Origin: an uncultured virus (IMG/VR IMGVR_UViG_2061766007_000665)
Taxonomy: Duplodnaviria; Heunggongvirae; Uroviricota; Caudoviricetes
Strand: one strand, 5' to 3'
Length of the DNA stretch: 64,000 bases
IMG/VR virus record: IMGVR_UViG_2061766007_000665
Made by a program: the position numbers and the translations under genes
The notes under the pieces: model-generated
The model's input: the letters and a program-made list of their open reading frames with translations, nothing else
What the model was told of the DNA's origin: nothing
Databases searched by the model: none
Shown: positions 1 through 64,000 of the stretch, piece by piece
How positions within the stretch are numbered: the first letter of the stretch is position 1
Layout: every line of letters starts with the position of its first letter

Positions 1-35
1 GTAGCTAGCCAGGTGCCATGTCTTGGAGGTATATA

Positions 36-772
36 ATGTCTAAGAATGCTCTTAAAAAAGAGCTGATGGTCGCTATAGCTATGTTACTAATCGCTGCCGT
101 CGCTCTTTCTGGTTCCACCTACGCGTGGTTCGCAATTAATAATACCGTTACCGCTACTGGTATGAGTATTACAACTACCACCAACAATAATTTGTTCATT
201 AAAGATATTGCGCCAGACGCAATTTCTGTTACAGATGATGGATTCATGACTTCTTGTGTGCAAGATGTCACTGGTATATTGGAGCCGGTATCCACANNNN
301 NNNNNNNNNNNNNTTAATGGTACAGGAGATGCAATAGAGAACGTTTATATCGATTATGCTACTACCGGTCTTGGAGATGCTACTGATACAACAGCGTTCG
401 CCAATGCTTTTTCTGAAAATTATAATGTGAACAAAACAGAGAGCCCTGAAGGGGCAAAAGGCTATGTTGATTATTCACTTTGTTTAAAGGCCGTTAATGC
501 AAAAAGCACAGCATATTATATTAATATGACCAGTCTTGTTCTGGCATATGTTAATAAAACAGATTCTGCTGANNNNNNNNNNNNNNNNNNNTAATCTTCG
601 TTTTGATTTACAAGATACTACTGGTGGCGTTACAGAGATTCAAAAGATGGCCACTCAGACAGCCAACGGCGTTAAATATTACTTTGATGGAACAGATTAT
701 TACAATGAATTAGGAGGAGACGCTCTTACTGGAGCTGATCTTACTTCGGCACAAGCTGCTTTTGCCGAATAA
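36..772 (+). CDS. Secreted protein with SipW-class (TasA/camelysin-type) signal peptide; joined across 2 N-gaps
   Basis: GGAGG then ATG at 36; N-terminus KK-hydrophobic-GSTYAWFAINNTV is the typical SipW-cognate leader; ORF pieces 18-317, 256-594 and 536-772 break only at N-runs. Confidence 0.7.
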
Positions 773-817
773 TATATAAATTAGATTTTCTTTTTTTCTA
801 ATTTTAAGGAGGTAAAA

Positions 818-2722
818 ATGTTAGTATTAGGCTATACTTTCTTTGATGAAAATAGTACCTCCACTCAAAGCGAATCTGTCGCTAATATAAAATTACTTAG
901 TCAATTTACTGTTCAAGTAGAGTTGATAGACCAGAGTGCTGACATCAGTTTACATGTGCTTGGTGTCAGCACACTGAGTCTCCCAGAAGATTATTTTGAA
1001 ATAATTGGAGTAAACAATACTACTTATAAGACAGTGTCGGTTATTACAAGCCCAGGAATCTATACTTTCCCGATTAGTGGGGTACAAAAAATACGTATGG
1101 TTTCTGATAGTCCAGTTGGAGGTTTTAAGGTCGTGGGCAATATAGCAAACAGTGACGCGAAGGCTACGCCTATCGTGCCAACTGGCAATATTAACATAAC
1201 TACTACTAATACGGTAGATGTTACTAAGTATGCTACTGCGAAAGTCGTAGATTCTAATTTGAAGGCTTCTAATATAGCCAAGGGAGTAAACATTCTGGGA
1301 ATCACTGGTTCCTATGAAGGCGGAATTACTCCTAGTGGAACATATAAAATAAATCAAAATGGCGTTTATGACATTACCGATTATGCAAATGTAAATGTCG
1401 CTGTTCCTCAAAGCTCCCAGATAGTTAATCGCATTAAGGCCGGCGTCAATTTTGTAAATCGTTTTGGAAATGTCATAGAAGTATGGACCCCAGAAGAAAT
1501 TTCTAGTAAAACAAATCTACCCGCTATTCCGAATGATGGGTCTATTTCTTGGAACTGGACAATTTCTGAAATTAAGCAATATGCTTCTACATATCCAAAG
1601 TCAGCCATAACTGTTGGCACATTTGTTGAGGCTCCAAATTCTAATACATGGCTTTATATTTCTGTTAAAGAAGGAAGAATGTCTCCATCTATTAGTTTTG
1701 CCGTTAATGGCAGCGCTACAATCGACTGGGGCGATCAGACCACCACAAGTGTTACAGGAAGTAGCTTAAGCACTTTAATTACTCAAAAGCACACGTATGC
1801 TGAGCCTGGAGTATATTTTATAGAAATTCAGTGTTCTGACGAAATGGCCTTTATAGGCAGTAGCACATATGGGTCTACTATTGTCTGGGCAAATAGCCAG
1901 TCTTCTCTTGCGAACAGAGTATATCAGAATAGTTTATTATATGTATATATTGGTGATGCTGTTACATCTATCAGCGCATATGCGTTTGCTCAATGTGGAT
2001 CATTAATGAATATATTCATTCACGATGGCATTGAGTCAATAGACACTAACGCATTCTTAAAGTGCATGTCATTAGAATATATGACGTGGCCTAGAATAAC
2101 CTCTATTCCTACTAATGCTTTTAATGGCTGTGGCATGCTTCAGTCCATTAGCGTTTCTCCGACAGTTCTTTCTATAGGTCAGACCGCTTTTGTAGATTGT
2201 TCTTCCATGTTAGACGTCGTTATACCTATTGGTTCTACGACTATTGGCACTGGCGCATTTAGTAGATGTTATGCTCTTAAATATATTGCTGTTCCAAGTA
2301 CAGTAACAACAATTGGAGAATCTGCATTTTATAAATGTGTTGCGATATCGCAAATTGATTTTGATGCAAGTATTGTAGATATTAATCAATATACATTTAA
2401 TATTTGTACTTCTTTGTCAGTATTTAATAATGCATCAAATTATCGGACAATGAATACAGACGCATTTAATGAATGCGTTTCTCTTTCTTCGTTTATAATT
2501 CCATCATCTACTGTTACTATAGAAAGAGGAGTGTTTGTTAACTGTTCTGGTTTAGGCTTTATTAAATTTGAAGGGACAACTCCACCAGCTGTTACAAATT
2601 CTGCTGTTTGGACCGGTGTTCCAAAAGATTGTAAGATTTTAGTTCCTGCTGGAACATTGTCTAGCTATACAAGCGCAACAAATTATCCTTCTTCTTCTGA
2701 ATATACATACGAGGAGTATTAA
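818..2722 (+). CDS. BspA-like leucine-rich-repeat virion/adhesion protein with an N-terminal tail module (YomS-like)
   Basis: C-terminal repeats xIPxxVTxIGxxAFxxCxxL (LRR_5 type) with PPxxxxxxW...IxVP cap; first 110 aa resemble ORF 3077; NIAKGVNILGITGS phage fibre motif. Confidence 0.85.
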   Translation: MLVLGYTFFDENSTSTQSESVANIKLLSQFTVQVELIDQSADISLHVLGVSTLSLPEDYFEIIGVNNTTYKTVSVITSPGIYTFPISGVQKIRMVSDSPVGGFKVVGNIANSDAKATPIVPTGNINITTTNTVDVTKYATAKVVDSNLKASNIAKGVNILGITGSYEGGITPSGTYKINQNGVYDITDYANVNVAVPQSSQIVNRIKAGVNFVNRFGNVIEVWTPEEISSKTNLPAIPNDGSISWNWTISEIKQYASTYPKSAITVGTFVEAPNSNTWLYISVKEGRMSPSISFAVNGSATIDWGDQTTTSVTGSSLSTLITQKHTYAEPGVYFIEIQCSDEMAFIGSSTYGSTIVWANSQSSLANRVYQNSLLYVYIGDAVTSISAYAFAQCGSLMNIFIHDGIESIDTNAFLKCMSLEYMTWPRITSIPTNAFNGCGMLQSISVSPTVLSIGQTAFVDCSSMLDVVIPIGSTTIGTGAFSRCYALKYIAVPSTVTTIGESAFYKCVAISQIDFDASIVDINQYTFNICTSLSVFNNASNYRTMNTDAFNECVSLSSFIIPSSTVTIERGVFVNCSGLGFIKFEGTTPPAVTNSAVWTGVPKDCKILVPAGTLSSYTSATNYPSSSEYTYEEY

Positions 2723-2723
2723 T

Positions 2724-2870
2724 ATGATTTTAACAGAGTTGTTGAATGATGGAACAAGAATACGTCATTATTCTGATTTAGGCATGAGAATTATACAAAA
2801 AGAAACTGATATACTTTATGATGATGCTATTGACGTAGTTCCTTGCGCGTATACATNNNNNNNNNNNNNN
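2724..2870 (+). CDS. Small phage protein accompanying the BspA-LRR gene; true stop probably in the N-gap
   Basis: Starts 1 nt after the LRR stop; RHYSDxGMRIxQxET...YDDAIDV; followed by a terminator. Confidence 0.6.
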
Positions 2871-2885
2871 CGAGAATTAAAAGTT

Positions 2886-2929
2886 CACGTCAAGCTGCTT
2901 ATTAACTTAAGCGGCTTGACGTGTTTTTT
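2886..2929 (+). terminator. Rho-independent terminator
   Basis: CACGTCAAGCTGCTTA-loop-TAAGCGGCTTGACGTG followed by a T-tract. Confidence 0.8.
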
Positions 2930-3076
2930 AAAATCTATTTTTTATTACCACTAAAATTGAAAATTAAACGCCGTTATTAATGCGTTTTACATAAAGAGAG
3001 GCTTCGTGCCTCACCCATAAGTTTTTAATTTTTTATTTTTTTNNNNNNNNNNNNNNNNNNNNNNNNNNNNNNNNNC

Positions 3077-3394
3077 GTGTTTTTTGACAACACTAGTACT
3101 TCTACTACTAGTAATCCTCTTGCCAACCCGAACAATGCTTCAACAATAGTGATTACTGTTAGCGGGTTAACAGCAGCGGGTGGCTCATTAAGCATTGAAG
3201 CCCTTAACGATCTTTCACAAAAAGACACGTATTTTCCGATAAGCGCCATAGGCCTCTTTGATTATGACGTTTATCAAACCATTACAGAAGATGGTATTTA
3301 CGTTATTCCTTTTGAAGGACTGTATAGATGTAGGATGAATTCATCTATTGCTCCTGGATCTTTTAAAGTTTACGGTCTTTCTATAGAAGGGTAG
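3077..3394 (+). CDS. Small tail protein, SPbeta YomS-like; start lies in the N-gap
   Basis: FFDxxSTS...TIxxxGIYxxPxxGxxxxRM...GxFKVxG pattern shared with the N-terminus of ORF 818; precedes a fibre gene as in SPbeta (recalled, not searched). Confidence 0.55.
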   Translation: MFFDNTSTSTTSNPLANPNNASTIVITVSGLTAAGGSLSIEALNDLSQKDTYFPISAIGLFDYDVYQTITEDGIYVIPFEGLYRCRMNSSIAPGSFKVYGLSIEG

Positions 3395-3401
3395 GTGTAT
3401 T

Positions 3402-6362
3402 ATGGCTATAGACTGGATTGCTAGAGCAATGGCAATGGCCGGTGGGTCTTCTAAGTCAGTTGTTTGTACTGATGCTGCGTCTACCCCCGAAGGAATTCGT
3501 TGGAATACTGGCGATGGAGAAGTGATTGGTACGCTTAGCGCCGAAGATGCAAAAGGCGGCTTTTATATGGTTCCAAGCAGTACAGAAGGCACTCAGGAAG
3601 AAGGTCGCTTTGAGCGATCCCTTAATGGCGGACCAATTATTTATATGGTTGAAGACGGTAATTGGACTAAAGTTACAACCACAGAAATAGATATTAGAGA
3701 GCAGGCTGTTAGATATTTACTTAGTGCTTCTGGCGAAGAATATACTTATGAACAGATCGCTTCTCTTCATAACCTTGAAATTAGAAGTGTGGATGAATTA
3801 CCTCCCGCTTCTATTGATACGCTTAATGCTATTTATCTTGTACCAAGCGAAAGCGGCGAAACTAAAGAGGAATATGTTACCGTTGTTTCTACTGTACAAG
3901 GTGAGACTGTTTATTCTTGGGATCAGATTGGTGATACTGAAATTGACCTTTCTGGTTATGCGCATAAAATTGTTGGTGGCACTACTGGTAATTTAGTTGC
4001 TTTTGATAATACTGGCGACTTAGTTGACTCTGGTAGTAAAGTTAGTGATTTTCAGAGTAAGATTCAGTATATTACTCTTGAGCATGGTTCTGGTACTTTA
4101 ACTCAGGCACAACATGATACGCTGTTTGCACAGAATGGATATGCTTGTATAGTTTATCAAGATGTTAATGGGCAATCTATACTTGAAAGAAGTGGTGTTA
4201 GTGGTTCTGTATTCTACTGGACTGCTACTGAAATAAATGGTAATCAACTTCTTACAAAACAGATAGGAGTTAATTTTACAACTGATGCTTGGGAGTATTC
4301 TGTTAAAGAACTTGAAGAGAAGATTGATTTAATTGAAATTGATACTTCTACTTTGCCAGCGACTTTAGATCAGACTACTTACAGTACATTATTTAGTTCT
4401 AAACTTAATAAGATTGTTGATATAGCACAAGATGATCATCATACTAGAAATAGAGTTTATAGCTATGTAGATGATATTTTTGATGACGTTGCTGAAAAAA
4501 CTTATACAAGATTCGGTTGCATTTATAGTGATGGCGCGATTATAAAGAGAAGTATTATTACTATTGATAGAAGTAATAGAAACTGCTCCGCGCCGTCCGA
4601 TACTGCATTACAGGATGAGATTAGAATCGTAAATATTTCTACTGATTCTGGTACTTTATCTGCGGCTGATTTAGCTACTCTCACTAATTCTGATTTTAAT
4701 ATAATTAAGAATACTACTACTGGAGATGAGTATAGATTAGTTAATAAGGTTTCTGGAACATCTATATATGCTAATAAAAAAGCAGAGACAGGTTATGTTC
4801 CGGACCCAAATTCATTAAATAAGATTGACCCTTATGCAATCACTCTTACTACTAGTAGGGTAGAGGGTTTGACCTGGTCTGTTGGTAACGATAGAGAAAC
4901 AATTAATGTTTCATGGACTCGTGGCAATTATGATTCATTTTCAGTAAGAGCTCCACTTTCAGAAAGCATTTCTAAGGACTCTGGTATTACTGTTTATGCT
5001 ACCAGCTTTGGCGGAAAGAATGTTAGTTGTTATAATGCAGATACTTTTACACAATCAATACAAATAAATTCTTCAACATATGTAGCATCTGCATCACCAC
5101 AACAGATGCCAAATTCGGTAGATAGTATTAGAGTCCCTTCAGGTCAGCTTCAAGCTGGTGGGGGTTCTCGTTCTTTTAAGCTTGCCGCTTATCCATTTAA
5201 TAATGCATCTTATAGCCAATATGATTCGTTTTATAAGGAAGTGGCAACAGGAAGTAGTAGTAATTATCTGCAACTAAATACTTCTACCGGTGTTTACAGC
5301 ATATCTAATTTCAATAATGAACCGAGAACATCTGCCACTGGTATATTAAAGAAAGTCCAGTCTACAGATGTAATAACTTCTGCTGTTGCTGGTACTGATT
5401 ATATTGCGCCAAATGATTCTCGTCTAGTTCCAAGTGGCGGNNNNNNNNNNNNNNNNNNNNNNNNNNNNAATTCAGATTATGCAACCGAATGGGTAACTTA
5501 TTCTCCGGTCGAACTCTTTAATCTTGACTATGACAGTGAGACAGAAAAGTTCATTCTTCTTGAAGCGGATTACGAAAGATTTGAAGGCGCGCTAACTGCG
5601 CATAAGACAATCAAATTCGTCTTTGATGCTAACATGATTCCTTCTGAATTAATAGAAATTATTAATGATGAAGAAGAAGATCATTATATCTTTAAGTTTA
5701 CACATAATACTGCTAAGGTTGAAAGAGTAACGGTTCCTTATGAAGAAGTAGATGGACATTACTTAATTATTGATCTTGAAGCGGGAGAAAAGGTTCTTTG
5801 GACTTCTGATCTTCCAAAAGTATTTGAAGTTACTCTTAATAAAAATTCTTGGGAAGATCGTGAACAAGTTGTAGAAAGTGAAAACTTTTTTGCTGAAGGC
5901 TTCTTATATTCGGTAGAACCAAAAACAAACATGGATAATGTTATTGCTACTGAGGCTGAAATTGAAGCAATAGATGTTATTGATGGCGAAATGACATTTG
6001 CTTATGGTGGTGTTGCACCAACTGCTAATGTAACTTTTATTGTTAGAGCAGAGCGTGCAGAAATTGATGTTCCAGAACCAGAGCAAGATGGTTCAAAATC
6101 AATTGTTACAACAATATCTTATGATGAAGCATTTACATTAACTCCTCCTGTTGACATGCAAGAAGTTTATGAAAATTTATCGAATGGAATCCCTGTACAT
6201 ATAATGACAAGAAGCAACGAAATGAATTTTGATGTTTCTTCCCTAGTTTCTTCATTTATTTATTCTGGAACCCCTGAAAACCATACAGCGAGTCTTACTA
6301 CTTCTTATATGTATATACAGGAAGAAAGTGGCAACGATCCAGAAATTAATCCTTATTGGTAA
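3402..6362 (+). CDS. Tail fibre / receptor-binding-like modular protein (986 aa)
   Basis: MAIDWIARAMA start; fibre motifs VDELP...IYLVP...EEY...WDQIGDTEIDLSGY, TTGNLVAFDNTGDLVDSG and GILK...TSAVAGTDY. Confidence 0.75.
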   Translation: MAIDWIARAMAMAGGSSKSVVCTDAASTPEGIRWNTGDGEVIGTLSAEDAKGGFYMVPSSTEGTQEEGRFERSLNGGPIIYMVEDGNWTKVTTTEIDIREQAVRYLLSASGEEYTYEQIASLHNLEIRSVDELPPASIDTLNAIYLVPSESGETKEEYVTVVSTVQGETVYSWDQIGDTEIDLSGYAHKIVGGTTGNLVAFDNTGDLVDSGSKVSDFQSKIQYITLEHGSGTLTQAQHDTLFAQNGYACIVYQDVNGQSILERSGVSGSVFYWTATEINGNQLLTKQIGVNFTTDAWEYSVKELEEKIDLIEIDTSTLPATLDQTTYSTLFSSKLNKIVDIAQDDHHTRNRVYSYVDDIFDDVAEKTYTRFGCIYSDGAIIKRSIITIDRSNRNCSAPSDTALQDEIRIVNISTDSGTLSAADLATLTNSDFNIIKNTTTGDEYRLVNKVSGTSIYANKKAETGYVPDPNSLNKIDPYAITLTTSRVEGLTWSVGNDRETINVSWTRGNYDSFSVRAPLSESISKDSGITVYATSFGGKNVSCYNADTFTQSIQINSSTYVASASPQQMPNSVDSIRVPSGQLQAGGGSRSFKLAAYPFNNASYSQYDSFYKEVATGSSSNYLQLNTSTGVYSISNFNNEPRTSATGILKKVQSTDVITSAVAGTDYIAPNDSRLVPSGXXXXXXXXXXNSDYATEWVTYSPVELFNLDYDSETEKFILLEADYERFEGALTAHKTIKFVFDANMIPSELIEIINDEEEDHYIFKFTHNTAKVERVTVPYEEVDGHYLIIDLEAGEKVLWTSDLPKVFEVTLNKNSWEDREQVVESENFFAEGFLYSVEPKTNMDNVIATEAEIEAIDVIDGEMTFAYGGVAPTANVTFIVRAERAEIDVPEPEQDGSKSIVTTISYDEAFTLTPPVDMQEVYENLSNGIPVHIMTRSNEMNFDVSSLVSSFIYSGTPENHTASLTTSYMYIQEESGNDPEINPYW

Positions 6363-6374
6363 TGGGAGGGAAAG

Positions 6375-6662
6375 ATGTTAGATCAAATATATCCACAAGT
6401 TTATACGATAAATGCTACTGTTTCTGATAATGTTTTTGATTCAGAAGACACTATAGGGACAATAGAAGAATTACTAGGATTTAATCGCGCTGGAGTACCG
6501 GTTTATATAATAGTAAATGTTTCTAATTCTGAAATTTTTAGCAAATTAATTTTTAGAATGTATCAAATTGATTCAGAATATTCGCATTTTAGTATTTCTA
6601 ACTATGCTTTAAAATTTGACCAAAATGGCAATTTTGATAGTAGCGAATATTGGGGCAGATAA
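6375..6662 (+). CDS. Short acidic protein, member of paralog array
   Basis: GGAGG SD; PQVYTINAT and TIEELLGFNRAGVPV motifs. Confidence 0.7.
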   Translation: MLDQIYPQVYTINATVSDNVFDSEDTIGTIEELLGFNRAGVPVYIIVNVSNSEIFSKLIFRMYQIDSEYSHFSISNYALKFDQNGNFDSSEYWGR

Positions 6663-6682
6663 ATATGAAACGAGGCTGAATT

Positions 6683-7039
6683 ATGAGTGATTATTATAAA
6701 ATATGTGGTGCTTTTAGCTGGGATAGCGATAATGGAGATCCCCATCCAGTAATTCAATTAGATAAAACACTTCTTGAAATTCGTGATGATATTGAATCTG
6801 CAGATGAACCATTGATTCCACTAGTAATGTTAACTGGTACTATTACTTTTTTGGGCGATACATTTTCTTGTGTTTCTACTGCAGTTCCTGAATCTATATA
6901 CCCTTTTACCGTTGATGGTTATGAACTTCCTTCTAGCATTCTTATTGATTTTAATATTGAGAGTGTAAATTATGTAATTACAGAAGACGGAAGATTAATG
7001 CCTAGACAGGATTATATTAGCGAAGTTTATGGGGAATAA
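6683..7039 (+). CDS. Short acidic protein, member of paralog array
   Basis: GAGG SD; DKTLLEIRDDI...IPLV motif. Confidence 0.7.
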   Translation: MSDYYKICGAFSWDSDNGDPHPVIQLDKTLLEIRDDIESADEPLIPLVMLTGTITFLGDTFSCVSTAVPESIYPFTVDGYELPSSILIDFNIESVNYVITEDGRLMPRQDYISEVYGE

Positions 7040-7056
7040 CATAAGGAGTTTTAATT

Positions 7057-7803
7057 ATGAGCTATGTAATAAATAAAAATAAAAACAAAATAGCAAGATA
7101 TCTAACTGACTCTGAGTTTAATCTCCATACTTATGAAGATGTAATTAGTTCAGTAATAAAAACTTTTGACATTACATTAAATAAAGATAATTGGGAAGAA
7201 CAATTACAAACTATAGAAAATGAATTGTTTCTTGCATTAGGTCGTTCTTACTTAATTAAGCCAAAAACTGAAGCTGATGAAATTCAAGTTATTGGCGCCG
7301 AAGTAAAAGCGGTTGAAGTTCTTGATGGAGAAATGACTTTTACTTATGAAGGACCCGCGCCTACTGAAAACATCTCTTTAATTATTAAAACTATAGTAAT
7401 TGAAGAAGAAGCTCCTTCAGTAATTCAAGCTTGTATGTTTGAAGGCAACATTTTAGTTGAAGGTGATGGGCAGGGCGAATATTCTGTAGATTGGGCTGAA
7501 TTAACCAATGAAGAAGTAAAGGGAAAAATAGATGAAGGTTACATTCCATTTTATACAGGCACAGCTCAATTAACAGTCCCTAGTGAGGAATATACTGCTC
7601 CAGAAAAAGGATTCCAAGCGTTTACTAATATACAACATTATACATATATTGATGAACAAACGTATGAAATTGATTATATAGGAATATACGCTGGTCAAGA
7701 ACATATTTTTGAACAAGAAAAAGATATAAATACTGGAGAGGTCCATCCGAACCCCAATTACGGATGGTTTGAAATGACTCCTCCATATGAGCCAGAGCCA
7801 TAA
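7057..7803 (+). CDS. Acidic protein paralogous to the C-terminal part of fibre 3402 and to ORFs 8566 and 10401
   Basis: KTFDITLNKDNWEEQLQTIENELF...VLDGEMTFTYEGPAPT versus KVFEVTLNKNSWEDREQVVESENF...VIDGEMTFAYGGVAPT in 3402. Confidence 0.8.
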   Translation: MSYVINKNKNKIARYLTDSEFNLHTYEDVISSVIKTFDITLNKDNWEEQLQTIENELFLALGRSYLIKPKTEADEIQVIGAEVKAVEVLDGEMTFTYEGPAPTENISLIIKTIVIEEEAPSVIQACMFEGNILVEGDGQGEYSVDWAELTNEEVKGKIDEGYIPFYTGTAQLTVPSEEYTAPEKGFQAFTNIQHYTYIDEQTYEIDYIGIYAGQEHIFEQEKDINTGEVHPNPNYGWFEMTPPYEPEP

Positions 7804-7820
7804 TTTTAAGGAGGAAATAT

Positions 7821-8215
7821 ATGAGTATATTTTTAGTAAATACACCGCAAGTATATCATATTATTGCCACTCCTAATATNNNNNNNNNNNNNNNNNNNNN
7901 NNNNNNNNNNNNNNNNNNNNNNNNNNNNNNNNNNNNNNNNNNNNNNNNNNNNNNNNNNNNNNNNNNNNNNNNNNNNNNNNNNNNNNNNNNNNNNNNNNNN
8001 NNNNNNNNNNNNNNNNNNNNNNNNNNNNNNNNNNNNNNNNNNNNNNNNNNNNNNNNNNNNNNNNNNNNNNNNNNNNNNNNNNNNNNNNNNNNNNNNNCTT
8101 CGGCGCTGATATTATTACATTATCTTTAAATATGTTATTTGAAGACCAATGCATGTTTACTGATGATACTAATCAAATATCTATTATAATTACTTCTAAT
8201 AATGAAATTATACTT
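7821..8215 (+). CDS. Short protein, paralog of 6375; interrupted by an N-gap and ends in a gap
   Basis: GGAGG SD; PQVYHIIAT; a stop-free frame resumes after the gap (FGADIITLSLN...IITSNNEIIL). Confidence 0.55.
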
Positions 8216-8264
8216 NNNNNNNNNNNNNNNNNNNNNNNNNNNNNNNNNNNNNNNNNNNNNNNNN

Positions 8265-8552
8265 CTTAATAGCTCTACAACAACTTATTCGAAAACAAAT
8301 TATACCAAAGAAGAAATATTAAGTATTTTAGAAAATTCTTCTTATAATGTTATTCCCATACTTAAATGTAGTACAGAAAGTACTGACGGATTGATGTCTG
8401 GTGTTTCTTTTAATACTGTTAAGTATCCACACAAATATTTTAATAATAGTGGACAAGAACCAACAGAGTATACATTTGTTTTTAATGAACCGTGTAGCAA
8501 TATATTGTTTACAATAGATAATGAAGGAAATCTTATTTCTTTAGATGATTAA
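8265..8552 (+). CDS. Short acidic protein (start in gap), paralog of 10061
   Basis: TKEEILSILENSSYNVIPILK versus TGEQIINFLKEKNYEVVPILR. Confidence 0.65.
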   Translation, partial: LNSSTTTYSKTNYTKEEILSILENSSYNVIPILKCSTESTDGLMSGVSFNTVKYPHKYFNNSGQEPTEYTFVFNEPCSNILFTIDNEGNLISLDD

Positions 8553-8565
8553 TGGAGGGAGAATA

Positions 8566-9027
8566 ATGAGCACTGTATCAAATAGTTTAACTAAATATTC
8601 AAAATATCTCATTGATTCTTCCTTTGAGACACATTCATATGATGATATTGTAAGAGAAATCTCGCCAGAGCTTTTTAGTGTAGTACTTCCTTCATCTGAT
8701 TGGCACGAAGAAGAAAAAACCCAGGTTATTGAAAATGAAATTTTTTCGAGCACGGGATATGTATATACTATAAATATTTTTTCTGATGAAGAGAAAATTC
8801 AATGGGTTGGAGCAGATATTTCTGTAGCTGTTGAAGATGGGAGTGCTATTTTTTCTTACGCTGCTTCAAAACCAACGAGTAACATTAATGTATGGTTGGT
8901 AAGAGAAAGCCTAGAAGGCGAGTCTAATGTTGTTTGTGCCACTAATGAAATTATTCTTGATGATCAGGGCAATATAGAATCTAGTTCTATGTCTATTGAC
9001 GATATGATTGCCGCTTTGGAGGGATAA
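8566..9027 (+). CDS. Acidic protein, paralog of 7057 and 10401
   Basis: GGAGG SD before ATG 8566; KYLIDSSFETHSYDDI; DW...QVIENEIF...VEDGSAIFSY..SKPT. Confidence 0.75.
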   Translation: MSTVSNSLTKYSKYLIDSSFETHSYDDIVREISPELFSVVLPSSDWHEEEKTQVIENEIFSSTGYVYTINIFSDEEKIQWVGADISVAVEDGSAIFSYAASKPTSNINVWLVRESLEGESNVVCATNEIILDDQGNIESSSMSIDDMIAALEG

Positions 9028-9028
9028 A

Positions 9029-9310
9029 ATGAAGTATTTAAGTTCTAACGTGGTAACAAACATTGATAATAATGGTAAAAAATCAACTATAATTTATTGT
9101 TTACCGGTAATAGAATATTCTNNNNNNNNNNNNNNNNNNNNAGAATTTTATGGAAATGTAGCCTCAGAGTTTCAAGATTATGATGTTACTCTTTTTACTT
9201 ATTTGACTAATGACCCAGAATTATCGCAAGATTTTTATGATATCTCCCAAGCGATTGCGGCTTCTATGGTTGGGTCAATTGACGACGGGGGAGGAGAGGT
9301 GATAAAATGA
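9029..9310 (+). CDS. Short acidic hypothetical protein
   Basis: GGAGGG SD overlapping the upstream stop; ATG at 9029. Confidence 0.6.
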   Translation: MKYLSSNVVTNIDNNGKKSTIIYCLPVIEYSXXXXXXXEFYGNVASEFQDYDVTLFTYLTNDPELSQDFYDISQAIAASMVGSIDDGGGEVIK

Positions 9311-10046
9311 TTTNNNNNNNNNNNNNNNNNNNNNNNNTATTCATTTTTATTTAAATTCATTGGTTGATCGAACTTCGTGCGTTTCGGATTCTGATGCAAG
9401 TGCTGTTTATAATGCGGTTGCTGAAGGAATTCCAGTAATTGGTGTTTTTCATGTAACGTTTGACGATAATTCTGTTCATATTTATGAGGCGCAAGAAGCT
9501 TATAATATTATAGATGGTGGTGGAGATTTAGAAACCCCATGCATAGTAAAATATGCCGAAGAAGGCCAATATATTCCAATTTTTGAAGTAGAAGCTGGCA
9601 TGACTTTTGGTTTTTTGGAGCTTTTAAGCACTTGGATGGGTGATACTAATAATTTTGATGTAGAATTAAGAGCAAAATTATATAGCAATCTTCCATATAA
9701 TGATTATACTTTTAGTTATAATAAAGTTATGGAAGGATCTGATGAATTAACATTTATGTCCCCTTCTTATGAATTTTCAATTAAGAATGGTCCAGAACAT
9801 CCTATTTTATTAGGCTTTAATGCAAATACATCATCTGATATATATATTATGCCAGCGTTTACTACATCTAAATGCGAATTAGAGCCTGGTGTTTATACTT
9901 ATTACGCAGTATTTCAGACATACTCTAGTGATAATGCAATCACAATTCAAATGAAAAATGATATGGTTCGTTTTGCTAACGGTGTAGACGATGATATGAC
10001 TGACTGGGATTATTCTAATGACGATTCCAACATTGTTACGAATTAA
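9307..10046 (+). CDS. Acidic hypothetical protein of the array
   Basis: ATGA overlap at 9307 with SD; AVYNAVAEGIPV motif. Confidence 0.65.
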
Positions 10047-10060
10047 AAGGGGGGTAAAAA

Positions 10061-10390
10061 ATGAATAGTATATTAGTTGTTGATACAACTTTTGATGGTT
10101 CCTCCTTTACTAATGCGAGTATGACTGGAGAACAAATTATTAATTTTTTAAAAGAAAAGAATTATGAAGTTGTTCCAATATTACGTGTTACTACAATTCC
10201 TGGTCGAGCTGTCGCTTCTGGCAATAGTATAAAATATATGATTATTTCTGCGCCATGCTCTGGATATTCACAAGCAGAATTCATTGAAGAGCTCCCCATA
10301 AAAAGGAATTTGTTTGTACCAGATCGACATGATGGTCAAAATTTGTTTATTAAGTATGATACCGGTGAAATTTATGCTGGTGAAAAATAG
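10061..10390 (+). CDS. Short protein, paralog of 8265
   Basis: GGGGG SD; MTGEQIINFL...VVPIL. Confidence 0.7.
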   Translation: MNSILVVDTTFDGSSFTNASMTGEQIINFLKEKNYEVVPILRVTTIPGRAVASGNSIKYMIISAPCSGYSQAEFIEELPIKRNLFVPDRHDGQNLFIKYDTGEIYAGEK

Positions 10391-10400
10391 GTGTTAAAAA

Positions 10401-11144
10401 ATGGCAAACAGTATTGTAAAATCGAATATAGATAAAATATCCAGAGCCATTGTGGACTCCGATTTTAATTTACATACGTGGGAAGAAATTGCAAATTCTG
10501 GCGTGTCTATAGAAGAGCTGCCAGCAACTCTTTTAGGTGGTTGTTGGGGTGGTTATGCTGGAGACGAGGAAAAGACTTATTATACGGTTCAAAGCTCTTT
10601 CTTTGTTGGAGAAGATTATAATTACTTTATGTTCCCTAATAGTGATACAATTGATGGTTATGCTTCTGCGTCTATCCTATGTGAATCCTTATCAGATGGG
10701 TCTGTTTTATTATCGAGTAGCATTAGCCCTGAAAACGATATTGAAGTAACGTTTTTTAGGGTAAAAATGATAGAAGAATCTCCATCCAAACTTTACAAAG
10801 TGTGCAAAGGAACGACAAACTTATTCTTTGATGGCAATACTCCTGAGTGTTATCTTGATGATGATTATATAGATATTAAGGGTTCTATAGAAGATGATGA
10901 TACCTCTATAATACTTGTTAATATGTTATATAATGACGATGATGGAGCAGGCGGTGTTAAGGGATATTTGGTAAATAGAATAAATTCTACAGTAGAAGAA
11001 TCTAATGGTGGAATAATACAGTCTTTTCTTATTAATGTGGATTCTTCGGATAATACATATGTTAATTTAACAAGTAATCAATATAGAAATATATGGAACT
11101 ACATCGCTAATTATAACTATAATCCGGGAGAATTAGGAGAATAA
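10401..11144 (+). CDS. Acidic protein, paralog of 7057 and 8566
   Basis: KISRAIVDSDFNLHTWEEI versus KIARYLTDSEFNLHTYEDV. Confidence 0.75.
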   Translation: MANSIVKSNIDKISRAIVDSDFNLHTWEEIANSGVSIEELPATLLGGCWGGYAGDEEKTYYTVQSSFFVGEDYNYFMFPNSDTIDGYASASILCESLSDGSVLLSSSISPENDIEVTFFRVKMIEESPSKLYKVCKGTTNLFFDGNTPECYLDDDYIDIKGSIEDDDTSIILVNMLYNDDDGAGGVKGYLVNRINSTVEESNGGIIQSFLINVDSSDNTYVNLTSNQYRNIWNYIANYNYNPGELGE

Positions 11145-11146
11145 AA

Positions 11147-11859
11147 ATGCAAGCAAATAGAGATCCATATATTATTAATTTAGGTACAGTTGTTAATTAT
11201 AACTGCGTACCAGAATATGGTGAAAACGACTTGTCTTTCACTGGGTATTTATCTGACGGGCCATCCGTTTCGTATAGTTCTGATAATTTTAAAGATTTNN
11301 NNNNNNNNNNNNNNNNNNNNNNNNNNNNNNNNNNNNNNNNNNNNNCTCCTATAATGGTTCCAAAAAACGCTATGGAGCTTGATATTAAAAACTATAGTGA
11401 TATTACTACAGAAGAAATAACATTCCCATTGTTATGTGTGTCTGAAGATTTTCAGTTTAATACAGATGTGTATACATGTGTTCTTGATGCATGCGCTGCA
11501 TATATAGACGATCATGAAGGGGAAATTCCTAAAGTATATTTTAAATTTCCATATGAATATTNNNNNNNNNNNTAGAATCAATAGATATTAATTCGTCTTA
11601 TAGAGCTACACTAAATTCTGGTACATGTAACGCTAGTTTTTCAATTTATAATAACGAGATTCAAGTGGAACCTAACTATCCAATTACAACTCCGTTCATG
11701 TTTGCAGAACTTATTGGTTTTAGTGAAAAAAGGCTTGTATTTAGTCCAGACTGGTATGGTTATGGCAATCACAGCTACAGCGTTGTTTTTAATGCGGTTG
11801 ATGAAAGCAACTTTGGGGTTGATATAATAAATTTCTTCTACCATGAGGAAGAAGAATAG
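11147..11859 (+). CDS. Acidic hypothetical protein(s); one gene, or two with the junction in gap 11562-11572
   Basis: AGGAG SD; frame after the gap is open through to TAG at 11859. Confidence 0.55.
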
Positions 11860-11869
11860 AGGTGAATAA

Positions 11870-12310
11870 ATGGATAATAATAGTTTTATATACGTAGATA
11901 TTCCCCTCGTCATTGGCGATCTTACATACGAATATGGATTAGCCTCAAAATCTGCAGGACAAATTTTATTTGAAATTGGTGCGTTAAAAGACAGTGAAAA
12001 TTATGAAAGTTATGAAGATATGAGGGACAATTATCCTGGGGAATTTATATTTATAGATCCTTTTAAAGCGACTAAAATTCCAATTGCTAGGGTGCATGCA
12101 ACGAGCTCCATTGATAGCAGTCTTAAATATACGCAATATCTTTTAATTAGTAATTTAACAAGTAATGCTCCGTATATTGAAATTGAACATGAGAATGAAT
12201 TTTATTGTTATTGTGCATCTGAAAAACTTGTCCCAGTTCCAAATACTTATCCTGGCATAGGAATTACAAATGATAAACATGTTTTTTATAACGAAGGCAT
12301 AGTTCACTGA
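11870..12310 (+). CDS. Acidic hypothetical protein of the array
   Basis: GAGGTG SD; 146-aa ORF. Confidence 0.65.
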   Translation: MDNNSFIYVDIPLVIGDLTYEYGLASKSAGQILFEIGALKDSENYESYEDMRDNYPGEFIFIDPFKATKIPIARVHATSSIDSSLKYTQYLLISNLTSNAPYIEIEHENEFYCYCASEKLVPVPNTYPGIGITNDKHVFYNEGIVH

Positions 12311-12327
12311 TAAGGGGGATATAAATC

Positions 12328-13344
12328 ATGGCTAAACAAAGTAAAATATATAGTTATCCCTCTGGTGGGACATCAGGTGGGACTGCGGAAGCTGGGACTA
12401 GTTTATATATATTAGTAGACTCACAAGACTGGACGTATGAAAATCCAGAATGGATTTGTACGATTAGTAATCCAATGTTCCATGAAATGGGATATCTTTA
12501 TCATGCCGATACAGTTGATTTGAATTCAACTGCCGATGTGGCAATTAATGATTTATATGGATATGTAACGGACGGTGAATTAACTTTAGCAATATTGGAT
12601 GAAGATGAACAAATATTGTCTCCTCCTGAAATAAGACTTTTAATAACTCCTTCAAAAATAAAGGGGCTTGAAGAAGATTCTAGTATATTTTCATTTACTT
12701 GGTTTTCTATTGTTGCAGGTGGAGTATTTACTGAACAGGGCGCATATCAGCAGTATAGAAACTTTGCTTCTGATGTTATAATTTCTTCAAATGCAGCTAC
12801 AACACCAGAAAATATTATATGGAATAATGGTTCTGGCGCAGTTACAGGTACTTTAGATCCTGCAGAAGTTAGAAAAGCGACTTTTTGCTTAGTCCCTACT
12901 TCTACAACAGGTACTGCGGTTGAAGGAGAATATCAAAGAGCATTAACTGGAAACTATATTGTTTATGTAACTTATGAAAATAGTGGTATTTATTCTTGGA
13001 TAAGAATCACTCCGACTCAAACAGATACTCTTCATACGCATACATTAACAAAAACAACTGCTTCAATTACTGGTACAAATGGCACCGTAACCGCTTCTCA
13101 TGTTAAAACTTCGGGTACAAATGGTTCTGCAGCTTCTTTTTCTACAAGTGTTGATGCAAATGGAGTTTTATCATTTAGTTTTACTACTAATAATCCAACT
13201 ACATTACCTGTCTTTGAAGATGTTACAGCTGCGGTTGCTGCCAGTAGTTCTGTTTCTGTCCTTACAGATGTTTCTGTAAACAATCAATTAAATGTTCCTT
13301 CTTATAATGGTGAAATTTCTGATAATCCAAATCAAGGTGAGTAA
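12328..13344 (+). CDS. Tail fibre-like protein sharing two modules with ORF 3402
   Basis: AATTPENIIWNNGSGAVTGTL...FCLVPTSTTGTAVEGEYQRAL versus AASTPEGIRWNTGDGEVIGTL...FYMVPSSTEGTQEEGRFERSL; HTHT motif. Confidence 0.7.
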   Translation: MAKQSKIYSYPSGGTSGGTAEAGTSLYILVDSQDWTYENPEWICTISNPMFHEMGYLYHADTVDLNSTADVAINDLYGYVTDGELTLAILDEDEQILSPPEIRLLITPSKIKGLEEDSSIFSFTWFSIVAGGVFTEQGAYQQYRNFASDVIISSNAATTPENIIWNNGSGAVTGTLDPAEVRKATFCLVPTSTTGTAVEGEYQRALTGNYIVYVTYENSGIYSWIRITPTQTDTLHTHTLTKTTASITGTNGTVTASHVKTSGTNGSAASFSTSVDANGVLSFSFTTNNPTTLPVFEDVTAAVAASSSVSVLTDVSVNNQLNVPSYNGEISDNPNQGE

Positions 13345-13357
13345 GTGAGGTATAGAT

Positions 13358-16300
13358 ATGGCAAGAAAAATTACTATATCTTACGGTGAAAAAACAATAA
13401 TAAATAAAGATTTTATGGTGTCTCCAGAATCTGGTACCATTAATATGAATGATGTTGAAGCTTTTTTTAGTGGTGATATCAACATTTTATCTACCGTTGG
13501 AGGGGATATTTATTACGGTGAAACAAAATTAGCAGAATTGTCTGACGAAAATAATGAAGTAACTCTTCTTACAAAAGGGAAAATAGTTCCAGAAAATATT
13601 TATGTAGAATATGATAAAGATTATACCTATGATTCTGCTCCATTCTACTTTTTAGCTCCGATTTCTAATGGGACACCTTTTACTTTAAGAACGTCAAATG
13701 GTGACAAAAACTGGGATGGAAAAATCGAGTATACTACTAATGGGACAACTTGGATAGAGTGGAATGGAGGATATATAACCTCTGAACAACAAGGTACAAA
13801 CTATTTCCTTGGCCTTCGTGGAACTGGAAATACTCAAGTAACGGGGAAAAAAACTGTTGCTGGGAACCCGAGATATTTTTCTTTTACAGATGGTGATGGA
13901 ATAGAAGTTTACGGAAATATTGATTCTTTGTTAGATTATAAAATTGTAGAGCAGGGTGGACAGATTGTTTATCAAGGATTAGCTCCTTTTTCTGGTTTGT
14001 TTTATCATGCTCCTATCACAAAAGCACCAGAATTTCCCAATCATTCATTGTCTGCGCATTGCTATGAAAGTATGTTTATCGGTTGTGAACATCTTATTNN
14101 NNNNNNNNNNNNNNNNNNNNNNNNNNNNNNNNNNNNNNNNNNNNNNNNNNNNNNNNNNNNNNNNNNNNNNNNNNNNNNNNNNNNTACCAGCTACTACATT
14201 ATCAAATAATTGTTATCTTAGTATGTTTTATGGTTGTGGAAGTATTACTGAAGCACCTGAATTACCAGCTACTACATTAACAAATAGCTGCTATAAGAAT
14301 ATGTTTTATAATTGTAGTAGTCTTACCAAAGCCCCTGAGTTGCCCGCAACAACTTTAGCAGATGAATGTTATGAATTTATGTTTTATGGTTGTAGCAATC
14401 TTGCTGAGGCACCTGAATTACCAGCAACAACATTAACTGATCATTGTTATGCTTATATGTTTTATGGTTGTGAAAGTATTACTGAAGCTCCAGAATTACC
14501 AGCCACCACTTTAACAGATTATTGTTATGCTGTAATGTTTTATCGATGCAAAGGTCTTACTGAAGCACCCGAATTGCCAGCAACTACATTAGCAGCTTCT
14601 TGTTATACTTCAATGTTTGCCGGATGCGATGGTCTTACTGAAGCACCAGAATTGCCAGCTACTACATTAAGTGAAAGTTGTTATCAAAGTATGTTTGCAG
14701 GCTGTAATAGTCTTACTAATGCGTCCGCGCTACCAGCGACAACATTAGCGCAACGATGCTACCGGGAGATGTATTATAATTGTGAAAGTCTTACTTCTGC
14801 GCCTATCCTTGCTGCTACCGCGTTAGCATCTCAATGTTATCATCAAATGTTTTATGGTTGTACAAGTCTTATAAGTGCACCAGCACTACCATCAACTACA
14901 TTGCAACCAAGCTGCTATAGAGGAATGTTTTATGGTTGTACAAATCTTATAAACGCTCCGACATTATCAGCTTTAAATATTGCAGAATATTGTTATGCAG
15001 AAATGTTTTCCAATTGTACAAGTCTTGTAAACGCTCCTTCGCTGCCGGCAATGACATTATCAACATATTGCTATTATGCTATGTTTAATGGATGTACAAG
15101 TTTAACAGCGACTCCAAACCTTCCTGCAACCACATTGGGCGAACGTTGTTATTATGCTATGTTTGGTAATTGTACAAATCTTACTTCTATTTCAACTCTC
15201 CCAGCAACTACATTAACAAGTTACTGTTATGCTAGCATGTTTAGTGGCTGTTCTAAATTAGAAGTTTTGCCAGATTTACCAGCTACAACGTTAGTAACTG
15301 CATGTTATAATGATATGTTTAGAAATTGTTCTTCTATAAGACTTGCAACTTCTAAATATGATCATTATAAAGTTCAATATAGGATACCATCAAGTGGTAC
15401 TGCCACTACTGCTTCACTTGCTTTATCAAATATGTTTGCAAATACCGGAGGTGCATTTAAAGGAACTCCTAGTATAAATGCTACATATTACTTAACCGAA
15501 CCTAATGTAAAAGAAGAGGAATCTGTTACAGTTTCAAGTGAATACCCATTTACTATTAGTGCTAATTATAACGGTACAAAACTTTGGGATGGTACTATTA
15601 ATTATTCGTTTGATGAATCTATTTGGACAGAGTGGGAAGGAGAAAGTATTAGTGTTTCTCCTGGAAACACTTTGTACTTAAGAGGATATTATAATAAATC
15701 GCTTACAAAAGGATCAGGATATACTCCGTGGTCTTTATCAGGTAATTCTATATCAATTAGTGGTGATTTATTTAATTTAATATGCTGTAACAAACTTTGG
15801 ATAGATTATACACTAGATGTTTCTTATTGTGAANNNNNNNNNNNNNNAGTTTAATAAAAGGCTTTGATTCATTAAATACTCCTCTTACAAATGGGTGCTT
15901 TGGATATATGTTCCAAGGGACAGGCATTGTTTCGGCTCCTTCTTTCTCTCAAGATAGCTTTGCGCCTGCAAATTGTGGTTCATTTATGTTTATGGGGTGT
16001 AGTAATTTAGTAAGCCCTCCTGTAACATTACCAGCAATAACAGCGGATGCATCTTGTTATGAAGGTATGTTCCAAAATTGTACAAGTCTTGTAAATGCTC
16101 CTACATTACCAGCAACAACGGTTCGAGATTCTGCTTATAGAGCAATGTTTCGTGGTTGCACAAGTTTAATAAATGCTCCTTCTTTACCTTGTACGCTTGG
16201 TCTTGGTTATTACTCTTATAGAGAAATGTTTTATGGCTGTACAAGTCTTGTAAANNNNNNNNNNNNNNNNNNNNNNNNNNGGCTGTTATTATGAAATGTT

Positions 16301-16574
16301 CCGTGGATGTACTTCATTATTATCAATACCAGCATTGCCGTCAACTTGGTTAGCATCTAATTGTTATGTTGGTATGTTCCGCGGTTGTTCAAATATTCAA
16401 TTATCTTCTACACAAGATGGTACATATATTAATGAGTATAGAATACCATCATCTGGAACTGGTACACAAGACACCGGTCCTATGGGAAATATGTTTACAA
16501 ATACTGGCGGAACATTCACTGGAACACCTACAATAAATACAACCTATTATACATCCAATACAATTGTAAGTTAA
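13358..16574 (+). CDS. Large BspA-related Cys-containing LRR protein (about 1,070 aa) with two tandem solenoid units; joined across 3 N-gaps
   Basis: 25-aa repeats PELPATTLxxxCYxxMFxGCxxLxxA; frames are stop-free on both sides of gaps 14099-14184, 15834-15847 and 16255-16280. Confidence 0.85.
14020..15330 (+). repeat. Coding tandem repeat, 75-bp (25-aa) unit, about 17 copies
   Basis: Recurrent GAAGCACCNGAATTRCCAGCWACWACATTA...TGTTAT...ATGTTT. Confidence 0.9.
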
Positions 16575-16745
16575 AAGCGAGATNNNNNNNNNNNNNNNNN
16601 NNNNNNNNNNNNNNNNNNNNNNNNNNNNNNNNNNNNNNNNNNNNNNNNNNNNNNNNNNNNNNNNNNNNNNNNNNNNNNNNNNAGCAGATAAAAGTGAAGT
16701 TTTATTTCTTTCTTTGAAATGAGAAAAGGGAGGAATTTATATAAA

Positions 16746-16964
16746 ATGAAATCGCAGGTCCTAATGAAAACAGATACAACTGAGCATTGGTCAAAATGCG
16801 AGGACAAATATATTCCTGCTCCTTTTACTATTATTGTGTATCAAGACACAGATAAAACTCCAAAAATCAAAATCTCTGACGGGTCGAGTTTACTTAAAGA
16901 TTTGCCGTTTGTTAATTTTGGAGAAAGCAAGTCATCTGTAAACGATGAAATTTTGGAGTTGTGA
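16746..16964 (+). CDS. Small Mtd-N / hyaluronidase-N-like tail fibre domain protein
   Basis: GGAGG SD; KTDTTEHW...IP....IIVY.D....KIKISDG....DLPF pattern. Confidence 0.65.
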   Translation: MKSQVLMKTDTTEHWSKCEDKYIPAPFTIIVYQDTDKTPKIKISDGSSLLKDLPFVNFGESKSSVNDEILEL

Positions 16965-16977
16965 AAGGAGCTCTAGT

Positions 16978-17240
16978 ATGGCAATAAAACAAATAAAGCT
17001 TAATGGGTCTACTTATGATTTGAATAATAGATCGATAACCTTGGCTTCTGCTTCTGGTACTTTAACNNNNNNNNNNNNNNNNNNNNNNNNNNNNNNNNNN
17101 NNNNNNNNNNNNNAACCGGAGAGACAAGTACGCATATGTATTATGGCTTTGAAGATACCGGTTTAAGTAAAATGTATTATTTTTCAATAAAGAAATCTAA
17201 CAGGACGTATTCAAGAACTCAAATAAATATGGCTACGGAA
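16978..17240 (+). CDS. Small fibre-associated protein (end in gap), paralog of 20399
   Basis: AAGGAG SD; YDLNNRSITLASASGTL versus HDLDNRYITLSAASGTL. Confidence 0.65.
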
Positions 17241-17326
17241 NNNNNNNNNNNNNNNNNNNNNNNNNNNNNNNNNNNNNNNNNNNNNNNNNNNNNNNNNNNN
17301 NNNNNNNNNNNNNNNNNNNNNNNNNN

Positions 17327-20279
17327 GCAATTAGATTTAAAAGAGGAATTACTAATTCTATGATCGCTTTAAATTTCCCTAACGAAATTAATGCGATTGT
17401 TAATGTTAACGAGGGCACCAGCTCTGCTAATGCTGTTGCAGGAGATATTTTAGCTCCAAAAACTGCGTATGTAAATGGATCCAAATTAACTGGGACAATA
17501 CCTACACGAACCGTATCAAATCTTACTGTTTCTGGTGCAAAAATAACTACTCAGGCTGGCTATTATGCGACAGACGTTAATAAAAGCGTAAGCACCGCTT
17601 CTCTTGTCGCTGGAAATATTTCAGGCACAGCATATTTGGAAACGACTGGAGATTATGGATTTCAAGTAAATGTTAATGTTCCCACTGGATATCACGCAGG
17701 AGGAACCGTTACTAAAAACTTTACAACTGGCATTTTCCCTGCGCCAGAGTCTAAGGCAACGGCAAATAGAATGCTTACTGGTTATTCTCTTTATGATGAA
17801 GATGGTAAGCTGATTACTGGTAACATGCCCAACCGAGGCGCTCAAAATAGTACAATAGCAACTCAAGGCGGTACCTATACGATTCCAGAAGGATACCATA
17901 ATGGAAGCGGAGTAATTACTGCAAGTTTTCCAAATGTTACTATTACTACATCTTCTAAAAATACTGGATCTTCCTTTACTCCGACATTAACGTATGATGC
18001 GACAAATTCAAATTATAAATTTGGTGGCAGTAGTACGGCCAGTTTTACTGCGAATTTCAATGTTACGGCAAATGGTTATGCTACAAATTTAAATAATTCT
18101 CAGGCAACAAATTCTGGAACCGTATCCGCTACTGGCACTCTTACAAAAGTATCGGTNNNNNNNNNNATTACAGTCTGTTCCGTCTGGTGTAACAAATGCT
18201 GCAGCGGGTGCTGCTACAACTACAGCTCCGTCTAGTGGTTATTATGTTGCTATTCGTTCTGGTGCCAATACTACGACAGCATATGGAAATATTAAAAGCG
18301 TTAGCGCTGGGTATTCTGATGGTGCCAATGTAACAAAAACAAGAAGTAGTGGAGTTACTACTGGTGCTGCTCAATCAGACATATATTATATTCCAGTAAA
18401 TATGCAAGCTGGCCCTGGTAATATTAAAGCGGCCAGTGGAACTGGGTCTGCTACCATAACTGCGGCTACATATGCTTATAATGCAACCGCTGGAAATTAT
18501 GGTGTAACTGGATCAAAGGCTATTTCTGGTTCTGCATATAGAGAAATTGATACTGCTGGTTATTTAGCAAAGGACAACACTGCTGGCAGCGTTACTGGAA
18601 CGGCCTCATTAGCTGCTAACGTTGCAAAAACGACGGTTACGACAGCTGTTTCTGGTACAATTTCAAGAAAACCAGTAATTGCGGTCCAAGCAACACCATC
18701 TGGTGTTACTAATGCTGCTAACGGTGCAGCTACCACAACTAAACCATCTAGCGGCATATATGTTACAGTCGCATCTTCCGCAAATACGTCCACTGCTACC
18801 GCTACCGTTTCTAGTGTTACTACTGGATATTCTGATGGTACTAATTATGATAAAAGTCAAGGTACCGCAACTGGAGGAGCAGCAGCGTCTGACACTTTTT
18901 ATATTCCAGTTAATAGTGCAGAAATACTCCCAGCGGGAATTTCTTTTAGTGGTCCTGCAGTTCAAATGTCTGTAGCAAATGCAACAGGAAGAGTTACTGC
19001 ATCTTCTACTACTTCAACTGGTACTTTTTATTATGCTAATATAAATACGGCTGGATATTTAACTGCAGGAAAACGTTCTACTACAGGTGTTTTTACAAGT
19101 ACTGGTAATACTCTTCAGTTAAATACCAAAGCCGGACAAACAATTAATGTTTCTACTAATACGAAAATTATAAATGCTGGGCAGTTTGCTACTGGTGATA
19201 TTTACGCTAAACCTACTGTCACTGGATCTATTAATAGAATATTAATTAAGCCATATCGAGTTGTTTTGTTAAGTGATCAGTATCCAGAAAAGAACAAGTC
19301 AACAAATCCGAGTGTCGTTTTTGGCACAGGTGTTGGCTATTGTACTATATCTTATGGTTATCCGCAAACATCTGCAACAATTACTACTACTTCTTATAGA
19401 TATTATCAAATACTTCAAAATCATGATTGGTGGGCTGTATATGATGATGGCACAATGGTTAATTTAGTAGATATAGCGGCTTTGGGGAACTTGGTAGAAG
19501 CTACAACCACATGTTCTGTATCTGGTTCTTTAAGTTCATATAATTGGATATTTTTTAATAGTGCAGGTAGTTATCAAGATAGTGGTTTGCAAATACATTT
19601 TTATAATGGAGCTACAACAAGAGCTGTTTACAATGAACAAGGAAATACAGAAACAGTTAGGGGTTGCTTTGATTATATATCTTGTAATACAAAGTCTGGT
19701 TCTAGTGGCACCATTACTATAGGAATTTCTTCGGTAAAAATAAATAGTATACAATATCCAATATCTGTTCCTTGGGGATATACCTATGCATCTGAAGTTG
19801 CGAACCCTCAAATGTTAAGTAAAAGATATGGGTCAAATATGGTTTTATCTGCTGGCCAATCTTACTATAGGGTAAATGCTGGAGATACAATTGTTGGTCT
19901 TGTAAATGTTGGTGTTACTAACAATTATGCGGTAAATGATAATTATGTGTATCCGCTCTTTTTATCAACAAATTCAGCGGCCGTAGAACATTATGATAGT
20001 ACACATACAGCTCACAAAACATATGTTACTTCAATAACATATAATGGCACCACTTGGTATTGTGGCGACGTAATAGACCCTGGAACAACTACTAGTTCTA
20101 CAACTCATTATTTGGGATATAATTTAACAAACCCTTCTGGGTCATCAGTTTCTTCTGTTAATAACGCAATTCCCCGTGCTGGTGTTGGCTTTGTTCCTCT
20201 TTATGGGAGCAGCACATATAAAATACAGGCTATTCAAGCTGCGGCTAAACGGATTTTAGATTATTATTATTATGGATAA
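17327..20279 (+). CDS. Thr/Ser/Ala/Gly-rich tail fibre protein 1 (start in gap; joined across gap 18157-18166)
   Basis: AIRxKxG...NFPxEI start, KTAYVNGxKLTGT and YTIPEGYHNGSG fibre motifs; open frame from 18168 into ORF 18402. Confidence 0.8.
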
Positions 20280-20398
20280 TCAAAATATTTTTAACAATAT
20301 AAGATTAGGGGTATCACGTGGCTGATATTAATTAAATCAGTTAACACTCCTATTATAGTTTTAAGGCAACAAATATCTAAAAGGAGGTTACATGAAAG

Positions 20399-20683
20399 AT
20401 GCCACAATCTATTGTGCAAATACAAGATTATCAAGGTAACTTGCATGATCTTGATAATAGATATATAACGTTATCAGCTGCTTCTGGTACTTTAAGTGCT
20501 GATGATTTATCTGTCCTTCAGGCCAGCAGCAAAAATTATATTATATATTCTGATAAAATATATAAACTTACGTCATCTAACGGTTCAGCACTACAATACA
20601 GTAGAGAAGATGCTATAAACAATACGCACGAAACAATTACTGTTACCGTATCTTCTGGTACTTTTGAATATTCAGTTATTGAT
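20399..20683 (+). CDS. Small fibre-associated protein (end in gap)
   Basis: AGGAGG SD; SGTLSADDLSVL module also present inside ORF 3402 (SGTLSAADLATL). Confidence 0.7.
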
Positions 20684-20808
20684 NNNNNNNNNNNNNNNNN
20701 NNNNNNNNNNNNNNNNNNNNNNNNNNNNNNNNNNNNNNNNNNNNNNNNNNNNNNNNNNNNNNNNNNNNNNNNNNNNNNNNNNNNNNNNNNNNNNNNNNNN
20801 NAACTAAA

Positions 20809-23800
20809 ATGGCGAATGTATATAATACACTAACAGAACTATTTAGTGATATAGGTAATAGTATCCGCACAAAAACCGGCGGATCCTCTTCTATTGTTGC
20901 ACATAATTTCCCAGAAGAAATTGATTCTATTGTAACCTTAAATGAGGGAACAGTAGACGCTAATGCCTCTACCGGTGATATACTTTTAAATAAAACTGCT
21001 TATGTTAATGGCGTTAAATTAACTGGCACTATACCAACAAAATCAGCTAGCGATTTAAGCGTTGTTGGCCCCACAGTTATGGCCCCAGCTGGATATTATG
21101 CTACCGATGTTAATGCGAGTGTCGCTTCTATAGCACATGGAGCACCATCAATTAATAAGGCGGAGTTTAATACTACGTCTGGTAATGTGGAAATTACAGC
21201 AAACCATGTCCAATCTGCAGGTTATAATGCTGGCAATATTTCTTCTGCATCAACTAATGTAGTTATAGGGAAGTCTGAACAAACCGTTATTGCTGGTACT
21301 GCTGTTGGCCCAACCGTTACTGGATATGTTAATGCTACTGCTGGTTATACACCTGGATACAATCAAGCAATTACTGCAACTGTTGCACAAAGTACATTAA
21401 TTCCAGGTAATATTTCTGGTGCAGCTTATCTTGAGTCTACTGGGGATTATGGTTTTCAAGTTAATGTGGTGGTTCCAGAAGGATATCATAATGCAGGGAC
21501 AATAACTAAAAATTTTACAACTGGAATTTTTCCAGCTCCAGAGTCTAAAGCTACTGCTGATAAAATGCTTACTGGGTATTCGTTATATGATGAAGATGGT
21601 AAACTTGTTACTGGCTCTATGGTTAATCAGGGGGCACAGACCAACACAATTACAACTCAGGGCGGAACTTATACGATCCCTGCTGGATATCATAATGGTA
21701 GCGGCGTTGTTACCGCTTCTGTTACTACTGCAACACATCCAAACCCATCGATCAATAAGGCCATTTTCAACACGACTTCAGGTAATGTTGAAATTGCGGC
21801 AAATCATGTTCAGTCTACCGGTTATGTAACTGGTAGCACTACTAGTGCTGCGACGAATGTTGCAATTGGGCTTGGCGGAGTTAGTGGAGAACTGAATGTA
21901 ACTTCTGGAAATGTTGAAATTACAAAGAGTGCTGGATATATTGCTGCTGGTTCAAGTAATGTTCAAGTTGGACTTGCAACAATGAATGTCCCTACTGGTA
22001 GTAAAACACAAAGTACGCCTTTGTTCTCTTGGGATGCTGCAAATCGCAAACTAACCGCGAGTGTTGCAGCGACAAGTGGTACCGCATATGCCAATGTAAC
22101 AGCCGCCGGTTATGCTCCCACCGGCACGAAGAGCGGCACATTCAGTATGGGAGCCAGCTCTAATGTATATACCATAGCCGCTGCGGATATTAACGCGCCA
22201 TCTGGTTCCGCTACTCAGAGCAAACCTACTTTTAGTGTTGCAAATGCAACTGGTATTGTAACCGGTTCTGTTGCTGCAACGAGCGGCACCGCATATGCTA
22301 ACGTTAATACTGCAGGTTATGTCGATGCTGGCGCCAAATCTGGTACGTTTACAATGGCGTCATCTAGTAATACATATCAGCTTAATACAAAAGCAGGTGG
22401 AACAACTACAGTTACATCAACCGAATCAACGTTAATTAATGCTGGTCAGTTTGCTACTGGAGATATTAAGGCAAAAGCGGCTGCTGGGGNNNNNNNNNNN
22501 NNNNNNNNNNNNNNNNNNNNNNNNNNNNNNNNNNNNNNNNNNNNNNNNNNNNNNNNNNNNGATTTTAACCACAACTGGAGCAAACGGAAAGTACAGATTA
22601 ACGTCATCCGGTTCTGGCGGAGCTAATGTAACCACAGCTGGCTATTTAGCAGCCGGTACTTCTAACAGCAACTCTACGACTAATGCATATTATGTTAATA
22701 AAGCAACAGCAAGTTCTACTCAGCCTACAGCAAGCGCAACTGGAGGAACAGCATCAGCTAGTACCACCTTTACAAATATCTTAACAACAACTACTGCGAC
22801 CGATTATAAAATTGAAGCGTCTGCATCTGCCACTGGAGGGTCATCTAGCACCACAGCTGGATCCGTCACTGTTAGCGAAGGATATGCTCCTGCAGCTACA
22901 ACGGCAAGCGTCGCTGCAAAATCTGCCTCTGGAGCCAGTGCAAGTAATACTGCTACTAAATATTTAAATAAACAAACTATAACCGCCTATGCTGGCACTA
23001 GTAAAGCACAGAGCACCCCGTCTTTTGCGTTTAATGCATCAAACGGAGTTGTTACAGCAAGCGTGGCAGCCACATCTCAAACAATTTATAGAAATGTGTC
23101 TGAAGGATATAGAAATGCAGCAGATACAACTGCAGGAACATTCTCTATGACCGCAAGCTCTAATACCTATAATGTTGGACTTGCAACTATAAACGCTCCT
23201 TCAGGAAGCGCTGCGCAAAGTAAGCCAACGTTTAGTATTGATACTACAAACGGTATTGTAACGGCTAGCGTTGGGGCAACGTCAGGGACAGCTTATGCGA
23301 ATGTTACAGCTGCTGGATATACTCCAACCGCCACTAAGTCTGGTACATTTAGTATGACGGCAAGTAGTAATACTTATACACTGACTGCTGCCACGGCCAA
23401 TACACAAACTGGCGCCGCGACTATTGGAGCAAGCTCTGCCCTTGCGAATGCTATAGTTAATACAAATATAAAGCTTACCGATACTGTTACTGATTTTAAA
23501 TTAGTATCTAGCGCAAACTCAACGTCTGGTGCTATTACTGCCAAAACCGTTGAAGCCACCGCTGGGCCTGGTTATGTAAAATCTGGTACCGTTAAGGCTT
23601 CTGCTACAGTAAGTGCTGTTGCAGCAAAAACTGCTTCTGATAGTAAAACTAAGTATGTTAATAAAGCAACTTTAACTGGCGAAGCAAATAGCGTAACCGT
23701 TAGTGGTAAAACTGTTACCTATAATATTAAAGCAGTAGCATCTGAAGGATATAATTTAGGACAGACTATTTGGGTCAATGGCACAAAGTCTGTTGCAGAC

Positions 23801-25038
23801 GGTGCAATAAATAATCCATCTGGTTCTCAACAACAAAGTACCCCCGCTATCACTCTTTATGCTAATGGTTTAATTTCGGCCACTTCTGCGGCTACAACTG
23901 GTACTGCATATAGAAATGTTACAACAGCTGGATATTTGCCCACATCAACAACTGGAGGTACTTTTAGTTTAACAGCTTCTGCTGCTGGAACAAAGCAATT
24001 AACAACTCAGGCTGGTGGTACTACAACAATTACAGGAAATACAAAGATTGTTGCTAATCAAACCTTTACTACCGGAGATGTTTATGCCACAGTTGCNNNN
24101 NNNNNNNNNNNNNNNNNNNNCAATAGTAACGGTAACATAAGATATTATGTAAACACTACTGCCGGCTATACTGCTGCTAATACTTCTGCTTACTATTTGC
24201 AGTTAAATACTAAGGCTGGTGGAACTACAACAGTTACAACTACAGAGTCTACTTTAATAAACGCTGGACAATTTGCTGTCGGGGCGATTAAGGCCAAAGC
24301 CGCAGCTGGGACATTAGCTGCGGGCACAGCNNNNNNNNNNNNNNNNNNNNNNNGTAATGTGTCTGCTGCTGGTTACATAGCTGCTAATACCACTCCTTAT
24401 TATTTACAACTCAATACAAAAGCTGGCGGAGATATTGATCTTGAACCTGGTGTTTTTACAAAAATTATAAGCGCCGGTCAGTTTGCGACTGGGGATATTT
24501 ATGCTATAGCACCACTAAGTCTTAGTAATCANNNNNNNNNNNNNNNNNNNNNNNNNNNNNNNNNNNNNNNGAACAGCCAACCGTGTTACTTCATTAACTT
24601 TCCCTGGATTTTCAACAGTTCCAAGTCAATTCTATATAGAAATGGCAGCTCCAAGAGCTAGCGGGATTAGAGGCACTAATTTCCCGCCAATAGGCATAAG
24701 TGATNNNNNNNNNNNNNNNNNNNNNNNNNNNNNNTTATTATAATGGAGTAACTTATACAAGTTATATGCAATATTATACAAGTTTTGGTAGTTGTTTAGC
24801 AGCTTCAGTTAAAGGGGCTTATGATTCTAATGGCTACGGCTGGGGCAGTGTTTTAACTGCTTCTTTATCAGGTACAACATTAACAATTACATTAGACAAG
24901 AATATTCCCAATGCGTGGAAATTAGAAACCGCTACAGACCAGTGTAGCAGTACTGCTTGGTGTGCTTTTAGAAAACCATGGTATACTACATCGTATAGTA
25001 CATATGCATATTCTCCTAATTGGTGTATTTGGTATTAA
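20809..25038 (+). CDS. Thr/Ser/Ala/Gly-rich tail fibre protein 2 (about 1,400 aa; joined across several N-gaps)
   Basis: LTELFSDIGNSIRTKTG start; YTIPAGYHNGSG; internal repeats ...TASVAATSGTAYANVTAAGY...KSGTFSM and QLNTKAGG...INAGQFATGDI; aromatic-rich C-terminal tip. Confidence 0.8.
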
Positions 25039-25073
25039 TCTAAATAAAAAACATATTTTATTAGTGTATACAC

Positions 25074-25120
25074 CACTATATATAGTGCATATGTGAGATA
25101 TCATATCACTATATATAGTG
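25074..25120. promoter_or_regulatory. Tandem perfect palindromes CACTATATATAGTG (NrdR-box-like operator pair)
   Basis: Identical 14-bp palindromes at 25074-25087 and 25107-25120 (33-bp period); match to NrdR consensus acaCwAtATaTwGtg. Confidence 0.7.
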
Positions 25121-25150
25121 GATATATTAAAAGGTTTAAAAGGTTAAAAA

Positions 25151-26228
25151 ATGAAAAAAATTACGGTTGGAATCCCTGCTTTTCATGCTCAGGGACATAT
25201 TTGTAATGCGTTAGCATCTATTCAGATTCAAACTGTGGTGAATGACATAGCTGTCATTATTGCTAAAGATGATCCGAACGACAATTATGATTTTGTAAAA
25301 GAAAGATACCCTGATTTAGATATCACAATTTTAGAGTGTGAAAAAAATACCGGTCCTGGCTTAGCACGGCAGCGCGCATTAGATGCTGCAAAAACAAAAT
25401 GGATTACATTTATGGACGCTGATGATATATTTGTCGGGGCATTTGCTTTGGAAAATTTATATCGTGCCATTGAGCCAGATTGTATAGAAGTAATGGCTAC
25501 TTTTTTACAAGAAGTGGATGATAATCCGAAGGTTCGTGTTATACCTATTGGACATCTTGGCCACCCCTGGGTTTTTGGAAGAATGTATGATGTTGAATTT
25601 TTAAGAACCAATGGAGTAAGATTTTCAGAGCTTCGCGCTATGGAAGATGGAGAATTTAATTCAAAAATTCGTCTTATTACAGAGGGCACATCATTATTTA
25701 TTAAACAGGTAGATGCAGAGATATATCTTTGGAAAGTTGGGTCTGAGCATTCCATTACTCGTATAGGCGTTGATGACAGTGGAATTCCTCAGTATAATTT
25801 TGATCTTTGTGCTGTTGGAGCCANNNNNNNNNNNNNNNNNNNNNNNNNNNNNNNNNNNNAATCCATTTAATGGCAACATAACTAAATATATATGCGAAAT
25901 GATGTTAAACAATTATTTTACATATATTGAATGCATTGCTAAAAGACCGGTGTTTGCTGAGCAGTGCTTCTTTAATGCAAAACGTTTTTATCACGAATGC
26001 TATCAGGAGATAGAAAGTCAAATTAGTAAAAAGATTCTTACTGATTTATACACTTCTNNNNNNNNNNNNNNNNNNNNNNNNNNNNNNNNNNNNNNNNNNN
26101 NNNNNNNNNNNNNNNNNNNNNNNNNNNNNNNNNNNNNNNNNNNNGAAGAATTTAACTCGATTAGATCTAAACTCCCACAAGAGATAATTAATAACGATCT
26201 AAAAACCGGGGTTCTTGGTTACGCATAA
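25151..26228 (+). CDS. Glycosyltransferase family 2 (GT-A); joined across gaps
   Basis: ITVGIPAFH start, NTGPGLARQxALD, WITFMDADD (DxD), FSELRAMEDGEFN. Confidence 0.92.
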
Positions 26229-26246
26229 TTTAAAAGGTAAAATTCT

Positions 26247-26639
26247 ATGAATAGAATTTTTAAAGTGGTTGGAAATTTTCCAGATGACAAATTCGATAAA
26301 ATGCTTGCTACTCTTGAAAAGCACTTTTCTTTTATGTACCTTGATGAAACTCTGTTTTTATCTTTAAACGATTATCGTGATGAAGATAATGTTGGTGATA
26401 TTCTCAAGTCTGTGTTTAAGCCAGCGAAGGACTATTATATTCAAACAATAACATATGATAGTGTCCATGCCCTTAGTCCAATTGTAAAAGAATGGTGCCT
26501 TAACAATTTTGCTAAACTTAATATGCAATCTGTTGAAGATGAGGAGCAAGATAAATTACAAATGCGCATGCAAGCGTTGAAACTAACAGAAGAGAGATTA
26601 AAAGAGCTTTCTAATAAACATAGAAAGGAGGGAAGTTAA
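26247..26639 (+). CDS. Hypothetical protein upstream of portal
   Basis: 130-aa ORF; TAATG overlap with the portal start. Confidence 0.7.
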   Translation: MNRIFKVVGNFPDDKFDKMLATLEKHFSFMYLDETLFLSLNDYRDEDNVGDILKSVFKPAKDYYIQTITYDSVHALSPIVKEWCLNNFAKLNMQSVEDEEQDKLQMRMQALKLTEERLKELSNKHRKEGS

Positions 26640-28379
26640 TGGCAAAAGACTTAACCATTACTAACGAAGAAGCTACAAAACCCAAAAGGGGCCGTCCGGC
26701 AAAGAAAGAAGCGCCAGTAGAAAACGAAGAAGTTGAGAAAGTTACAATGCGCAAAGTTGGCAACCAGGTTGGTAAAGTTAAAGATGTTAGCGATCCAATC
26801 ACGTATAACGATGTGCAAAGTCAATGGCGTCAAATTTTTTCTAAATATTCTAATGTCGGATATGAAACCATAATAGCTCAATATGGCGCTTCCCTTGCAG
26901 AACTCAATAATCCATATATACAAAATTATAGAGTTAAAAAGATTAATTCTGCCCCAATGAAATTAACCAGGCAGGAGATGGAAGAAGCTCTTCTTAATCC
27001 AGAGTCTCACGAAGAACAATTGCGCAGGGTTAGCATGTGGCTTTATTATTCTAACTACATTTATCAACAGGTCATACAGTTAAACAGGAATGTACCAAAA
27101 TATCATTATTATTATGTTCCGCTTTATCTTGAAGGCAAAGNNNNNNNNNNNNNNNNNNNNNNNNNNNNNNNNNNGAAAAAGTTTAATCCTCAATATGTAT
27201 TTAAAACAATAGCTACACAAGTTGCTGCGCAGGGGAAATGCACTTATCTTTGTAGAGGAAGCTTTGATAAAAAGAATGCTAACTATTTGGTGCTTCAGAA
27301 GCTAAATCAGGAGAATGTTAAAATCACTGGTTTTGGCTCTAAGCAAACTTTTATAGTGTCATTTGATATGTCTATTTTCCTTCAACCCGGATATTCGGTT
27401 GAGCAATATCCTCCATTTATTAAATCCGCTTGGGACGAAATGTGGAGGGCTGGAGTTATAGTGCAAGACAAACGTGGCGTTAAAAAGATTAATCCAAAAG
27501 CATCTTTACCAGATGGACATATATTAGAGAGTCGTGGTGCTGGATCATATTTTTATTGGGTACAGCTTCCTCAAGATTTGGCGTGGACATTCTCGGCAGA
27601 TGCGTCGCATCCATTACAGATTCCTATGGAAATTGGCTTAGACGATGATATGAACGACCTTAATTCATATCGTTGGCTCCAATCTAATCTTGCAACTAAA
27701 GGAACTACTGCGCTTTTAACTGCTGAAGTAGAACTTACAAAAGATGCTAAGGCTGGTTCTGATGCTACAATTATTAGCCCAGATGTTATTTTGGGTTATC
27801 AGGATTTCTTTAGACAAACTGTTAGTGAGCAATATGAAATCTTTATTGCGCCNNNNNNNNNNNNNNNNNNNNNNNNNNNNNNNNNNNNNCCGAAGCCTTG
27901 AATATAGTTTATAATCATATTAAAGAGCTTATGGCCGCTTCTGGTTTAAGTGGTTTACTTCCTATTACTGACAAGCCTAGCATAGCCTCTATTAAAGCAC
28001 AGCAGGCACTGTTTGCAGAGAAAGTTAATTACTTAACTAAGCAGTTTGAAGCCTTTATTAATGACTATATAAATTCCAATTACGAGCTTCATTATGAGTG
28101 GACTGTAAAATTTTGGGGCGACATTTTCTTTGAAAGAGATGACGCGAAAAATATGAAGGAGCTGTTTATAAATGGTGTTACTGGAATATTGCCAAAACTT
28201 TTGTCCACTTATGATATGACCGTAGAGGACTACAAGGGGTCTACTATTTATCTTGATTTACTTGATCTTAAGTTTGAAGACAAAGAAAAGCTCGAAGAAC
28301 ACAACCCTGTTGGAAGACCAAGACTTAATGATGATGAAGTAGAAAACGATNNNNNNNNNNNNNNNNNNACATAAAGTAA
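26639..28379 (+). CDS. Portal protein (SPbeta YonE-like); joined across gaps
   Basis: About 575 aa; LRRVSMWLYYSNYIY motif; C-terminal NPVGRP...DEVEND; lies upstream of protease and capsid genes. Confidence 0.78.
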
Positions 28380-28409
28380 ATGTCGATTACACAAAGGAAG
28401 AGAGTGGTT

Positions 28410-28604
28410 ATGGACAAGTGCAATCACGATCTAAGTACAAATAGCAGCTTGGTAAAATCGCCTTTACGGAGACTGGTATATCCTTGCCAGATAGGTTACT
28501 TTTGCCCAGTATGTAAAAAGTTTTTTGTGATGATAAAAGATGAAAATGGTGTGAATCATTTACTAGAAAAAGGGAAAAATCTCAAAAACAGTTGCAACGG
28601 GTAA
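28410..28604 (+). CDS. Small putative Zn-binding protein
   Basis: CNH...C...CPVC. Confidence 0.5.
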   Translation: MDKCNHDLSTNSSLVKSPLRRLVYPCQIGYFCPVCKKFFVMIKDENGVNHLLEKGKNLKNSCNG

Positions 28605-28626
28605 AAGAAAGGAGGTGCTTCTGCGT

Positions 28627-29077
28627 ATGACATTTGAAGAAATTTTGCAATTTATAGGGGCTCATTGGCATCAAGGGTTACTATATTTAATTTTGTTTAG
28701 TGGNNNNNNNNNNNNNNNNNNNNNNNNNNNNAAAATTAATCCTTGGAGCTGGTTGGCTAAAAAAATTGGCAAAGCTTTAAATGGAGAGCTGGTTAAGAAG
28801 CTCGAGGCATTAGAAAAGCAATTAGATGGGCATATTAAGTCTGATGAGCAATATCGAATTGAAAATAAACGTGTGCGCATACTTAGCTTTTCTGATGATT
28901 TANNNNNNNNNNNNNNNNNNNNNNNNNNNNNNNNNNNNNCAAATACTTTTAGACATTACAGATTATAATCGTTATTGTGACGCGCATCCAGATTTTAAGA
29001 ATAAGATTACATCACACGCGGCTAAACTCATAGAGAATACTTATGATCAATTATTAAATGATGATAGTTTTCTATAA
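28627..29077 (+). CDS. Membrane-anchored holin-associated phage protein
   Basis: N-terminal TM segment; KINPWSWLAKKIGKALN; RVRILSFSDDL...DITDYNRYCDAHPDFKN, a family common in Firmicutes phage lysis modules. Confidence 0.7.
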
Positions 29078-29101
29078 TGTGAGATCTGGGGAGGTCTTAT
29101 C

Positions 29102-29423
29102 ATGAAGAATACTTTACAAGATAAGAAGAAATCCAACTTTGAGTTTTCCAAGGCGCTGACTGTAGCTATAGTTATTATTATGGCTANNNNNNNNNNNNNN
29201 NNNNNNNNNNNNNNNNNNNNNNNNNNNNNNNNNNNNNNNNNNNNNNNNNNNNNNNNNNCCGGTTGCATGTATAACTACTATTCTCGGCGCTCTACTGTCT
29301 TATGCTCTTTATCAGGGGTCTTTAAAAATTTCCTTGAATAGAAACAAACTAACCATTGACGATGGCGTTGTTAAACCAATTTACGACAAATTTTTAGAAG
29401 ACGACGAAGAAGAGCAGCAATAA
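29102..29423 (+). CDS. Small membrane protein, putative holin
   Basis: FEFSKALTVAIVII; after the gap PVACITTILGALLSYALY...acidic tail, TAA at 29421-29423. Confidence 0.55.
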
Positions 29424-29505
29424 TTATACTATTAAAAGCCTTAGCTTTTAATATACTTATTCTCTTAGGAGAATTTATATCTTGAGAGAAAGGAGGAAAA
29501 CTATA

Positions 29506-31518
29506 TTGAATGACAAAGTAAAAAGGTTTAAACTTGACCCTAAGACGATTAAAGTAAAGGAGTTGCTTAATTCTGATTTCCTTGAGCTTGAAATAAAGGC
29601 CATTTCTACTGCTTATCCTAATAGAAATCAGTCCCATTTTACTAAAGAGGCATTAGAAAAGGCAATTCCTACATTTTATAATAAGCCAATTTTAGGAGCG
29701 TTTTCTGTAGATCTTGATGACTTTAGAGCGCATGAAGGCGATCTAACCTATGACAAAGAACTTGAAAATCTTTATTATGATTATACTTCACCTTTATCTG
29801 AAACACCGCTTGGTCTAATTCGTGGCGATGATACGGTTGCTGTGATTCATAGCGAAAAAGATGGACTGGATTGGATTACATTTACTTGCGCCATTTGGGT
29901 TAAGTACAACTACAAACAGGTCAAAAAGTTACTAAAGTCTAAGGATGGGCATAAAAAGATATCCGTTGAAATTGAAGTCAATGATTCATATGTTGACGAA
30001 GACAATATCGAAGTCATTAACGACTTTACTTTTGATGGTGTTACTATTCTTGGAGATGATTTTGAAACTGGTATAGCTGATGCCGAAATGACTATCCTTG
30101 ATGTGGTCGAAAATGCTTTGTTTGCAAAGAAAACAAAGGCCTTGGCTTTTGCGTATAACTCCTTAAAGAATGTCAACAACTCTGATGATGATATAAATTC
30201 TGATCAGAAGAATAACACTTTCGAGACTAATCCTGTAGTAAATGAGGAAGTTCCTGAAGTTACTATGGATCAAGACAATGAAAAGGAAGGAGGGATTTCA
30301 AAAGTGAATCTTACTATGCAAGCAAAGATTGAGTTGCTTTCTAATGCGCTGAGAGAGTCTTTAAATGGCTATGCTTGGGTTATGGACTTTGATGATGAAT
30401 ATGTATATTTTGAGTCCGATGAAGGCAATTTCCGTTGCAAGTATGAAATAACTGAAGACACAGAAGGCAAACATGTTGTTCTTCTTTCGGTTAATGAAAA
30501 AGAACCGGTTATTCGTTCTTGGACAGTTGTCTTTGCTGAAGATAAGAAAGAACAGGAAGCCTGCGATTCTAAAGAAGAAGAGGCTTGTGGTTCTAAGGAA
30601 GATGAAGCTTGCGGCGACTCTAAAGAAGAAGAAGCTTGTGACAGCAAAGAAGAAGAAGCCTGCGGAGATAAACAGGAAGAAGCTTGTGGGGACAAGGAAG
30701 AAGAAGCTTGCGGAGATAAAGAAGCTGAAGCATGCGATGATTGCGACGATTCTGAAGAGGATAAAGAAGATGAGTGCAAATTTGCTGCTGTTGAAGCTGA
30801 TTTAAATTCAGAGCCAGAAAGCATTGATACAGAAGGCAAAGAAATGACTCAGATTATTGAAGAGTCTACTGCTGGTATTGCTGCTCCTGAAGCACAGGAT
30901 AGTGCTGATGCGGTCGGAGACGCTAATGGCGAAGTTGCTTCTATGCTTGGTGGTTCTGTTGAAGAAGCTATTGTTTCAGAACAAGAGCCGGAACCGGCTG
31001 AGGGTTCTCCTGAACCCGAAGCTGACNNNNNNNNNNNNNNNNNNNNNNNNNNCTCCGAACAAAACGACGTATCTAGTGAGTCTGATGAACATGAAAAGAT
31101 TGAGTTTAATGGTGAAATGATTGATATTCATCAGCTTCTGGAAAAATATAATGAGCTTAATAATAATTTCACCGAGCTGCAAAACTCCGTTAAGGCAGAG
31201 GCGGCCCTTAAGCTTGCCAAAATCGGTGAAAACTTCGTTAATGACGATAAAGTTGTTGATGAAGAGAGCAAAGCCAACTATATTAAGTCAATTACAGAGA
31301 AGTGCATTTCTTATGAATTTACTACTGAAGAAGAAGTGCTTAAATTTGCTAAGGGGCTGTTGGCAATGTATTATTATGAGAATAGAACCCAAAAAGAAAG
31401 TTCAGAAGAATTTTCTGTTTCCATTGAGCAACCCGCTCACGTAGGAAAGGATGCATCTGGTTCTAAATTAAAAGATGCAATTTATAAATTAAATCATTTA
31501 CAATCAGAATCTCTGTAA
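29506..31518 (+). CDS. Prohead protease-scaffold fusion (YonD-like)
   Basis: AGGAGG then TTG at 29506; NRNQSHFTKE, NKPILG, H, ISVEI (Ser nucleophile candidate), FTFDGVTILG; acidic coiled-coil C-terminal half. Confidence 0.82.
   Translation: MNDKVKRFKLDPKTIKVKELLNSDFLELEIKAISTAYPNRNQSHFTKEALEKAIPTFYNKPILGAFSVDLDDFRAHEGDLTYDKELENLYYDYTSPLSETPLGLIRGDDTVAVIHSEKDGLDWITFTCAIWVKYNYKQVKKLLKSKDGHKKISVEIEVNDSYVDEDNIEVINDFTFDGVTILGDDFETGIADAEMTILDVVENALFAKKTKALAFAYNSLKNVNNSDDDINSDQKNNTFETNPVVNEEVPEVTMDQDNEKEGGISKVNLTMQAKIELLSNALRESLNGYAWVMDFDDEYVYFESDEGNFRCKYEITEDTEGKHVVLLSVNEKEPVIRSWTVVFAEDKKEQEACDSKEEEACGSKEDEACGDSKEEEACDSKEEEACGDKQEEACGDKEEEACGDKEAEACDDCDDSEEDKEDECKFAAVEADLNSEPESIDTEGKEMTQIIEESTAGIAAPEAQDSADAVGDANGEVASMLGGSVEEAIVSEQEPEPAEGSPEPEADXXXXXXXXXSEQNDVSSESDEHEKIEFNGEMIDIHQLLEKYNELNNNFTELQNSVKAEAALKLAKIGENFVNDDKVVDEESKANYIKSITEKCISYEFTTEEEVLKFAKGLLAMYYYENRTQKESSEEFSVSIEQPAHVGKDASGSKLKDAIYKLNHLQSESL
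30550..30745 (+). repeat. Coding tandem repeat (E/Q)EEAC(G/D)(D/S)K x8, 24-27 bp unit
   Basis: GAAGAAGAAGCYTGYGG... repeated 8 times in the scaffold region. Confidence 0.9.
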
Positions 31519-31533
31519 GGAGGAAAGAATTCT

Positions 31534-32062
31534 ATGAAGATTTTCAACAAAATCCTGATGAGCAGCGAGACAGAAGTTAACCTTCTCAAGGATGGTTATT
31601 TCATGGACGATGGCGTTGATGCTGAAGTCGAAGATGGCGCTCTCGTTTCTATCAAAGGCCTTCGTGACCATGATCTCTATACCGGTATGAAGGATCTCAA
31701 CGCTCGTATTATTACTGCTTTTGACGAAGACGCCCCGATTTATGGTTTCGTTGACTATGTCGGCGTTTCTCATGGCGACGTCCTCGGCGTTACCTATCGC
31801 GTTGGCGATAAGATCGCTGGAACTTATCCCGTTGCTGGCGAGGGAACTCGCGTTCGTATGCTTGCTCTTGGTGACGAATTCTATCTTGGTAATGAGAATT
31901 TCGACGGCACACCTGAAGCTGGCAAATTTGCTGTTCCAGTTGATGGCGAAANNNNNNNNNNNNNNNNNNNNNNNNNTTGAGATCGAAGATTCCAGAGATC
32001 TCATTATGGGTCAGGTTAACGAAGGCTCCAAACTTTGGAGAGTTCGTGTTATTTCTCTGTAA
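31534..32062 (+). CDS. Capsid decoration / minor head protein (YonC-like position)
   Basis: Between scaffold and MCP; highly expressed codon bias; RVRMLALGDEF; joined across a gap. Confidence 0.65.
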
Positions 32063-32098
32063 TCTAGTAGAAAATAGAAATAAGGAGGAAAACCTACT

Positions 32099-33223
32099 AT
32101 GAAAAAGATTTTTAACTATAACAAATTCAATAACGAGACTCAGGATACCCTCGTTGAATCCTTTGTCGCTCTTGCTAATGCCGCTATGGAAGGCAAGAAC
32201 AATACTCAGGAATATAAAGATGCTAATAGACAGTTCAATGAAGACTTTATGAAGGAATGCATTAGCGCAATGCCCAACACAGAATTTTCTGGTGTTGATA
32301 TGCTCAAGAACCCGATGGTTAATGGCGACATGTTCTTCCTCCATCGTTTTAACACTCTGTTAGCTCAGATGATTACCCCTGTTGTTCCTACAGTCGTTGC
32401 TGCTGGCTACGAGAATCTGTATGACGTTACACAGGTTGGTTGGGGCGACAATGCTAAGTACGAAGTCGAATCCAACGAAATGTTCATCGTGAACGATGCT
32501 GCTGTTGGTATCGCTCGTGGTGGTGTTCTCACTCACTTCAATACCGAATATACTATCCAGGCTCACAAGAAAGAAGTCGGATGCTATGTTGACTGGTATC
32601 ATGTAGCCGCTGGCAAGCTCGACTGGGGTCGTTTTGGCGTCAAGGTTGGTCTTGCATATCAGGCCTACATCGAAGGCAAGGTTGTTAAAGCAATGGAATC
32701 CGCTATTGATACAACCGGTTCTCCTTCCAACGCTGCAAAGAACGGTATTGCTGGCTACGTTGCCAACGGCTTCTCTGATGCCAACTGGCTCGCAACAGCT
32801 AGAAACGTTCAGCTTGCAAATGGCGGATCCGAAGTTTATGCTCTCGGAACAAAGATTTCTCTTGGAGATATTCTTCCTTCCCAGGCTAATGCCACTTCTG
32901 CTTTCCGTTATACCGAAGACAGTGCTATCGTCAAGACCGGTTATCTTCCTTCCTACAAGGGAGTTCCGCTTGTCGAACTCGGCAATGCCCTCGTTCCCAA
33001 CACCATCAACGGCACTCCGCAGACAATCGTTTCCGACAAGATTATTTACATGGTTCCGATGGGCATGTACAAACCGGTCAAGGTTGTCTTCGAAGGCAAT
33101 ACTCTTACTGTCGAAAAGAATCCGCTCGAAATGGCAGATCACACCTATTGCCTCACTGTCAATATGATGGTTGGCGTTGATGTCGTTGTCGGCAGCAAGT
33201 TCGGTGCTATCGTTCTTCCGTAA
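32099..33223 (+). CDS. Major capsid protein
   Basis: 374 aa; gene position; strongest codon bias in the window; TQVGWGDNAKYEV, GYLPSYKGVPLVEL; followed by a terminator. Confidence 0.88.
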   Translation: MKKIFNYNKFNNETQDTLVESFVALANAAMEGKNNTQEYKDANRQFNEDFMKECISAMPNTEFSGVDMLKNPMVNGDMFFLHRFNTLLAQMITPVVPTVVAAGYENLYDVTQVGWGDNAKYEVESNEMFIVNDAAVGIARGGVLTHFNTEYTIQAHKKEVGCYVDWYHVAAGKLDWGRFGVKVGLAYQAYIEGKVVKAMESAIDTTGSPSNAAKNGIAGYVANGFSDANWLATARNVQLANGGSEVYALGTKISLGDILPSQANATSAFRYTEDSAIVKTGYLPSYKGVPLVELGNALVPNTINGTPQTIVSDKIIYMVPMGMYKPVKVVFEGNTLTVEKNPLEMADHTYCLTVNMMVGVDVVVGSKFGAIVLP

Positions 33224-33253
33224 TCTAGAACGAATTTAGTATGATTAAGTAAC

Positions 33254-33284
33254 CTGCCCTGTTAGTAATAGCAGGGCAGTTTTT
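33254..33284 (+). terminator. Rho-independent terminator after MCP
   Basis: CTGCCCTGTTA-GTAA-TAGCAGGGCAG-TTTTT. Confidence 0.85.
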
Positions 33285-33311
33285 AAAGGTTTTAAAGGAG
33301 GATTTGCTAAA

Positions 33312-34031
33312 ATGGCAAAAACTAAAGAAGAAAAGTTAACTGTTTCTACTGAAAAAGAAGCTAAAATTGTAAAAGAAGAAACCAAATCTGGTCCAACTTA
33401 TGATGAGTTGATGGCTCTTGTAAAAGGACTTGCCGCTGAAGTAGAGTCTCTTAAGGCAAATAAGACTGCTCCTACTAATAATAGTAATCGCACAGATGAG
33501 CTGCTCTCTCTTCTTGCAAATAGAAAATCTGATCAGGAAGTTGTCATTGTACATAATTGTGAGATGAATGGCGGTCTTACTACGCATCTTGCCCTTTCTA
33601 ATGTAACTATTGATTTTCATTCTGTTGGTGAAGAGCGCGTGCTCTCTTGGCCCCAGTTTGAGGAATGTGTATCTAAATATCGCACTTTCTTTGATCGGAA
33701 AGTTATTCTGGTTTCTAGTAAATACGCTGAAATTGCAGAAAGATTTGGTCTCCCGATCACAAAAGATGATGGCTCACATACTCTTACACGCCAAGACATT
33801 GCTAAGCTTCCTAAGATGACTATTGATGAACTTGATAAGTTTGTTAGCTCTCTTGACAACGCTGGCAAAGAGACCGTGTTTAGTTATTGGCTTGGAAAGT
33901 GTTATACTAAAGAGCCCGGTTTCTATGATAGATACAAAATGGAAACGCTGAATAGACTTTCCGGTAAGCAGAATGTATTTGGTAACATTCTTCTTGTTAT
34001 GAATGGCGAAATTGCAGAAGAAGCAAAATAA
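33312..34031 (+). CDS. Conserved head-region protein following MCP (YonA-like position)
   Basis: GGAGG SD; 239 aa; FHSVGEERVL. Confidence 0.65.
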   Translation: MAKTKEEKLTVSTEKEAKIVKEETKSGPTYDELMALVKGLAAEVESLKANKTAPTNNSNRTDELLSLLANRKSDQEVVIVHNCEMNGGLTTHLALSNVTIDFHSVGEERVLSWPQFEECVSKYRTFFDRKVILVSSKYAEIAERFGLPITKDDGSHTLTRQDIAKLPKMTIDELDKFVSSLDNAGKETVFSYWLGKCYTKEPGFYDRYKMETLNRLSGKQNVFGNILLVMNGEIAEEAK

Positions 34032-34051
34032 TTTATTAAAAGGGGGTTAAC

Positions 34052-34759
34052 ATGTCAATATTGTTCAGCGATATCTACGAGAAGGCAATCGCATTGTTCG
34101 ATGACCCCAAGATTACCATTGCTTACGAAACAAACAAGATTCAATTTGCTAAGTTAATGTACACATACTTACAAAATGCTATTGCTTTGTTCACTAACCC
34201 CGCTTCTATAGGTATGAGATTGTCAAGTTATAATCCTCCTAAAGGGATCCAAGAAATCTTTGAGGGTGATGGAACCAATAAAACCTTTACTCTTGATCCA
34301 GATTTTGTATTAACTGATAATTCTCTTTATAGCTATATACAGAATGGTGAATACGTCCAAGGTGAATTAAACGCAGAAAATAGGACCGTTACTTTCCCAG
34401 ACGTGCTGCCTGTTGGAGAGCAATACGCTTTTGAACAGTATTATATTGGTGAATTTACTGGTAATTTTACTGGCTTAAATAGCAGAACAGCAAACGGAGA
34501 TGCTTTAATTTTAGGTGAAATAAAAGATATTTTAGCTCGTCTATTGATTAAAGCTTGGGGAGAAGAGGAACGGAATTTGCTTCTTGATATTAGAAACTTA
34601 ATGCAAGATACTGATTTCAAGATTATGGGCAATGATCGAATTCTCCGTGCTAAAAATGCTTGGATAGATCAGTTAGATTCTGAAGTGTTGCAGCTTCAAA
34701 ATAAGTTGGCGTGGAATATTAGATTTATGAACGGCTCTAAAAATATAGGAAGAGGGTAA
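34052..34759 (+). CDS. Head-tail connector/adaptor-like protein
   Basis: FSDIYEKAIALFDDP start; EIKDILARL...W; DTDFK; gene position. Confidence 0.6.
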   Translation: MSILFSDIYEKAIALFDDPKITIAYETNKIQFAKLMYTYLQNAIALFTNPASIGMRLSSYNPPKGIQEIFEGDGTNKTFTLDPDFVLTDNSLYSYIQNGEYVQGELNAENRTVTFPDVLPVGEQYAFEQYYIGEFTGNFTGLNSRTANGDALILGEIKDILARLLIKAWGEEERNLLLDIRNLMQDTDFKIMGNDRILRAKNAWIDQLDSEVLQLQNKLAWNIRFMNGSKNIGRG

Positions 34760-34764
34760 GAACT

Positions 34765-35136
34765 ATGAGAATTAACGTAGTAGACGATCCCACAAATTCT
34801 AATTCTACAGAGTTTAAGGTTATTCTTTCTATAGATGAAAAGATTAAATGCCTAGAAGAAATAATAGCAAAGGTTAAAAAGATATTGTATGTATATGACA
34901 GATCTCAGGAGCCTGAAACACAATACAATTACAAAGTATATTGCGGAGGCATATTAATTTATGTGTCTTCAAGCAACATGCTTTTTGAAGGAGAACTTGT
35001 AAACGTAATTGTGAATTTAAATGCTATTATTAATAATGATTTTGATAAAGCCCAAATTAAACGTGTGGTTTTTGAAAGTAAAAATCAGCTAGAGCATTTG
35101 CTGTCTGAATATAAAAAGAGCCAAAAAGGGGAATGA
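34765..35136 (+). CDS. Hypothetical virion morphogenesis protein
   Basis: 123-aa ORF; KKILYVYD...IKRVVFE. Confidence 0.65.
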   Translation: MRINVVDDPTNSNSTEFKVILSIDEKIKCLEEIIAKVKKILYVYDRSQEPETQYNYKVYCGGILIYVSSSNMLFEGELVNVIVNLNAIINNDFDKAQIKRVVFESKNQLEHLLSEYKKSQKGE

Positions 35137-35141
35137 AGTAA

Positions 35142-36375
35142 ATGGCTATAAATGACACAANNNNNNNNNNNNNNNTTACATGAAGGCCAGACTTAAACAC
35201 AATATGGTAGGCGATAACTACTATATTGAAAATCTGCAACATAGAAGAAATCTTGATTGGGAAGCTAGATATAATATAGTTGATATCGAAGAAGAATTAG
35301 ATAAACAAATCGAATATACTGATGAGGCTCCTATATATTCTCCTATTGATGTTGCTATACGCAATGTTAAGTCTATTAATGGAGAAGATTTAGGAGAAGA
35401 TTGGTGTAATATAGCGTTTAGAGATCTCAAACATCCATCAGGTGTTGGCAGTAGATATAGATTTTCTACAGATTTCCCAGACATGAGTGCAATGACTGAG
35501 GAAGAAAAGCATTATCAGACATCAATATGGCTTTGCGTGAACCGTACTCCAGTTAGAGGCGGAAACAGCTCTACACTTCGTAGATGCGATACAACATTAA
35601 CATTAGTTGGTTGTGAAAGCAGAGATCGTTCTAAGCAAAGAGAAATCCATCTTGAGCCGTGCGTTCTTGAGAACGAAATGAAATATTTACAGGTATATTA
35701 TAATCAAAATGTACCTGTTCCCCAGGCTGAGTGGTATGCAACTATGCAGCTCAATTATTTTTCAAACTGTATACAGATTAATGACCGTTTTATTTTTGGT
35801 ACTTTAAATCCAGAAGTAAGAGAAAATAACTCAGTTTATCGTGTCAAAGCTGTAATTAAGCCCAATACGAAACATACTTATATGCAAGGTCACAACGATG
35901 AAATGAATAGTACCCCATTAGTAATAGTGGCGATGGACAAAGATATGGTATCTCCAGAAGACGATTTTGTTAATCGTATCGCTGGAAATTTTTCCATATA
36001 TGACGTTCCAGAAGAAGATAGCTCTATAGTTATCCCGGTACCAGACCATGGCGACACTGTATATGATATTGTGGTAGAGGAATTTAAAGATAAGATTCCT
36101 CTTGGTAAAACGGCAACTTACACTTTTAATTTGACTAAAGATGGAGAGGTTGTTTCTTCTATTATTGATTTTAATATAGAGCTTGAAGGAATAATTGAGT
36201 CTAATTGGCATAATTATTATGTCATTTATGAAACTACTGACAATTCAATTACNNNNNNNNNNNNNNNNNNNNNNNNNCAAGAGGTAAGCTATTATTAACG
36301 GCTTCTTGTACAATTCCCGATTCGACCACTAGTGTTTCTAAAGTTTTAGAAATCACATTGGGTAAAAGTTCATAG
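35142..36375 (+). CDS. Head-closure / neck protein with C-terminal Ig-like domain; joined across gaps
   Basis: ATG at 35142; WLCVN...RRCDTTL; INDRFIFG...YRV; EDDFVNRIA; post-gap frame ends at TAG 36375. Confidence 0.6.
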
Positions 36376-36386
36376 GGGGTGATGAT

Positions 36387-37112
36387 ATGATTGATACTAG
36401 TGCTTCTGGCATGGCGTATAATCGATTCATCAACCTTGATGGAATCGAAGATAGGGTCATAAGCTATTTGATTTCTGAAGATGGGAAAAATCCAGAAGAA
36501 TTAAAACGCGTTCATACAATTTGGCGTATATTATCATGTAATGATGTTGACGCTCTTGATGATAGAACGCATCCGCTTCCTTCTCAAGAAGAAATAATGG
36601 ATTTAATTTATCAGGATAATTCAGATCAAAGCGAAAAGCGTATTTTTAGATCTCCCAGACTAGATGATAGCTGGACACAGAAGTGTTCACTTATCAAGGT
36701 TTATGTAGATTCTATAGTCCCCACAAATCATATTCTGTCTGTTGTTAACGTTGGTATTGATGTTGTTGTTAATACTAATATTATTAATTTACAGGTCCCA
36801 GAATATGACGATGGAGAAACCAGAGATAATGGAGATCCTATTATAAACGATAATTATAAGGACGAAACCAACAAGGGGATTAACCCTCTTTCTGGGCAGC
36901 CTATTAGAATTCAAACAAAGAGCCGCGTTACAGCTTTAATCAACGCAATTTTATATTTATTAAATGGCGCTGATGTTGCTGGAGTAGGTAAAATGGTATT
37001 TAGTAGGCAGTTGTCTATTTATAATCAAGCTAAATACGGTCTTTGGAATAATAGAGATTATGAAGGAATTAAGCTTGTCATAGGTTGCAATATGTCGGCA
37101 AAACCGGAGTAA
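36387..37112 (+). CDS. Tail completion/terminator-like protein
   Basis: Position before the tail tube; RV..LIN.IL..LNGADVAGVGKMVF. Confidence 0.55.
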   Translation: MIDTSASGMAYNRFINLDGIEDRVISYLISEDGKNPEELKRVHTIWRILSCNDVDALDDRTHPLPSQEEIMDLIYQDNSDQSEKRIFRSPRLDDSWTQKCSLIKVYVDSIVPTNHILSVVNVGIDVVVNTNIINLQVPEYDDGETRDNGDPIINDNYKDETNKGINPLSGQPIRIQTKSRVTALINAILYLLNGADVAGVGKMVFSRQLSIYNQAKYGLWNNRDYEGIKLVIGCNMSAKPE

Positions 37113-37115
37113 TTC

Positions 37116-38176
37116 ATGCCTATTTCTAAAGAACTATTACAAAAGATGGATTATTATGAACAGGTTTATTATGCACTTGATGAGCCTGTTCCTTTTAAGG
37201 GTGGATTAAAATGCTATCCTGTAGCTGTTAAGGACTATTATAATTTTTATAATTGTTTGCCTTGTTTGACAATGGATAAAAGTATGAAAATTGCTACTGA
37301 TAAAGATGGCAAAATTTTATACGATGATTTTGGTATGCCAAAGAAGGTAACTGATATAAAAGGATTGAGCCAAAATTATTTGTCATATCTCATTGATAAG
37401 ANNNNNNNNNNNNNNNNNNNNNNNNNNNNNNNNNNNNNNNNNNNNGGCTTTATTGCCCAGAATGTGGTAAAGAGATTGGTTACCAAGAAGCTATAGATGG
37501 AATTGATGATTACATAAATAGTGAAAAGGAAAAGGTAATTAAATTATATAATGATGCTCTAGACGCACATGAACAAGAAAGTGGAGAAAAAATTGCCAAT
37601 AGAGAGCTACCAAAAGAAATCATAGATAAAGTAGAGCAAAAAGCGCGTATTGACTTTTTCTTAAAAAAGCAAAAGTGCGAATGCGGTTCAAATCTTAGAG
37701 ATACGTTTTCTATAAAAACCGCAAATGATGTTAATACTTTAATGATTAAAAATATTGAAATTACTGCTAGTGATTTTGAAGTGCTGCAAGCTCTAATTCC
37801 AAGGCAGAACATACTTGACTATGATGGAGATAAATATGTTGATCCAGAATTAAAGGCCGAACTTGATTTAAAAGCTAAGCTCCAAAACAAGGATTACACT
37901 TCTCCAACATTAGAAAAGCAACTTGTGTGTGTATCTATTGGTACTGGCTTTACCTTTGATTATTTAAAAACCATATCTATGCGTAAGCTTGGTATGCTTT
38001 TAAGGAATATTGATCGTAAAGAAACCTACTATGCACAATTGCAGGCTAGCATGTCTGGCATGGTTGAGTTTAAAACTCCTCCGCAGCATTGGATCTTTAC
38101 CGACGATAAACGCAATATTAAAGACGAGCTTACATCTTATGATGATTTTGCAAAAAAGTTTGCTTCAGTTACTTAA
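37116..38176 (+). CDS. Tail-region protein with inserted CPEC...CECG Zn-ribbon; joined across a gap
   Basis: EPVPFKGGLKCYPV start; open frame after the gap (LYCPECGKE...KCECGSN) into ORF 37742; SGMVEFK...HW end. Confidence 0.65.
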
Positions 38177-38195
38177 CAACTTGTTAATCAAATCT

Positions 38196-38217
38196 CAAGG
38201 GCTAGCCCCTTGTTTTT
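38196..38217 (+). terminator. Rho-independent terminator
   Basis: CAAGGG-CTAGC-CCCTTG-TTTTT. Confidence 0.6.
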
Positions 38218-38263
38218 GATATAAAGAAATAACACTTATTGTACAATAAGGAGGAAAACCAAT

Positions 38264-39316
38264 ATGGCCAATTATTTTATCGCGGGCGTAGGCCGTGCTC
38301 TCCTTTTCAAGGGTGAGGAACTCTTCGCTGACTGCCGTACTCTCGCAGATAGCTCTATCACCATCGGCGTCACCAACGAAGAAATTCGTGGTGGTGAAGG
38401 AAACGTTCTTTATGGACAGTATTTCCATGACGCCAACTTCAGCATGAAGCTGACCGACATTATGTTCAACCTCGACTTCATTGCTGCTAATACCGGTGCT
38501 GCCGAAGAAGTCGGTGGTGAAATCTTCTCTTATGAGACAGTCACATCTAGTGCTGCTGGCGTTATCACTCTGGGCGCCGCTCCTGTTCCTGTTGTTACAG
38601 GTGGAACCGCTTATGTTTGGTATCGCAAATCTTCTGAACAGGTTGACCTTGTTAAGAAGGAAGCTCCTACCGCTGAAGTTTCTGGCTTCGAAGCTGACAC
38701 AGAATACTGCGTTATGTATCGCAAAGCCGTTGATGGCAAGAAGATTACTATTTCTTCTCAGTTCATTCCGGATACTCTTCATGCTGTTCTTACCGTTGCT
38801 CTTTACAGCGGTGATAACTGCAATGTTGAGTCTGCTACCAAGGCTGGCGAAATCACTATTGATATCCCTCGCTTCCAGCTTTCTGGTGCTATGGATATCT
38901 CCATGACCGCTACTGGCGCTGCTCAGACTGCTCTTGAAGGAAACGCTCTTGCTTCTGGCTGCACCGGCTGCGATGGCAAAGCTATTTATGCTACCATTAC
39001 ACAGTTCATCAGTGGCGCTCACTGGTATGACGATGCCGATGGCCTCATCATTGAGGATCTTGCTGGCATGGTCGCTGGTACTGATGTTAGCAGACCGCTT
39101 GTCGTTTACGCCTACTATTCCGATAAGGCTCCGAAGCAGGTCGCTTTAAGCGAACTTACGGTCACCTTCACCGCTGGTGAGACTGGTCTTTCTTATGCCG
39201 ATGGCGTTATCTCTGGTACCTCTATCACAGCTGGTACCGCAACAGTTTCTGTTGTCTGCACAGCCAAATCGGAACTTGAAACCAACAAGCTGATCGTTGT
39301 TGCTCCTTCTGCTTAA
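38264..39316 (+). CDS. Major tail (tube) protein with C-terminal Ig-like extension
   Basis: 350 aa; highly expressed codon bias; EEIRGGEGN.L.GQYFHD; IDIPRFQLSG.MDISMT. Confidence 0.82.
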   Translation: MANYFIAGVGRALLFKGEELFADCRTLADSSITIGVTNEEIRGGEGNVLYGQYFHDANFSMKLTDIMFNLDFIAANTGAAEEVGGEIFSYETVTSSAAGVITLGAAPVPVVTGGTAYVWYRKSSEQVDLVKKEAPTAEVSGFEADTEYCVMYRKAVDGKKITISSQFIPDTLHAVLTVALYSGDNCNVESATKAGEITIDIPRFQLSGAMDISMTATGAAQTALEGNALASGCTGCDGKAIYATITQFISGAHWYDDADGLIIEDLAGMVAGTDVSRPLVVYAYYSDKAPKQVALSELTVTFTAGETGLSYADGVISGTSITAGTATVSVVCTAKSELETNKLIVVAPSA

Positions 39317-39321
39317 GTAGA

Positions 39322-39911
39322 ATGAAAATCTCTTGCAAATTTGCGCAAGGGGACGAATACAACAGGATAATTTGCACAGCGGCCGATTCTATGCCGCTGT
39401 GNNNNNNNNNNNNNNNNNNNNNNNNNNNNNNNNNNNNNNNNNNNNNNNNNNNNNNNNNNNNNNNNNNNNNNNNNNNNNNNNNNNNNNNNNNNNNNNNNNN
39501 NNNNNNNNNNNNNNNNNNNNNNNNNNNNNNNNNNNNNNNNNNNNNNNNNNNNNNNNNNNNNNNNNNNNNNNNNNNNNNNNNNNNNNNNNNNNNNNNNNNN
39601 NNNNNNNNNNNNNNNNNNNNNNNNNNNNNNNNNNNNNNNNNNNNNNNNNNNNNNNNNNNNNNNNNNNNNNNNNNNNNNNNNNNNNNNNNNNNNNNNNNNN
39701 NNNNNNNNNNNNNNNNNNNNNNNNNNNNNNNNNNNNNNNNNNNNNNNNNNNNNNNNNNNNNNNNNNNNNNNNNNNNNNNNNNNNNNNNNNNNNNNNNNTT
39801 CTTGTTACTAGAGACGGCTGCATTGTAAAAAATAGTCGCTCGGGAGACAATGAGCGTTTATATGGAATGCAATATAAGACGCTTAATGTAGGTGAAACAA
39901 TTTTATATTAA
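39322..39911 (+). CDS. One or more small proteins largely hidden by a 397-nt N-gap
   Basis: Cys-containing start (CKFA...IC) and a coding-like tail ending near 39911. Confidence 0.35.
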
Positions 39912-39920
39912 AAGAATAGA

Positions 39921-39954
39921 TTGGGGCCGGCCCTCAACTGGCCCCAAAATATTT
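39921..39954 (+). terminator. GC-rich hairpin, probable terminator
   Basis: TTGGGGCCGG-7-nt loop-CTGGCCCCAA, then AT-rich sequence into a gap. Confidence 0.55.
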
Positions 39955-40094
39955 NNNNNNNNNNNNNNNNNNNNNNNNNNNNNNNNNNNNNNNNNNNNNN
40001 NNNNTGTAAGAAGCACAGCGTAAGCAGGGTCGGTTTGATTCCGATATCGGCATAAAATTATATTTTTAAAGGTGTACAATGGAGGTACAAAATT

Positions 40095-40380
40095 ATGAAG
40101 TATTACTCTGAAACTCTCAAAAAGCTTTTTGAATCCCAAGAGGAATGTGAAAAGGCTGAACAGGAAGAAATCGAAGCCAAAAAGAAGGCTGAGGAAGAAA
40201 AGGAAAGACTTGTTGCTGAACGTAAGGCTCGTGCTGATGAAGTCGAAGCGGCTCGCAAAGCTATNNNNNNNNNNNNNNNNNNNNNNNNNNNNNNNNNNNN
40301 NNNNNNNNNCGTACCATTATTCTACCAGCAATGTCGATGACATGCCTAGACTCTTTACTTTTTTCGATAACTGGTTCTAA
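40095..40380 (+). CDS. Small coiled-coil phage protein
   Basis: GGAGG SD; MKYYSETLKKLFES...ERKARADEVEAA; joined across a gap. Confidence 0.7.
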
Positions 40381-40463
40381 TTTTTATTAGGCTGTGTGGG
40401 AAGGAGGAGGCAGCTTCTCCTTCCCGATTCGAACTTTGACAATCACATAGGGAGGTCTGATTT

Positions 40464-41811
40464 TTGAGTAAAAAAGACAAAATTAGGGTTAGTTTTGGTC
40501 ATAACTCAGAAAACGTGACGGGGAGCTACACTCTTATTGAGTGCGGATCGTCAGGTAAAAATATCTTGGTTGATTTTGGGATGATACAAGAAAATGTTTC
40601 ACTTCTCAAAGAATATCAACTTAATGGCAAAAGACCACATTTTAAGCCTAAAGATATTGATTATGTTTTTATAACTCATGCGCACATAGATCATTCTGGC
40701 AGAATAGCTATGCTATATAACTGGGGATGTGAAGCTCCAATTATAGTTGCAGAAGGGTCTAAAGATTTAATGGCGGCAATGCTATTAGATAGCGCTAACA
40801 TCTGTACAAGAGATGCGGAGGATCTCTCAAGGAAACTAAAGAAAGAATATTATCCGTTATGTACTGAAGACGACGTATATAACTGTTTGCAATATATTCA
40901 GGAGTCTACTGTTTCTGAAAAGCACAAATTGGATGATAACATANNNNNNNNNNNNNNNNNNNNNNNNNNNNNNNNNNNNNNNNNGTCTGTCTCTATTACT
41001 TTTTGGATCAAGAATGGTAGTCAAAAGAGGAAAATTACAATAACCGGAGACATAGGAAATATATCTTCTCCTCAAAAGTTTACAGAAGATTTTGTGCCTT
41101 TTGAAAGTTGTAATTTATTAATCGGAGAGGCTACATATGCAGATTCAAAAAGAATAACTAGTAAAGATAGAAATAAAGATTTAGAAAAAATTAAGACAGC
41201 TATAGAAACATGCTGTATTGATCGCAAAGGAAGGGTTTTAATANNNNNNNNNNNNNNNNNNNNNNNNNNNNNNNNNNNNNNNNNNNNNNNNNNNNNNNNN
41301 NNNNNNNNNNNNNNNNNNNNNNNNNNNNNNNNNNNNNNNNNNNNNNNNNNNNNNNNNNNNNNNNNNNNNNNNNNNNNNNNNNNNNNNNNNNNNNNNNNNN
41401 NNNNNNNNNNNNNNNNNNNNNNNNNNNNNNNNAGGATATTCGGTGTATGCTGCGTCACAGCTGCTTCCTCATTATAATGATTGTATCATGTTTTGTGGAT
41501 ATTCAGCAGATGGCAGCTTGGCTAGAAAAATAAAAGAAAAGAAAACAAAGACCATTTCGATAGATGGCAAGTCAATTCATTCACGATGCCAAGTCGTCAC
41601 TTTAAAAAGTTTTTCTAGTCATATACAACATGATGATTTATTAGACATATATAGTGGTAAGGGTGGCCAAACATACGATAAAGTTGCGCTGGTTCACTCA
41701 AACCAAAAGGATAAACTTGTATTTTCTCACTTGTTACAACAAGAGTGTGAAAAACGTAATAGAAACACTAAAGTAATTGCCGTGAATAAAGGCACTACAA
41801 TTACACTTTAA
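40464..41811 (+). CDS. Metallo-beta-lactamase fold, beta-CASP family nuclease (CPSF73/RNase J-like)
   Basis: VTGS, LVDFG, THAHIDHSG (HxHxDH), TGDIG, EATY, CGY, FSSH and LVH motifs. Confidence 0.9.
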
Positions 41812-41828
41812 TGTTAAAAGGAGTATGT

Positions 41829-42461
41829 ATGGGAACTACTACAAAAAAGGCTGATTTAGGTTTAGAAGAGCTTATTGCTGCTATGAATGTAACCGAGGTA
41901 CCCGAAGCTAATCTTCAGCTTGCGGATCCCTCTCTTGTTTCATATTACAAAAGCTATTCTAACCGTATTATTTATCTCGATAGAGATATTGATGATACTC
42001 TATTTGGAGAAATCAGAAAAATTATTCAGTGGAATTTAGAAGACGAACAGAATAAAATTGATGTAGATAAACGNNNNNNNNNNNNNNNNNNNNNNNNNNN
42101 NNNNNNNNNNNNNNNNNNNNNNNNNNNNNNNNNNNNNNNNNNNNNNNNNNNNNNNNNNNNNNNNNNNNGCGTTATTTTCATTAATGGAAATAAAGGTCAC
42201 AGATATTGTATGCCAACATCTAAAGCTCTAGTACATGAAGGATCCGGTGGCACGAGCGGCACTTTTGGTGAAACCCAAGCTCAAATGGCTGATTATAAAA
42301 AAATGGTAGATAATATGAAAAACAATATTATTGGGCACACTAATATTGATCAAAAGACTCTTACTAAATGGAAAAACAAAGACATCTACCTTTATCCGGA
42401 AGACCAGCTTAAGTATGGTATCTGTGATGAAATTCTAGACGATATAACTAAAATGTTTTAA
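41829..42461 (+). CDS. ClpP-like (S14) serine peptidase
   Basis: NRIIYLDRDID; RYCMPTSKALVHEGSGG (His); KDIYL.PE..LKYGICDEI (Asp); the catalytic Ser region falls in the gap. Confidence 0.82.
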   Translation: MGTTTKKADLGLEELIAAMNVTEVPEANLQLADPSLVSYYKSYSNRIIYLDRDIDDTLFGEIRKIIQWNLEDEQNKIDVDKXXXXXXXXXXXXXXXXXXXXXXXXXXXXXXXXXVIFINGNKGHRYCMPTSKALVHEGSGGTSGTFGETQAQMADYKKMVDNMKNNIIGHTNIDQKTLTKWKNKDIYLYPEDQLKYGICDEILDDITKMF

Positions 42462-42472
42462 AGGTGTGAAAG

Positions 42473-43825
42473 ATGGAAATTAAGACAATTTCTTCTTCTC
42501 CAACTTTTATTAGTCCAGAAAGTCAGGTTCAATTCTTACAGGGTCAGCTTGAAATTTGGAATAAGATAAGAGATGGAGAAAAAACGTGGGATGATCTAAA
42601 CCAGTTTAGAGCTTTGTTTGGATACCCAGAGGTCAATACTGACTCTTTACGTAGAAGCTTTCAGTCTCTTGGAGTGTATTATGACGCGGGCTGGATCAAG
42701 CCTGTTGATCCTATTGAAAAAACACCAGTTTTTACAAATGAGCATGAAAGCATTAGCGTAGATTTTAGTAAGCAAGAGACTACAAGCGAAAAGATCGTTG
42801 ATCTTAATGAACAAGATATTAGAGATCCCAATAAGCTTTTAGTCGCTCATGGATTTGATCCAAAGAATTGGATTATTGTGCGTGCGAACAATTCTCGTAC
42901 TCACAAATATAGCGCGTCTGTAGATATCAGTTGTTATTCTAGTAGAATAACTGTTAGGCCTAAGAACGCAAACGAGATTAATTACGACGATATTGACCGC
43001 TTCTTTGAGAAATTTAGCCCTACAAACACCATGCGCGTTAATCCAAAGCAATATGATCCAGATGGAGAATTTCTTGAAGTTTGCATACAGGATCTTCATA
43101 TGGGCGAACTTGCATATGCGCAGGAAGCTGGAGAAGATTATGATACAGAGATCGCCAAAAAACGTCTTGAAAACTGTGTCGCTGATATTTTTGAACGCGC
43201 TAAGGGGCGTAAATTTAAAAGGGTTGTCCTTGCATTATTAGGAGACATTTTACATGTCGATAATCTTGAAGGGACTACTACCAAGGGTANNNNNNNNNNN
43301 NNNNNAACAAAAATTTTTGATGAAACCCTTGATGCACTGATTAAGACAATCGACCTTCTTGGAACTATAGCTCCGGTCACCGTTGTCAACATCCCTGGTA
43401 ATCATGACAAATTTAGCTCTTACATGCTTTGCAAGAGCATGGAAATGGCTTTCCGTGGAGATGAAAACGTTGTGTTTTTAAATGACCCGAATCCCAGAAA
43501 ATGGATTCGTTACGGCAACGTTCTTATTGGATATGCTCATGGCGATATGAAACCCAATGCGGTTACAGAGTGGTTGTCCAACGAATGCCCGGAATGGAGT
43601 TTAGCTAAATACAGAGAAGTACACCTTGGCCATCTTCACAGCTTGCAGACAATGCAAAAAATAGAAGATAATAAATATGGATTAATCGCAAGATATTTAC
43701 CTGCACTTTGCTCATCCTCTGCTTGGGAACACAGTATGGGATTTCCAAACTCTCAGAGAGGAATGATGTCGTTTGTTTGGCATGAAGATAAAGGCTTGCG
43801 TGAAATTTGGTACAGCAATATTTAA
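42473..43825 (+). CDS. Calcineurin-like metallophosphoesterase with N-terminal extension
   Basis: DLHMG, LGDILH, PGNHD, AHGD, GHLH. Confidence 0.9.
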   Translation: MEIKTISSSPTFISPESQVQFLQGQLEIWNKIRDGEKTWDDLNQFRALFGYPEVNTDSLRRSFQSLGVYYDAGWIKPVDPIEKTPVFTNEHESISVDFSKQETTSEKIVDLNEQDIRDPNKLLVAHGFDPKNWIIVRANNSRTHKYSASVDISCYSSRITVRPKNANEINYDDIDRFFEKFSPTNTMRVNPKQYDPDGEFLEVCIQDLHMGELAYAQEAGEDYDTEIAKKRLENCVADIFERAKGRKFKRVVLALLGDILHVDNLEGTTTKGXXXXXXTKIFDETLDALIKTIDLLGTIAPVTVVNIPGNHDKFSSYMLCKSMEMAFRGDENVVFLNDPNPRKWIRYGNVLIGYAHGDMKPNAVTEWLSNECPEWSLAKYREVHLGHLHSLQTMQKIEDNKYGLIARYLPALCSSSAWEHSMGFPNSQRGMMSFVWHEDKGLREIWYSNI

Positions 43826-43829
43826 AGAT

Positions 43830-43865
43830 AAAACGGTGATGTAATGGGCATCGCCGTTTTTTATT
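43830..43865 (+). terminator. Rho-independent terminator
   Basis: AAAACGGTGATG-loop-CATCGCCGTTTT-TT. Confidence 0.7.
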
Positions 43866-43883
43866 GGAGGTAAAAAGAGAAAT

Positions 43884-44776
43884 ATGGCATTTATACCTAG
43901 ATTTGTAACTCCATTAGACGGCAACCCTTATTACAACACCATAGCTAACGGTGGANNNNNNNNNNNNNNNNNNNNNNNNNNNNTTTGGAAATCTACTTTA
44001 GATACCTTGCCAAATTGCGTTGGATATGCCAGTGGAAGATATAACGAAATAGGCAGATATGGTACTTTTAAATATGCCATTCCCGGAAACGCTGAAGATA
44101 TGTATGCATATGCGCAGCAAATGGGTTTGCCTGTTGGACAGACACCAAAGCTTGGCGCCATTATTTGTTGGTCTAAAGGTAAAACATGGAACGCCAGTGA
44201 CGGTGAAGGCCACGTGGCAGTTGTAGAAAGAGTAGTGTCCTCTACAGAAATTATAGTTAGCGAAAGTGGGTGGAACTCTTCTCGTTTATTCTGGACAGCA
44301 ACTCACAAAAAGGGAGACGGGAATTGGACTGCTGGCACTGATGCTAATTGGATGAGCGGCAGATATACGTTTTNNNNNNNNNNNNNNNNNNNNNNNNNNN
44401 AGAAAAGGCTACTGACGTTGATGGATCGTGGGGACAAGGAACAACTTTAGCGCTACAAAGACTTTTTGGCACAACGGAAGATGGAATTGTTTCAGGACAA
44501 AGAAGCGCCAACAAGAAGTATTTGCCGGCAGTTTCAACCACCTCTTGGAAATTCTCCACTAATGGATCGACATATGGGTCATCTGTGGTGCGCAAATTGC
44601 AAGAGCTAATTGGCGTTACAGTAGATGGATCATTTGGACCGGCTACGGCAGAGGGGCTCCAGGNNNNNNNNNNNNNNNNNNNNNNNNATACTGGCGCTAT
44701 TGATAGATCCGTAGGAAAACAAACTGTTAAAGCTTTACAGCAATATATCAATTATCGTTTTGATAATATGAAGTAA
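43884..44776 (+). CDS. Endolysin: CHAP domain plus peptidoglycan-binding repeats; joined across gaps
   Basis: LPNCVGYASGR (Cys), GHVAVVE (His), VSESGW; three DGxxGxxT..LQ PG-binding repeats. Confidence 0.9.
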
Positions 44777-44949
44777 TGGAGTAAAACTAGACTTAAATGG
44801 AAAAACAAAATCAGAATGGTAAAAAGCCGTTCAAGGATTTTAGCAACGAATACGATTCGTTTGAAAAACAAAAAAAGANNNNNNNNNNNNNNGAAAAACG
44901 TCATAAAAACAAACACGACAAATTTGACGATTGGAATTAATAGACAGGG

Positions 44950-44995
44950 AGGAAGAGACTAGAGCATGTACGCTCTGGTCTCTTCCTTTCTTATC
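44950..44995 (+). terminator. 16-bp hairpin, probable terminator
   Basis: AGGAAGAGACTAGAGC-ATGTAC-GCTCTGGTCTCTTCCT-TTCTT. Confidence 0.6.
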
Positions 44996-45010
44996 TAAGG
45001 GTATTAAAGG

Positions 45011-45481
45011 ATGAATAAAGGTAAAAAATTTGAGAAACAGATTAAGGCAAGTTGTGATAAGCAAGGTATATTCCTTATACGCTTTAATGACACGTCTTTA
45101 TCATGGGAGCATGAAGAGAGCTCCCGTTTTACTCCAGAGAGCCCATGTGATTATTTGATATATTCAAAACCATATCTTTTTGCGATTGAATGTAAATCTA
45201 CTTGTTATGGGAGTATGTCAATACAAAGGCTTGGAGAGACCGGAANNNNNNNNNNNNNNNNNNNNNNNNNNNNNNNNNNNNNNNNNNNNNNNNNNNNNNN
45301 NNNNNNNNNNNNNNNNNNNNNNNNNNNNNNNNNNNNNNNNNNCGTATCTGACTTTTTATGCTTTTCTCCGAAAAAGAGTTTTAATAAGTATGATGTAGAA
45401 AAGAATGGTGGCATTTTAATAAATCAGAAATTACTTCGTATAAACTATTTATACGANNNNNNNNNNNNNNNNNNNNCATAA
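45011..45481 (+). CDS. RecU-like Holliday junction resolvase (PD-(D/E)XK)
   Basis: GKKFEKQI, PCDY, AIECKST. Confidence 0.8.
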   Translation: MNKGKKFEKQIKASCDKQGIFLIRFNDTSLSWEHEESSRFTPESPCDYLIYSKPYLFAIECKSTCYGSMSIQRLGETGXXXXXXXXXXXXXXXXXXXXXXXXXXXXXXXXXVSDFLCFSPKKSFNKYDVEKNGGILINQKLLRINYLYXXXXXXXX

Positions 45482-45511
45482 TAAAAGAAGATATTAAGAG
45501 AAAGGGGGCTA

Positions 45512-46470
45512 ATGATGGCGCAAGTATATAACAAGATATACGATCCAGAGAAGTATAAAAAGGTAAATAAAGAATCTAAGAATATGATTGATGATTATAT
45601 ATTAGAGCTTAGAAGTCAAAAGAAGTCAGAAGGAACTCAGAAGCAGTACGCCAATGATTTGCGCATCTTCGCCATTTATTGCCTTGAAAAATGCGAGAAC
45701 AAGTCTTTCTTGGAATTAACAAAGAGAGATATTAGGAACTTTGTTCTTTATTGCACTGATGAATGGAAGATGTCCAATGCTAGAGTTAATAGAATTATGT
45801 CTAGTGTTAGGACTANNNNNNNNNNNNNNNNNNNNNNNNNNNNNNNNNATGAAGACTATGATAGAAATGTTGCGGCCAAAATTAAAGGTCTGCCAAAAGA
45901 GTCTGTGCGCGAGGTCGTGTTTATTCAAGATGATGTAATTCTGAAACTTTGGGATAAACTAATGAAAGAAAAGCGCTATAAAGAAGCCACCTTGCTTGGT
46001 ATCTTATATGATAGTGGAGCTCGTAGAAATGAAATCATGCAAGTTAGACGTGATGCTATTACCCAAGACGGCAATTCTACTAATATAGTTAAGGGGAAGC
46101 GTAGTAAGATGTTTCGGGTTCTTTATTTTAGATTGACCAAAGAAGCTNNNNNNNNNNNNNNNNNNNNNNNNNNNNTACTGGCGCTCCAGCTACTGCCGGC
46201 ACCATTTATGAGATGGTTACCAAGTGGAAAAAAGATCTTAATGAGCTAACTGGTGAAGAATATAATTTAAATGTTCATAGTTTTCGTCATTGCTTTATTG
46301 AGAATATGACAAACGGTACACACTATCTTTGTAGAGAAATGAATCTTGGTAAAGTGGCAATAGAAAAGGTCAAGGTGCTCGCTCATCACAGCGATGTTTC
46401 TACTACAGACAGCTATAGATCGAATGATGAGGAAAAAGACATCGAAGAGCTGTTCGGCATTAAGCTGTAA
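45512..46470 (+). CDS. Tyrosine recombinase (XerC/D-like, with N-terminal SAM-like domain); joined across gaps
   Basis: DSGARRNE (R), KGKRSK (K), HSFRH, AHHSDVSTTDSY (H, Y). Confidence 0.9.
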
Positions 46471-46521
46471 ANNNNNNNNNNNNNNNNNNNNNNNNNNNNN
46501 NNNNNNNNNNNNNNATATCAA

Positions 46522-46539
46522 TATACTATATATAGTATA
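46522..46539. promoter_or_regulatory. 18-bp palindrome TATACTATATATAGTATA with the same ACTATATATAGT core as the 25074/25107 boxes
   Basis: Perfect inverted repeat in the intergenic region after the recombinase. Confidence 0.6.
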
Positions 46540-46601
46540 AATAATTGGCCAAGTTTTATAAATACCATATTTTGCGGTTTATTATAACAAAAGGAGTAAT
46601 T

Positions 46602-47172
46602 ATGGATAATTTGGTTAATCCCGGTTTAACTTTTGAGGTTTTAAAGGATAGGGCTAAGGACTTTATTGGCGGNNNNNNNNNNNNNNNNNNNNNNNNNNNN
46701 NNNNNNNNNNNNNNNNTCTTTTCGTGAAAAAAAAGAAATATTAAATCGAATAATCGCTAAATATGCATATGAAGATACCAGCATGGATCGAGTTTTTAAG
46801 ATGTATATTGATATATTTTTTTATTTGTATTTGGCTTATTTAGGATTAGATGAATTAGATATAAATGAAGTTAACGAATATAATTATGACCTGATGGAAC
46901 CACTCTATGGTCCGTGGATTGAGGGTTGTGCCAAACGAGATATAGAAAATACAAAGGCGATGCTCTCATGTGCATTAAATTTGTATCATATAATAGATTT
47001 TAACAATACACTAGATTCTTTGGATTATGATAAGATTAAAGAGTCTAAAGAAGCTAATGAAGAAATCATATCATATTTGCAAAATAACAAAGATGTTCTT
47101 GAGAAGCTAAACAATATTTCTATTTTAAATGACCCACAAATAGCAGAAATAAGGTCTATGTTACAAAAATAA
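46602..47172 (+). CDS. Hypothetical protein (tail assembly chaperone position)
   Basis: AAGGAG SD with ATG at 46602; joined across a gap; two genes upstream of the TMP. Confidence 0.6.
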
Positions 47173-47190
47173 ACATAATAGGAGGGGCAA

Positions 47191-47827
47191 ATGGCGTTAT
47201 TAACTAAAGGGGCGGGAGAACGCATAGTAAAAGATCAACAAAAGAAGCTTAATAAATTACAAGAAGAACAGAAGAAAAAAGCAGCAAAACTGCTTGAAAT
47301 AAAAAATAATAGTATTAAGGGCGCATATAAGAAAATCGTCTTGGATGCTTTTATTAAAGAATTCTNNNNNNNNNNNNNNNNNNNNNNNNNNNNNNNNNNN
47401 NAGTCTGGTTAATTCTATAGTTTTTAAATATGAAGAAAAAGATGGCCAGATTATTCCGTCTTTTACTATTGACGAAAACCATGTTATTTTTAAGAGCGAT
47501 GCTTCTGAACGTAATGTGGCTTTTAACGAAAATAGCAGTGAAGATTTTATATCTAATGAAAACATTATTACTGGTGACAATATAGATCGATATTTATTTA
47601 ATAATAATGAAGAATATGATGCATATGAAAATGGAGATATATTATATTCTGATTTAGACGAGCTAGACGGCAATTTTGTTCCTATAATTAAAGACGGAGA
47701 TAGATATGGCATTTTTAATCAAATTAATAAACGACTTGGGTATAAACCAAGGAGCTCGTCTTTTAACGACGCTAAGAAAAGTGCTATTAGTATTTGGAAC
47801 AAAGCAAAATATAAATATGGGCTTTAG
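47191..47827 (+). CDS. Hypothetical protein immediately upstream of the TMP fusion
   Basis: AGGAGG SD; joined across gap 47366-47401. Confidence 0.6.
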
Positions 47828-47837
47828 GAGGTAAAAC

Positions 47838-50800
47838 ATGGCCGGGAATAAATTTATATTAAAAGACAATGAGCCCATGACTGTGCGCGTAACAGATGGG
47901 ACGACCATACAAGATATAGAGAAAATTATACCAGCTGACAACCTGAAATATTTTAGTGGCACAGAACTAAGAGAACGCGCTGCTAGTTTGGCTGGAGACA
48001 AAGATTTTGGACATGAGTTTACAGCAAGCTTGCGTGATGAGATCGATTCTTTCCTTAGATCTGCTGCTGACCAGGGTTGGGCTGTGAGGACAGAAGTAAA
48101 AACAGATCCAAACGGTAACACCTCTATAATTTTACACACTATTGGGCAACCAATATACAATAAAGATCCAAATTCAATTCTCGGAGAAAACGCTTTACAT
48201 ATTACCATTGATATGGCAGATAATGCCGGTTTTGTTAATAGGGGCAATACCAGTTCTATATCCCCTTTATTTAGAACATTTGATGATCATAAAATTGGTG
48301 AAGTTGCCACAGAAGCGGCTCATGCTATGTTTGCATCAGCAACGAAACATATGCGTGAATATGGGAAAAAGGGATCAAAATCTAATAGGGAAAAAACAAA
48401 CGATTTAAAAAGATTAAAAGATAGTATTTCTCAGGATTTTGTTCTTGATTATCGTGGAGATAAAATTACAGGTGAGGCAAGCTGGGATTCTGCACAAGGC
48501 ACGACAATGAAATATAGTGAAGCAGAAATCGCCAGAAGAAAAACATATGCTAGAATTGGCCCCACTGTAAAACGTATGCTTGCTCAAGATTTAAAGCAAT
48601 ATACTGCATTAGCAGAAAGATACCCCAATCTAAATACATATGATTTACCAGAAGAAGTCGTGGCTGCATATATGCAGGTTGCCGCGATGGTGATGTATTC
48701 TAATAATCTTGAAGAATACTTAAAAAAGAATTATGAAGGTAAAGAGACTGATTTAGCATATGATATTGCAACCAGGCCAGAATTTAAACAATGGAGAAAA
48801 TGGCTTGAAGATGCTAAAGAACTTGGGGCAAATATGTTCTTTGCTTCAGATTCTTCTGCTGTTACTAAAGGTGGCGGTTATCATATGGCCCCAGACTTGG
48901 ATTCTCCATTACAGCGCATTGTTGGAGACTTAACCGCTGAAGGTATCGCAAAAACCAAGACCTTGGCAATCAATCAAAAAGATAAAAGCATAGAAGAATT
49001 AAAGAAAACAGGACTGTGGTTTGACAATCCCTCTGGCGAATCATTGCTAACTCGTGGTGTTTATGTTGATGAGCAGCTTGGCGATTTGTTCTTAAGAAAA
49101 GTAGCAGAAAAGACTGGAGGCAAATCTGCCACCGCAACAAAAATGACAGAAGAGCTTATGGTCATGACCGGATCACTTGCCGATACAATGGCTCATAAGG
49201 GCTTACAAATCTCAACCCGTCATATTGATACAGATAAGACCCCAATTAGCAAAGACTTTTTAAACGCAATAGAAGACAGTGAAAAAATATTATCCGAATT
49301 AGCGAATGGCGCCTCTAGACAATTTGGTGAAGGCTCTATAGTTGGATCGCGTGGTTTAAAGTTTGCTAAAAACATAAATATACCTCCTGGGGCGATTTTA
49401 ACCGAAATCGGCAAAGACGCAAATGGAGATGTATATGTAAAATATATTCCCCATGAAACAGTAACAGATGCTACAAAACTAATTGGCGAAAATGAGAATA
49501 TAAGATCAGAAGCCAAAGTCATCAAAGATGATGTATATCATACAGCCTTGGTGGAAGCCGCAACAGAACTTGGCAGAAATCAAGATGAAATTAATCAATT
49601 AGCAGGAGCGAATTTAATTAGATTAGCGCCTCCGTTAAAAAGAATAGAAGATACTCGTACAAACGCAGCATATGTTATACCGCAATTAAACAACGCTTTG
49701 GTAAGACTTGGCGTCGATTCCAAAGAGAAGTTTGAAGAAATCACTAAAAACATTCCTATTTTACGTAACTTCTTTGATTTTAAAGATGGCAAACTAAGCA
49801 ATATTACTAGTTGGAGTAATGATCTTAGCACATGGGTTACGCCAGATGGGAAAAGCGCCTTTACACCAACCGACTTTGATAAGCAACACGGAAGAACCAC
49901 TGAAGCAGACATTAAGTTTTATTTTGATAATATTTTAACAGAAGAAAATTCGTTATTTAATGATCTATTAAAACTGGTCAATGAAAACGATAGAAATTTA
50001 GTTAAAAACGAATTTGCCACTGCATTAACTCCGTTTGCCTTATATTCGTTCCAAGAATCTGGTGGAGTTTTAGGAGAAGATGGAGCTGCTATACTAGATA
50101 AGGGCGAAAGTGCTGTACAAGCTAGTAGAAGGCTTAGGAATTTTCTAAATAAAAACTGGGGTCGCTTTGCTCCTGAGCTTGAACAAAAATATGGCAAAGC
50201 TAATGTAAAAATTGCTAAAGCCGAGCTAGACAAAAGGCTCTCTGGACGAGATGAAGACATAGAGGCGTATAATGCCGTTAATAAAGCCGCATTAGAAGCA
50301 AAAAGTAAAAACGCATATTCTGGTACAGATGGGAAAAAACAATTAAAAATTGTTTTTAGAGACCCTATTAGCGATGATGAAATTGATGGCAGAAGTTTGA
50401 CATATGTTCTTCCAGAAGACGGAAAAGGCAATACTATATCAAAGCTTAATCAAGAGCAATATAGCAAGTATTTTGTTGGTCAAATACAGGCAATCGCTAA
50501 AAACAAGGGGCTAACAATTGGTAAAGACACAGAGGTGGTTTTAACAACAGATGGCTTGCCACGCGATAAGCTTAAGCAAAGCGGTCTTTATTCAAGTTCT
50601 GTTCTTACTCCTTTGTTTTCTTTGCCGAATTTGGGAGAAAAAGATAAATATTCTGTAGGATCTCAAGACAAAGCTACCGGATCTTTTTTAGCAAGTGTTC
50701 TTAATGTTGTTAATGGAGGAACCGAATCCAATTTACAGCGTAATTATCAAAACGAACTTGCAAAATTAGTTGCTCCGTCTGGAAGCCTTTATAAAAATGC

Positions 50801-53800
50801 ATTCGGCTCTAAGCTTGGTGCTAGTGGAAACTTTAAGGTTATGGGAGCTCAAGGCCTTGATTCGGTTGGTGTATTGTCTTATGAAGGCGCATTAGAAACG
50901 TTGTCATCTGGTAATGGCGCAACCATTAATGATAGGCTTGCACATGCCGAGGCTATGTTGGCTGNNNNNNNNNNNNNNNNNNNNNNNNNNNNTGCGATTA
51001 AAACAAGATTTGAAGACATAAGAAATAGTAAAACAAGAATAGGCTTACGCAAGGCTGATGACGAAATTACAAAATTTTATGTTGAATCTTTGGCTGGCAC
51101 AAACCAAACCATATCTGCATTTCTTACTAGAAATCCATTATTAAGTGGGGCTAATTTAAATTTAGCTGGTTTACAAGTAAATGCTAAAGGTGCCGATCAA
51201 GGCAAAAATGTTATTCTGTTGAATGCCGCATTAGCTGAATTATTAAATGCTGATTTTGATGGCGATATGCTTCAATTTGGAGCATTTTTATCTGCTAATC
51301 CAGTAATTATAGAAATACTTTCTGCATATGCTGGCTTAAATTTTAAAGATCTTAAGGCTTTTGCAGACAGCATGTCCAATGTATCTGAAGCCTCAAAATC
51401 TGTAGAAAGCGTTCAAAGCTCTGTTGAAAACTTAAAAAGAAGTTCTGCGGCTANNNNNNNNNNNNNNNNNNNNNNNNNNNNNNNNNNNNNNNNNNNNAAA
51501 ACGGTCAAGAATATTTGGGTATGGCGTCTTACGCAAGAGAAGAAATGGCTAAACGTCAGAAATATTATTTGCGTAAGAATGGTACAGATACAGACAAAGC
51601 TCTTTCTTCGCTTTATGAAGTTTGGACTGGACAGGTGCTTGAACAAAAAGGTATTAGCCAAAAGCAAACTGGCAAAATGGCTGAACGTGGAGAATCGTAT
51701 ACTCCAGCTACGCTCAGTGGAGTTATGGATGCTCTTATTAATTCGCCATCTATGGAATCATGGAACAGATATAAGGCTTCCTTAGATGTTAATGATGATA
51801 GCAAAATACAGGCCGCCATTCAAGCATTAGCTCCAGAAGTTTTAGCAGAATTAATAAAACTTGGATATATAGACGAAAGTGGTAAAAATATTACAGATGT
51901 TGGTGAAGCTGCAATGCTTGACCTTGCTGCAAGAAGTAATGAAAAAGCATTAACCGCTAAAGGGTATGAATCTTCGACTTATGTAAAATGGAAAAACAAG
52001 GTTGTACAAGAAGACTATGGAGTTGAAGCAGAAAGAAGCACATTAAAGCATAGTTATAACGCTCCTGCGCAGTCTTCTGGTCTTTCCGTTTCCAGTTCTC
52101 CTACGGTTTATTCGCCAAGTGGCAATTTACCTGGTAGTAGCAATCAATCTGGAGGAGGAAACCCACCTGGCCCAAATTATAATTTTAATGATTTATATGC
52201 AACTATTACTGGTAAAGCAGAAATTATCTTAAACGGAGAAACTTCTATATTGGGGTCTGGATTCAGTCAAAATCAGCAAGCCGTTAAACANNNNNNNNNN
52301 NNNNNNNNNNNNNNNNNNNNNNNNNNNNNNNNNNNNNNNNNNNNNNNNNNNNNNNNNNNNNNNNNNNNNNNNNTATTCAATTAATGGCAAGGTTGTAGAA
52401 AATGCCATGTCTACTACTGGGGCTTTTTCATCTCTTCATGATAAGCCAGCTCCATGGGATACTAAGGCGCTTGAAAGCGCAGCATTTGGTACTCTTGGTC
52501 ATTCTTTAATGGAAGCCATAATAAAAGCCATCGCTGAAANNNNNNNNNNNNNNNNNNNNNNNNNNNNNNNNNNNNNNNNNNNNNNNNNNNNNNNNNNNNN
52601 NNNNNNNNNNNNGATTTCCAGAGTTTTACTTGCGGCAGTTGCAGAGAATATAGGTAAAAAAGGAACCGTTTTATTACCAGAACATACTGGTGCTATGCAA
52701 GTTGGAGATAAACTTTTAACAAACCAAAGTGACTTAATTACTTTTAATCGAAACGATTCCGGTGAATTTGATATCACCGCTTATGACTGGAAAATTAGTA
52801 ATCGTGGAGGACAAAATGACCCACAGACTCAAGCAGAACGATTAGAGCAGTTGTCTATGGCTATAGCCCACTTTAGAGTAGAGTNNNNNNNNNNNNNNNN
52901 NNNNNNNNNNNNNNNNGATGAAAATGGTAAAAAATATTTAGCTGGCTTAGGGCTTAATACGGACAATGTAGATGATATAGAAAAGCTTATATCAGCAACA
53001 GAAAGAGCGCAAGTAGTAAATGTAAGAGCCTTTAAAGATGGAAAAACCGGTGGCTATGTTGCAGAAACATCAGAGGGTAGGGCAATAGATTTCATGAATG
53101 CCATAATGTTAATGGCTTCTGNNNNNNNNNNAACACAATGGCTTGATGCTGCTAATATGAAATATAACTACTTTAATAAAGAAGGAGCAACTAATGAGCC
53201 ATTAAGTGTACGAAACGAAAGGCTTAAACGTGAATGGGAAAAAGAGCATCCAGGTATGTCCTACCATTCTGGAAAAGATGATGGGCTTGTTAGTGGTATT
53301 AGTAAGAGAATTAATCAAAGATTGACTATGTTAATTGACTATAGATTGATTGATATGGCCTTTTCGAAGATTAGACAATCAATGCAAAAACTTGTTCAAA
53401 CAACAAAAGAATTAGACAAAGCGTTGGTTGACATACAAATTGCTACTGGTAATAACTATTCTCAAACTCAGGCTTTAATGAAAGAGTATTCTAATTTAGC
53501 TCTTCAAATAGGTAGAACCACAAAAGAGGTCGCATCAGCTGCCAATGACTGGTTACGTGCTGGTTATGAAGGGAAAGAAGCCACCGAGCTTGTTACAGCC
53601 TCAATGTATTTAAGCACGCTCGGTATGATGAGCGCAGAAAATGCTACAAAAGCGCTGATTTCTGTTTTAAAGGGCTGGAAATTATCTAGTAATGAAGTAT
53701 TATCTGTTGTTGATAAGCTTGTTACTGTTGATATGCAGGCTGCGGTTTCTGCTGGTGATATTGCTNNNNNNNNNNNNNNNNNNNNNNNNNNNNNNNTCTG

Positions 53801-56800
53801 CACAGGCTGCCGGAGTTCAGATGGACACTCTTATCGGTATCTTGACAACTGGACAAGAAACATCTCAGCAAGCTCCAGAGCTTGTTGGTAATGCATGGAG
53901 GACCATTTTTGCTCGTGTACAAAATGTTAAAGCTGGTAAATATTCTGCATCTTATGATGAAATGCAGTCGTCTGATTATAATGAAGAAGATTGGACTGCG
54001 CTTAATGATGTCGAGACGGTTTTAAAGACTGTGAATATTCAGCTTCGTGATACATCTACATCATACAGAAGCACAGAAGCGGTTCTTAATGAAATTGCAT
54101 CTAAGTGGGATACTTTTGATCAAGTTACAAGATCTGCGATAGCAAATGCAATGGCTGGCACTCGTCAACGTGAGCAGTTCATGGTTGCCATGAACAATTG
54201 GGACAGTGTTTTAAGATATGCGGAAGTCGCTGCAAATTCTTATGGAAACGCCACTGAAAAAATGGAGGCTTATACCGATTCTATTGAAGCTGCAAAGAAT
54301 AGAATTACTGCAGCTTTCGATCAATTAGCTCTAGATTTAAATTTAAAGAATCTTCTTGTTGGTATATATGATGCAATTACTGGAATAGTTGAGAACATTG
54401 GTGTATTGTTAATCCCAGCATTATTGTTACTTATAAAAACCGTTACTAATGTTAATTCCGGAGAATTAAGATACGGTAGTGTTTTAACTACGGTTACACA
54501 AAAGCTTGCTAATTTCGGTTATAAGCTTGAAAATAGTTCCAATCGAGTAGAAGTCGGAAAAGGCGGATATACTTTAACTGATGATGATAAAAAAGCACGT
54601 AGTGTTGGAGCATATACAATTGCGGGTACAGCCGGAGCCTCTATGCTTGGTGGGGCAATTGGATATGGCATTGGTGGCTCTACTGGTAGCGGTATTGGCA
54701 CTATTATTGGTGGAACTGCTGGAGGAGTGTTGTTACCGGCATTGGCTGAGTCGGCTGCGCTCCCTTATGTTAGTGTTGCACTTGCTGTTATGGGTTTAAT
54801 TAGTAGTGTAGCTGTTTCTGAAAGCAAAAAGAAACTAGAAGAAGCGAAAGATGCCTTTAAAGAGCAAGAACAAAAATATTCCGAAGCTTTAACAGCTAGC
54901 TCTCAAATTGATTCATATTTAGAATTGTCCAGTGNNNNNNNNNNNNNNNNNNNNNNNNNNNNNNNNNCTCACAGATGAAGAATATAATAAATTTATTCAG
55001 AGTTCTAATGCTTTAGCTAATATATTCCCAGAGCTTGTTGTTAATACAGATGACGCTGGAAACAGTTTTGTCAACCTTGGTGACGATGCAGAAGCTGCTA
55101 GACAAAAGGTTGAAGATTTAACAAAACAAANNNNNNNNNNNNNNNNNNNNNNNNNNNNNNNNNNNNNNNNNNNNNNNNNNNNNNNNNNNNNNNNNAAGAA
55201 AAACAAAAAGGAGCGTCTAAAGAGCTAAATGAAAGGGGATATGAATTTGTAACCGGCACAGATGCTGATAGTTATAATGTTACATATTATAGGCAACAAA
55301 AAGATGACTTTGATAAAATAAGGGGCGAAATTGATAGACAATATATAGACGAATATCTTGCATATGCTAGACAAGTTATTGGATATGATCAATATTTAAA
55401 CATGTCTACCACTAGTAAGACGATTCTCAAAAACGCTTTGTCTAAAGGTGCTTCAATGTCTCAGGGCACAGCCAAAGAAGNNNNNNNNNNNNNNNNNNNN
55501 NNNNCTATTGTAGAGTTACAAAATAATGGTATTGATGATCTATATAATTTAAATATTGATAATTCGATGCTTATTGGAGAATGGTCAAATAATAGAAAAA
55601 AGTTACGCGATGTTTTAAGTGGCGCTCTTAATGGGATTAACGATCAATATGCTTCTGCTATTGCCGAATCTTATGGCTTTGCTANNNNNNNNNNNNNNGA
55701 TATTTTTAACCTTTTGGTTTCCGAACTTGGAAGTAATGCTAATAAATTATCTGGGCGCTCTGTTGGAGATATTAGGAAATTGTATCGTTGGGCACAATCT
55801 GGCGATATTAATAGTTCAACTTCTTATGATACCATTATTAGTTTATTAGATGCAGAAAGCGATTTAACTGGTACTTTAGATAATAAAAAGAACGTTTTAA
55901 AAGAGCGTACGGATAATGCTAATAATTTGGCTGAAAGAATAAATGAGGTTTTAGGTTCTGATGTTGCTTCTATCAATGTTACTGAAGAATTTTCTAATTA
56001 TAACGAAAAAACCAGAACAGCGATTAAAAATTTAATTGACATGGTTGTATCTGCTGGTGGCATAGATAATATTAGTGCAGAAGATATCGAAAGTGAAATA
56101 GCCTACATCACCACAATTGCAAAAAATTCGTTGGCAAAAGATTTTGAGAACGTTCATATGACGTTACTAGGAGAGGTTTTTAACACTCAATCATTAGGAA
56201 TAGAAGGACTAATTGATAGTTTCTCTGAACTTAATAAGGTCATGGATCAAGTAGCTAATACATATAATACATTAGCAAAAGCAAGTGAGGAGTATTCTCT
56301 TAATGGAAGCTTGACATTAAAAACAGTGCTCGATATGATTGATTCTAATGAGAATTTCTTAGATGTGCTTACTATTACCGAAAACGGTATAGGCTTAGTA
56401 TCTGATGCTACAGCTACAATGGCAGAAAAGCAAATGATAGAAACAATGGTACAAATAGAAAATACCAAGGCCACCCTTAAGGATACTATCGAAACTAATA
56501 AAAATAGTAGATCTACCATTGCTAATGCAAAAGCCGAAACCGATTTAGAAATAGCGACAAAAAATGGAATATTAGCTACATATAATAATATTAAAGCGCT
56601 GCAAATAAGAATTAAAACTAACGAGCTTTTAAACAAGACTATTATAGATACTATAGCCAACACCATGAGGCAGACATATGCTGAGCAAGGCATTATGGAT
56701 TTTGATTATATTGATAGTCAAATTGAAAAAGTTTATGCTAGTAACTTAGTAACTGCAGACGGACGTAATATAGATGACGAAATTACCAAAATTACCAACG

Positions 56801-59592
56801 AATTAAGTTTGTTGACATCCACAGTCGATAATTATCAAACTCAATTAAATGAATTAGATCAGCAAATTGCAAAAGATGAACATCGTTTAGATATATGGAA
56901 TGGGATTTATACAAAATTAAAAAACATGGATCCAAACGATTTTGCTAAGTCTTTACGGGGAGAAGGATATACTGTTGAAGATCTTACCACAGAACTTGAA
57001 CGTCTTGAAACTTTATTAAATCATATTAATAAGGAATATAGGGCGTATTTGGTTAATGGCACAGATAGCTTTACCGATTATTATTCTTTAACTGCAGAAG
57101 TTTTACAACGGCTGCAAGGTGAATATTTAGCGTTAAGAAATGGATATGCGGAAAATTCTAAAGAATGGCTCGAGTATGATTCTAAATATCAAGATGCTTT
57201 AATGAAAGCAAAGAATCTCGATGATGAATTGGTTCAAGATCAAATATCGACTCTTAATAATCTTAAAGCCACTGTTTCTTTAAGAAAAGATGAGTATGCT
57301 ACATTAATTAAAACTGCAGACACAGACGCTGAGCGCATAGAATATTTAAAGCAGTATAATGATGCTCTTGAAGAGCAAATTAATTTAATGAAGTCTGCTT
57401 ACCAATTCCAAAAGGATATGATGGATTTCCGGATGGAGTATATTTCTGGTGATACGAATTCAGGCAATTATAAATCACTTATTGGTTTAATGCGTACAAA
57501 TTTGGAAACGCAAATTACTGTTGCCAAAGAAGCATATGATACAATCAACAAGAGATTTGATGAAGAATTTGTAGAAGGACTATGGAATAGAACAGACGAA
57601 AACGGTAATCGCTTATTCTCAACTAGAGAGGATGCTTTAAGATGGGCTCAATCTGCTGAGGGTCAAATGCAGCTTAATGCAGAGAAACTTGGAGATTCTG
57701 GTTATCAGCAAGCTCTGAAGGATTGGTTGGAAGCTTATAAGGCAGTTGGCGATTTAATCGTTCAAGATTTTGAATATCAAATTGCTCAAATTCAAAGACA
57801 GATAGATGAACTTGATGTTACAAAACCGTCGTCTTGGGGATCAAGAGAAGATATTAATAAATATTATGATTCTTTAATTGGCAAAGTTAGAGACCTTGAT
57901 GTAGCTATATCTAATGCTGGACGTACCGGATATTTGCAAATTGAAAAATTAGANNNNNNNNNNNNNCTCAGCTTCATAAGATTAAAGCTTTATTAGAAGA
58001 ATCAGATAAATTAACAGATGAACAAATTGAAGATTATGTAGCAAAATATAACGATATGCTTAAGAAAATCTATGATNNNNNNNNNNNNNNNNNNNNNNNN
58101 NNNNNNNNNNNNNNNTAATGCTGTTACATATTATGTTAATAGTTACATTAGTCAATTAGAAAAGCAAAAAGAAATTATAAGCAACAATTATGATACAGAG
58201 CTTAAAAAATTACAGGACAAACAAAAGTCAATTGAAAGAACCAACAAGCTTATTGAACTTCAAAACAATCTATTAAATGCACAACAAGAAAAACAGCGTG
58301 TTTATCGAACCGGTATTGGTTGGACATATGAATCTAATCGTACTAAAGTTAAAGAGGCTCAAACAGCCCTTGATGATTTTTATAAACAGGATTCTATAGA
58401 CGATTTACAAAACGCCAAGGATCGTGAGTTAGAGCTGTTAGACGCTCGTATTGAAGACTGGAACAATTATTTAAAGATGCTCCAAGTCAAATATGAAGAA
58501 TATGAACGCCTTAATAACTTAAAGCTTGCTCAAGAGATACTAGGAGTTGAAACAGAAGAAGAATTAATGGACGTTCTTCTTAATGACGCTCTAGCATTCC
58601 ATGAAATGTATGAGATGAGCCAAGAAGCGTTTTTAGATAATCAGATAAATGCATATGATAGATACACTAGTGTTTTAGATGAATTTCTTGGTGACTATGA
58701 AGAAAATGTAATTGCCTTAGAAGGGCTAAAGGAGCGTTGGATTCAAGCATTAGATATATCCGATTATATTTCTAAGAACGATAACAACCCTCAGTCTGCT
58801 GCAGCGCTTGACGTAGCAACAACCCCAATTGGGACTTATGAACCAACCACTATTGATAAAAATGATTGGGCGAATGTTGATTTCTCTATATTAATGGAGC
58901 GTGCAAAAGCAAGTCCAGATGGTAGATTACATGACCCAAGTTCGCCATATGATGGTTATTCATATCAACAGCTTGCTTCAATGAGAAATCAAAAAATTGA
59001 ATACTTTGGCATGGAAACCGATAGTCCTGGATCGTCTACATATGGAAGAGATTCTTCTGGCTATATTGTTGATACTGATACGTTGATTGATCTTCAAACA
59101 ACTGGTAAGGGTAGAGTCGATACCGATACTGGTGTAATTATTACCCAGCCGTCTGAACCAACCGTTGTAATTGACAATGTTGAAATTACCGGAACAGATG
59201 CGATTGCCGCAGAAAAGGCGTATCTTGAGTGGTTAAAAGCAAATGGAACATATGGCGAAGCAGAATGGGCAAAAGCTCAATTAGAAGAATTGATTCAGGG
59301 GGGATATGCTGGAGGAATAGTTAATGGTCCTGTTAATTATACTGGTCTTGCCATGCTTCATGGATCCAGTTCTTCTCCCGAATATGTTTTAAATAGTGAC
59401 CAAGCTTATAACCTACTAAGGTATCTTTCTACAACTCGCCCAGATTATACAACTACTGGCGGAGTTGATACTGGCACTCAGTATATTGTTCAAGGAGATG
59501 TCGTTCTCGAAGGGGTTAATGACCCTCAGAGATTCTGGGATGAAGTTACTAATGCAATGAGCTCTCGTTGGTCAGTTACTAAAAATCGTTAA
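47838..59592 (+). CDS. Giant tape measure protein (about 3,900 aa) with N-terminal single-chain two-barrel RNA polymerase and PD-(D/E)XK nuclease domains
   Basis: AGGAGG SD; each readable segment has a stop-free frame up to and out of each N-gap; NADFDGD at 51246-51266; nuclease motifs 52374-52870; TP901-type TMP core about 53340-54330; TM/Gly-zipper 54400-54810; C-terminal TGLAMLHG...PEYVLN. Confidence 0.8.
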
Positions 59593-59695
59593 ACTTAATT
59601 AACACAGAGGAGGAAGGCAGCGGCGGTGAGTATTTTNNNNNNNNNNNNNNNNNNNNNNNNNNNNNNNNNNNNNNNNNNNNNNNNNNNNNNNNNNN

Positions 59696-62600
59696 AATCA
59701 CAAGCCATCTCTTACAGAGATTGACACAACTGAAAATAACACTTTCTCATGTATGGTAAATACGTCTGGGGAACCTGTTATGGCATATAAAATGTCGATT
59801 TTAAGTGAAGATGGATCGGATCTTGTGGCGGNNNNNNNNNNNNNNNNNNNNNNNNNNNNNNNNNNNNNNNNNNNNNNNNTTAATAAAAGTCAAATTAACA
59901 TAAAAAATATTACTAACAGCGTGTCCCCATATACTAATTTGATTAATGGCAAGAATTATCAGTGGGGAATTCGTTTATACAATGCAAAAAAGGGGAGCAC
60001 TAGCCAACCGAACACGAAAGTATGTGATGGCTATTTAGTGGGTTCTACTAAATATGTGATTTGGATGAAACTTGCCAATCAGACTACAACCAATAAAGAT
60101 GTAGCCGATCAAATTGTGCAAGATCGGTATATTGAATTTAACATAGTAGACAAAGACAAATTATTAGTTGGAGCACACGAACCTCAAGATAAGGTTGTTC
60201 CAGATGTCGTTAGTTCCAATCATCCGTTTATTCAAAGAAAAAAGATAGATTGGGTTACTAAAGAACTTGGTGAAAGTAAAAACTATATTAAACTTGAGAC
60301 ACACGAAAATTTTGATTATGATTTCGTTAGTGGCACAAGTTTTAATATTTATCTTTGTTCTTCTGATCATACGGTCACTAGTGCTTTTGCTGATCCAAAC
60401 ACTAACATTAATGTTGCTGACAAGATAATGATTTACGCAAATGCTNNNNNNNNNNNNNCCGGCCTCTGATCAGGCTACAGTTACTGCGAAAGAAACAAGT
60501 CGCTCTATTGTTGGATATTCTTCTGATACAGGTGAAATCAGAGTACATGATGCATGGAACGAAGCGCCAGTAAATGGAAATGTTTATCGTATATTTGAAC
60601 AAGACGTATCTACCAAACTATATAGAGAAATTTTTTCTTCTGATTTAAAANNNNNNNNNNTATTCTGCTACTGCACAGTCTGGAATTAGTTATTATAGCA
60701 CTATGGATTCTAGTCAGGCGGCTGGTACATTACCAACCCCATATCCATGTTATATAGTAGATAGTACATGGAGCAGAGTGTTTAAGGCTGGTACGCCATA
60801 TTATGTATTAAATTCTGCATTAGATGTCGCTTCCTTCACAACGCTACAAGCTCATGGAGTTACTGCATATGACGGAAAATGTGGTATTGTTGAAATAGAC
60901 CCAAATAATACAAGTGATGCGGACCGCGCTCATGGCGGCACATGGAACTGTTTGTTTTCAGATGTAAATGAGCTGTCAACCATGTACAACTCTCAGAAAA
61001 TCGGCGGTAACCCTATTGCTGATACCAGCAATAATTTTAAGACTATAAACAATAACTGGGTTATAGAGGGTACTTTTAGAGACCATACTGGTTCATATGC
61101 TACAGTATATAACAATGAATTTTATATTGGCGGAGTTACATCCAATATTGGTTCAAAGGAGCCTTGTGTAATATATAAAGAGAGCAACAATTATTATAGA
61201 TATCAGCCAAGCATCACCAATGGGACTTATATCGGAGGTTTTACTTTAATTACAGATATAACCGACCTTGGTAATAGATTCTTTATTCAACCAAATGTTA
61301 ATATTAAAAGCGATACCTATAATCCGAACGAAATTGTGTTTGCTAACGGCAGCAGAGTTGATATTATTGAGCAATATTATTATACCATTAATGGTAGAAT
61401 AGTAGATGATGCCACGGACGATACACCCGGCGCAAAAAAAGTAGATTGCACTTTTAACAAGCTTGATAATTCGCAGTGGCTATTAGAAAAGAGTGCGCTT
61501 GATAGAAGCTCTAATGTTTTAACTTCTATTGGTGTGCCGCAAACAGCTCCGCAATCAGATTATGTTATATACACAGATTTTGCCGATAGCGCCCCATACA
61601 ACGTGTTTTATGCGCGTAAAGAGCCGTATCATGTAATTCAATACAGAAATGCTGGCGACGATATTGTTGATGGATATGTTGATCCAGATACTCCTGGATA
61701 TCCTAGCGTTGATCCAGGGGTAATTCCTAATATTAGAGAAGTTTCTGTGTTTAAAGATATATACATGAATCCGATTGAAGATGATCTAAAATCCACAATT
61801 TATATTTATCATGATCTAAACACTGATTATTATTATAGATATAAAAATCGTCATTTTGAATATATTGATGGTGGGGTTTGGGAAGACATTTTAGCTGAGG
61901 GTCAATACTTTGGAGCCCCTCATGCATGGCGTATGGCCGAATTTAGAACAAAGTGGTGGTTTGAAGATGATTTGCCGACTCAGATTAAAAGCTATCAATA
62001 TAGCTTANNNNNNNNNNACTCCAGAATTGATTAAGCAAAGCGAAGTATATTATAACACAGGAACCCTGTGGTCTTTTAGTGGCTTAGACGGTATTAAAAG
62101 TGACTATTATAGCCATGATGACCCCCATAGATACACTATCGCTGTTAAGATTTTAGATGAGTATGATAAAGAGTATAATTGGCAAAACAACTTTTCTATT
62201 TTCTATGACACTGATAGTTCTCATGTATCAATGAAAGTTGTTCCAGACTGTAATACACAATCTGTTTATATCGAAGTCAATTCTCCGGTTTATGCGCAGA
62301 CTTCTGATTTTGAAGAAGAAGAGTGGGGATCACTAGAAACAGTAGAAGGCGATGATTTGGTTTCTATTAGAAAGGCAACTGATCCAAATTTTGCTAATGC
62401 AGAGAACGGTGTAGTAATTGACAGTGGGAAAACCTTAAATTACGATGGACTTGTAGAAGATCCAACGCCCTTAAGATTCCCTAGCGATTTTTCATTCTAT
62501 ACAGAGTTTCAACTCACTAAANNNNNNNNNNNNNNNNNNNNNNNNNNNNNNNNNNNNNNNNNNNNNNNNNNAAATTACTGCCGACACACCTGATGAAGAC

Positions 62601-63957
62601 CTGGATCCGTCAATTCCATTATTTGAAATCCAACATAATACAGGGAATGTAATTTATAGTGTTGACGCCGGTGTAACTTATTATAAAAAGACTATACCTG
62701 CTAATACCCCATATTATACANNNNNNNNNNNNNNNNNNNNNNNNNNNNNNNNNNNNNGCTATTTTGTTACTACGGAATATAGCTATATTGAACTAGAGGT
62801 TGGTTCACAAACCAACACATACTATATTGCTACGCAGGTTGCTGGTACCACATCGGCGCCTATAACAAACGATATTACTGTTATAGACAATAAATATTCT
62901 GAAATTGTTATTGGCGGNNNNNNNNNNNNNNNNNNNNNNNNNNNNNNNNNNNNNNNNNNNNNNNNNNNNNNNNNNNNNNNNNNNNNNNNNNNNNNNNNNN
63001 NNNNNNNNNNNNNNNNNNNNNNNNNNNNNNNNNNNNNNNNNNNNNNNNNNNNNNNNNNNNNNNNNNNNNNNNNNNNNNNNNNNNNNNNNNNNNNNNNNNN
63101 NNNNNNNNNNNNNNNNNNNNNNNNNNNNNNNNNNNNNNNNNNNNNNNNNNNNNNNNNNNNNNNNNNNNNNNNNNNNNNNNNNNNNNNNNNNNNNNNNNNN
63201 NNNNNNNNNNNNNNNNNNNNNNNNNNNNNNNNNNNNNNNNNNNNNNNNNNNNNNNNNNNNNNNNNNNNNNNNNNNNNNNNNNNNNNNNNNNNNNNNNNNN
63301 NNNNNNNNNNNNNNNNNNNNNNNNNNNNNNNNNNNNNNNNNNNNNNNNNNNNNNNNNNNNNNNNNNNNNNNNNNNNNNNNNNNNNNNNNNNNNNNNNNNN
63401 NNNNNNNNNNCATTGCATAAAGAAAACGGTCCCGCTCTTACGTGTTTTACAATAGCTGGTCTCGATAGTAACTGGGTTAACATTTTAGAGCCTAGCGCTC
63501 TTACACCAACATATCATANNNNNNNNNNNNNNNNNNNNNNNNNNNNNNNNNNNNNNNNNNNNNNNNNNNNNNNNNNNNNNNNNNNNNNNNNNNNNNATTG
63601 CCAAATGATTCTAACGGGTATAAACACGGTATATATGAAAAGATACAAGGAGAAAACGGTCCCTATCTTAAAATGGTTACTAATAGACAATATATGTTCC
63701 TCGAGTCTACTGATAATATCCCAGGTGACACATATAATACTCTATTAGTTCCTCAAAACAGTCGTTTAGATTCTGGATTAACTGGAGACATAGGCTTTAA
63801 TGATAGTGGCAATGTATGGATTGAGAACAATGAAAATTCTGCTTGGGAAGATATTATAGATTCCAATAAATTCTGCTTCTATATGTATGTACGAGACAAT
63901 AATGGCACTCAGCAGGTTCATGCAGAAGTTGCTTTACAATTAAAAGGAAGGGGGTAA
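59696..63957 (+). CDS. Large tail-tip/baseplate-region protein (start in gap 59637-59695; may be more than one gene because of the 493-nt gap)
   Basis: Follows the TMP; P...ID....NTFSC.VN start; LINGKNYQWGIRLY and IKSYQYSL FnIII-like motifs; open frames around all small gaps. Confidence 0.65.
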
Positions 63958-63960
63958 AAC

Positions 63961-64000
63961 ATGGAAAGCTATGTACGTTTTAATCAAAATTTAGTAGTGA
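63961..64000 (+). CDS. 5' end of the next tail gene (truncated by the window)
   Basis: GGGGG SD and ATG at 63961, open to the window end. Confidence 0.5.
   Translation, partial: MESYVRFNQNLVV

Follow-up and report, generated by a model that had tools for sequence, protein, structure and literature searches.

Gp96 of Thermus phage P23-45 combines a tape measure with a virion two-barrel RNA polymerase, which lies at its N-terminal side and carries the DFDGD motif; the same design is found in P74-26, G20c and TSP4 (Chaban et al. 2024, PMC10770324). According to that paper, the polymerase was first recognized by DFDGD alone, the fused enzyme works as a virion enzyme, and RNA polymerase families of this type have little sequence in common outside the DxDxD region. 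P23-45 is reported to have an 800 nm tail for a tape measure of 5,002 aa. In SPbeta, the RNA polymerase YonO is the product of an 839-aa gene separate from the tape measure and transcribes late genes (Forrest et al. 2017, PMC5467207). Enterocloster phage PMBT24 is a siphovirus with a 238-nm tail and a 1,508-aa tape measure protein (PMC11035940). The gp96 precedent and the separateness of YonO had both been stated correctly in the first-pass annotation of the DNA considered here.

The window, a 64-kb stretch of viral DNA, comes from an uncultured, gut-type Firmicutes siphophage. We favor, with moderate confidence, the view that positions 47838-59592 are a single tape measure gene whose front part carries cargo, namely a diverged two-barrel RNA polymerase module and a nuclease, which by analogy with gp96 would be injected through the tail.

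Gene structure

The gene comprises ∼3,917 codons on the plus strand, of which 3,810 are readable, and its frame shifts at N-runs only. It contains 13 N-runs, which cover ∼4% of its length; the frame changes at seven of these and is kept at six. The pieces p1 to p8 are open frames read from the DNA, and the signals at either end were read directly.

47826..47831 (+), Shine-Dalgarno sequence AGGAGG, overlapping the stop codon of the upstream ORF
47838 (+), ATG start codon, six nt downstream of AGGAGG
47838-51452 (+), piece p1
51500-52288 (+), piece p2
52374-53765 (+), piece p3
53797-54933 (+), piece p4
54968-55129 (+), piece p5
55198-57951 (+), piece p6
57969-58076 (+), piece p7
58117-59589 (+), piece p8
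59590-59592 (+), TAA stop codon

The readable DNA shows neither a stop codon nor a spacer between the eight pieces. The initial proposal of one protein of ∼3,900 aa, broken at N-runs only, is borne out, and the peptides quoted for it lie within 2 nt of where they had been placed (NGQEYLGM at 51500, YSINGKVVENAM at 52374, EKQKGASK at 55198 and QLHKIKAL at 57969). Cysteine is absent from the 3,746 residues counted (X excluded).

The behavior of N-runs elsewhere in the window bears on how the frame changes are read. There are 77 such runs, 22 of them ambiguous and 55 flanked on each side by a clear open frame; among the latter, the frame is kept at 21 and changed at 34. A kept share of about one third is expected if the lengths are uninformative, and thus the length of an N-run in the window carries no frame information. 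A tyrosine recombinase and an MBL/RMMBL hydrolase, both single ORFs in the related sequence L001, are each split into two frames in the window, at N-runs 46148-46175 and 41244-41432. Within the giant gene, N-run 53766-53796 cuts the Pfam PhageMin_Tail domain, with profile positions 2-97 and 107-201 falling in different frames, while the domain is uninterrupted in the relative P0003. The frame changes inside the giant gene are an artefact of the N-runs.

Three intact relatives, P0003 (4,053 aa), P0014 (4,109 aa) and P0017 (4,450 aa), are collinear with all eight pieces; for P0017 the match extends from close to the N-terminus through to a common C-terminus. Relative alignments directly bracket junctions p1/p2, p3/p4, p4/p5 and p7/p8, where P0017 has 12, 8, 10 and 17 residues and the window has 47, 31, 34 and 40 hidden or partial nucleotides, respectively. 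At p6/p7, P0017 aligns on both flanks, and the window is longer by ∼20 residues. Junctions p2/p3 and p5/p6 are unbracketed and draw their support from the overall collinearity. These two junctions and the ∼107 codons hidden under N-runs are what speaks for two or more genes, with a stop and a new start inside an N-run and the polymerase encoded separately. We regard such a division as very improbable, since N-runs break the frame throughout the window, in ordinary single genes as well; since the three full-length relatives and an ORF of at least 2,624 aa in L001/L017, which spans the polymerase and nuclease parts, have no internal stop; and since it would be a very unlikely coincidence for seven gene boundaries all to fall within the N-runs. 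The single gene is confirmed; taken by itself, the window leaves room for a hidden stop in an N-run of this particular copy.

The tape measure module

The rear part of the protein contains the following features.

53091..59589 (+), tape measure module, ∼2,166 aa, matching the whole PMBT24 tape measure protein
53379..54159 (+), TP901-type core (TIGR01760, Pfam PhageMin_Tail), cut by N-run 53766-53796
54358-54459 and 54727-54825 (+), two hydrophobic, glycine-rich membrane-segment clusters (Kyte-Doolittle scan)
54968..58116 (+), long proline-poor region rich in E, K, L, N and D (composition)
58117..59589 (+), C-terminal part with a conserved ...YRTGIGW... block (P0017 and PMBT24 alignments)

Both the TP901-type core and the membrane segments named at first pass were recovered. 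PF10145 scores 42.7 bits in the window. TIGR01760 reaches 93.1 bits in P0003 and, in the window piece where the domain is cut, 27.6 bits; p3 and p4 match PHROG tape measure families. The PMBT24 tape measure aligns along the window protein from position 328 of p3 to position 149 of p8, matching residues 11-149 of the C-terminal part, and P0017 and the window protein share 67% identity over their C-terminal ∼94 aa. The composition of the region 54968..58116 suggests that it forms the helical ruler, and its counterpart in P0003 and P0017 is covered by PHROG tape measure family 4211. The core, the membrane segments and the genomic slot show that the rear ∼2,170 aa constitute the tape measure protein of this phage. 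Ahead of these lies an extension of ∼1,750 aa that is absent from PMBT24, the nearest cultured relative; the major tail protein at 38264-39304 is 39.5% identical to its counterpart there. SPbeta-type phages match the window at 20-28%, so that the earlier label "SPbeta-like" holds in a loose sense.

The RNA polymerase-like module

The front extension begins with the regions listed here.

47838..50087 (+), N-terminal region, ∼aa 1-750, homologous within the family
50088..52036 (+), RNA polymerase-like module, ∼aa 750-1400, spanning N-runs 50965-50992 and 51454-51497
50790..50846 (+), conserved basic motif YKNAFGSKLGASGNFKV (pattern match in 8 sequences)
51129..51266 (+), β′-type catalytic barrel (DPBB-A), with RNP at 51129-51137 and NADFDGD at 51246-51266
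51641..51667 (+), EQKGISQKQ, the second most conserved block of the family (pattern scan)

The first ∼1,400 aa had been assigned to an RNA polymerase as a whole. This assignment holds for a core at ∼750-1400; residues 1-750 gave no match in Pfam and PHROG searches. The family homology of the N-terminal region is seen in P0003, where residues 340-1423 align with 128-1161 of p1.

D(F/Y)DGD occurs in every family sequence that spans its position (10 of 10), and RxP in 9 of 9. A profile of eight family sequences, compared with all PDB chains, yielded 83 matches at E≤10 (best E 0.0045), of which the best 60 comprise RNA polymerase large subunits exclusively; with an earlier six-sequence profile, β′ accounted for 27 of 32 matches (best E 0.25). 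Five of nine family proteins scanned have PHROG 2987, "RNA polymerase beta subunit", as their best or sole annotated match: P0016 (E 1.5e-6), L001 (5.7e-4), P0007 (9.9e-4), P0005 (0.018) and the window protein (0.028), whose RNA polymerase-like sequence has no Pfam match. No match to this PHROG was obtained for P0003, P0017, P0010 and P0006. An unbiased tblastn search of 50,697 phage records with the L001 core (E≤10) matched eight records, five of them annotated jumbo-phage RNA polymerase subunits and a sixth their unannotated counterpart. In hhalign comparisons, the family profile matched the RNA polymerase subunit gp209 of Vibrio phage pVa-21 (P 4.2e-5, 101 columns), a fused two-barrel protein of Chloroflexota (P 3.2e-4) and the gp96 family (P 0.0015; 17% probability), against P 0.11-0.85 for 15 decoys (13 window proteins and two reversed templates). 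Three further templates gave P 2e-5 to 1e-4, values that are motif-dependent since these templates were fetched by the NADFDGD pattern. These profile comparisons show that the DFDGD region is homologous to the β′ barrel of RNA polymerases. The EQKGISQKQ block, shared by the window and 11 of 14 relatives' sequences scanned, may be the bridge-helix region; hhalign aligned it with "GLSEKL" of gp96 at low confidence.

The second, β-like barrel escaped detection in all five sequence tests: hhalign against canonical β (P 0.55), sub-alignments against gp96 and β barrels (P 0.31 and 0.21), a PDB profile search (no relevant match), comparison with jumbo-phage β (P 0.34 and 0.73), and an alternative candidate location (P 0.011-0.63, versus 0.09-0.6 for reversed controls). 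YKNAFGSKLGASGNFKV is an unproven candidate for the basic loop of this barrel. Hence, the original designation as an RNA polymerase stands for the β′-type barrel with NADFDGD, by homology, and not for the second barrel. The five failed tests, the weak similarity to gp96 and the absence of detectable similarity to YonO (hhalign P 0.35), these being the two characterized single-chain phage polymerases, would fit a module that has kept one RNA polymerase-type barrel and its metal loop without transcribing, be it a relic or another enzyme; it might serve as a structural plug, another nucleotidyl transferase, or a head-proximal device that binds or translocates DNA. We consider this rather unlikely. 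The aspartate triad is strict in 10 of 10 sequences at only 24-40% overall identity and is accompanied by RxP and two conserved blocks, which argues for a conserved catalytic function. Moreover, a second barrel missed by sequence is to be expected because, as described for gp96, such families have little sequence in common outside DxDxD, and gp96 too was found through DFDGD alone. Under the favored polymerase reading, we infer a second barrel within ∼aa 750-1400.

The linker and the probable nuclease domain

Between the polymerase-like module and the tape measure core lie two further elements.

52037..52186 (+), S/G/P-rich low-complexity linker (STLKHS...NYNF; composition)
52488..52874 (+), probable RecB/Cas4-like PD-(D/E)XK nuclease (motifs), spanning N-run 52540-52612
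52488-52526 (+), GTLGH of the nuclease domain
52731-52733 (+), conserved D of SDLITF
52785-52793 (+), D-W-K (conserved as DxK)
52848-52850 (+), conserved Q of ERLEQLS

The D, DxK and Q of the nuclease motifs show no variation among the 6 sequences aligned. One homologous fragment, P0013, matches Pfam PDDEXK_1 just at the cut-off (E 1.4e-4; 22.3 bits, cut-off 22), as well as an exonuclease PHROG (E 0.017) and a Cas-associated PHROG (E 0.023). PDDEXK_1 was recognized in just this one of six family members: the nuclease piece of the window itself has no Pfam match, and a sequence search of the domain against the PDB gave none. Comparison with five PDDEXK_1 domains by hhalign gave P 0.02-0.69, some templates possibly being from the wrong strand. 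A PD-(D/E)XK nuclease, as first proposed, is thus probable from the invariant motifs and the Pfam match of one relative.

The linker is present where it had been noted, between polymerase and nuclease, and the domain order is as first listed. P0010 (2,297 aa) combines RYPS...NADYDGD and EQEGISAKK with the nuclease motifs and PhageMin_Tail; GISAKK occurs together with the nuclease and the tape measure core in P0015, and P0016 carries RFPS...NADFDGD...ISAKK. Sequence alignments and motifs show that the three-part order is kept in divergent relatives.

Proposed function

The front cargo would consist, in order, of the aa 1-750 region, a single-chain two-barrel RNA polymerase module, the S/G/P linker and the RecB/Cas4-like nuclease. 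By analogy with gp96, the giant protein would be assembled into the tail tube and ejected upon infection, its membrane segments would form or line a DNA channel, and the polymerase part would transcribe the first phage genes during DNA entry. The nuclease may act upon host or entering nucleic acid. Polymerase and nuclease activities are what the front half would be expected to have, and both enzymes would be packaged in the virion and injected.

The flexible linker could also be a site at which the enzymes are cleaved off before or during tail assembly, so that they are non-virion proteins and the rear half alone is packaged. A ClpP-type protease gene lies nearby (41811-42461), and PMBT24 manages with a tape measure lacking the extension. 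We judge cleavage improbable: the fused polymerase of P23-45 is described as a virion enzyme, and the fusion is retained in every relative that spans the junction. In addition, the tail length per residue is equal, at 0.16 nm, in P23-45 (800/5,002, as reported) and PMBT24 (238/1,508), which suggests that the gp96 polymerase part counts as ruler. Enzymes encoded by the phage itself are thus probably delivered through the tail, by analogy with gp96.

Comparison with known systems

The PMBT24 tape measure aligns collinearly with the window protein's rear half and lacks the ∼1,750-aa front half; the two phages share a gene neighborhood in which the major tail protein and then a resolvase precede the tape measure. 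TP901-1-type tape measures (TIGR01760, PF10145), including those of the SPbeta group, have the same core domain, at or near their start rather than at ∼residue 1,850 as here, and Bacillus phage tape measures are 26-31% identical to that of the window.

The best barrel match is the N-terminal β′ subunit of phiKZ-type jumbo-phage RNA polymerases (PHROG 2987; PDB 7ogp, PHIKZ055). Gp209 of pVa-21 is 28% identical to the window family over 101 columns, with LRNPxL...NADFDGDxxQV in common. In contrast to the window protein, these subunits are separate, small parts of a multisubunit enzyme, unfused to a tail protein, and the likeness is confined to one barrel. YonO resembles the window protein in belonging to a Firmicutes siphophage and in being a single-chain two-barrel RNA polymerase with RxP...DxDGD (RSPH...FDNDGD); no YonO homologue was detected in the window (tblastn E>1).

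The closest parallel in design is gp96. Both are giant tape measure polypeptides with the polymerase on the N-terminal side and DFDGD following F-x-RNP, at an RNP-to-DFDGD spacing of 38 residues in gp96 and 41 in the window protein, and both occur in siphophages that have fusion-free relatives. They differ in host group, in the position of DFDGD (residue 779 in gp96, ∼1,139 here) and in the absence of BLAST-level similarity; a BLAST search with the gp96 polymerase part matched only 10 records, all Thermus phage. Gp96 has a metallopeptidase domain, whereas the window protein has no Pfam peptidase match and instead carries a nuclease-like domain after the polymerase, a word, "nuclease", that does not occur in the main text on gp96 (PMC10770324). 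Injection of a phage's own enzymes through the tail has so far been shown in one Thermus phage group only; with the window protein, the gp96 design of P23-45 (Chaban et al. 2024) appears in a new lineage and in a variant form.

Continuity of the giant gene

The giant gene (47838–59592, + strand, ~3,917 codons) starts with an ATG at 47838, with AGGAGG six bases before it, and ends with a TAA at 59590–59592. Of the 77 N-runs in the window, 13 lie within it. It is read as eight open pieces in changing frames (p1, 47838–51452, to p8, 58117–59589), and neither a stop codon nor an intergenic spacer is visible between the N-runs. The peptides quoted in the first-pass annotation, which had read these pieces as one gene, are present in the sequence.

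To judge the frame changes, all N-runs of the window with a clearly open frame on both sides were scored (55 runs, leaving out 22 ambiguous ones). The frame is kept at 21 and changed at 34, close to the expectation for run lengths that carry no frame information; thus, the frame changes in the giant gene are not real. The tyrosine recombinase is likewise split over the N-run 46148–46175, with its SAM-like and catalytic domains in different frames, and the MBL/RMMBL hydrolase is broken at the N-run 41244–41432. Both are single ORFs (327 aa and 395 aa, respectively) in L001, a related phage contig. Within the giant gene, the Pfam PhageMin_Tail profile is cut by the N-run 53766–53796, with profile positions 2–97 on one side and 107–201 on the other in a different frame, and it is contiguous in the relative P0003. 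An intron does not explain the frame changes, since no Rfam family or tRNA was found in the window.

When 1.84 billion representative proteins were scanned in full with an L001 fragment, only 11 matched at E≤0.001, including P0003 (4,053 aa). Cluster look-ups added P0014 (4,109 aa) and P0017 (4,450 aa), the latter from a 151.7-kb contig. Each of these three proteins aligns in order with all eight pieces of the window. At four junctions the relatives indicate 8–17 missing residues, which fits the 31–47 nucleotides hidden in the window, and wherever a relative's sequence covers a junction, it continues across it without a break. The C-terminus of P0017 is that of the window protein (67% identity over the last ~94 residues). 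In the L001 phage, of which a metagenome scan yielded only a second copy (L017), a single ORF of at least 2,624 aa extends across the polymerase and nuclease parts. The collinear intact relatives, the fitting junction gaps and the read-through ORF of L001 make the single-gene reading well supported, with ~107 codons of the window copy unread.

P0003 and P0014 stop shortly past a conserved ...QGIGW block and have unrelated tails, while P0017, from the same cluster, extends ~400 aa further to the window-type C-terminus. A frameshift, an intron or an assembly break in both records is possible.

Judged by its motifs, the domain order is kept in more distant proteins. P0010 contains NADYDGD, EQEGISAKK, the nuclease region and the tape measure core in this order, and P0015 contains ISAKK, the nuclease region and the tape measure core. 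P0016 carries NADFDGD and ISAKK, and P0004 the nuclease region and the tape measure core. Phage records gave no match in a nucleotide search with the giant-gene region or in a tblastn search with p1, a word-indexed search found no longer relatives of p1, and the viral contigs searched contained no loci related to P0010 or P0016.

The tape measure half

Behind a tape measure core, the rear ~2,170 residues carry two hydrophobic, glycine-rich clusters, then a long region poor in proline, and they end in a conserved C-terminus. PF10145 matches p3 above its cut-off (42.7 bits, cut-off 33.2). TIGR01760 (cut-off 28.8) scores 27.6 bits in p3, a piece truncated by an N-run, and 93.1 bits in P0003. Several PHROG tape measure families match p3 and p4, and the PHROG scan of 32 window ORFs gave no other tape measure match.

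The nearest cultured relative is the Enterocloster phage PMBT24, a siphovirus whose tail measures 238 nm (PMC11035940). Window 38264–39304 shares 39.5% identity with the PMBT24 major tail protein; SPbeta-type phages are farther from the window (20–28% identity). The giant gene lies downstream of this major tail protein homologue, in the tape measure slot, and is collinear with the PMBT24 tape measure. The 1,508-aa PMBT24 protein aligns from residue 328 of p3 to residue 149 of p8, and thus with the rear ~2,170 residues only. By these matches and this collinearity, the rear half is a TP901-type tape measure, as had been proposed.

The best match to the tape measure core, in Phage Phass-1, has no polymerase part, and the core is located near the N-terminus of its 3,150-aa tape measure. 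That gene (OQ749652.1, 5261–14713) emerges when small annotated ORFs are merged by reading TAG as glutamine (code 15); it contains 110 in-frame TAG codons.

The polymerase-like module

The front ~1,750 residues include a polymerase-like module (~aa 750–1400), an S/G/P-rich linker and a nuclease-like domain. Gap-free counterparts of the module lie at 9872–12034 in L001 and at ~980–1660 in P0017. Four conserved blocks of the module occur in constant order in the family alignment: a basic motif (window YKNAFGSKLGASGNFKV), RNP, NADFDGD and EQxGISAKK. The catalytic motif is read directly in the window:

51246–51266, + strand, NADFDGD, catalytic motif

D(F/Y)DGD is present in all ten family sequences covering the site, and RxP in nine of nine. 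A barrel with a DxDxD metal-binding triad is given as a defining element of two-barrel RNA polymerases (PMC7824862, PMC10770324), and motif, profile, PHROG and hhalign results all point to such a barrel in the giant protein. An eight-sequence family profile gave 83 matches among all PDB chains at E≤10, and each of the 60 listed is an RNA polymerase large subunit (best E 0.0045). Of nine members, five have PHROG 2987 ("RNA polymerase beta subunit") as their first or sole annotated match (best E 1.5e-6, in P0016; window E 0.028). A permissive tblastn search of all phage records with the L001 core returned eight records, of which five are annotated jumbo-phage RNA polymerase subunits and a sixth is an unannotated counterpart. 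In hhalign comparisons, the family profile matched the jumbo-phage subunit pVa-21 gp209 (P 4.2e-5, 101 columns), a fused two-barrel protein of Chloroflexota (P 3.2e-4) and a three-member family of gp96, the tape measure of Thermus phage P23-45 (P 0.0015, probability 17%, 70–72 core columns around RNP...DFDGD), with fifteen decoys at P 0.11–0.85. These matches identify the NADFDGD region, at the level of sequence, as a beta-prime-type barrel of RNA polymerases.

A phmmer search of the PDB with the L001 fragment found nothing relevant, and a family profile including two full-length proteins was diluted and gave no useful PDB match. Among six members scanned against Pfam at E≤10, RNA_pol_Rpb1_2 appeared in one only (E 0.054). 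The ESM Atlas contained phage clusters with PF05183 (RdRP) at 0.88 and 0.86, which we treat as leads only. Retrieval by the NADFDGD pattern, starting from two alignments (A1 and A2), mostly yielded beta-prime genes, ordinary or fused, instead of relatives.

A second D-Y-D-G-D string occurs at window 37817, in a 258-codon open frame with no RxP context seen, and is probably due to chance. The loci L003 and L006 (same genes as L016 and L015), from two Chloroflexota MAGs, contain a canonical rpoB and, in addition, a single ORF of 1,048–1,058 aa with a beta-type barrel (Pfam RNA_pol_Rpb2_6, 92–95 bits) and NRAPTL...NADFDGD. By its domain content, this ORF encodes a fused two-barrel RNA-polymerase-like protein.

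In two-barrel polymerases, two basic residues of the active site come from the second barrel. The family has a conserved basic motif, YKxAxxxKxxxSGNFKV, ~100 aa upstream of the catalytic barrel, but five comparisons with beta-type barrels were no better than controls (P 0.011–0.73). The EQxGISAKK block, ~130 aa downstream, is a candidate only for the bridge helix/trigger loop region. Kinship with YonO, the single-chain RNA polymerase of SPbeta, was rejected (P 0.35 by hhalign; E>1 in a tblastn search of the window with YonO). The second-barrel and YonO failures carry limited weight, since RNA polymerase families share little sequence outside the DxDxD region (PMC10770324), but a two-barrel fold of the module is a prediction. 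The initial assignment as an RNA polymerase holds for the beta-prime-type barrel and lacks a match for the second one.

The nuclease-like domain

PD-(D/E)XK-like motifs are found between the linker and the tape measure core:

52731–52733, + strand, D
52785–52793, + strand, D-W-K
52848–52850, + strand, Q

The GTxxH, D, D-x-K and Q motifs are invariant in 6/6 aligned sequences, and we take the D ... (D/E)xK and Q elements to be those of the nuclease fold. The homologous fragment P0013, the one member of six to match, reaches 22.3 bits with Pfam PDDEXK_1 (PF12705; cut-off 22) and weakly matches exonuclease and Cas-associated PHROGs. However, the window piece, which contains two N-runs, has no Pfam match at E≤1, and PDB and hhalign tests of the region were negative or weak. 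In the P0003 lineage, the nuclease region has no BLAST alignment to that of the window, and an H...D...DTK pattern is discernible by eye. The region is probably a RecB/Cas4-like PD-(D/E)XK nuclease domain; the first-pass annotation had named a PD-(D/E)XK nuclease here.

Other genes of the window

Enzyme genes occupy 40464–46470, between the major tail protein (38264–39316) and tape measure genes, an order common to contig L001:

40464–41811, MBL/RMMBL hydrolase (RNase J-like)
41811–42461, ClpP-type protease
42473–43825, exonuclease
43884–44450, CHAP peptidase
45011–45481, Holliday junction resolvase
45512–46470, tyrosine recombinase

Two large proteins (818–2722 and 14007–15854) contain BspA-type leucine-rich repeats (Pfam LRR_5, E 5.5e-52 and 3.3e-16) and are possible host-binding or surface proteins. 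Because frames are broken at 34 of the 55 scorable N-runs, ORF lists under-call gene lengths in the window; the pieces near 14007–16294, 17360–20279, 20809–24661 and 59627–64000 may each be part of a longer gene.

Proposed mechanism and tail length

By analogy with gp96 (PMC10770324), the giant protein would be housed in the tail tube and leave it at infection to form the membrane channel, and its polymerase part would then transcribe the first genes on the incoming DNA. The putative nuclease would have host or incoming nucleic acid as its target.

No cysteine occurs among the 3,746 readable residues counted (window 47838–59589). P23-45 is described as having an 800-nm tail and a 5,002-aa tape measure. 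The tail length per tape measure residue is 0.16 nm both in PMBT24 (238 nm/1,508 aa) and in P23-45 (800 nm/5,002 aa), an equality that hints that the polymerase part of gp96 counts as ruler. The lack of cysteine and the shared ratio fit an ejected chain. At 0.158 nm per residue, the PMBT24 value, the tail here is predicted to be ~600–620 nm long with the whole chain acting as ruler, and ~340 nm with the rear half alone in that role.

A bolder reading goes further, and we consider it less likely than not. A rare family of gut-Firmicutes siphophages would deliver two enzymes, a minimal single-chain RNA polymerase and a RecB-like nuclease, on the head-proximal half of its tape measure, by a fusion independent of the Thermus one. 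The ruler would then be the whole cysteine-free chain of ~3,900 residues, stretched out along the tail tube, and the enzymes would fold only after ejection. Tail length is a simple physical test of whether the enzymes are unfolded during their passage through the tube, and the system would supply a small, cysteine-free polymerase for study.

Comparison with known systems

The literature and supplements searched describe a polymerase on a tape measure only in Chaban et al. (PMC10770324), and a tblastn search of the phage collection with the gp96 polymerase part gave ten records, all from Thermus phages. To the extent of this search, published cases of a virion RNA polymerase fused to a tape measure are confined to Thermus phages. 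A non-exhaustive search gave no description of a tape measure that carries a nuclease, or of a polymerase–tape measure fusion with an added nuclease-like domain. Such giant genes are labelled "tape measure" or "hypothetical", and reliance on the host polymerase is assumed for the phages that carry them.

As in gp96, polymerase and tape measure are on one polypeptide in the giant gene, and the protein may work like gp96. The design is the same, but sequence kinship, and with it a shared origin of the two fusions, is uncertain (hhalign P 0.0015, 17% probability). Compared with the gp96 Thermus phages, the giant protein belongs to another host group, has no BLAST-level kinship and carries an additional nuclease-like domain. 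If the bolder reading is true, enzymes on the ruler would be a recurrent solution rather than a curiosity. Mesophilic Firmicutes phages would add a second lineage, to all appearance unrelated and equipped with a nuclease as well, and would show the tail ruler to be a general vehicle for injected enzymes.

Follow-up and report, generated by a model that had tools for sequence, protein, structure and literature searches.

A giant tape measure protein with a putative RNA polymerase module in an uncultured low-GC tailed phage

The DNA analysed here (64,000 nucleotides in all, hereafter the window) encodes a giant tape measure protein (TMP) whose N-terminal region appears to hold a catalytic barrel of the type found in the beta' subunit of multisubunit RNA polymerases (RNAPs). 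The best reading, and one that we consider likely, is a one-chain virion RNAP fused to the tape measure of an uncultured low-GC tailed phage. Since the catalytic loop of cell-type RNA polymerases sits in a tail ruler protein here, it is probable that the phage injects a transcription enzyme of its own, and publications on this design have to date been limited to hot-spring Thermus phages.

The gene spans 47838..59592 on the + strand of the window (ca. 34% GC), corresponding to ca. 3,918 codons provided that the masks are close to their true lengths, and shifts of frame at 7 N masks make it appear as 8 open reading frame (ORF) pieces. What the initial annotation had described as a 1,315-aa ORF is truly part of a chain of ca. 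3,900 residues (47838-59592) that is interrupted only at N masks. Two masks lie within or just past the stretch that it had flagged and conceal ca. 10 and ca. 15 codons, i.e., one of 28 bases (50965..50992) in a helical insertion of the beta'-like domain, across which the frame is kept, and one of 44 bases (51454..51497), across which it shifts. From the window alone, a mask could conceivably conceal a stop or a start; each inter-mask segment in 50993-59589 has one stop-free frame with the first stop at 59590, and the 4,053-aa tape measure protein P0006 matched colinearly by tblastn over 49347-58323, the frame switching at masks only. The piece in the other frame past the second mask (51500-52384) is colinear with residues 1723-1889 of P0002.

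The flagged stretch is the N-terminal front third of this TMP. The RNAP-like region covers residues 1 to ca. 1,500 (47838..52384, +; boundary approximate) and shares homology with P0002/L005 and P0006 in their N-terminal parts. It is followed by the tape measure core domain PF10145 (PhageMin_Tail; 53274..54399, +), which scored 43.4 bits (cut-off 33.2) on the ORF at 52407-53891 and 25.6 bits on the piece after it, with 12 and 5 PHROG tape-measure families on these two pieces. This core is 51-57% identical to residues 2169-2541 of P0006, where PF10145 falls at residues 2243-2461, and the domain is above cut-off in the window, P0006, and P0008. Further downstream, a Gly-rich hydrophobic segment (54790..55072, +) that is colinear with a Gly/Ala/Ile-rich hydrophobic stretch of P0006 (residues 2841-2929) probably inserts in a membrane, and a long C-terminal region (55756..58323, +) matches residues 3205-4046 of P0006 colinearly, with 24-72% identity. 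Fusion of the RNAP-like region to a bona fide TMP is seen in two lineages, while the contig of a third (L001/L005) ends at 2,624 residues, ahead of any TMP domain.

All six peptide strings quoted in the initial annotation were found where it had placed them, in the + frame starting at 47838. The core of the argument is the predicted catalytic Mg-binding loop NADFDGD (51246-51266, +) within the string NVILLNAALAELLNADFDGDMLQF (51207-51278, +), with the three aspartates D1139, D1141, and D1143 intact as had been claimed. Given the amino acid composition of the six window frames (127,996 codons), 5.3e-6 chance occurrences of NADFDGD and 2.7e-3 of DFDGD are expected, and the only further D[FYWLIVM]D[GA]D in these frames is a DYDGD at 37817. 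Upstream lies the RxP motif AFLTRNPLL (51117-51143, +; R1098 and P1100), which aligns with NRAPTL of beta', RNPTL of the L010 family of phage split beta' subunits, and RNPV of gp96 of Thermus phage P23-45. The N-terminal half of the putative barrel (50739..50903, +) reads RNYQNELAKLVAPSGS, then GSLYKNAFGSKLGASGNFKVMG (50781-50846, +), then GVLSYEGALETL (50868-50903, +), the latter two having been quoted before; its G, K, GN, and G..S..GA are invariant in 4/4 sequences. The initial annotation had proposed to judge its reading by whether NADFDGD and RxP are kept among homologues, and the outcome is favourable: RNP is invariant in 4/4 aligned sequences, and all 3 that reach the site retain N[AG]DFDGD (NADFDGD in L001, NGDFDGD in P0006), among homologues that are 24-33% identical (27-33% over the beta'-like domain).

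Several weak but concordant tests support the view that the barrel with RxP and intact DFDGD is of beta' type. It lies inside a very long single phage chain. When a family profile of the domain was searched against 177,635 PDB sequences, 16/16 matches at E<=10 were RNAP beta' chains aligned at the catalytic site (E 0.19-0.74), among them the AR9-type split chains 7s00_d and 7s01_d. With hhalign, the strongest match was to the split-beta' family L010/L012/L013 (probability 94%, E 1.3e-7, 83 columns), itself above the PF00623 cut-off in G002; two further beta'-like ORFs matched at E 9e-5 and 1.9e-5, and E. coli beta' matched colinearly at residues 417-467 (E 0.0013) and 309-396 (E 0.093). The 7-residue motif supplies most of the hhalign significance (E ca. 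0.03 without it vs 0.1 for a reversed control), but once NADFDGD and everything downstream are removed, the top matches are still the RNP block (E 0.028) and the N-terminal-half block (E 0.032 against E. coli beta' 310-351), both correctly placed. Compared with the alignment made by eye, hhalign sets the register of the N-terminal-half block ca. 10 residues further upstream. PF00623 was the top Pfam match of the window piece (E 0.049, profile positions 124-145) at 14.3 bits, under its cut-off of 25.3, and was not found in the L001 pieces, the P0006 pieces, or G001; in the Atlas of language-model features, the domain of the L001 homologue scored 0.92 against viral PF00623 clusters (12/30 matches). 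A phmmer search of the PDB with the single sequence gave no RNAP match. AlphaFold (AF2) returned low-confidence models for 821 residues (mean pLDDT 37) and for the 251-residue beta'-like domain (mean pLDDT 53.8, barrel strands <50), and Foldseek with the latter gave 0 matches at E<=0.001. At the level of sequence, we regard the motifs, their conservation, and the homology of the catalytic loop region to beta' as established.

A second, beta-like barrel upstream had been proposed from an alignment by eye, and we found no signal for it in five tests: the family profile of the beta-side region had 0 matches in the PDB at E<=10, hhalign gave only E 0.81 against double-psi beta-barrel B of gp96 (DPBB-B) and at best E 0.095 against E. 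coli beta, inside a non-conserved insertion, PF00562 was absent at E<=10 from the contig of a relative, and the Atlas held no usable look-alike. The beta-side strings themselves are present and partly conserved, while their likeness to RNAP beta remains one seen by eye. They comprise KMTEELMVMTGSLA (49140-49181, +), where the EE of the proposed acidic motif TEE (E438, E439) is invariant in 3/3 homologues, and the candidate basic loop VYVKYIPHETVTDATKLIGENENIRSEAKVI (49431-49523, +), where K547, R556, E558, and K563 (K163, R172, E174, and K179 of alignment A3) are invariant in 3/3 sequences. As the acidic (Mg-B) motif of barrel B, the (E/D)D in AIEDSEKIL (49266..49292, +) is at least as good a candidate as TEE. 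Its D480 (D96 of A3) is invariant in 3/3 sequences and follows an E or a D. The resemblance to the ED(S/A) of beta/Rpb2 was judged by eye, and in the low-confidence AF2 model the motif falls in a helix. The acidic residue of the candidate barrel B may be E rather than D. The K-to-R spacing is 9 residues, compared to 8 in cellular enzymes. On barrel B, the eight-residue signature of two-barrel enzymes asks at minimum for an acidic residue and two basic residues (PMC2919709), so that the acidic and two basic residues invariant in 3/3 homologues would correspond to this minimum, and we infer a beta-like barrel upstream of the beta'-like one.

Alternatively, the TMP could hold the beta'-like barrel only and another phage protein could supply the beta-like one, resulting in a heteromeric enzyme in the style of the multisubunit RNAPs of phiKZ/AR9-type phages. 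This would fit the failure of every test to detect a beta-like barrel in the chain, and also the closest relatives of the catalytic barrel, which are split beta' subunits of other phages by hhalign and AR9-type split beta' chains in the PDB. We nevertheless consider it unlikely: ca. 970 conserved residues with an invariant acidic residue, K, and R precede the beta'-like barrel, no second DxDGD-bearing or RNAP-like ORF was found in the 64-kb window, and the beta-like barrels of divergent phage RNAPs usually escape detection by sequence (PMC10770324). We see still less probability in a two-barrel enzyme or exapted remnant that does not transcribe phage genes, be it a primase-like or RNA-dependent enzyme (as QDE-1), a PolD-like DNA polymerase, a metal-binding plug, or a TMP translocation domain. 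The two-barrel superfamily does take in RNA-dependent RNA polymerases and PolD (PMC2919709, PMC10770324), and a repeated motif resembling a promoter was not found in the window, whose listed repeats are coding; yet the protein has the complete NADFDGD of DNA-dependent RNAP beta' where QDE-1 has DYDGD, every one of the nearest profiles belongs to DNA-dependent RNAP beta', and the sole characterised TMP fusion, as described in PMC10770324, is a DNA-dependent transcriptase. An ordinary TMP with an acidic loop of chance or convergent origin, unrelated to RNA polymerases, might explain why single-sequence tests (Pfam E 0.049; phmmer against the PDB) stay under the usual thresholds and why AlphaFold and Foldseek yielded no usable fold, but is very unlikely in view of the chance expectation (5e-6), three colinear beta' blocks in correct order of which two persist without the motif, the 16/16 PDB profile matches and 94% hhalign probability to the PF00623 family, and the invariance of the motif at 24-33% identity.

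Under the preferred reading of a tape-measure-fused virion RNAP, residues ca. 970 to 1150 would form the beta'-type double-psi beta-barrel, with R1098, P1100, D1139, D1141, and D1143 as the five barrel residues common to all two-barrel RNA polymerases. D480 or E438/E439 would be the acidic residue of barrel B and K547 with R556 its basic loop, and the two barrels together would make a one-chain RNA polymerase that is presumably active. If P23-45 gp96 is a guide, the TMP would be packaged in the virion, stay inside the tail tube, and be ejected into the host envelope upon infection, where its polymerase end could serve early transcription by transcribing the earliest-entering phage DNA without the host RNAP.

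Among known systems, the best sequence relatives of the catalytic barrel are the split phage beta' subunits (L010/L012/L013; AR9-type) and cellular beta' (PF00623), with which the window domain shares the block order ending in NADFDGD; in the L010/L012/L013 family, the helix, RNP(T/L)L, and NADFDGDM(L/I)Q align with it at 94% probability. Unlike these, the window protein is under the PF00623 cut-off and fused to a TMP, whereas the split subunits are free proteins of 426-533 aa with a zinc-ribbon N-terminus and the cellular chains have ca. 1,317-1,407 aa. No recognisable beta partner or beta-like region emerged from PF00562, hhalign with E. coli beta, or the neighbours of split beta' (13 ORFs of a split-beta' phage, with no resemblance to the N-terminal part and a best E of 0.04). 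YonO of Bacillus phage SPbeta and gp66 of phi14:2, a crAss-like phage, share the design of one chain thought to hold both barrels in beta-then-beta' order, and gp66 is also a virion enzyme inside a very large protein (PMC10770324). Similarity to YonO, which has DNDGD and no RxP at the corresponding place, was undetectable both by hhalign with the family (best E 0.034, off-site) and by a tblastx comparison of the window with SPbeta 45-95 kb (nothing at E<=1e-5).

The fusion is best read as analogous to gp96 of Thermus phage P23-45, where an active two-barrel RNAP carried by the virion makes up the N-terminus of the TMP (Chaban et al. 2024, PMC10770324), and the comparison drawn in the initial annotation holds at the level of design. 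The Thermus phages P74-26, G20c, and TSP4 are grouped with the P23-45 gp96 system. Relatedness appears undetectable outside the catalytic loop: hhalign aligned FRNPV...DFDGD (E 0.003, probability 10%) with no homology detected beyond RNP...DFDGD, and tblastn with the gp96 polymerase part found Thermus phages only (10/10 records). The window protein further differs in its full NADFDGD (VDFDGD in gp96), in a gap of ca. 420 residues between candidate barrels B and A as opposed to the 67-residue disordered connector of the clamp-less gp96 (PMC10770324), in that Pfam and PHROG searches of the window found no metallopeptidase domain, and in a low-GC (ca. 34%) genome that is not of thermophile type. 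Like gp96 (5,002 aa vs ca. 3,900 here), it is a giant TMP with an N-terminal polymerase module, RNP(V/L) ca. 38-41 residues upstream of the DFDGD loop, and TMP and membrane segments downstream of that module.

The main addition to the initial annotation is that the RNA polymerase (RNAP)-like module is part of a giant tape measure protein (TMP). Two of the 77 N runs in the window touch this module, one that keeps the reading frame (50965-50992) and one at which the frame changes (51454-51497), and in the mechanical ORF list the gene stops at 51785, with a tail that, after the second mask, resembles an out-of-frame translation. The next frame, 51500-52384, is colinear with a homologue from just behind that homologue's NADFDGD motif. 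Between 50993 and 59589, each segment between masks has exactly one stop-free frame, with a frame switch at seven masks and the first stop at 59590, and tblastn of a 4,053-aa homologue (P0006) is colinear over 49347-58323 with frame changes at masks only. Other genes of the window that look split behave in the same way: The frames of the portal gene (mask at 27853-27889) and the phrog_36352 hydrolase gene (mask at 41244-41432), clearly single genes like the TMP gene itself (which shifts, e.g., also at the mask 53766-53796), change exactly at masks, so the masks do not preserve the hidden length modulo 3 and mechanical ORF lists over-split the window. From the colinear next frame, the single stop-free frame per segment, the colinearity with P0006, and the mask-bound shifts in other genes, we infer that 47838-59592 on the + strand is probably one gene of ca. 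3,900 codons that continues across the masks, any of which may hide a stop.

The tape measure part of this protein is recognized by PF10145 (PhageMin_Tail), which scores 43.4 bits on 52407-53891 (gathering cut-off 33.2) and continues on the next piece, and by 12 and 5 PHROG tape-measure families matching the two TMP pieces. P0006 and its 90% identical twin P0008, with lengths of 4,053 and 4,109 aa, are uninterrupted and both carry PF10145 (83.3 and 80.7 bits, at about residues 2240-2460), and the window protein is 51-57% identical to P0006 in this region. Downstream of the TMP core follow a glycine-rich hydrophobic stretch and then a long C-terminal region, both again colinear with P0006. Polymerase module and tape measure domain are therewith found in one polypeptide, in the window as read across the masks, with the polymerase at its N-terminus, as in gp96, the TMP of Thermus phage P23-45. 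The boundary of the N-terminal module varies within the family, because two homologues carry extensions that the window protein lacks, of ca. 430 residues in the relative L001 (5297-12184) and of ca. 245 residues in P0006 (1 to ca. 245).

Evidence for the polymerase itself is firmest for the beta'-like barrel. All peptides quoted in the initial annotation indeed lie, where it had placed them, in the + frame that opens at 47838 and from which we number residues. The NADFDGD motif at 51246-51266 has a chance expectation of 5.3e-6, calculated from the frequencies of the amino acids in the six translated frames of the window, and a pattern of this kind (D-x-D-[GA]-D) recurs only once across these frames, as DYDGD at 37817. 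Two-barrel RNAPs share eight invariant residues, of which the beta'-like double-psi beta-barrel (barrel A) contributes the Mg-binding loop (D479, D481, and D483 of Rpb1) and, upstream of it, R446 and P448, as described by Ruprich-Robert and Thuriaux (2010, PMC2919709). In the window protein, the DxDxD loop is supplied by D1139, D1141, and D1143, so that the Mg-binding aspartates are intact as originally claimed, and N[AG]DFDGD is present in all three homologues that reach the site. The R-x-P element corresponds to R1098-N-P1100, which is invariant in 4/4 sequences, is aligned to RAP, RNP, or RDP by both HMMER and hhalign, and lies 41 residues before D1139 compared to 35 in Escherichia coli beta'. 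A lack of conservation of these two motifs among homologues was one of the two findings that the initial annotation had named as refuting its interpretation. Further upstream, G..YK....K...SGN...G..S..GA is invariant in the family alignment as well.

Comparisons of this domain with known polymerases are weak one by one but agree with each other. PF00623 (RNA_pol_Rpb1_2) is the top match on the window piece, though at 14.3 bits (E 0.049) it stays below the gathering cut-off of 25.3, and it has no match in the L001 and P0006 pieces or in the relative's contig G001. A profile of the domain searched against all PDB sequences gave 16 matches at E<=10, every one of them an RNAP beta' chain aligned on the catalytic site (E 0.19-0.74). 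With hhalign, the domain matches a phage family of split beta' proteins (L010/L012/L013) over 83 columns with a probability of 94% (E 1.3e-7), and two further beta'-like ORFs were matched at E 9e-5 and 1.9e-5; the split family includes a member (L003) that exceeds the PF00623 cut-off in a genome search. Two colinear matches to E. coli beta' were obtained at 417-467 (E 0.0013) and 309-396 (E 0.093). When NADFDGD and everything behind it were removed, the helix-RNP block and the upstream beta' half-barrel block remained the top matches (E 0.028 and E 0.032), both in the right places, compared to E 0.1 for a reversed-target control; this result locates most of the statistical weight in the motif. 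Language-model features of the Atlas gave the L001 domain a score of 0.92 against viral PF00623 clusters (12 of 30 matches). The three beta' blocks occur in canonical order, though the register of one has moved: hhalign places the RFRxNLLGKR block on RNYQNELAKLVAPSGS, in the same half-barrel that the initial annotation had chosen but ca. 10 residues upstream. A greedy hhalign alignment to gp96 had offered GG.LYK...SGNFKV as the K...RH motif of the beta-like barrel, which we rejected because the order of the blocks matches canonical beta'. Taken together, the beta' side of the interpretation is solid.

L003 (3538-10312) comes from a different uncultured phage (IMG/VR contig G002) and encodes a split beta'-like protein of 514 aa, in which a zinc-ribbon-like N-terminus is combined with RNPTL and NADFDGDMLQ. 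Its gene is separated by a 607-aa ORF of unknown family from that of a "divergent family B DNA polymerase" (PF20286, E 1e-244), and relatives are found on contigs of 141-220 kb.

The beta-like barrel (barrel B) that had been proposed in the same chain is a candidate. Barrel B, in the account of Ruprich-Robert and Thuriaux (PMC2919709), provides one aspartate and two basic residues in every two-barrel RNAP (D837, K979, and K987 of Rpb2), and QDE-1 (R738 and K743) illustrates that the type of the basic residues (R/K) and their spacing (5 compared to 8) can vary. Among three homologues that are only 20-24% identical in the relevant region, E438/E439, D480, K547, R556, E558, and K563 are invariant, with D480 embedded in (E/D)D(S/A). 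Candidates for the aspartate are D480 or E438/E439, though none of them could be aligned with a profile of beta or of barrel B, and K547 and R556 are spaced by 9 residues, more than the 8 of cellular enzymes and the 5 of QDE-1, likewise without profile support. Since barrel B needs one aspartate and two basic residues of variable type and spacing, D480 together with K547 and R556 could satisfy the signature, which amounts to compatibility and not proof. The arrangement in gp96 is similar, with (E/K)D(Y/F)TG followed after ca. 77 residues by GKQxxxRH. For the barrel-B region, the Atlas returned no usable match, a profile search of the PDB returned none at E<=10, and hhalign reached E 0.81 against barrel B of gp96, while its only match to E. 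coli beta was spurious and fell in an insertion that is not conserved. PF00562 is absent from the relatives' contigs G001 and G002, and no match came from the 13 ORFs that adjoin the L003 split beta' gene (best E 0.04 over 24 columns). The initial annotation's observation is confirmed, while its reading as a two-barrel RNAP is partly supported, as it stands on the beta' side and finds no support on the beta side in the tests that were run.

For the proposed fold of two juxtaposed double-psi beta-barrels, structure prediction with AlphaFold2 from an alignment of four sequences gave a mean pLDDT of 37.2 for 821 residues and, equally from four sequences, of 53.8 for the 251-residue beta'-like domain, where only a helical insertion exceeded 70. 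The low-confidence model of the latter had no Foldseek match at E<=0.001.

When 1.84 billion representative proteins were searched exhaustively with phmmer, three matched, namely P0006, a fragment with 96% identity, and a fragment of 184 aa (P0007). Scans of IMG/VR and metagenomes with the family alignment added one further lineage (L001/L004/L005) and no other contig type; its ORF covers at least 2,624 aa and is interrupted by the contig end. The L001 contig of 47.9 kb is rated 26% complete, which hints at a large genome. Identity to the window protein is 27-33% over the beta'-like domain and 24-28% over the wider region of 821 residues. A word-indexed protein search retrieved no relatives for the window protein or for P0002, another relative, and for P0006 only itself and its 90% twin, and with the beta'-like piece as tblastn query, none of 50,697 phage records matched. 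Against the PDB, phmmer of a 1,205-aa piece found two chance matches and the 821-residue profile found ComGC alone (E 0.048). The RNAP-like module had no PHROG match and no Pfam match above threshold in routine annotation, to which the family is invisible because it is very rare.

The gene lies among phage genes that are all encoded on the + strand, including those for the portal, a ClpP-like protease, an MBL-fold hydrolase, an SbcD-like exonuclease, a RuvC-like resolvase, an integrase-like protein, BspA-type LRR proteins, and a CHAP-domain protein (43884-44450, + strand). An enzyme block at 40464-46249, placed after the head genes and before the TMP gene, comprises the MBL-fold hydrolase, the ClpP-like protease, the SbcD/Mre11-like exonuclease, the CHAP protein, the RuvC-like resolvase, and a protein with integrase N-terminal SAM-like domains, which is an unusual place for a tail module. 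The genes directly upstream of the TMP gene show no similarity between the window and the L001 contig. A second, non-virion RNAP like that of P23-45 was not found within the 64-kb window, and a search of the window for a repeated promoter-like motif returned coding repeats only.

Elsewhere in the window, BspA-type leucine-rich-repeat proteins (PF13306) are encoded at 14007-15854, 15908-16400, and 818-2722, one of them with ca. 15 tandem units of 78 nt (26 aa). Three or four large paralogous ORFs at 17360-24661 share the repeats D7 (300 nt, 74%), D9, D14, and D19 as well as PHROGs 13589 and 38337 and probably encode related fibre or receptor-binding proteins. Downstream of the portal gene, ORF 29482-31518 (phrog_3313) encodes a large protein of unknown function and contains, at 30545-30740, a tandem 24-nt repeat with an acidic, cysteine-containing unit (about K-E-E-E-A-C-G). 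At 62001-64000, where a 493-base mask covers 62918-63410, the GC content falls to 0.24, and this stretch may represent intergenic or regulatory sequence or a genome end.

By analogy with gp96, the protein is probably a functional virion RNAP fused to the TMP. It would sit in the tail tube and be expelled on infection, when its hydrophobic middle part may help to form a channel. The N-terminal polymerase would then meet the incoming DNA and could transcribe the first genes without the host RNAP.

As to known polymerases of similar design, no similarity was detected to YonO, which the initial annotation had named as comparable in design: hhalign of the beta'-like domain, the candidate barrel-B region, and the whole family reached at best E 0.034, off the active site. 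An SPbeta-like identity of the window can be dismissed given this lack of similarity and the failure of tblastx to match the window to SPbeta at 45-95 kb. The closest precedent in architecture is gp96, in which residues 327-1124 of a 5,002-aa TMP form an active two-barrel RNAP that is present in virions, transcribes the pre-early genes, and has a flat, clamp-less shape with a connector of 67 residues (Chaban et al. 2024, PMC10770324). In the survey of that study, the gp96 profile occurs only in Thermus phages, to which all 10 records that we found by tblastn of gp96 belong as well. Judging from the titles and abstracts of the literature searched, TMP-fused virion RNAPs are published only for P23-45-like Thermus phages, and no other TMP-RNAP fusion was found there. 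With gp96, the window protein shares architecture and not detectable ancestry: hhalign to residues 327-1124 aligns FRNPV...DFDGD only (E 0.003, probability 10%), so that the likeness is confined to the catalytic loop, and the match of the catalytic barrel to beta'-type sequences is far stronger than that to gp96. Some 420 residues separate the candidate barrel B from barrel A in the window protein, compared to the 67-residue connector of gp96.

A second, independent origin of the TMP/RNAP fusion is an idea that we raise tentatively and would sooner doubt than endorse. It would combine a catalytic barrel nearest to the cellular-type beta'/split-beta' branch, and not to that of gp96/gp64, with a position N-terminal to a TMP of ca. 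3,900-4,100 residues, a clamp-sized segment of ca. 420 residues between the barrels, and an occurrence in mesophilic, low-GC phages (the window has ca. 34% GC) whose genomes are probably large. If true, sending a transcriptase through the tail tube would be a recurrent solution and not an oddity of thermophiles, and a sequence-unrelated family of this architecture in low-GC phages would show that injecting the enzyme with the tail ruler is a general way to transcribe early genes independently of the host. Passage would then not depend on the flat, clamp-less shape that has been proposed as necessary for gp96, a requirement that the larger inter-barrel region puts to a direct test.
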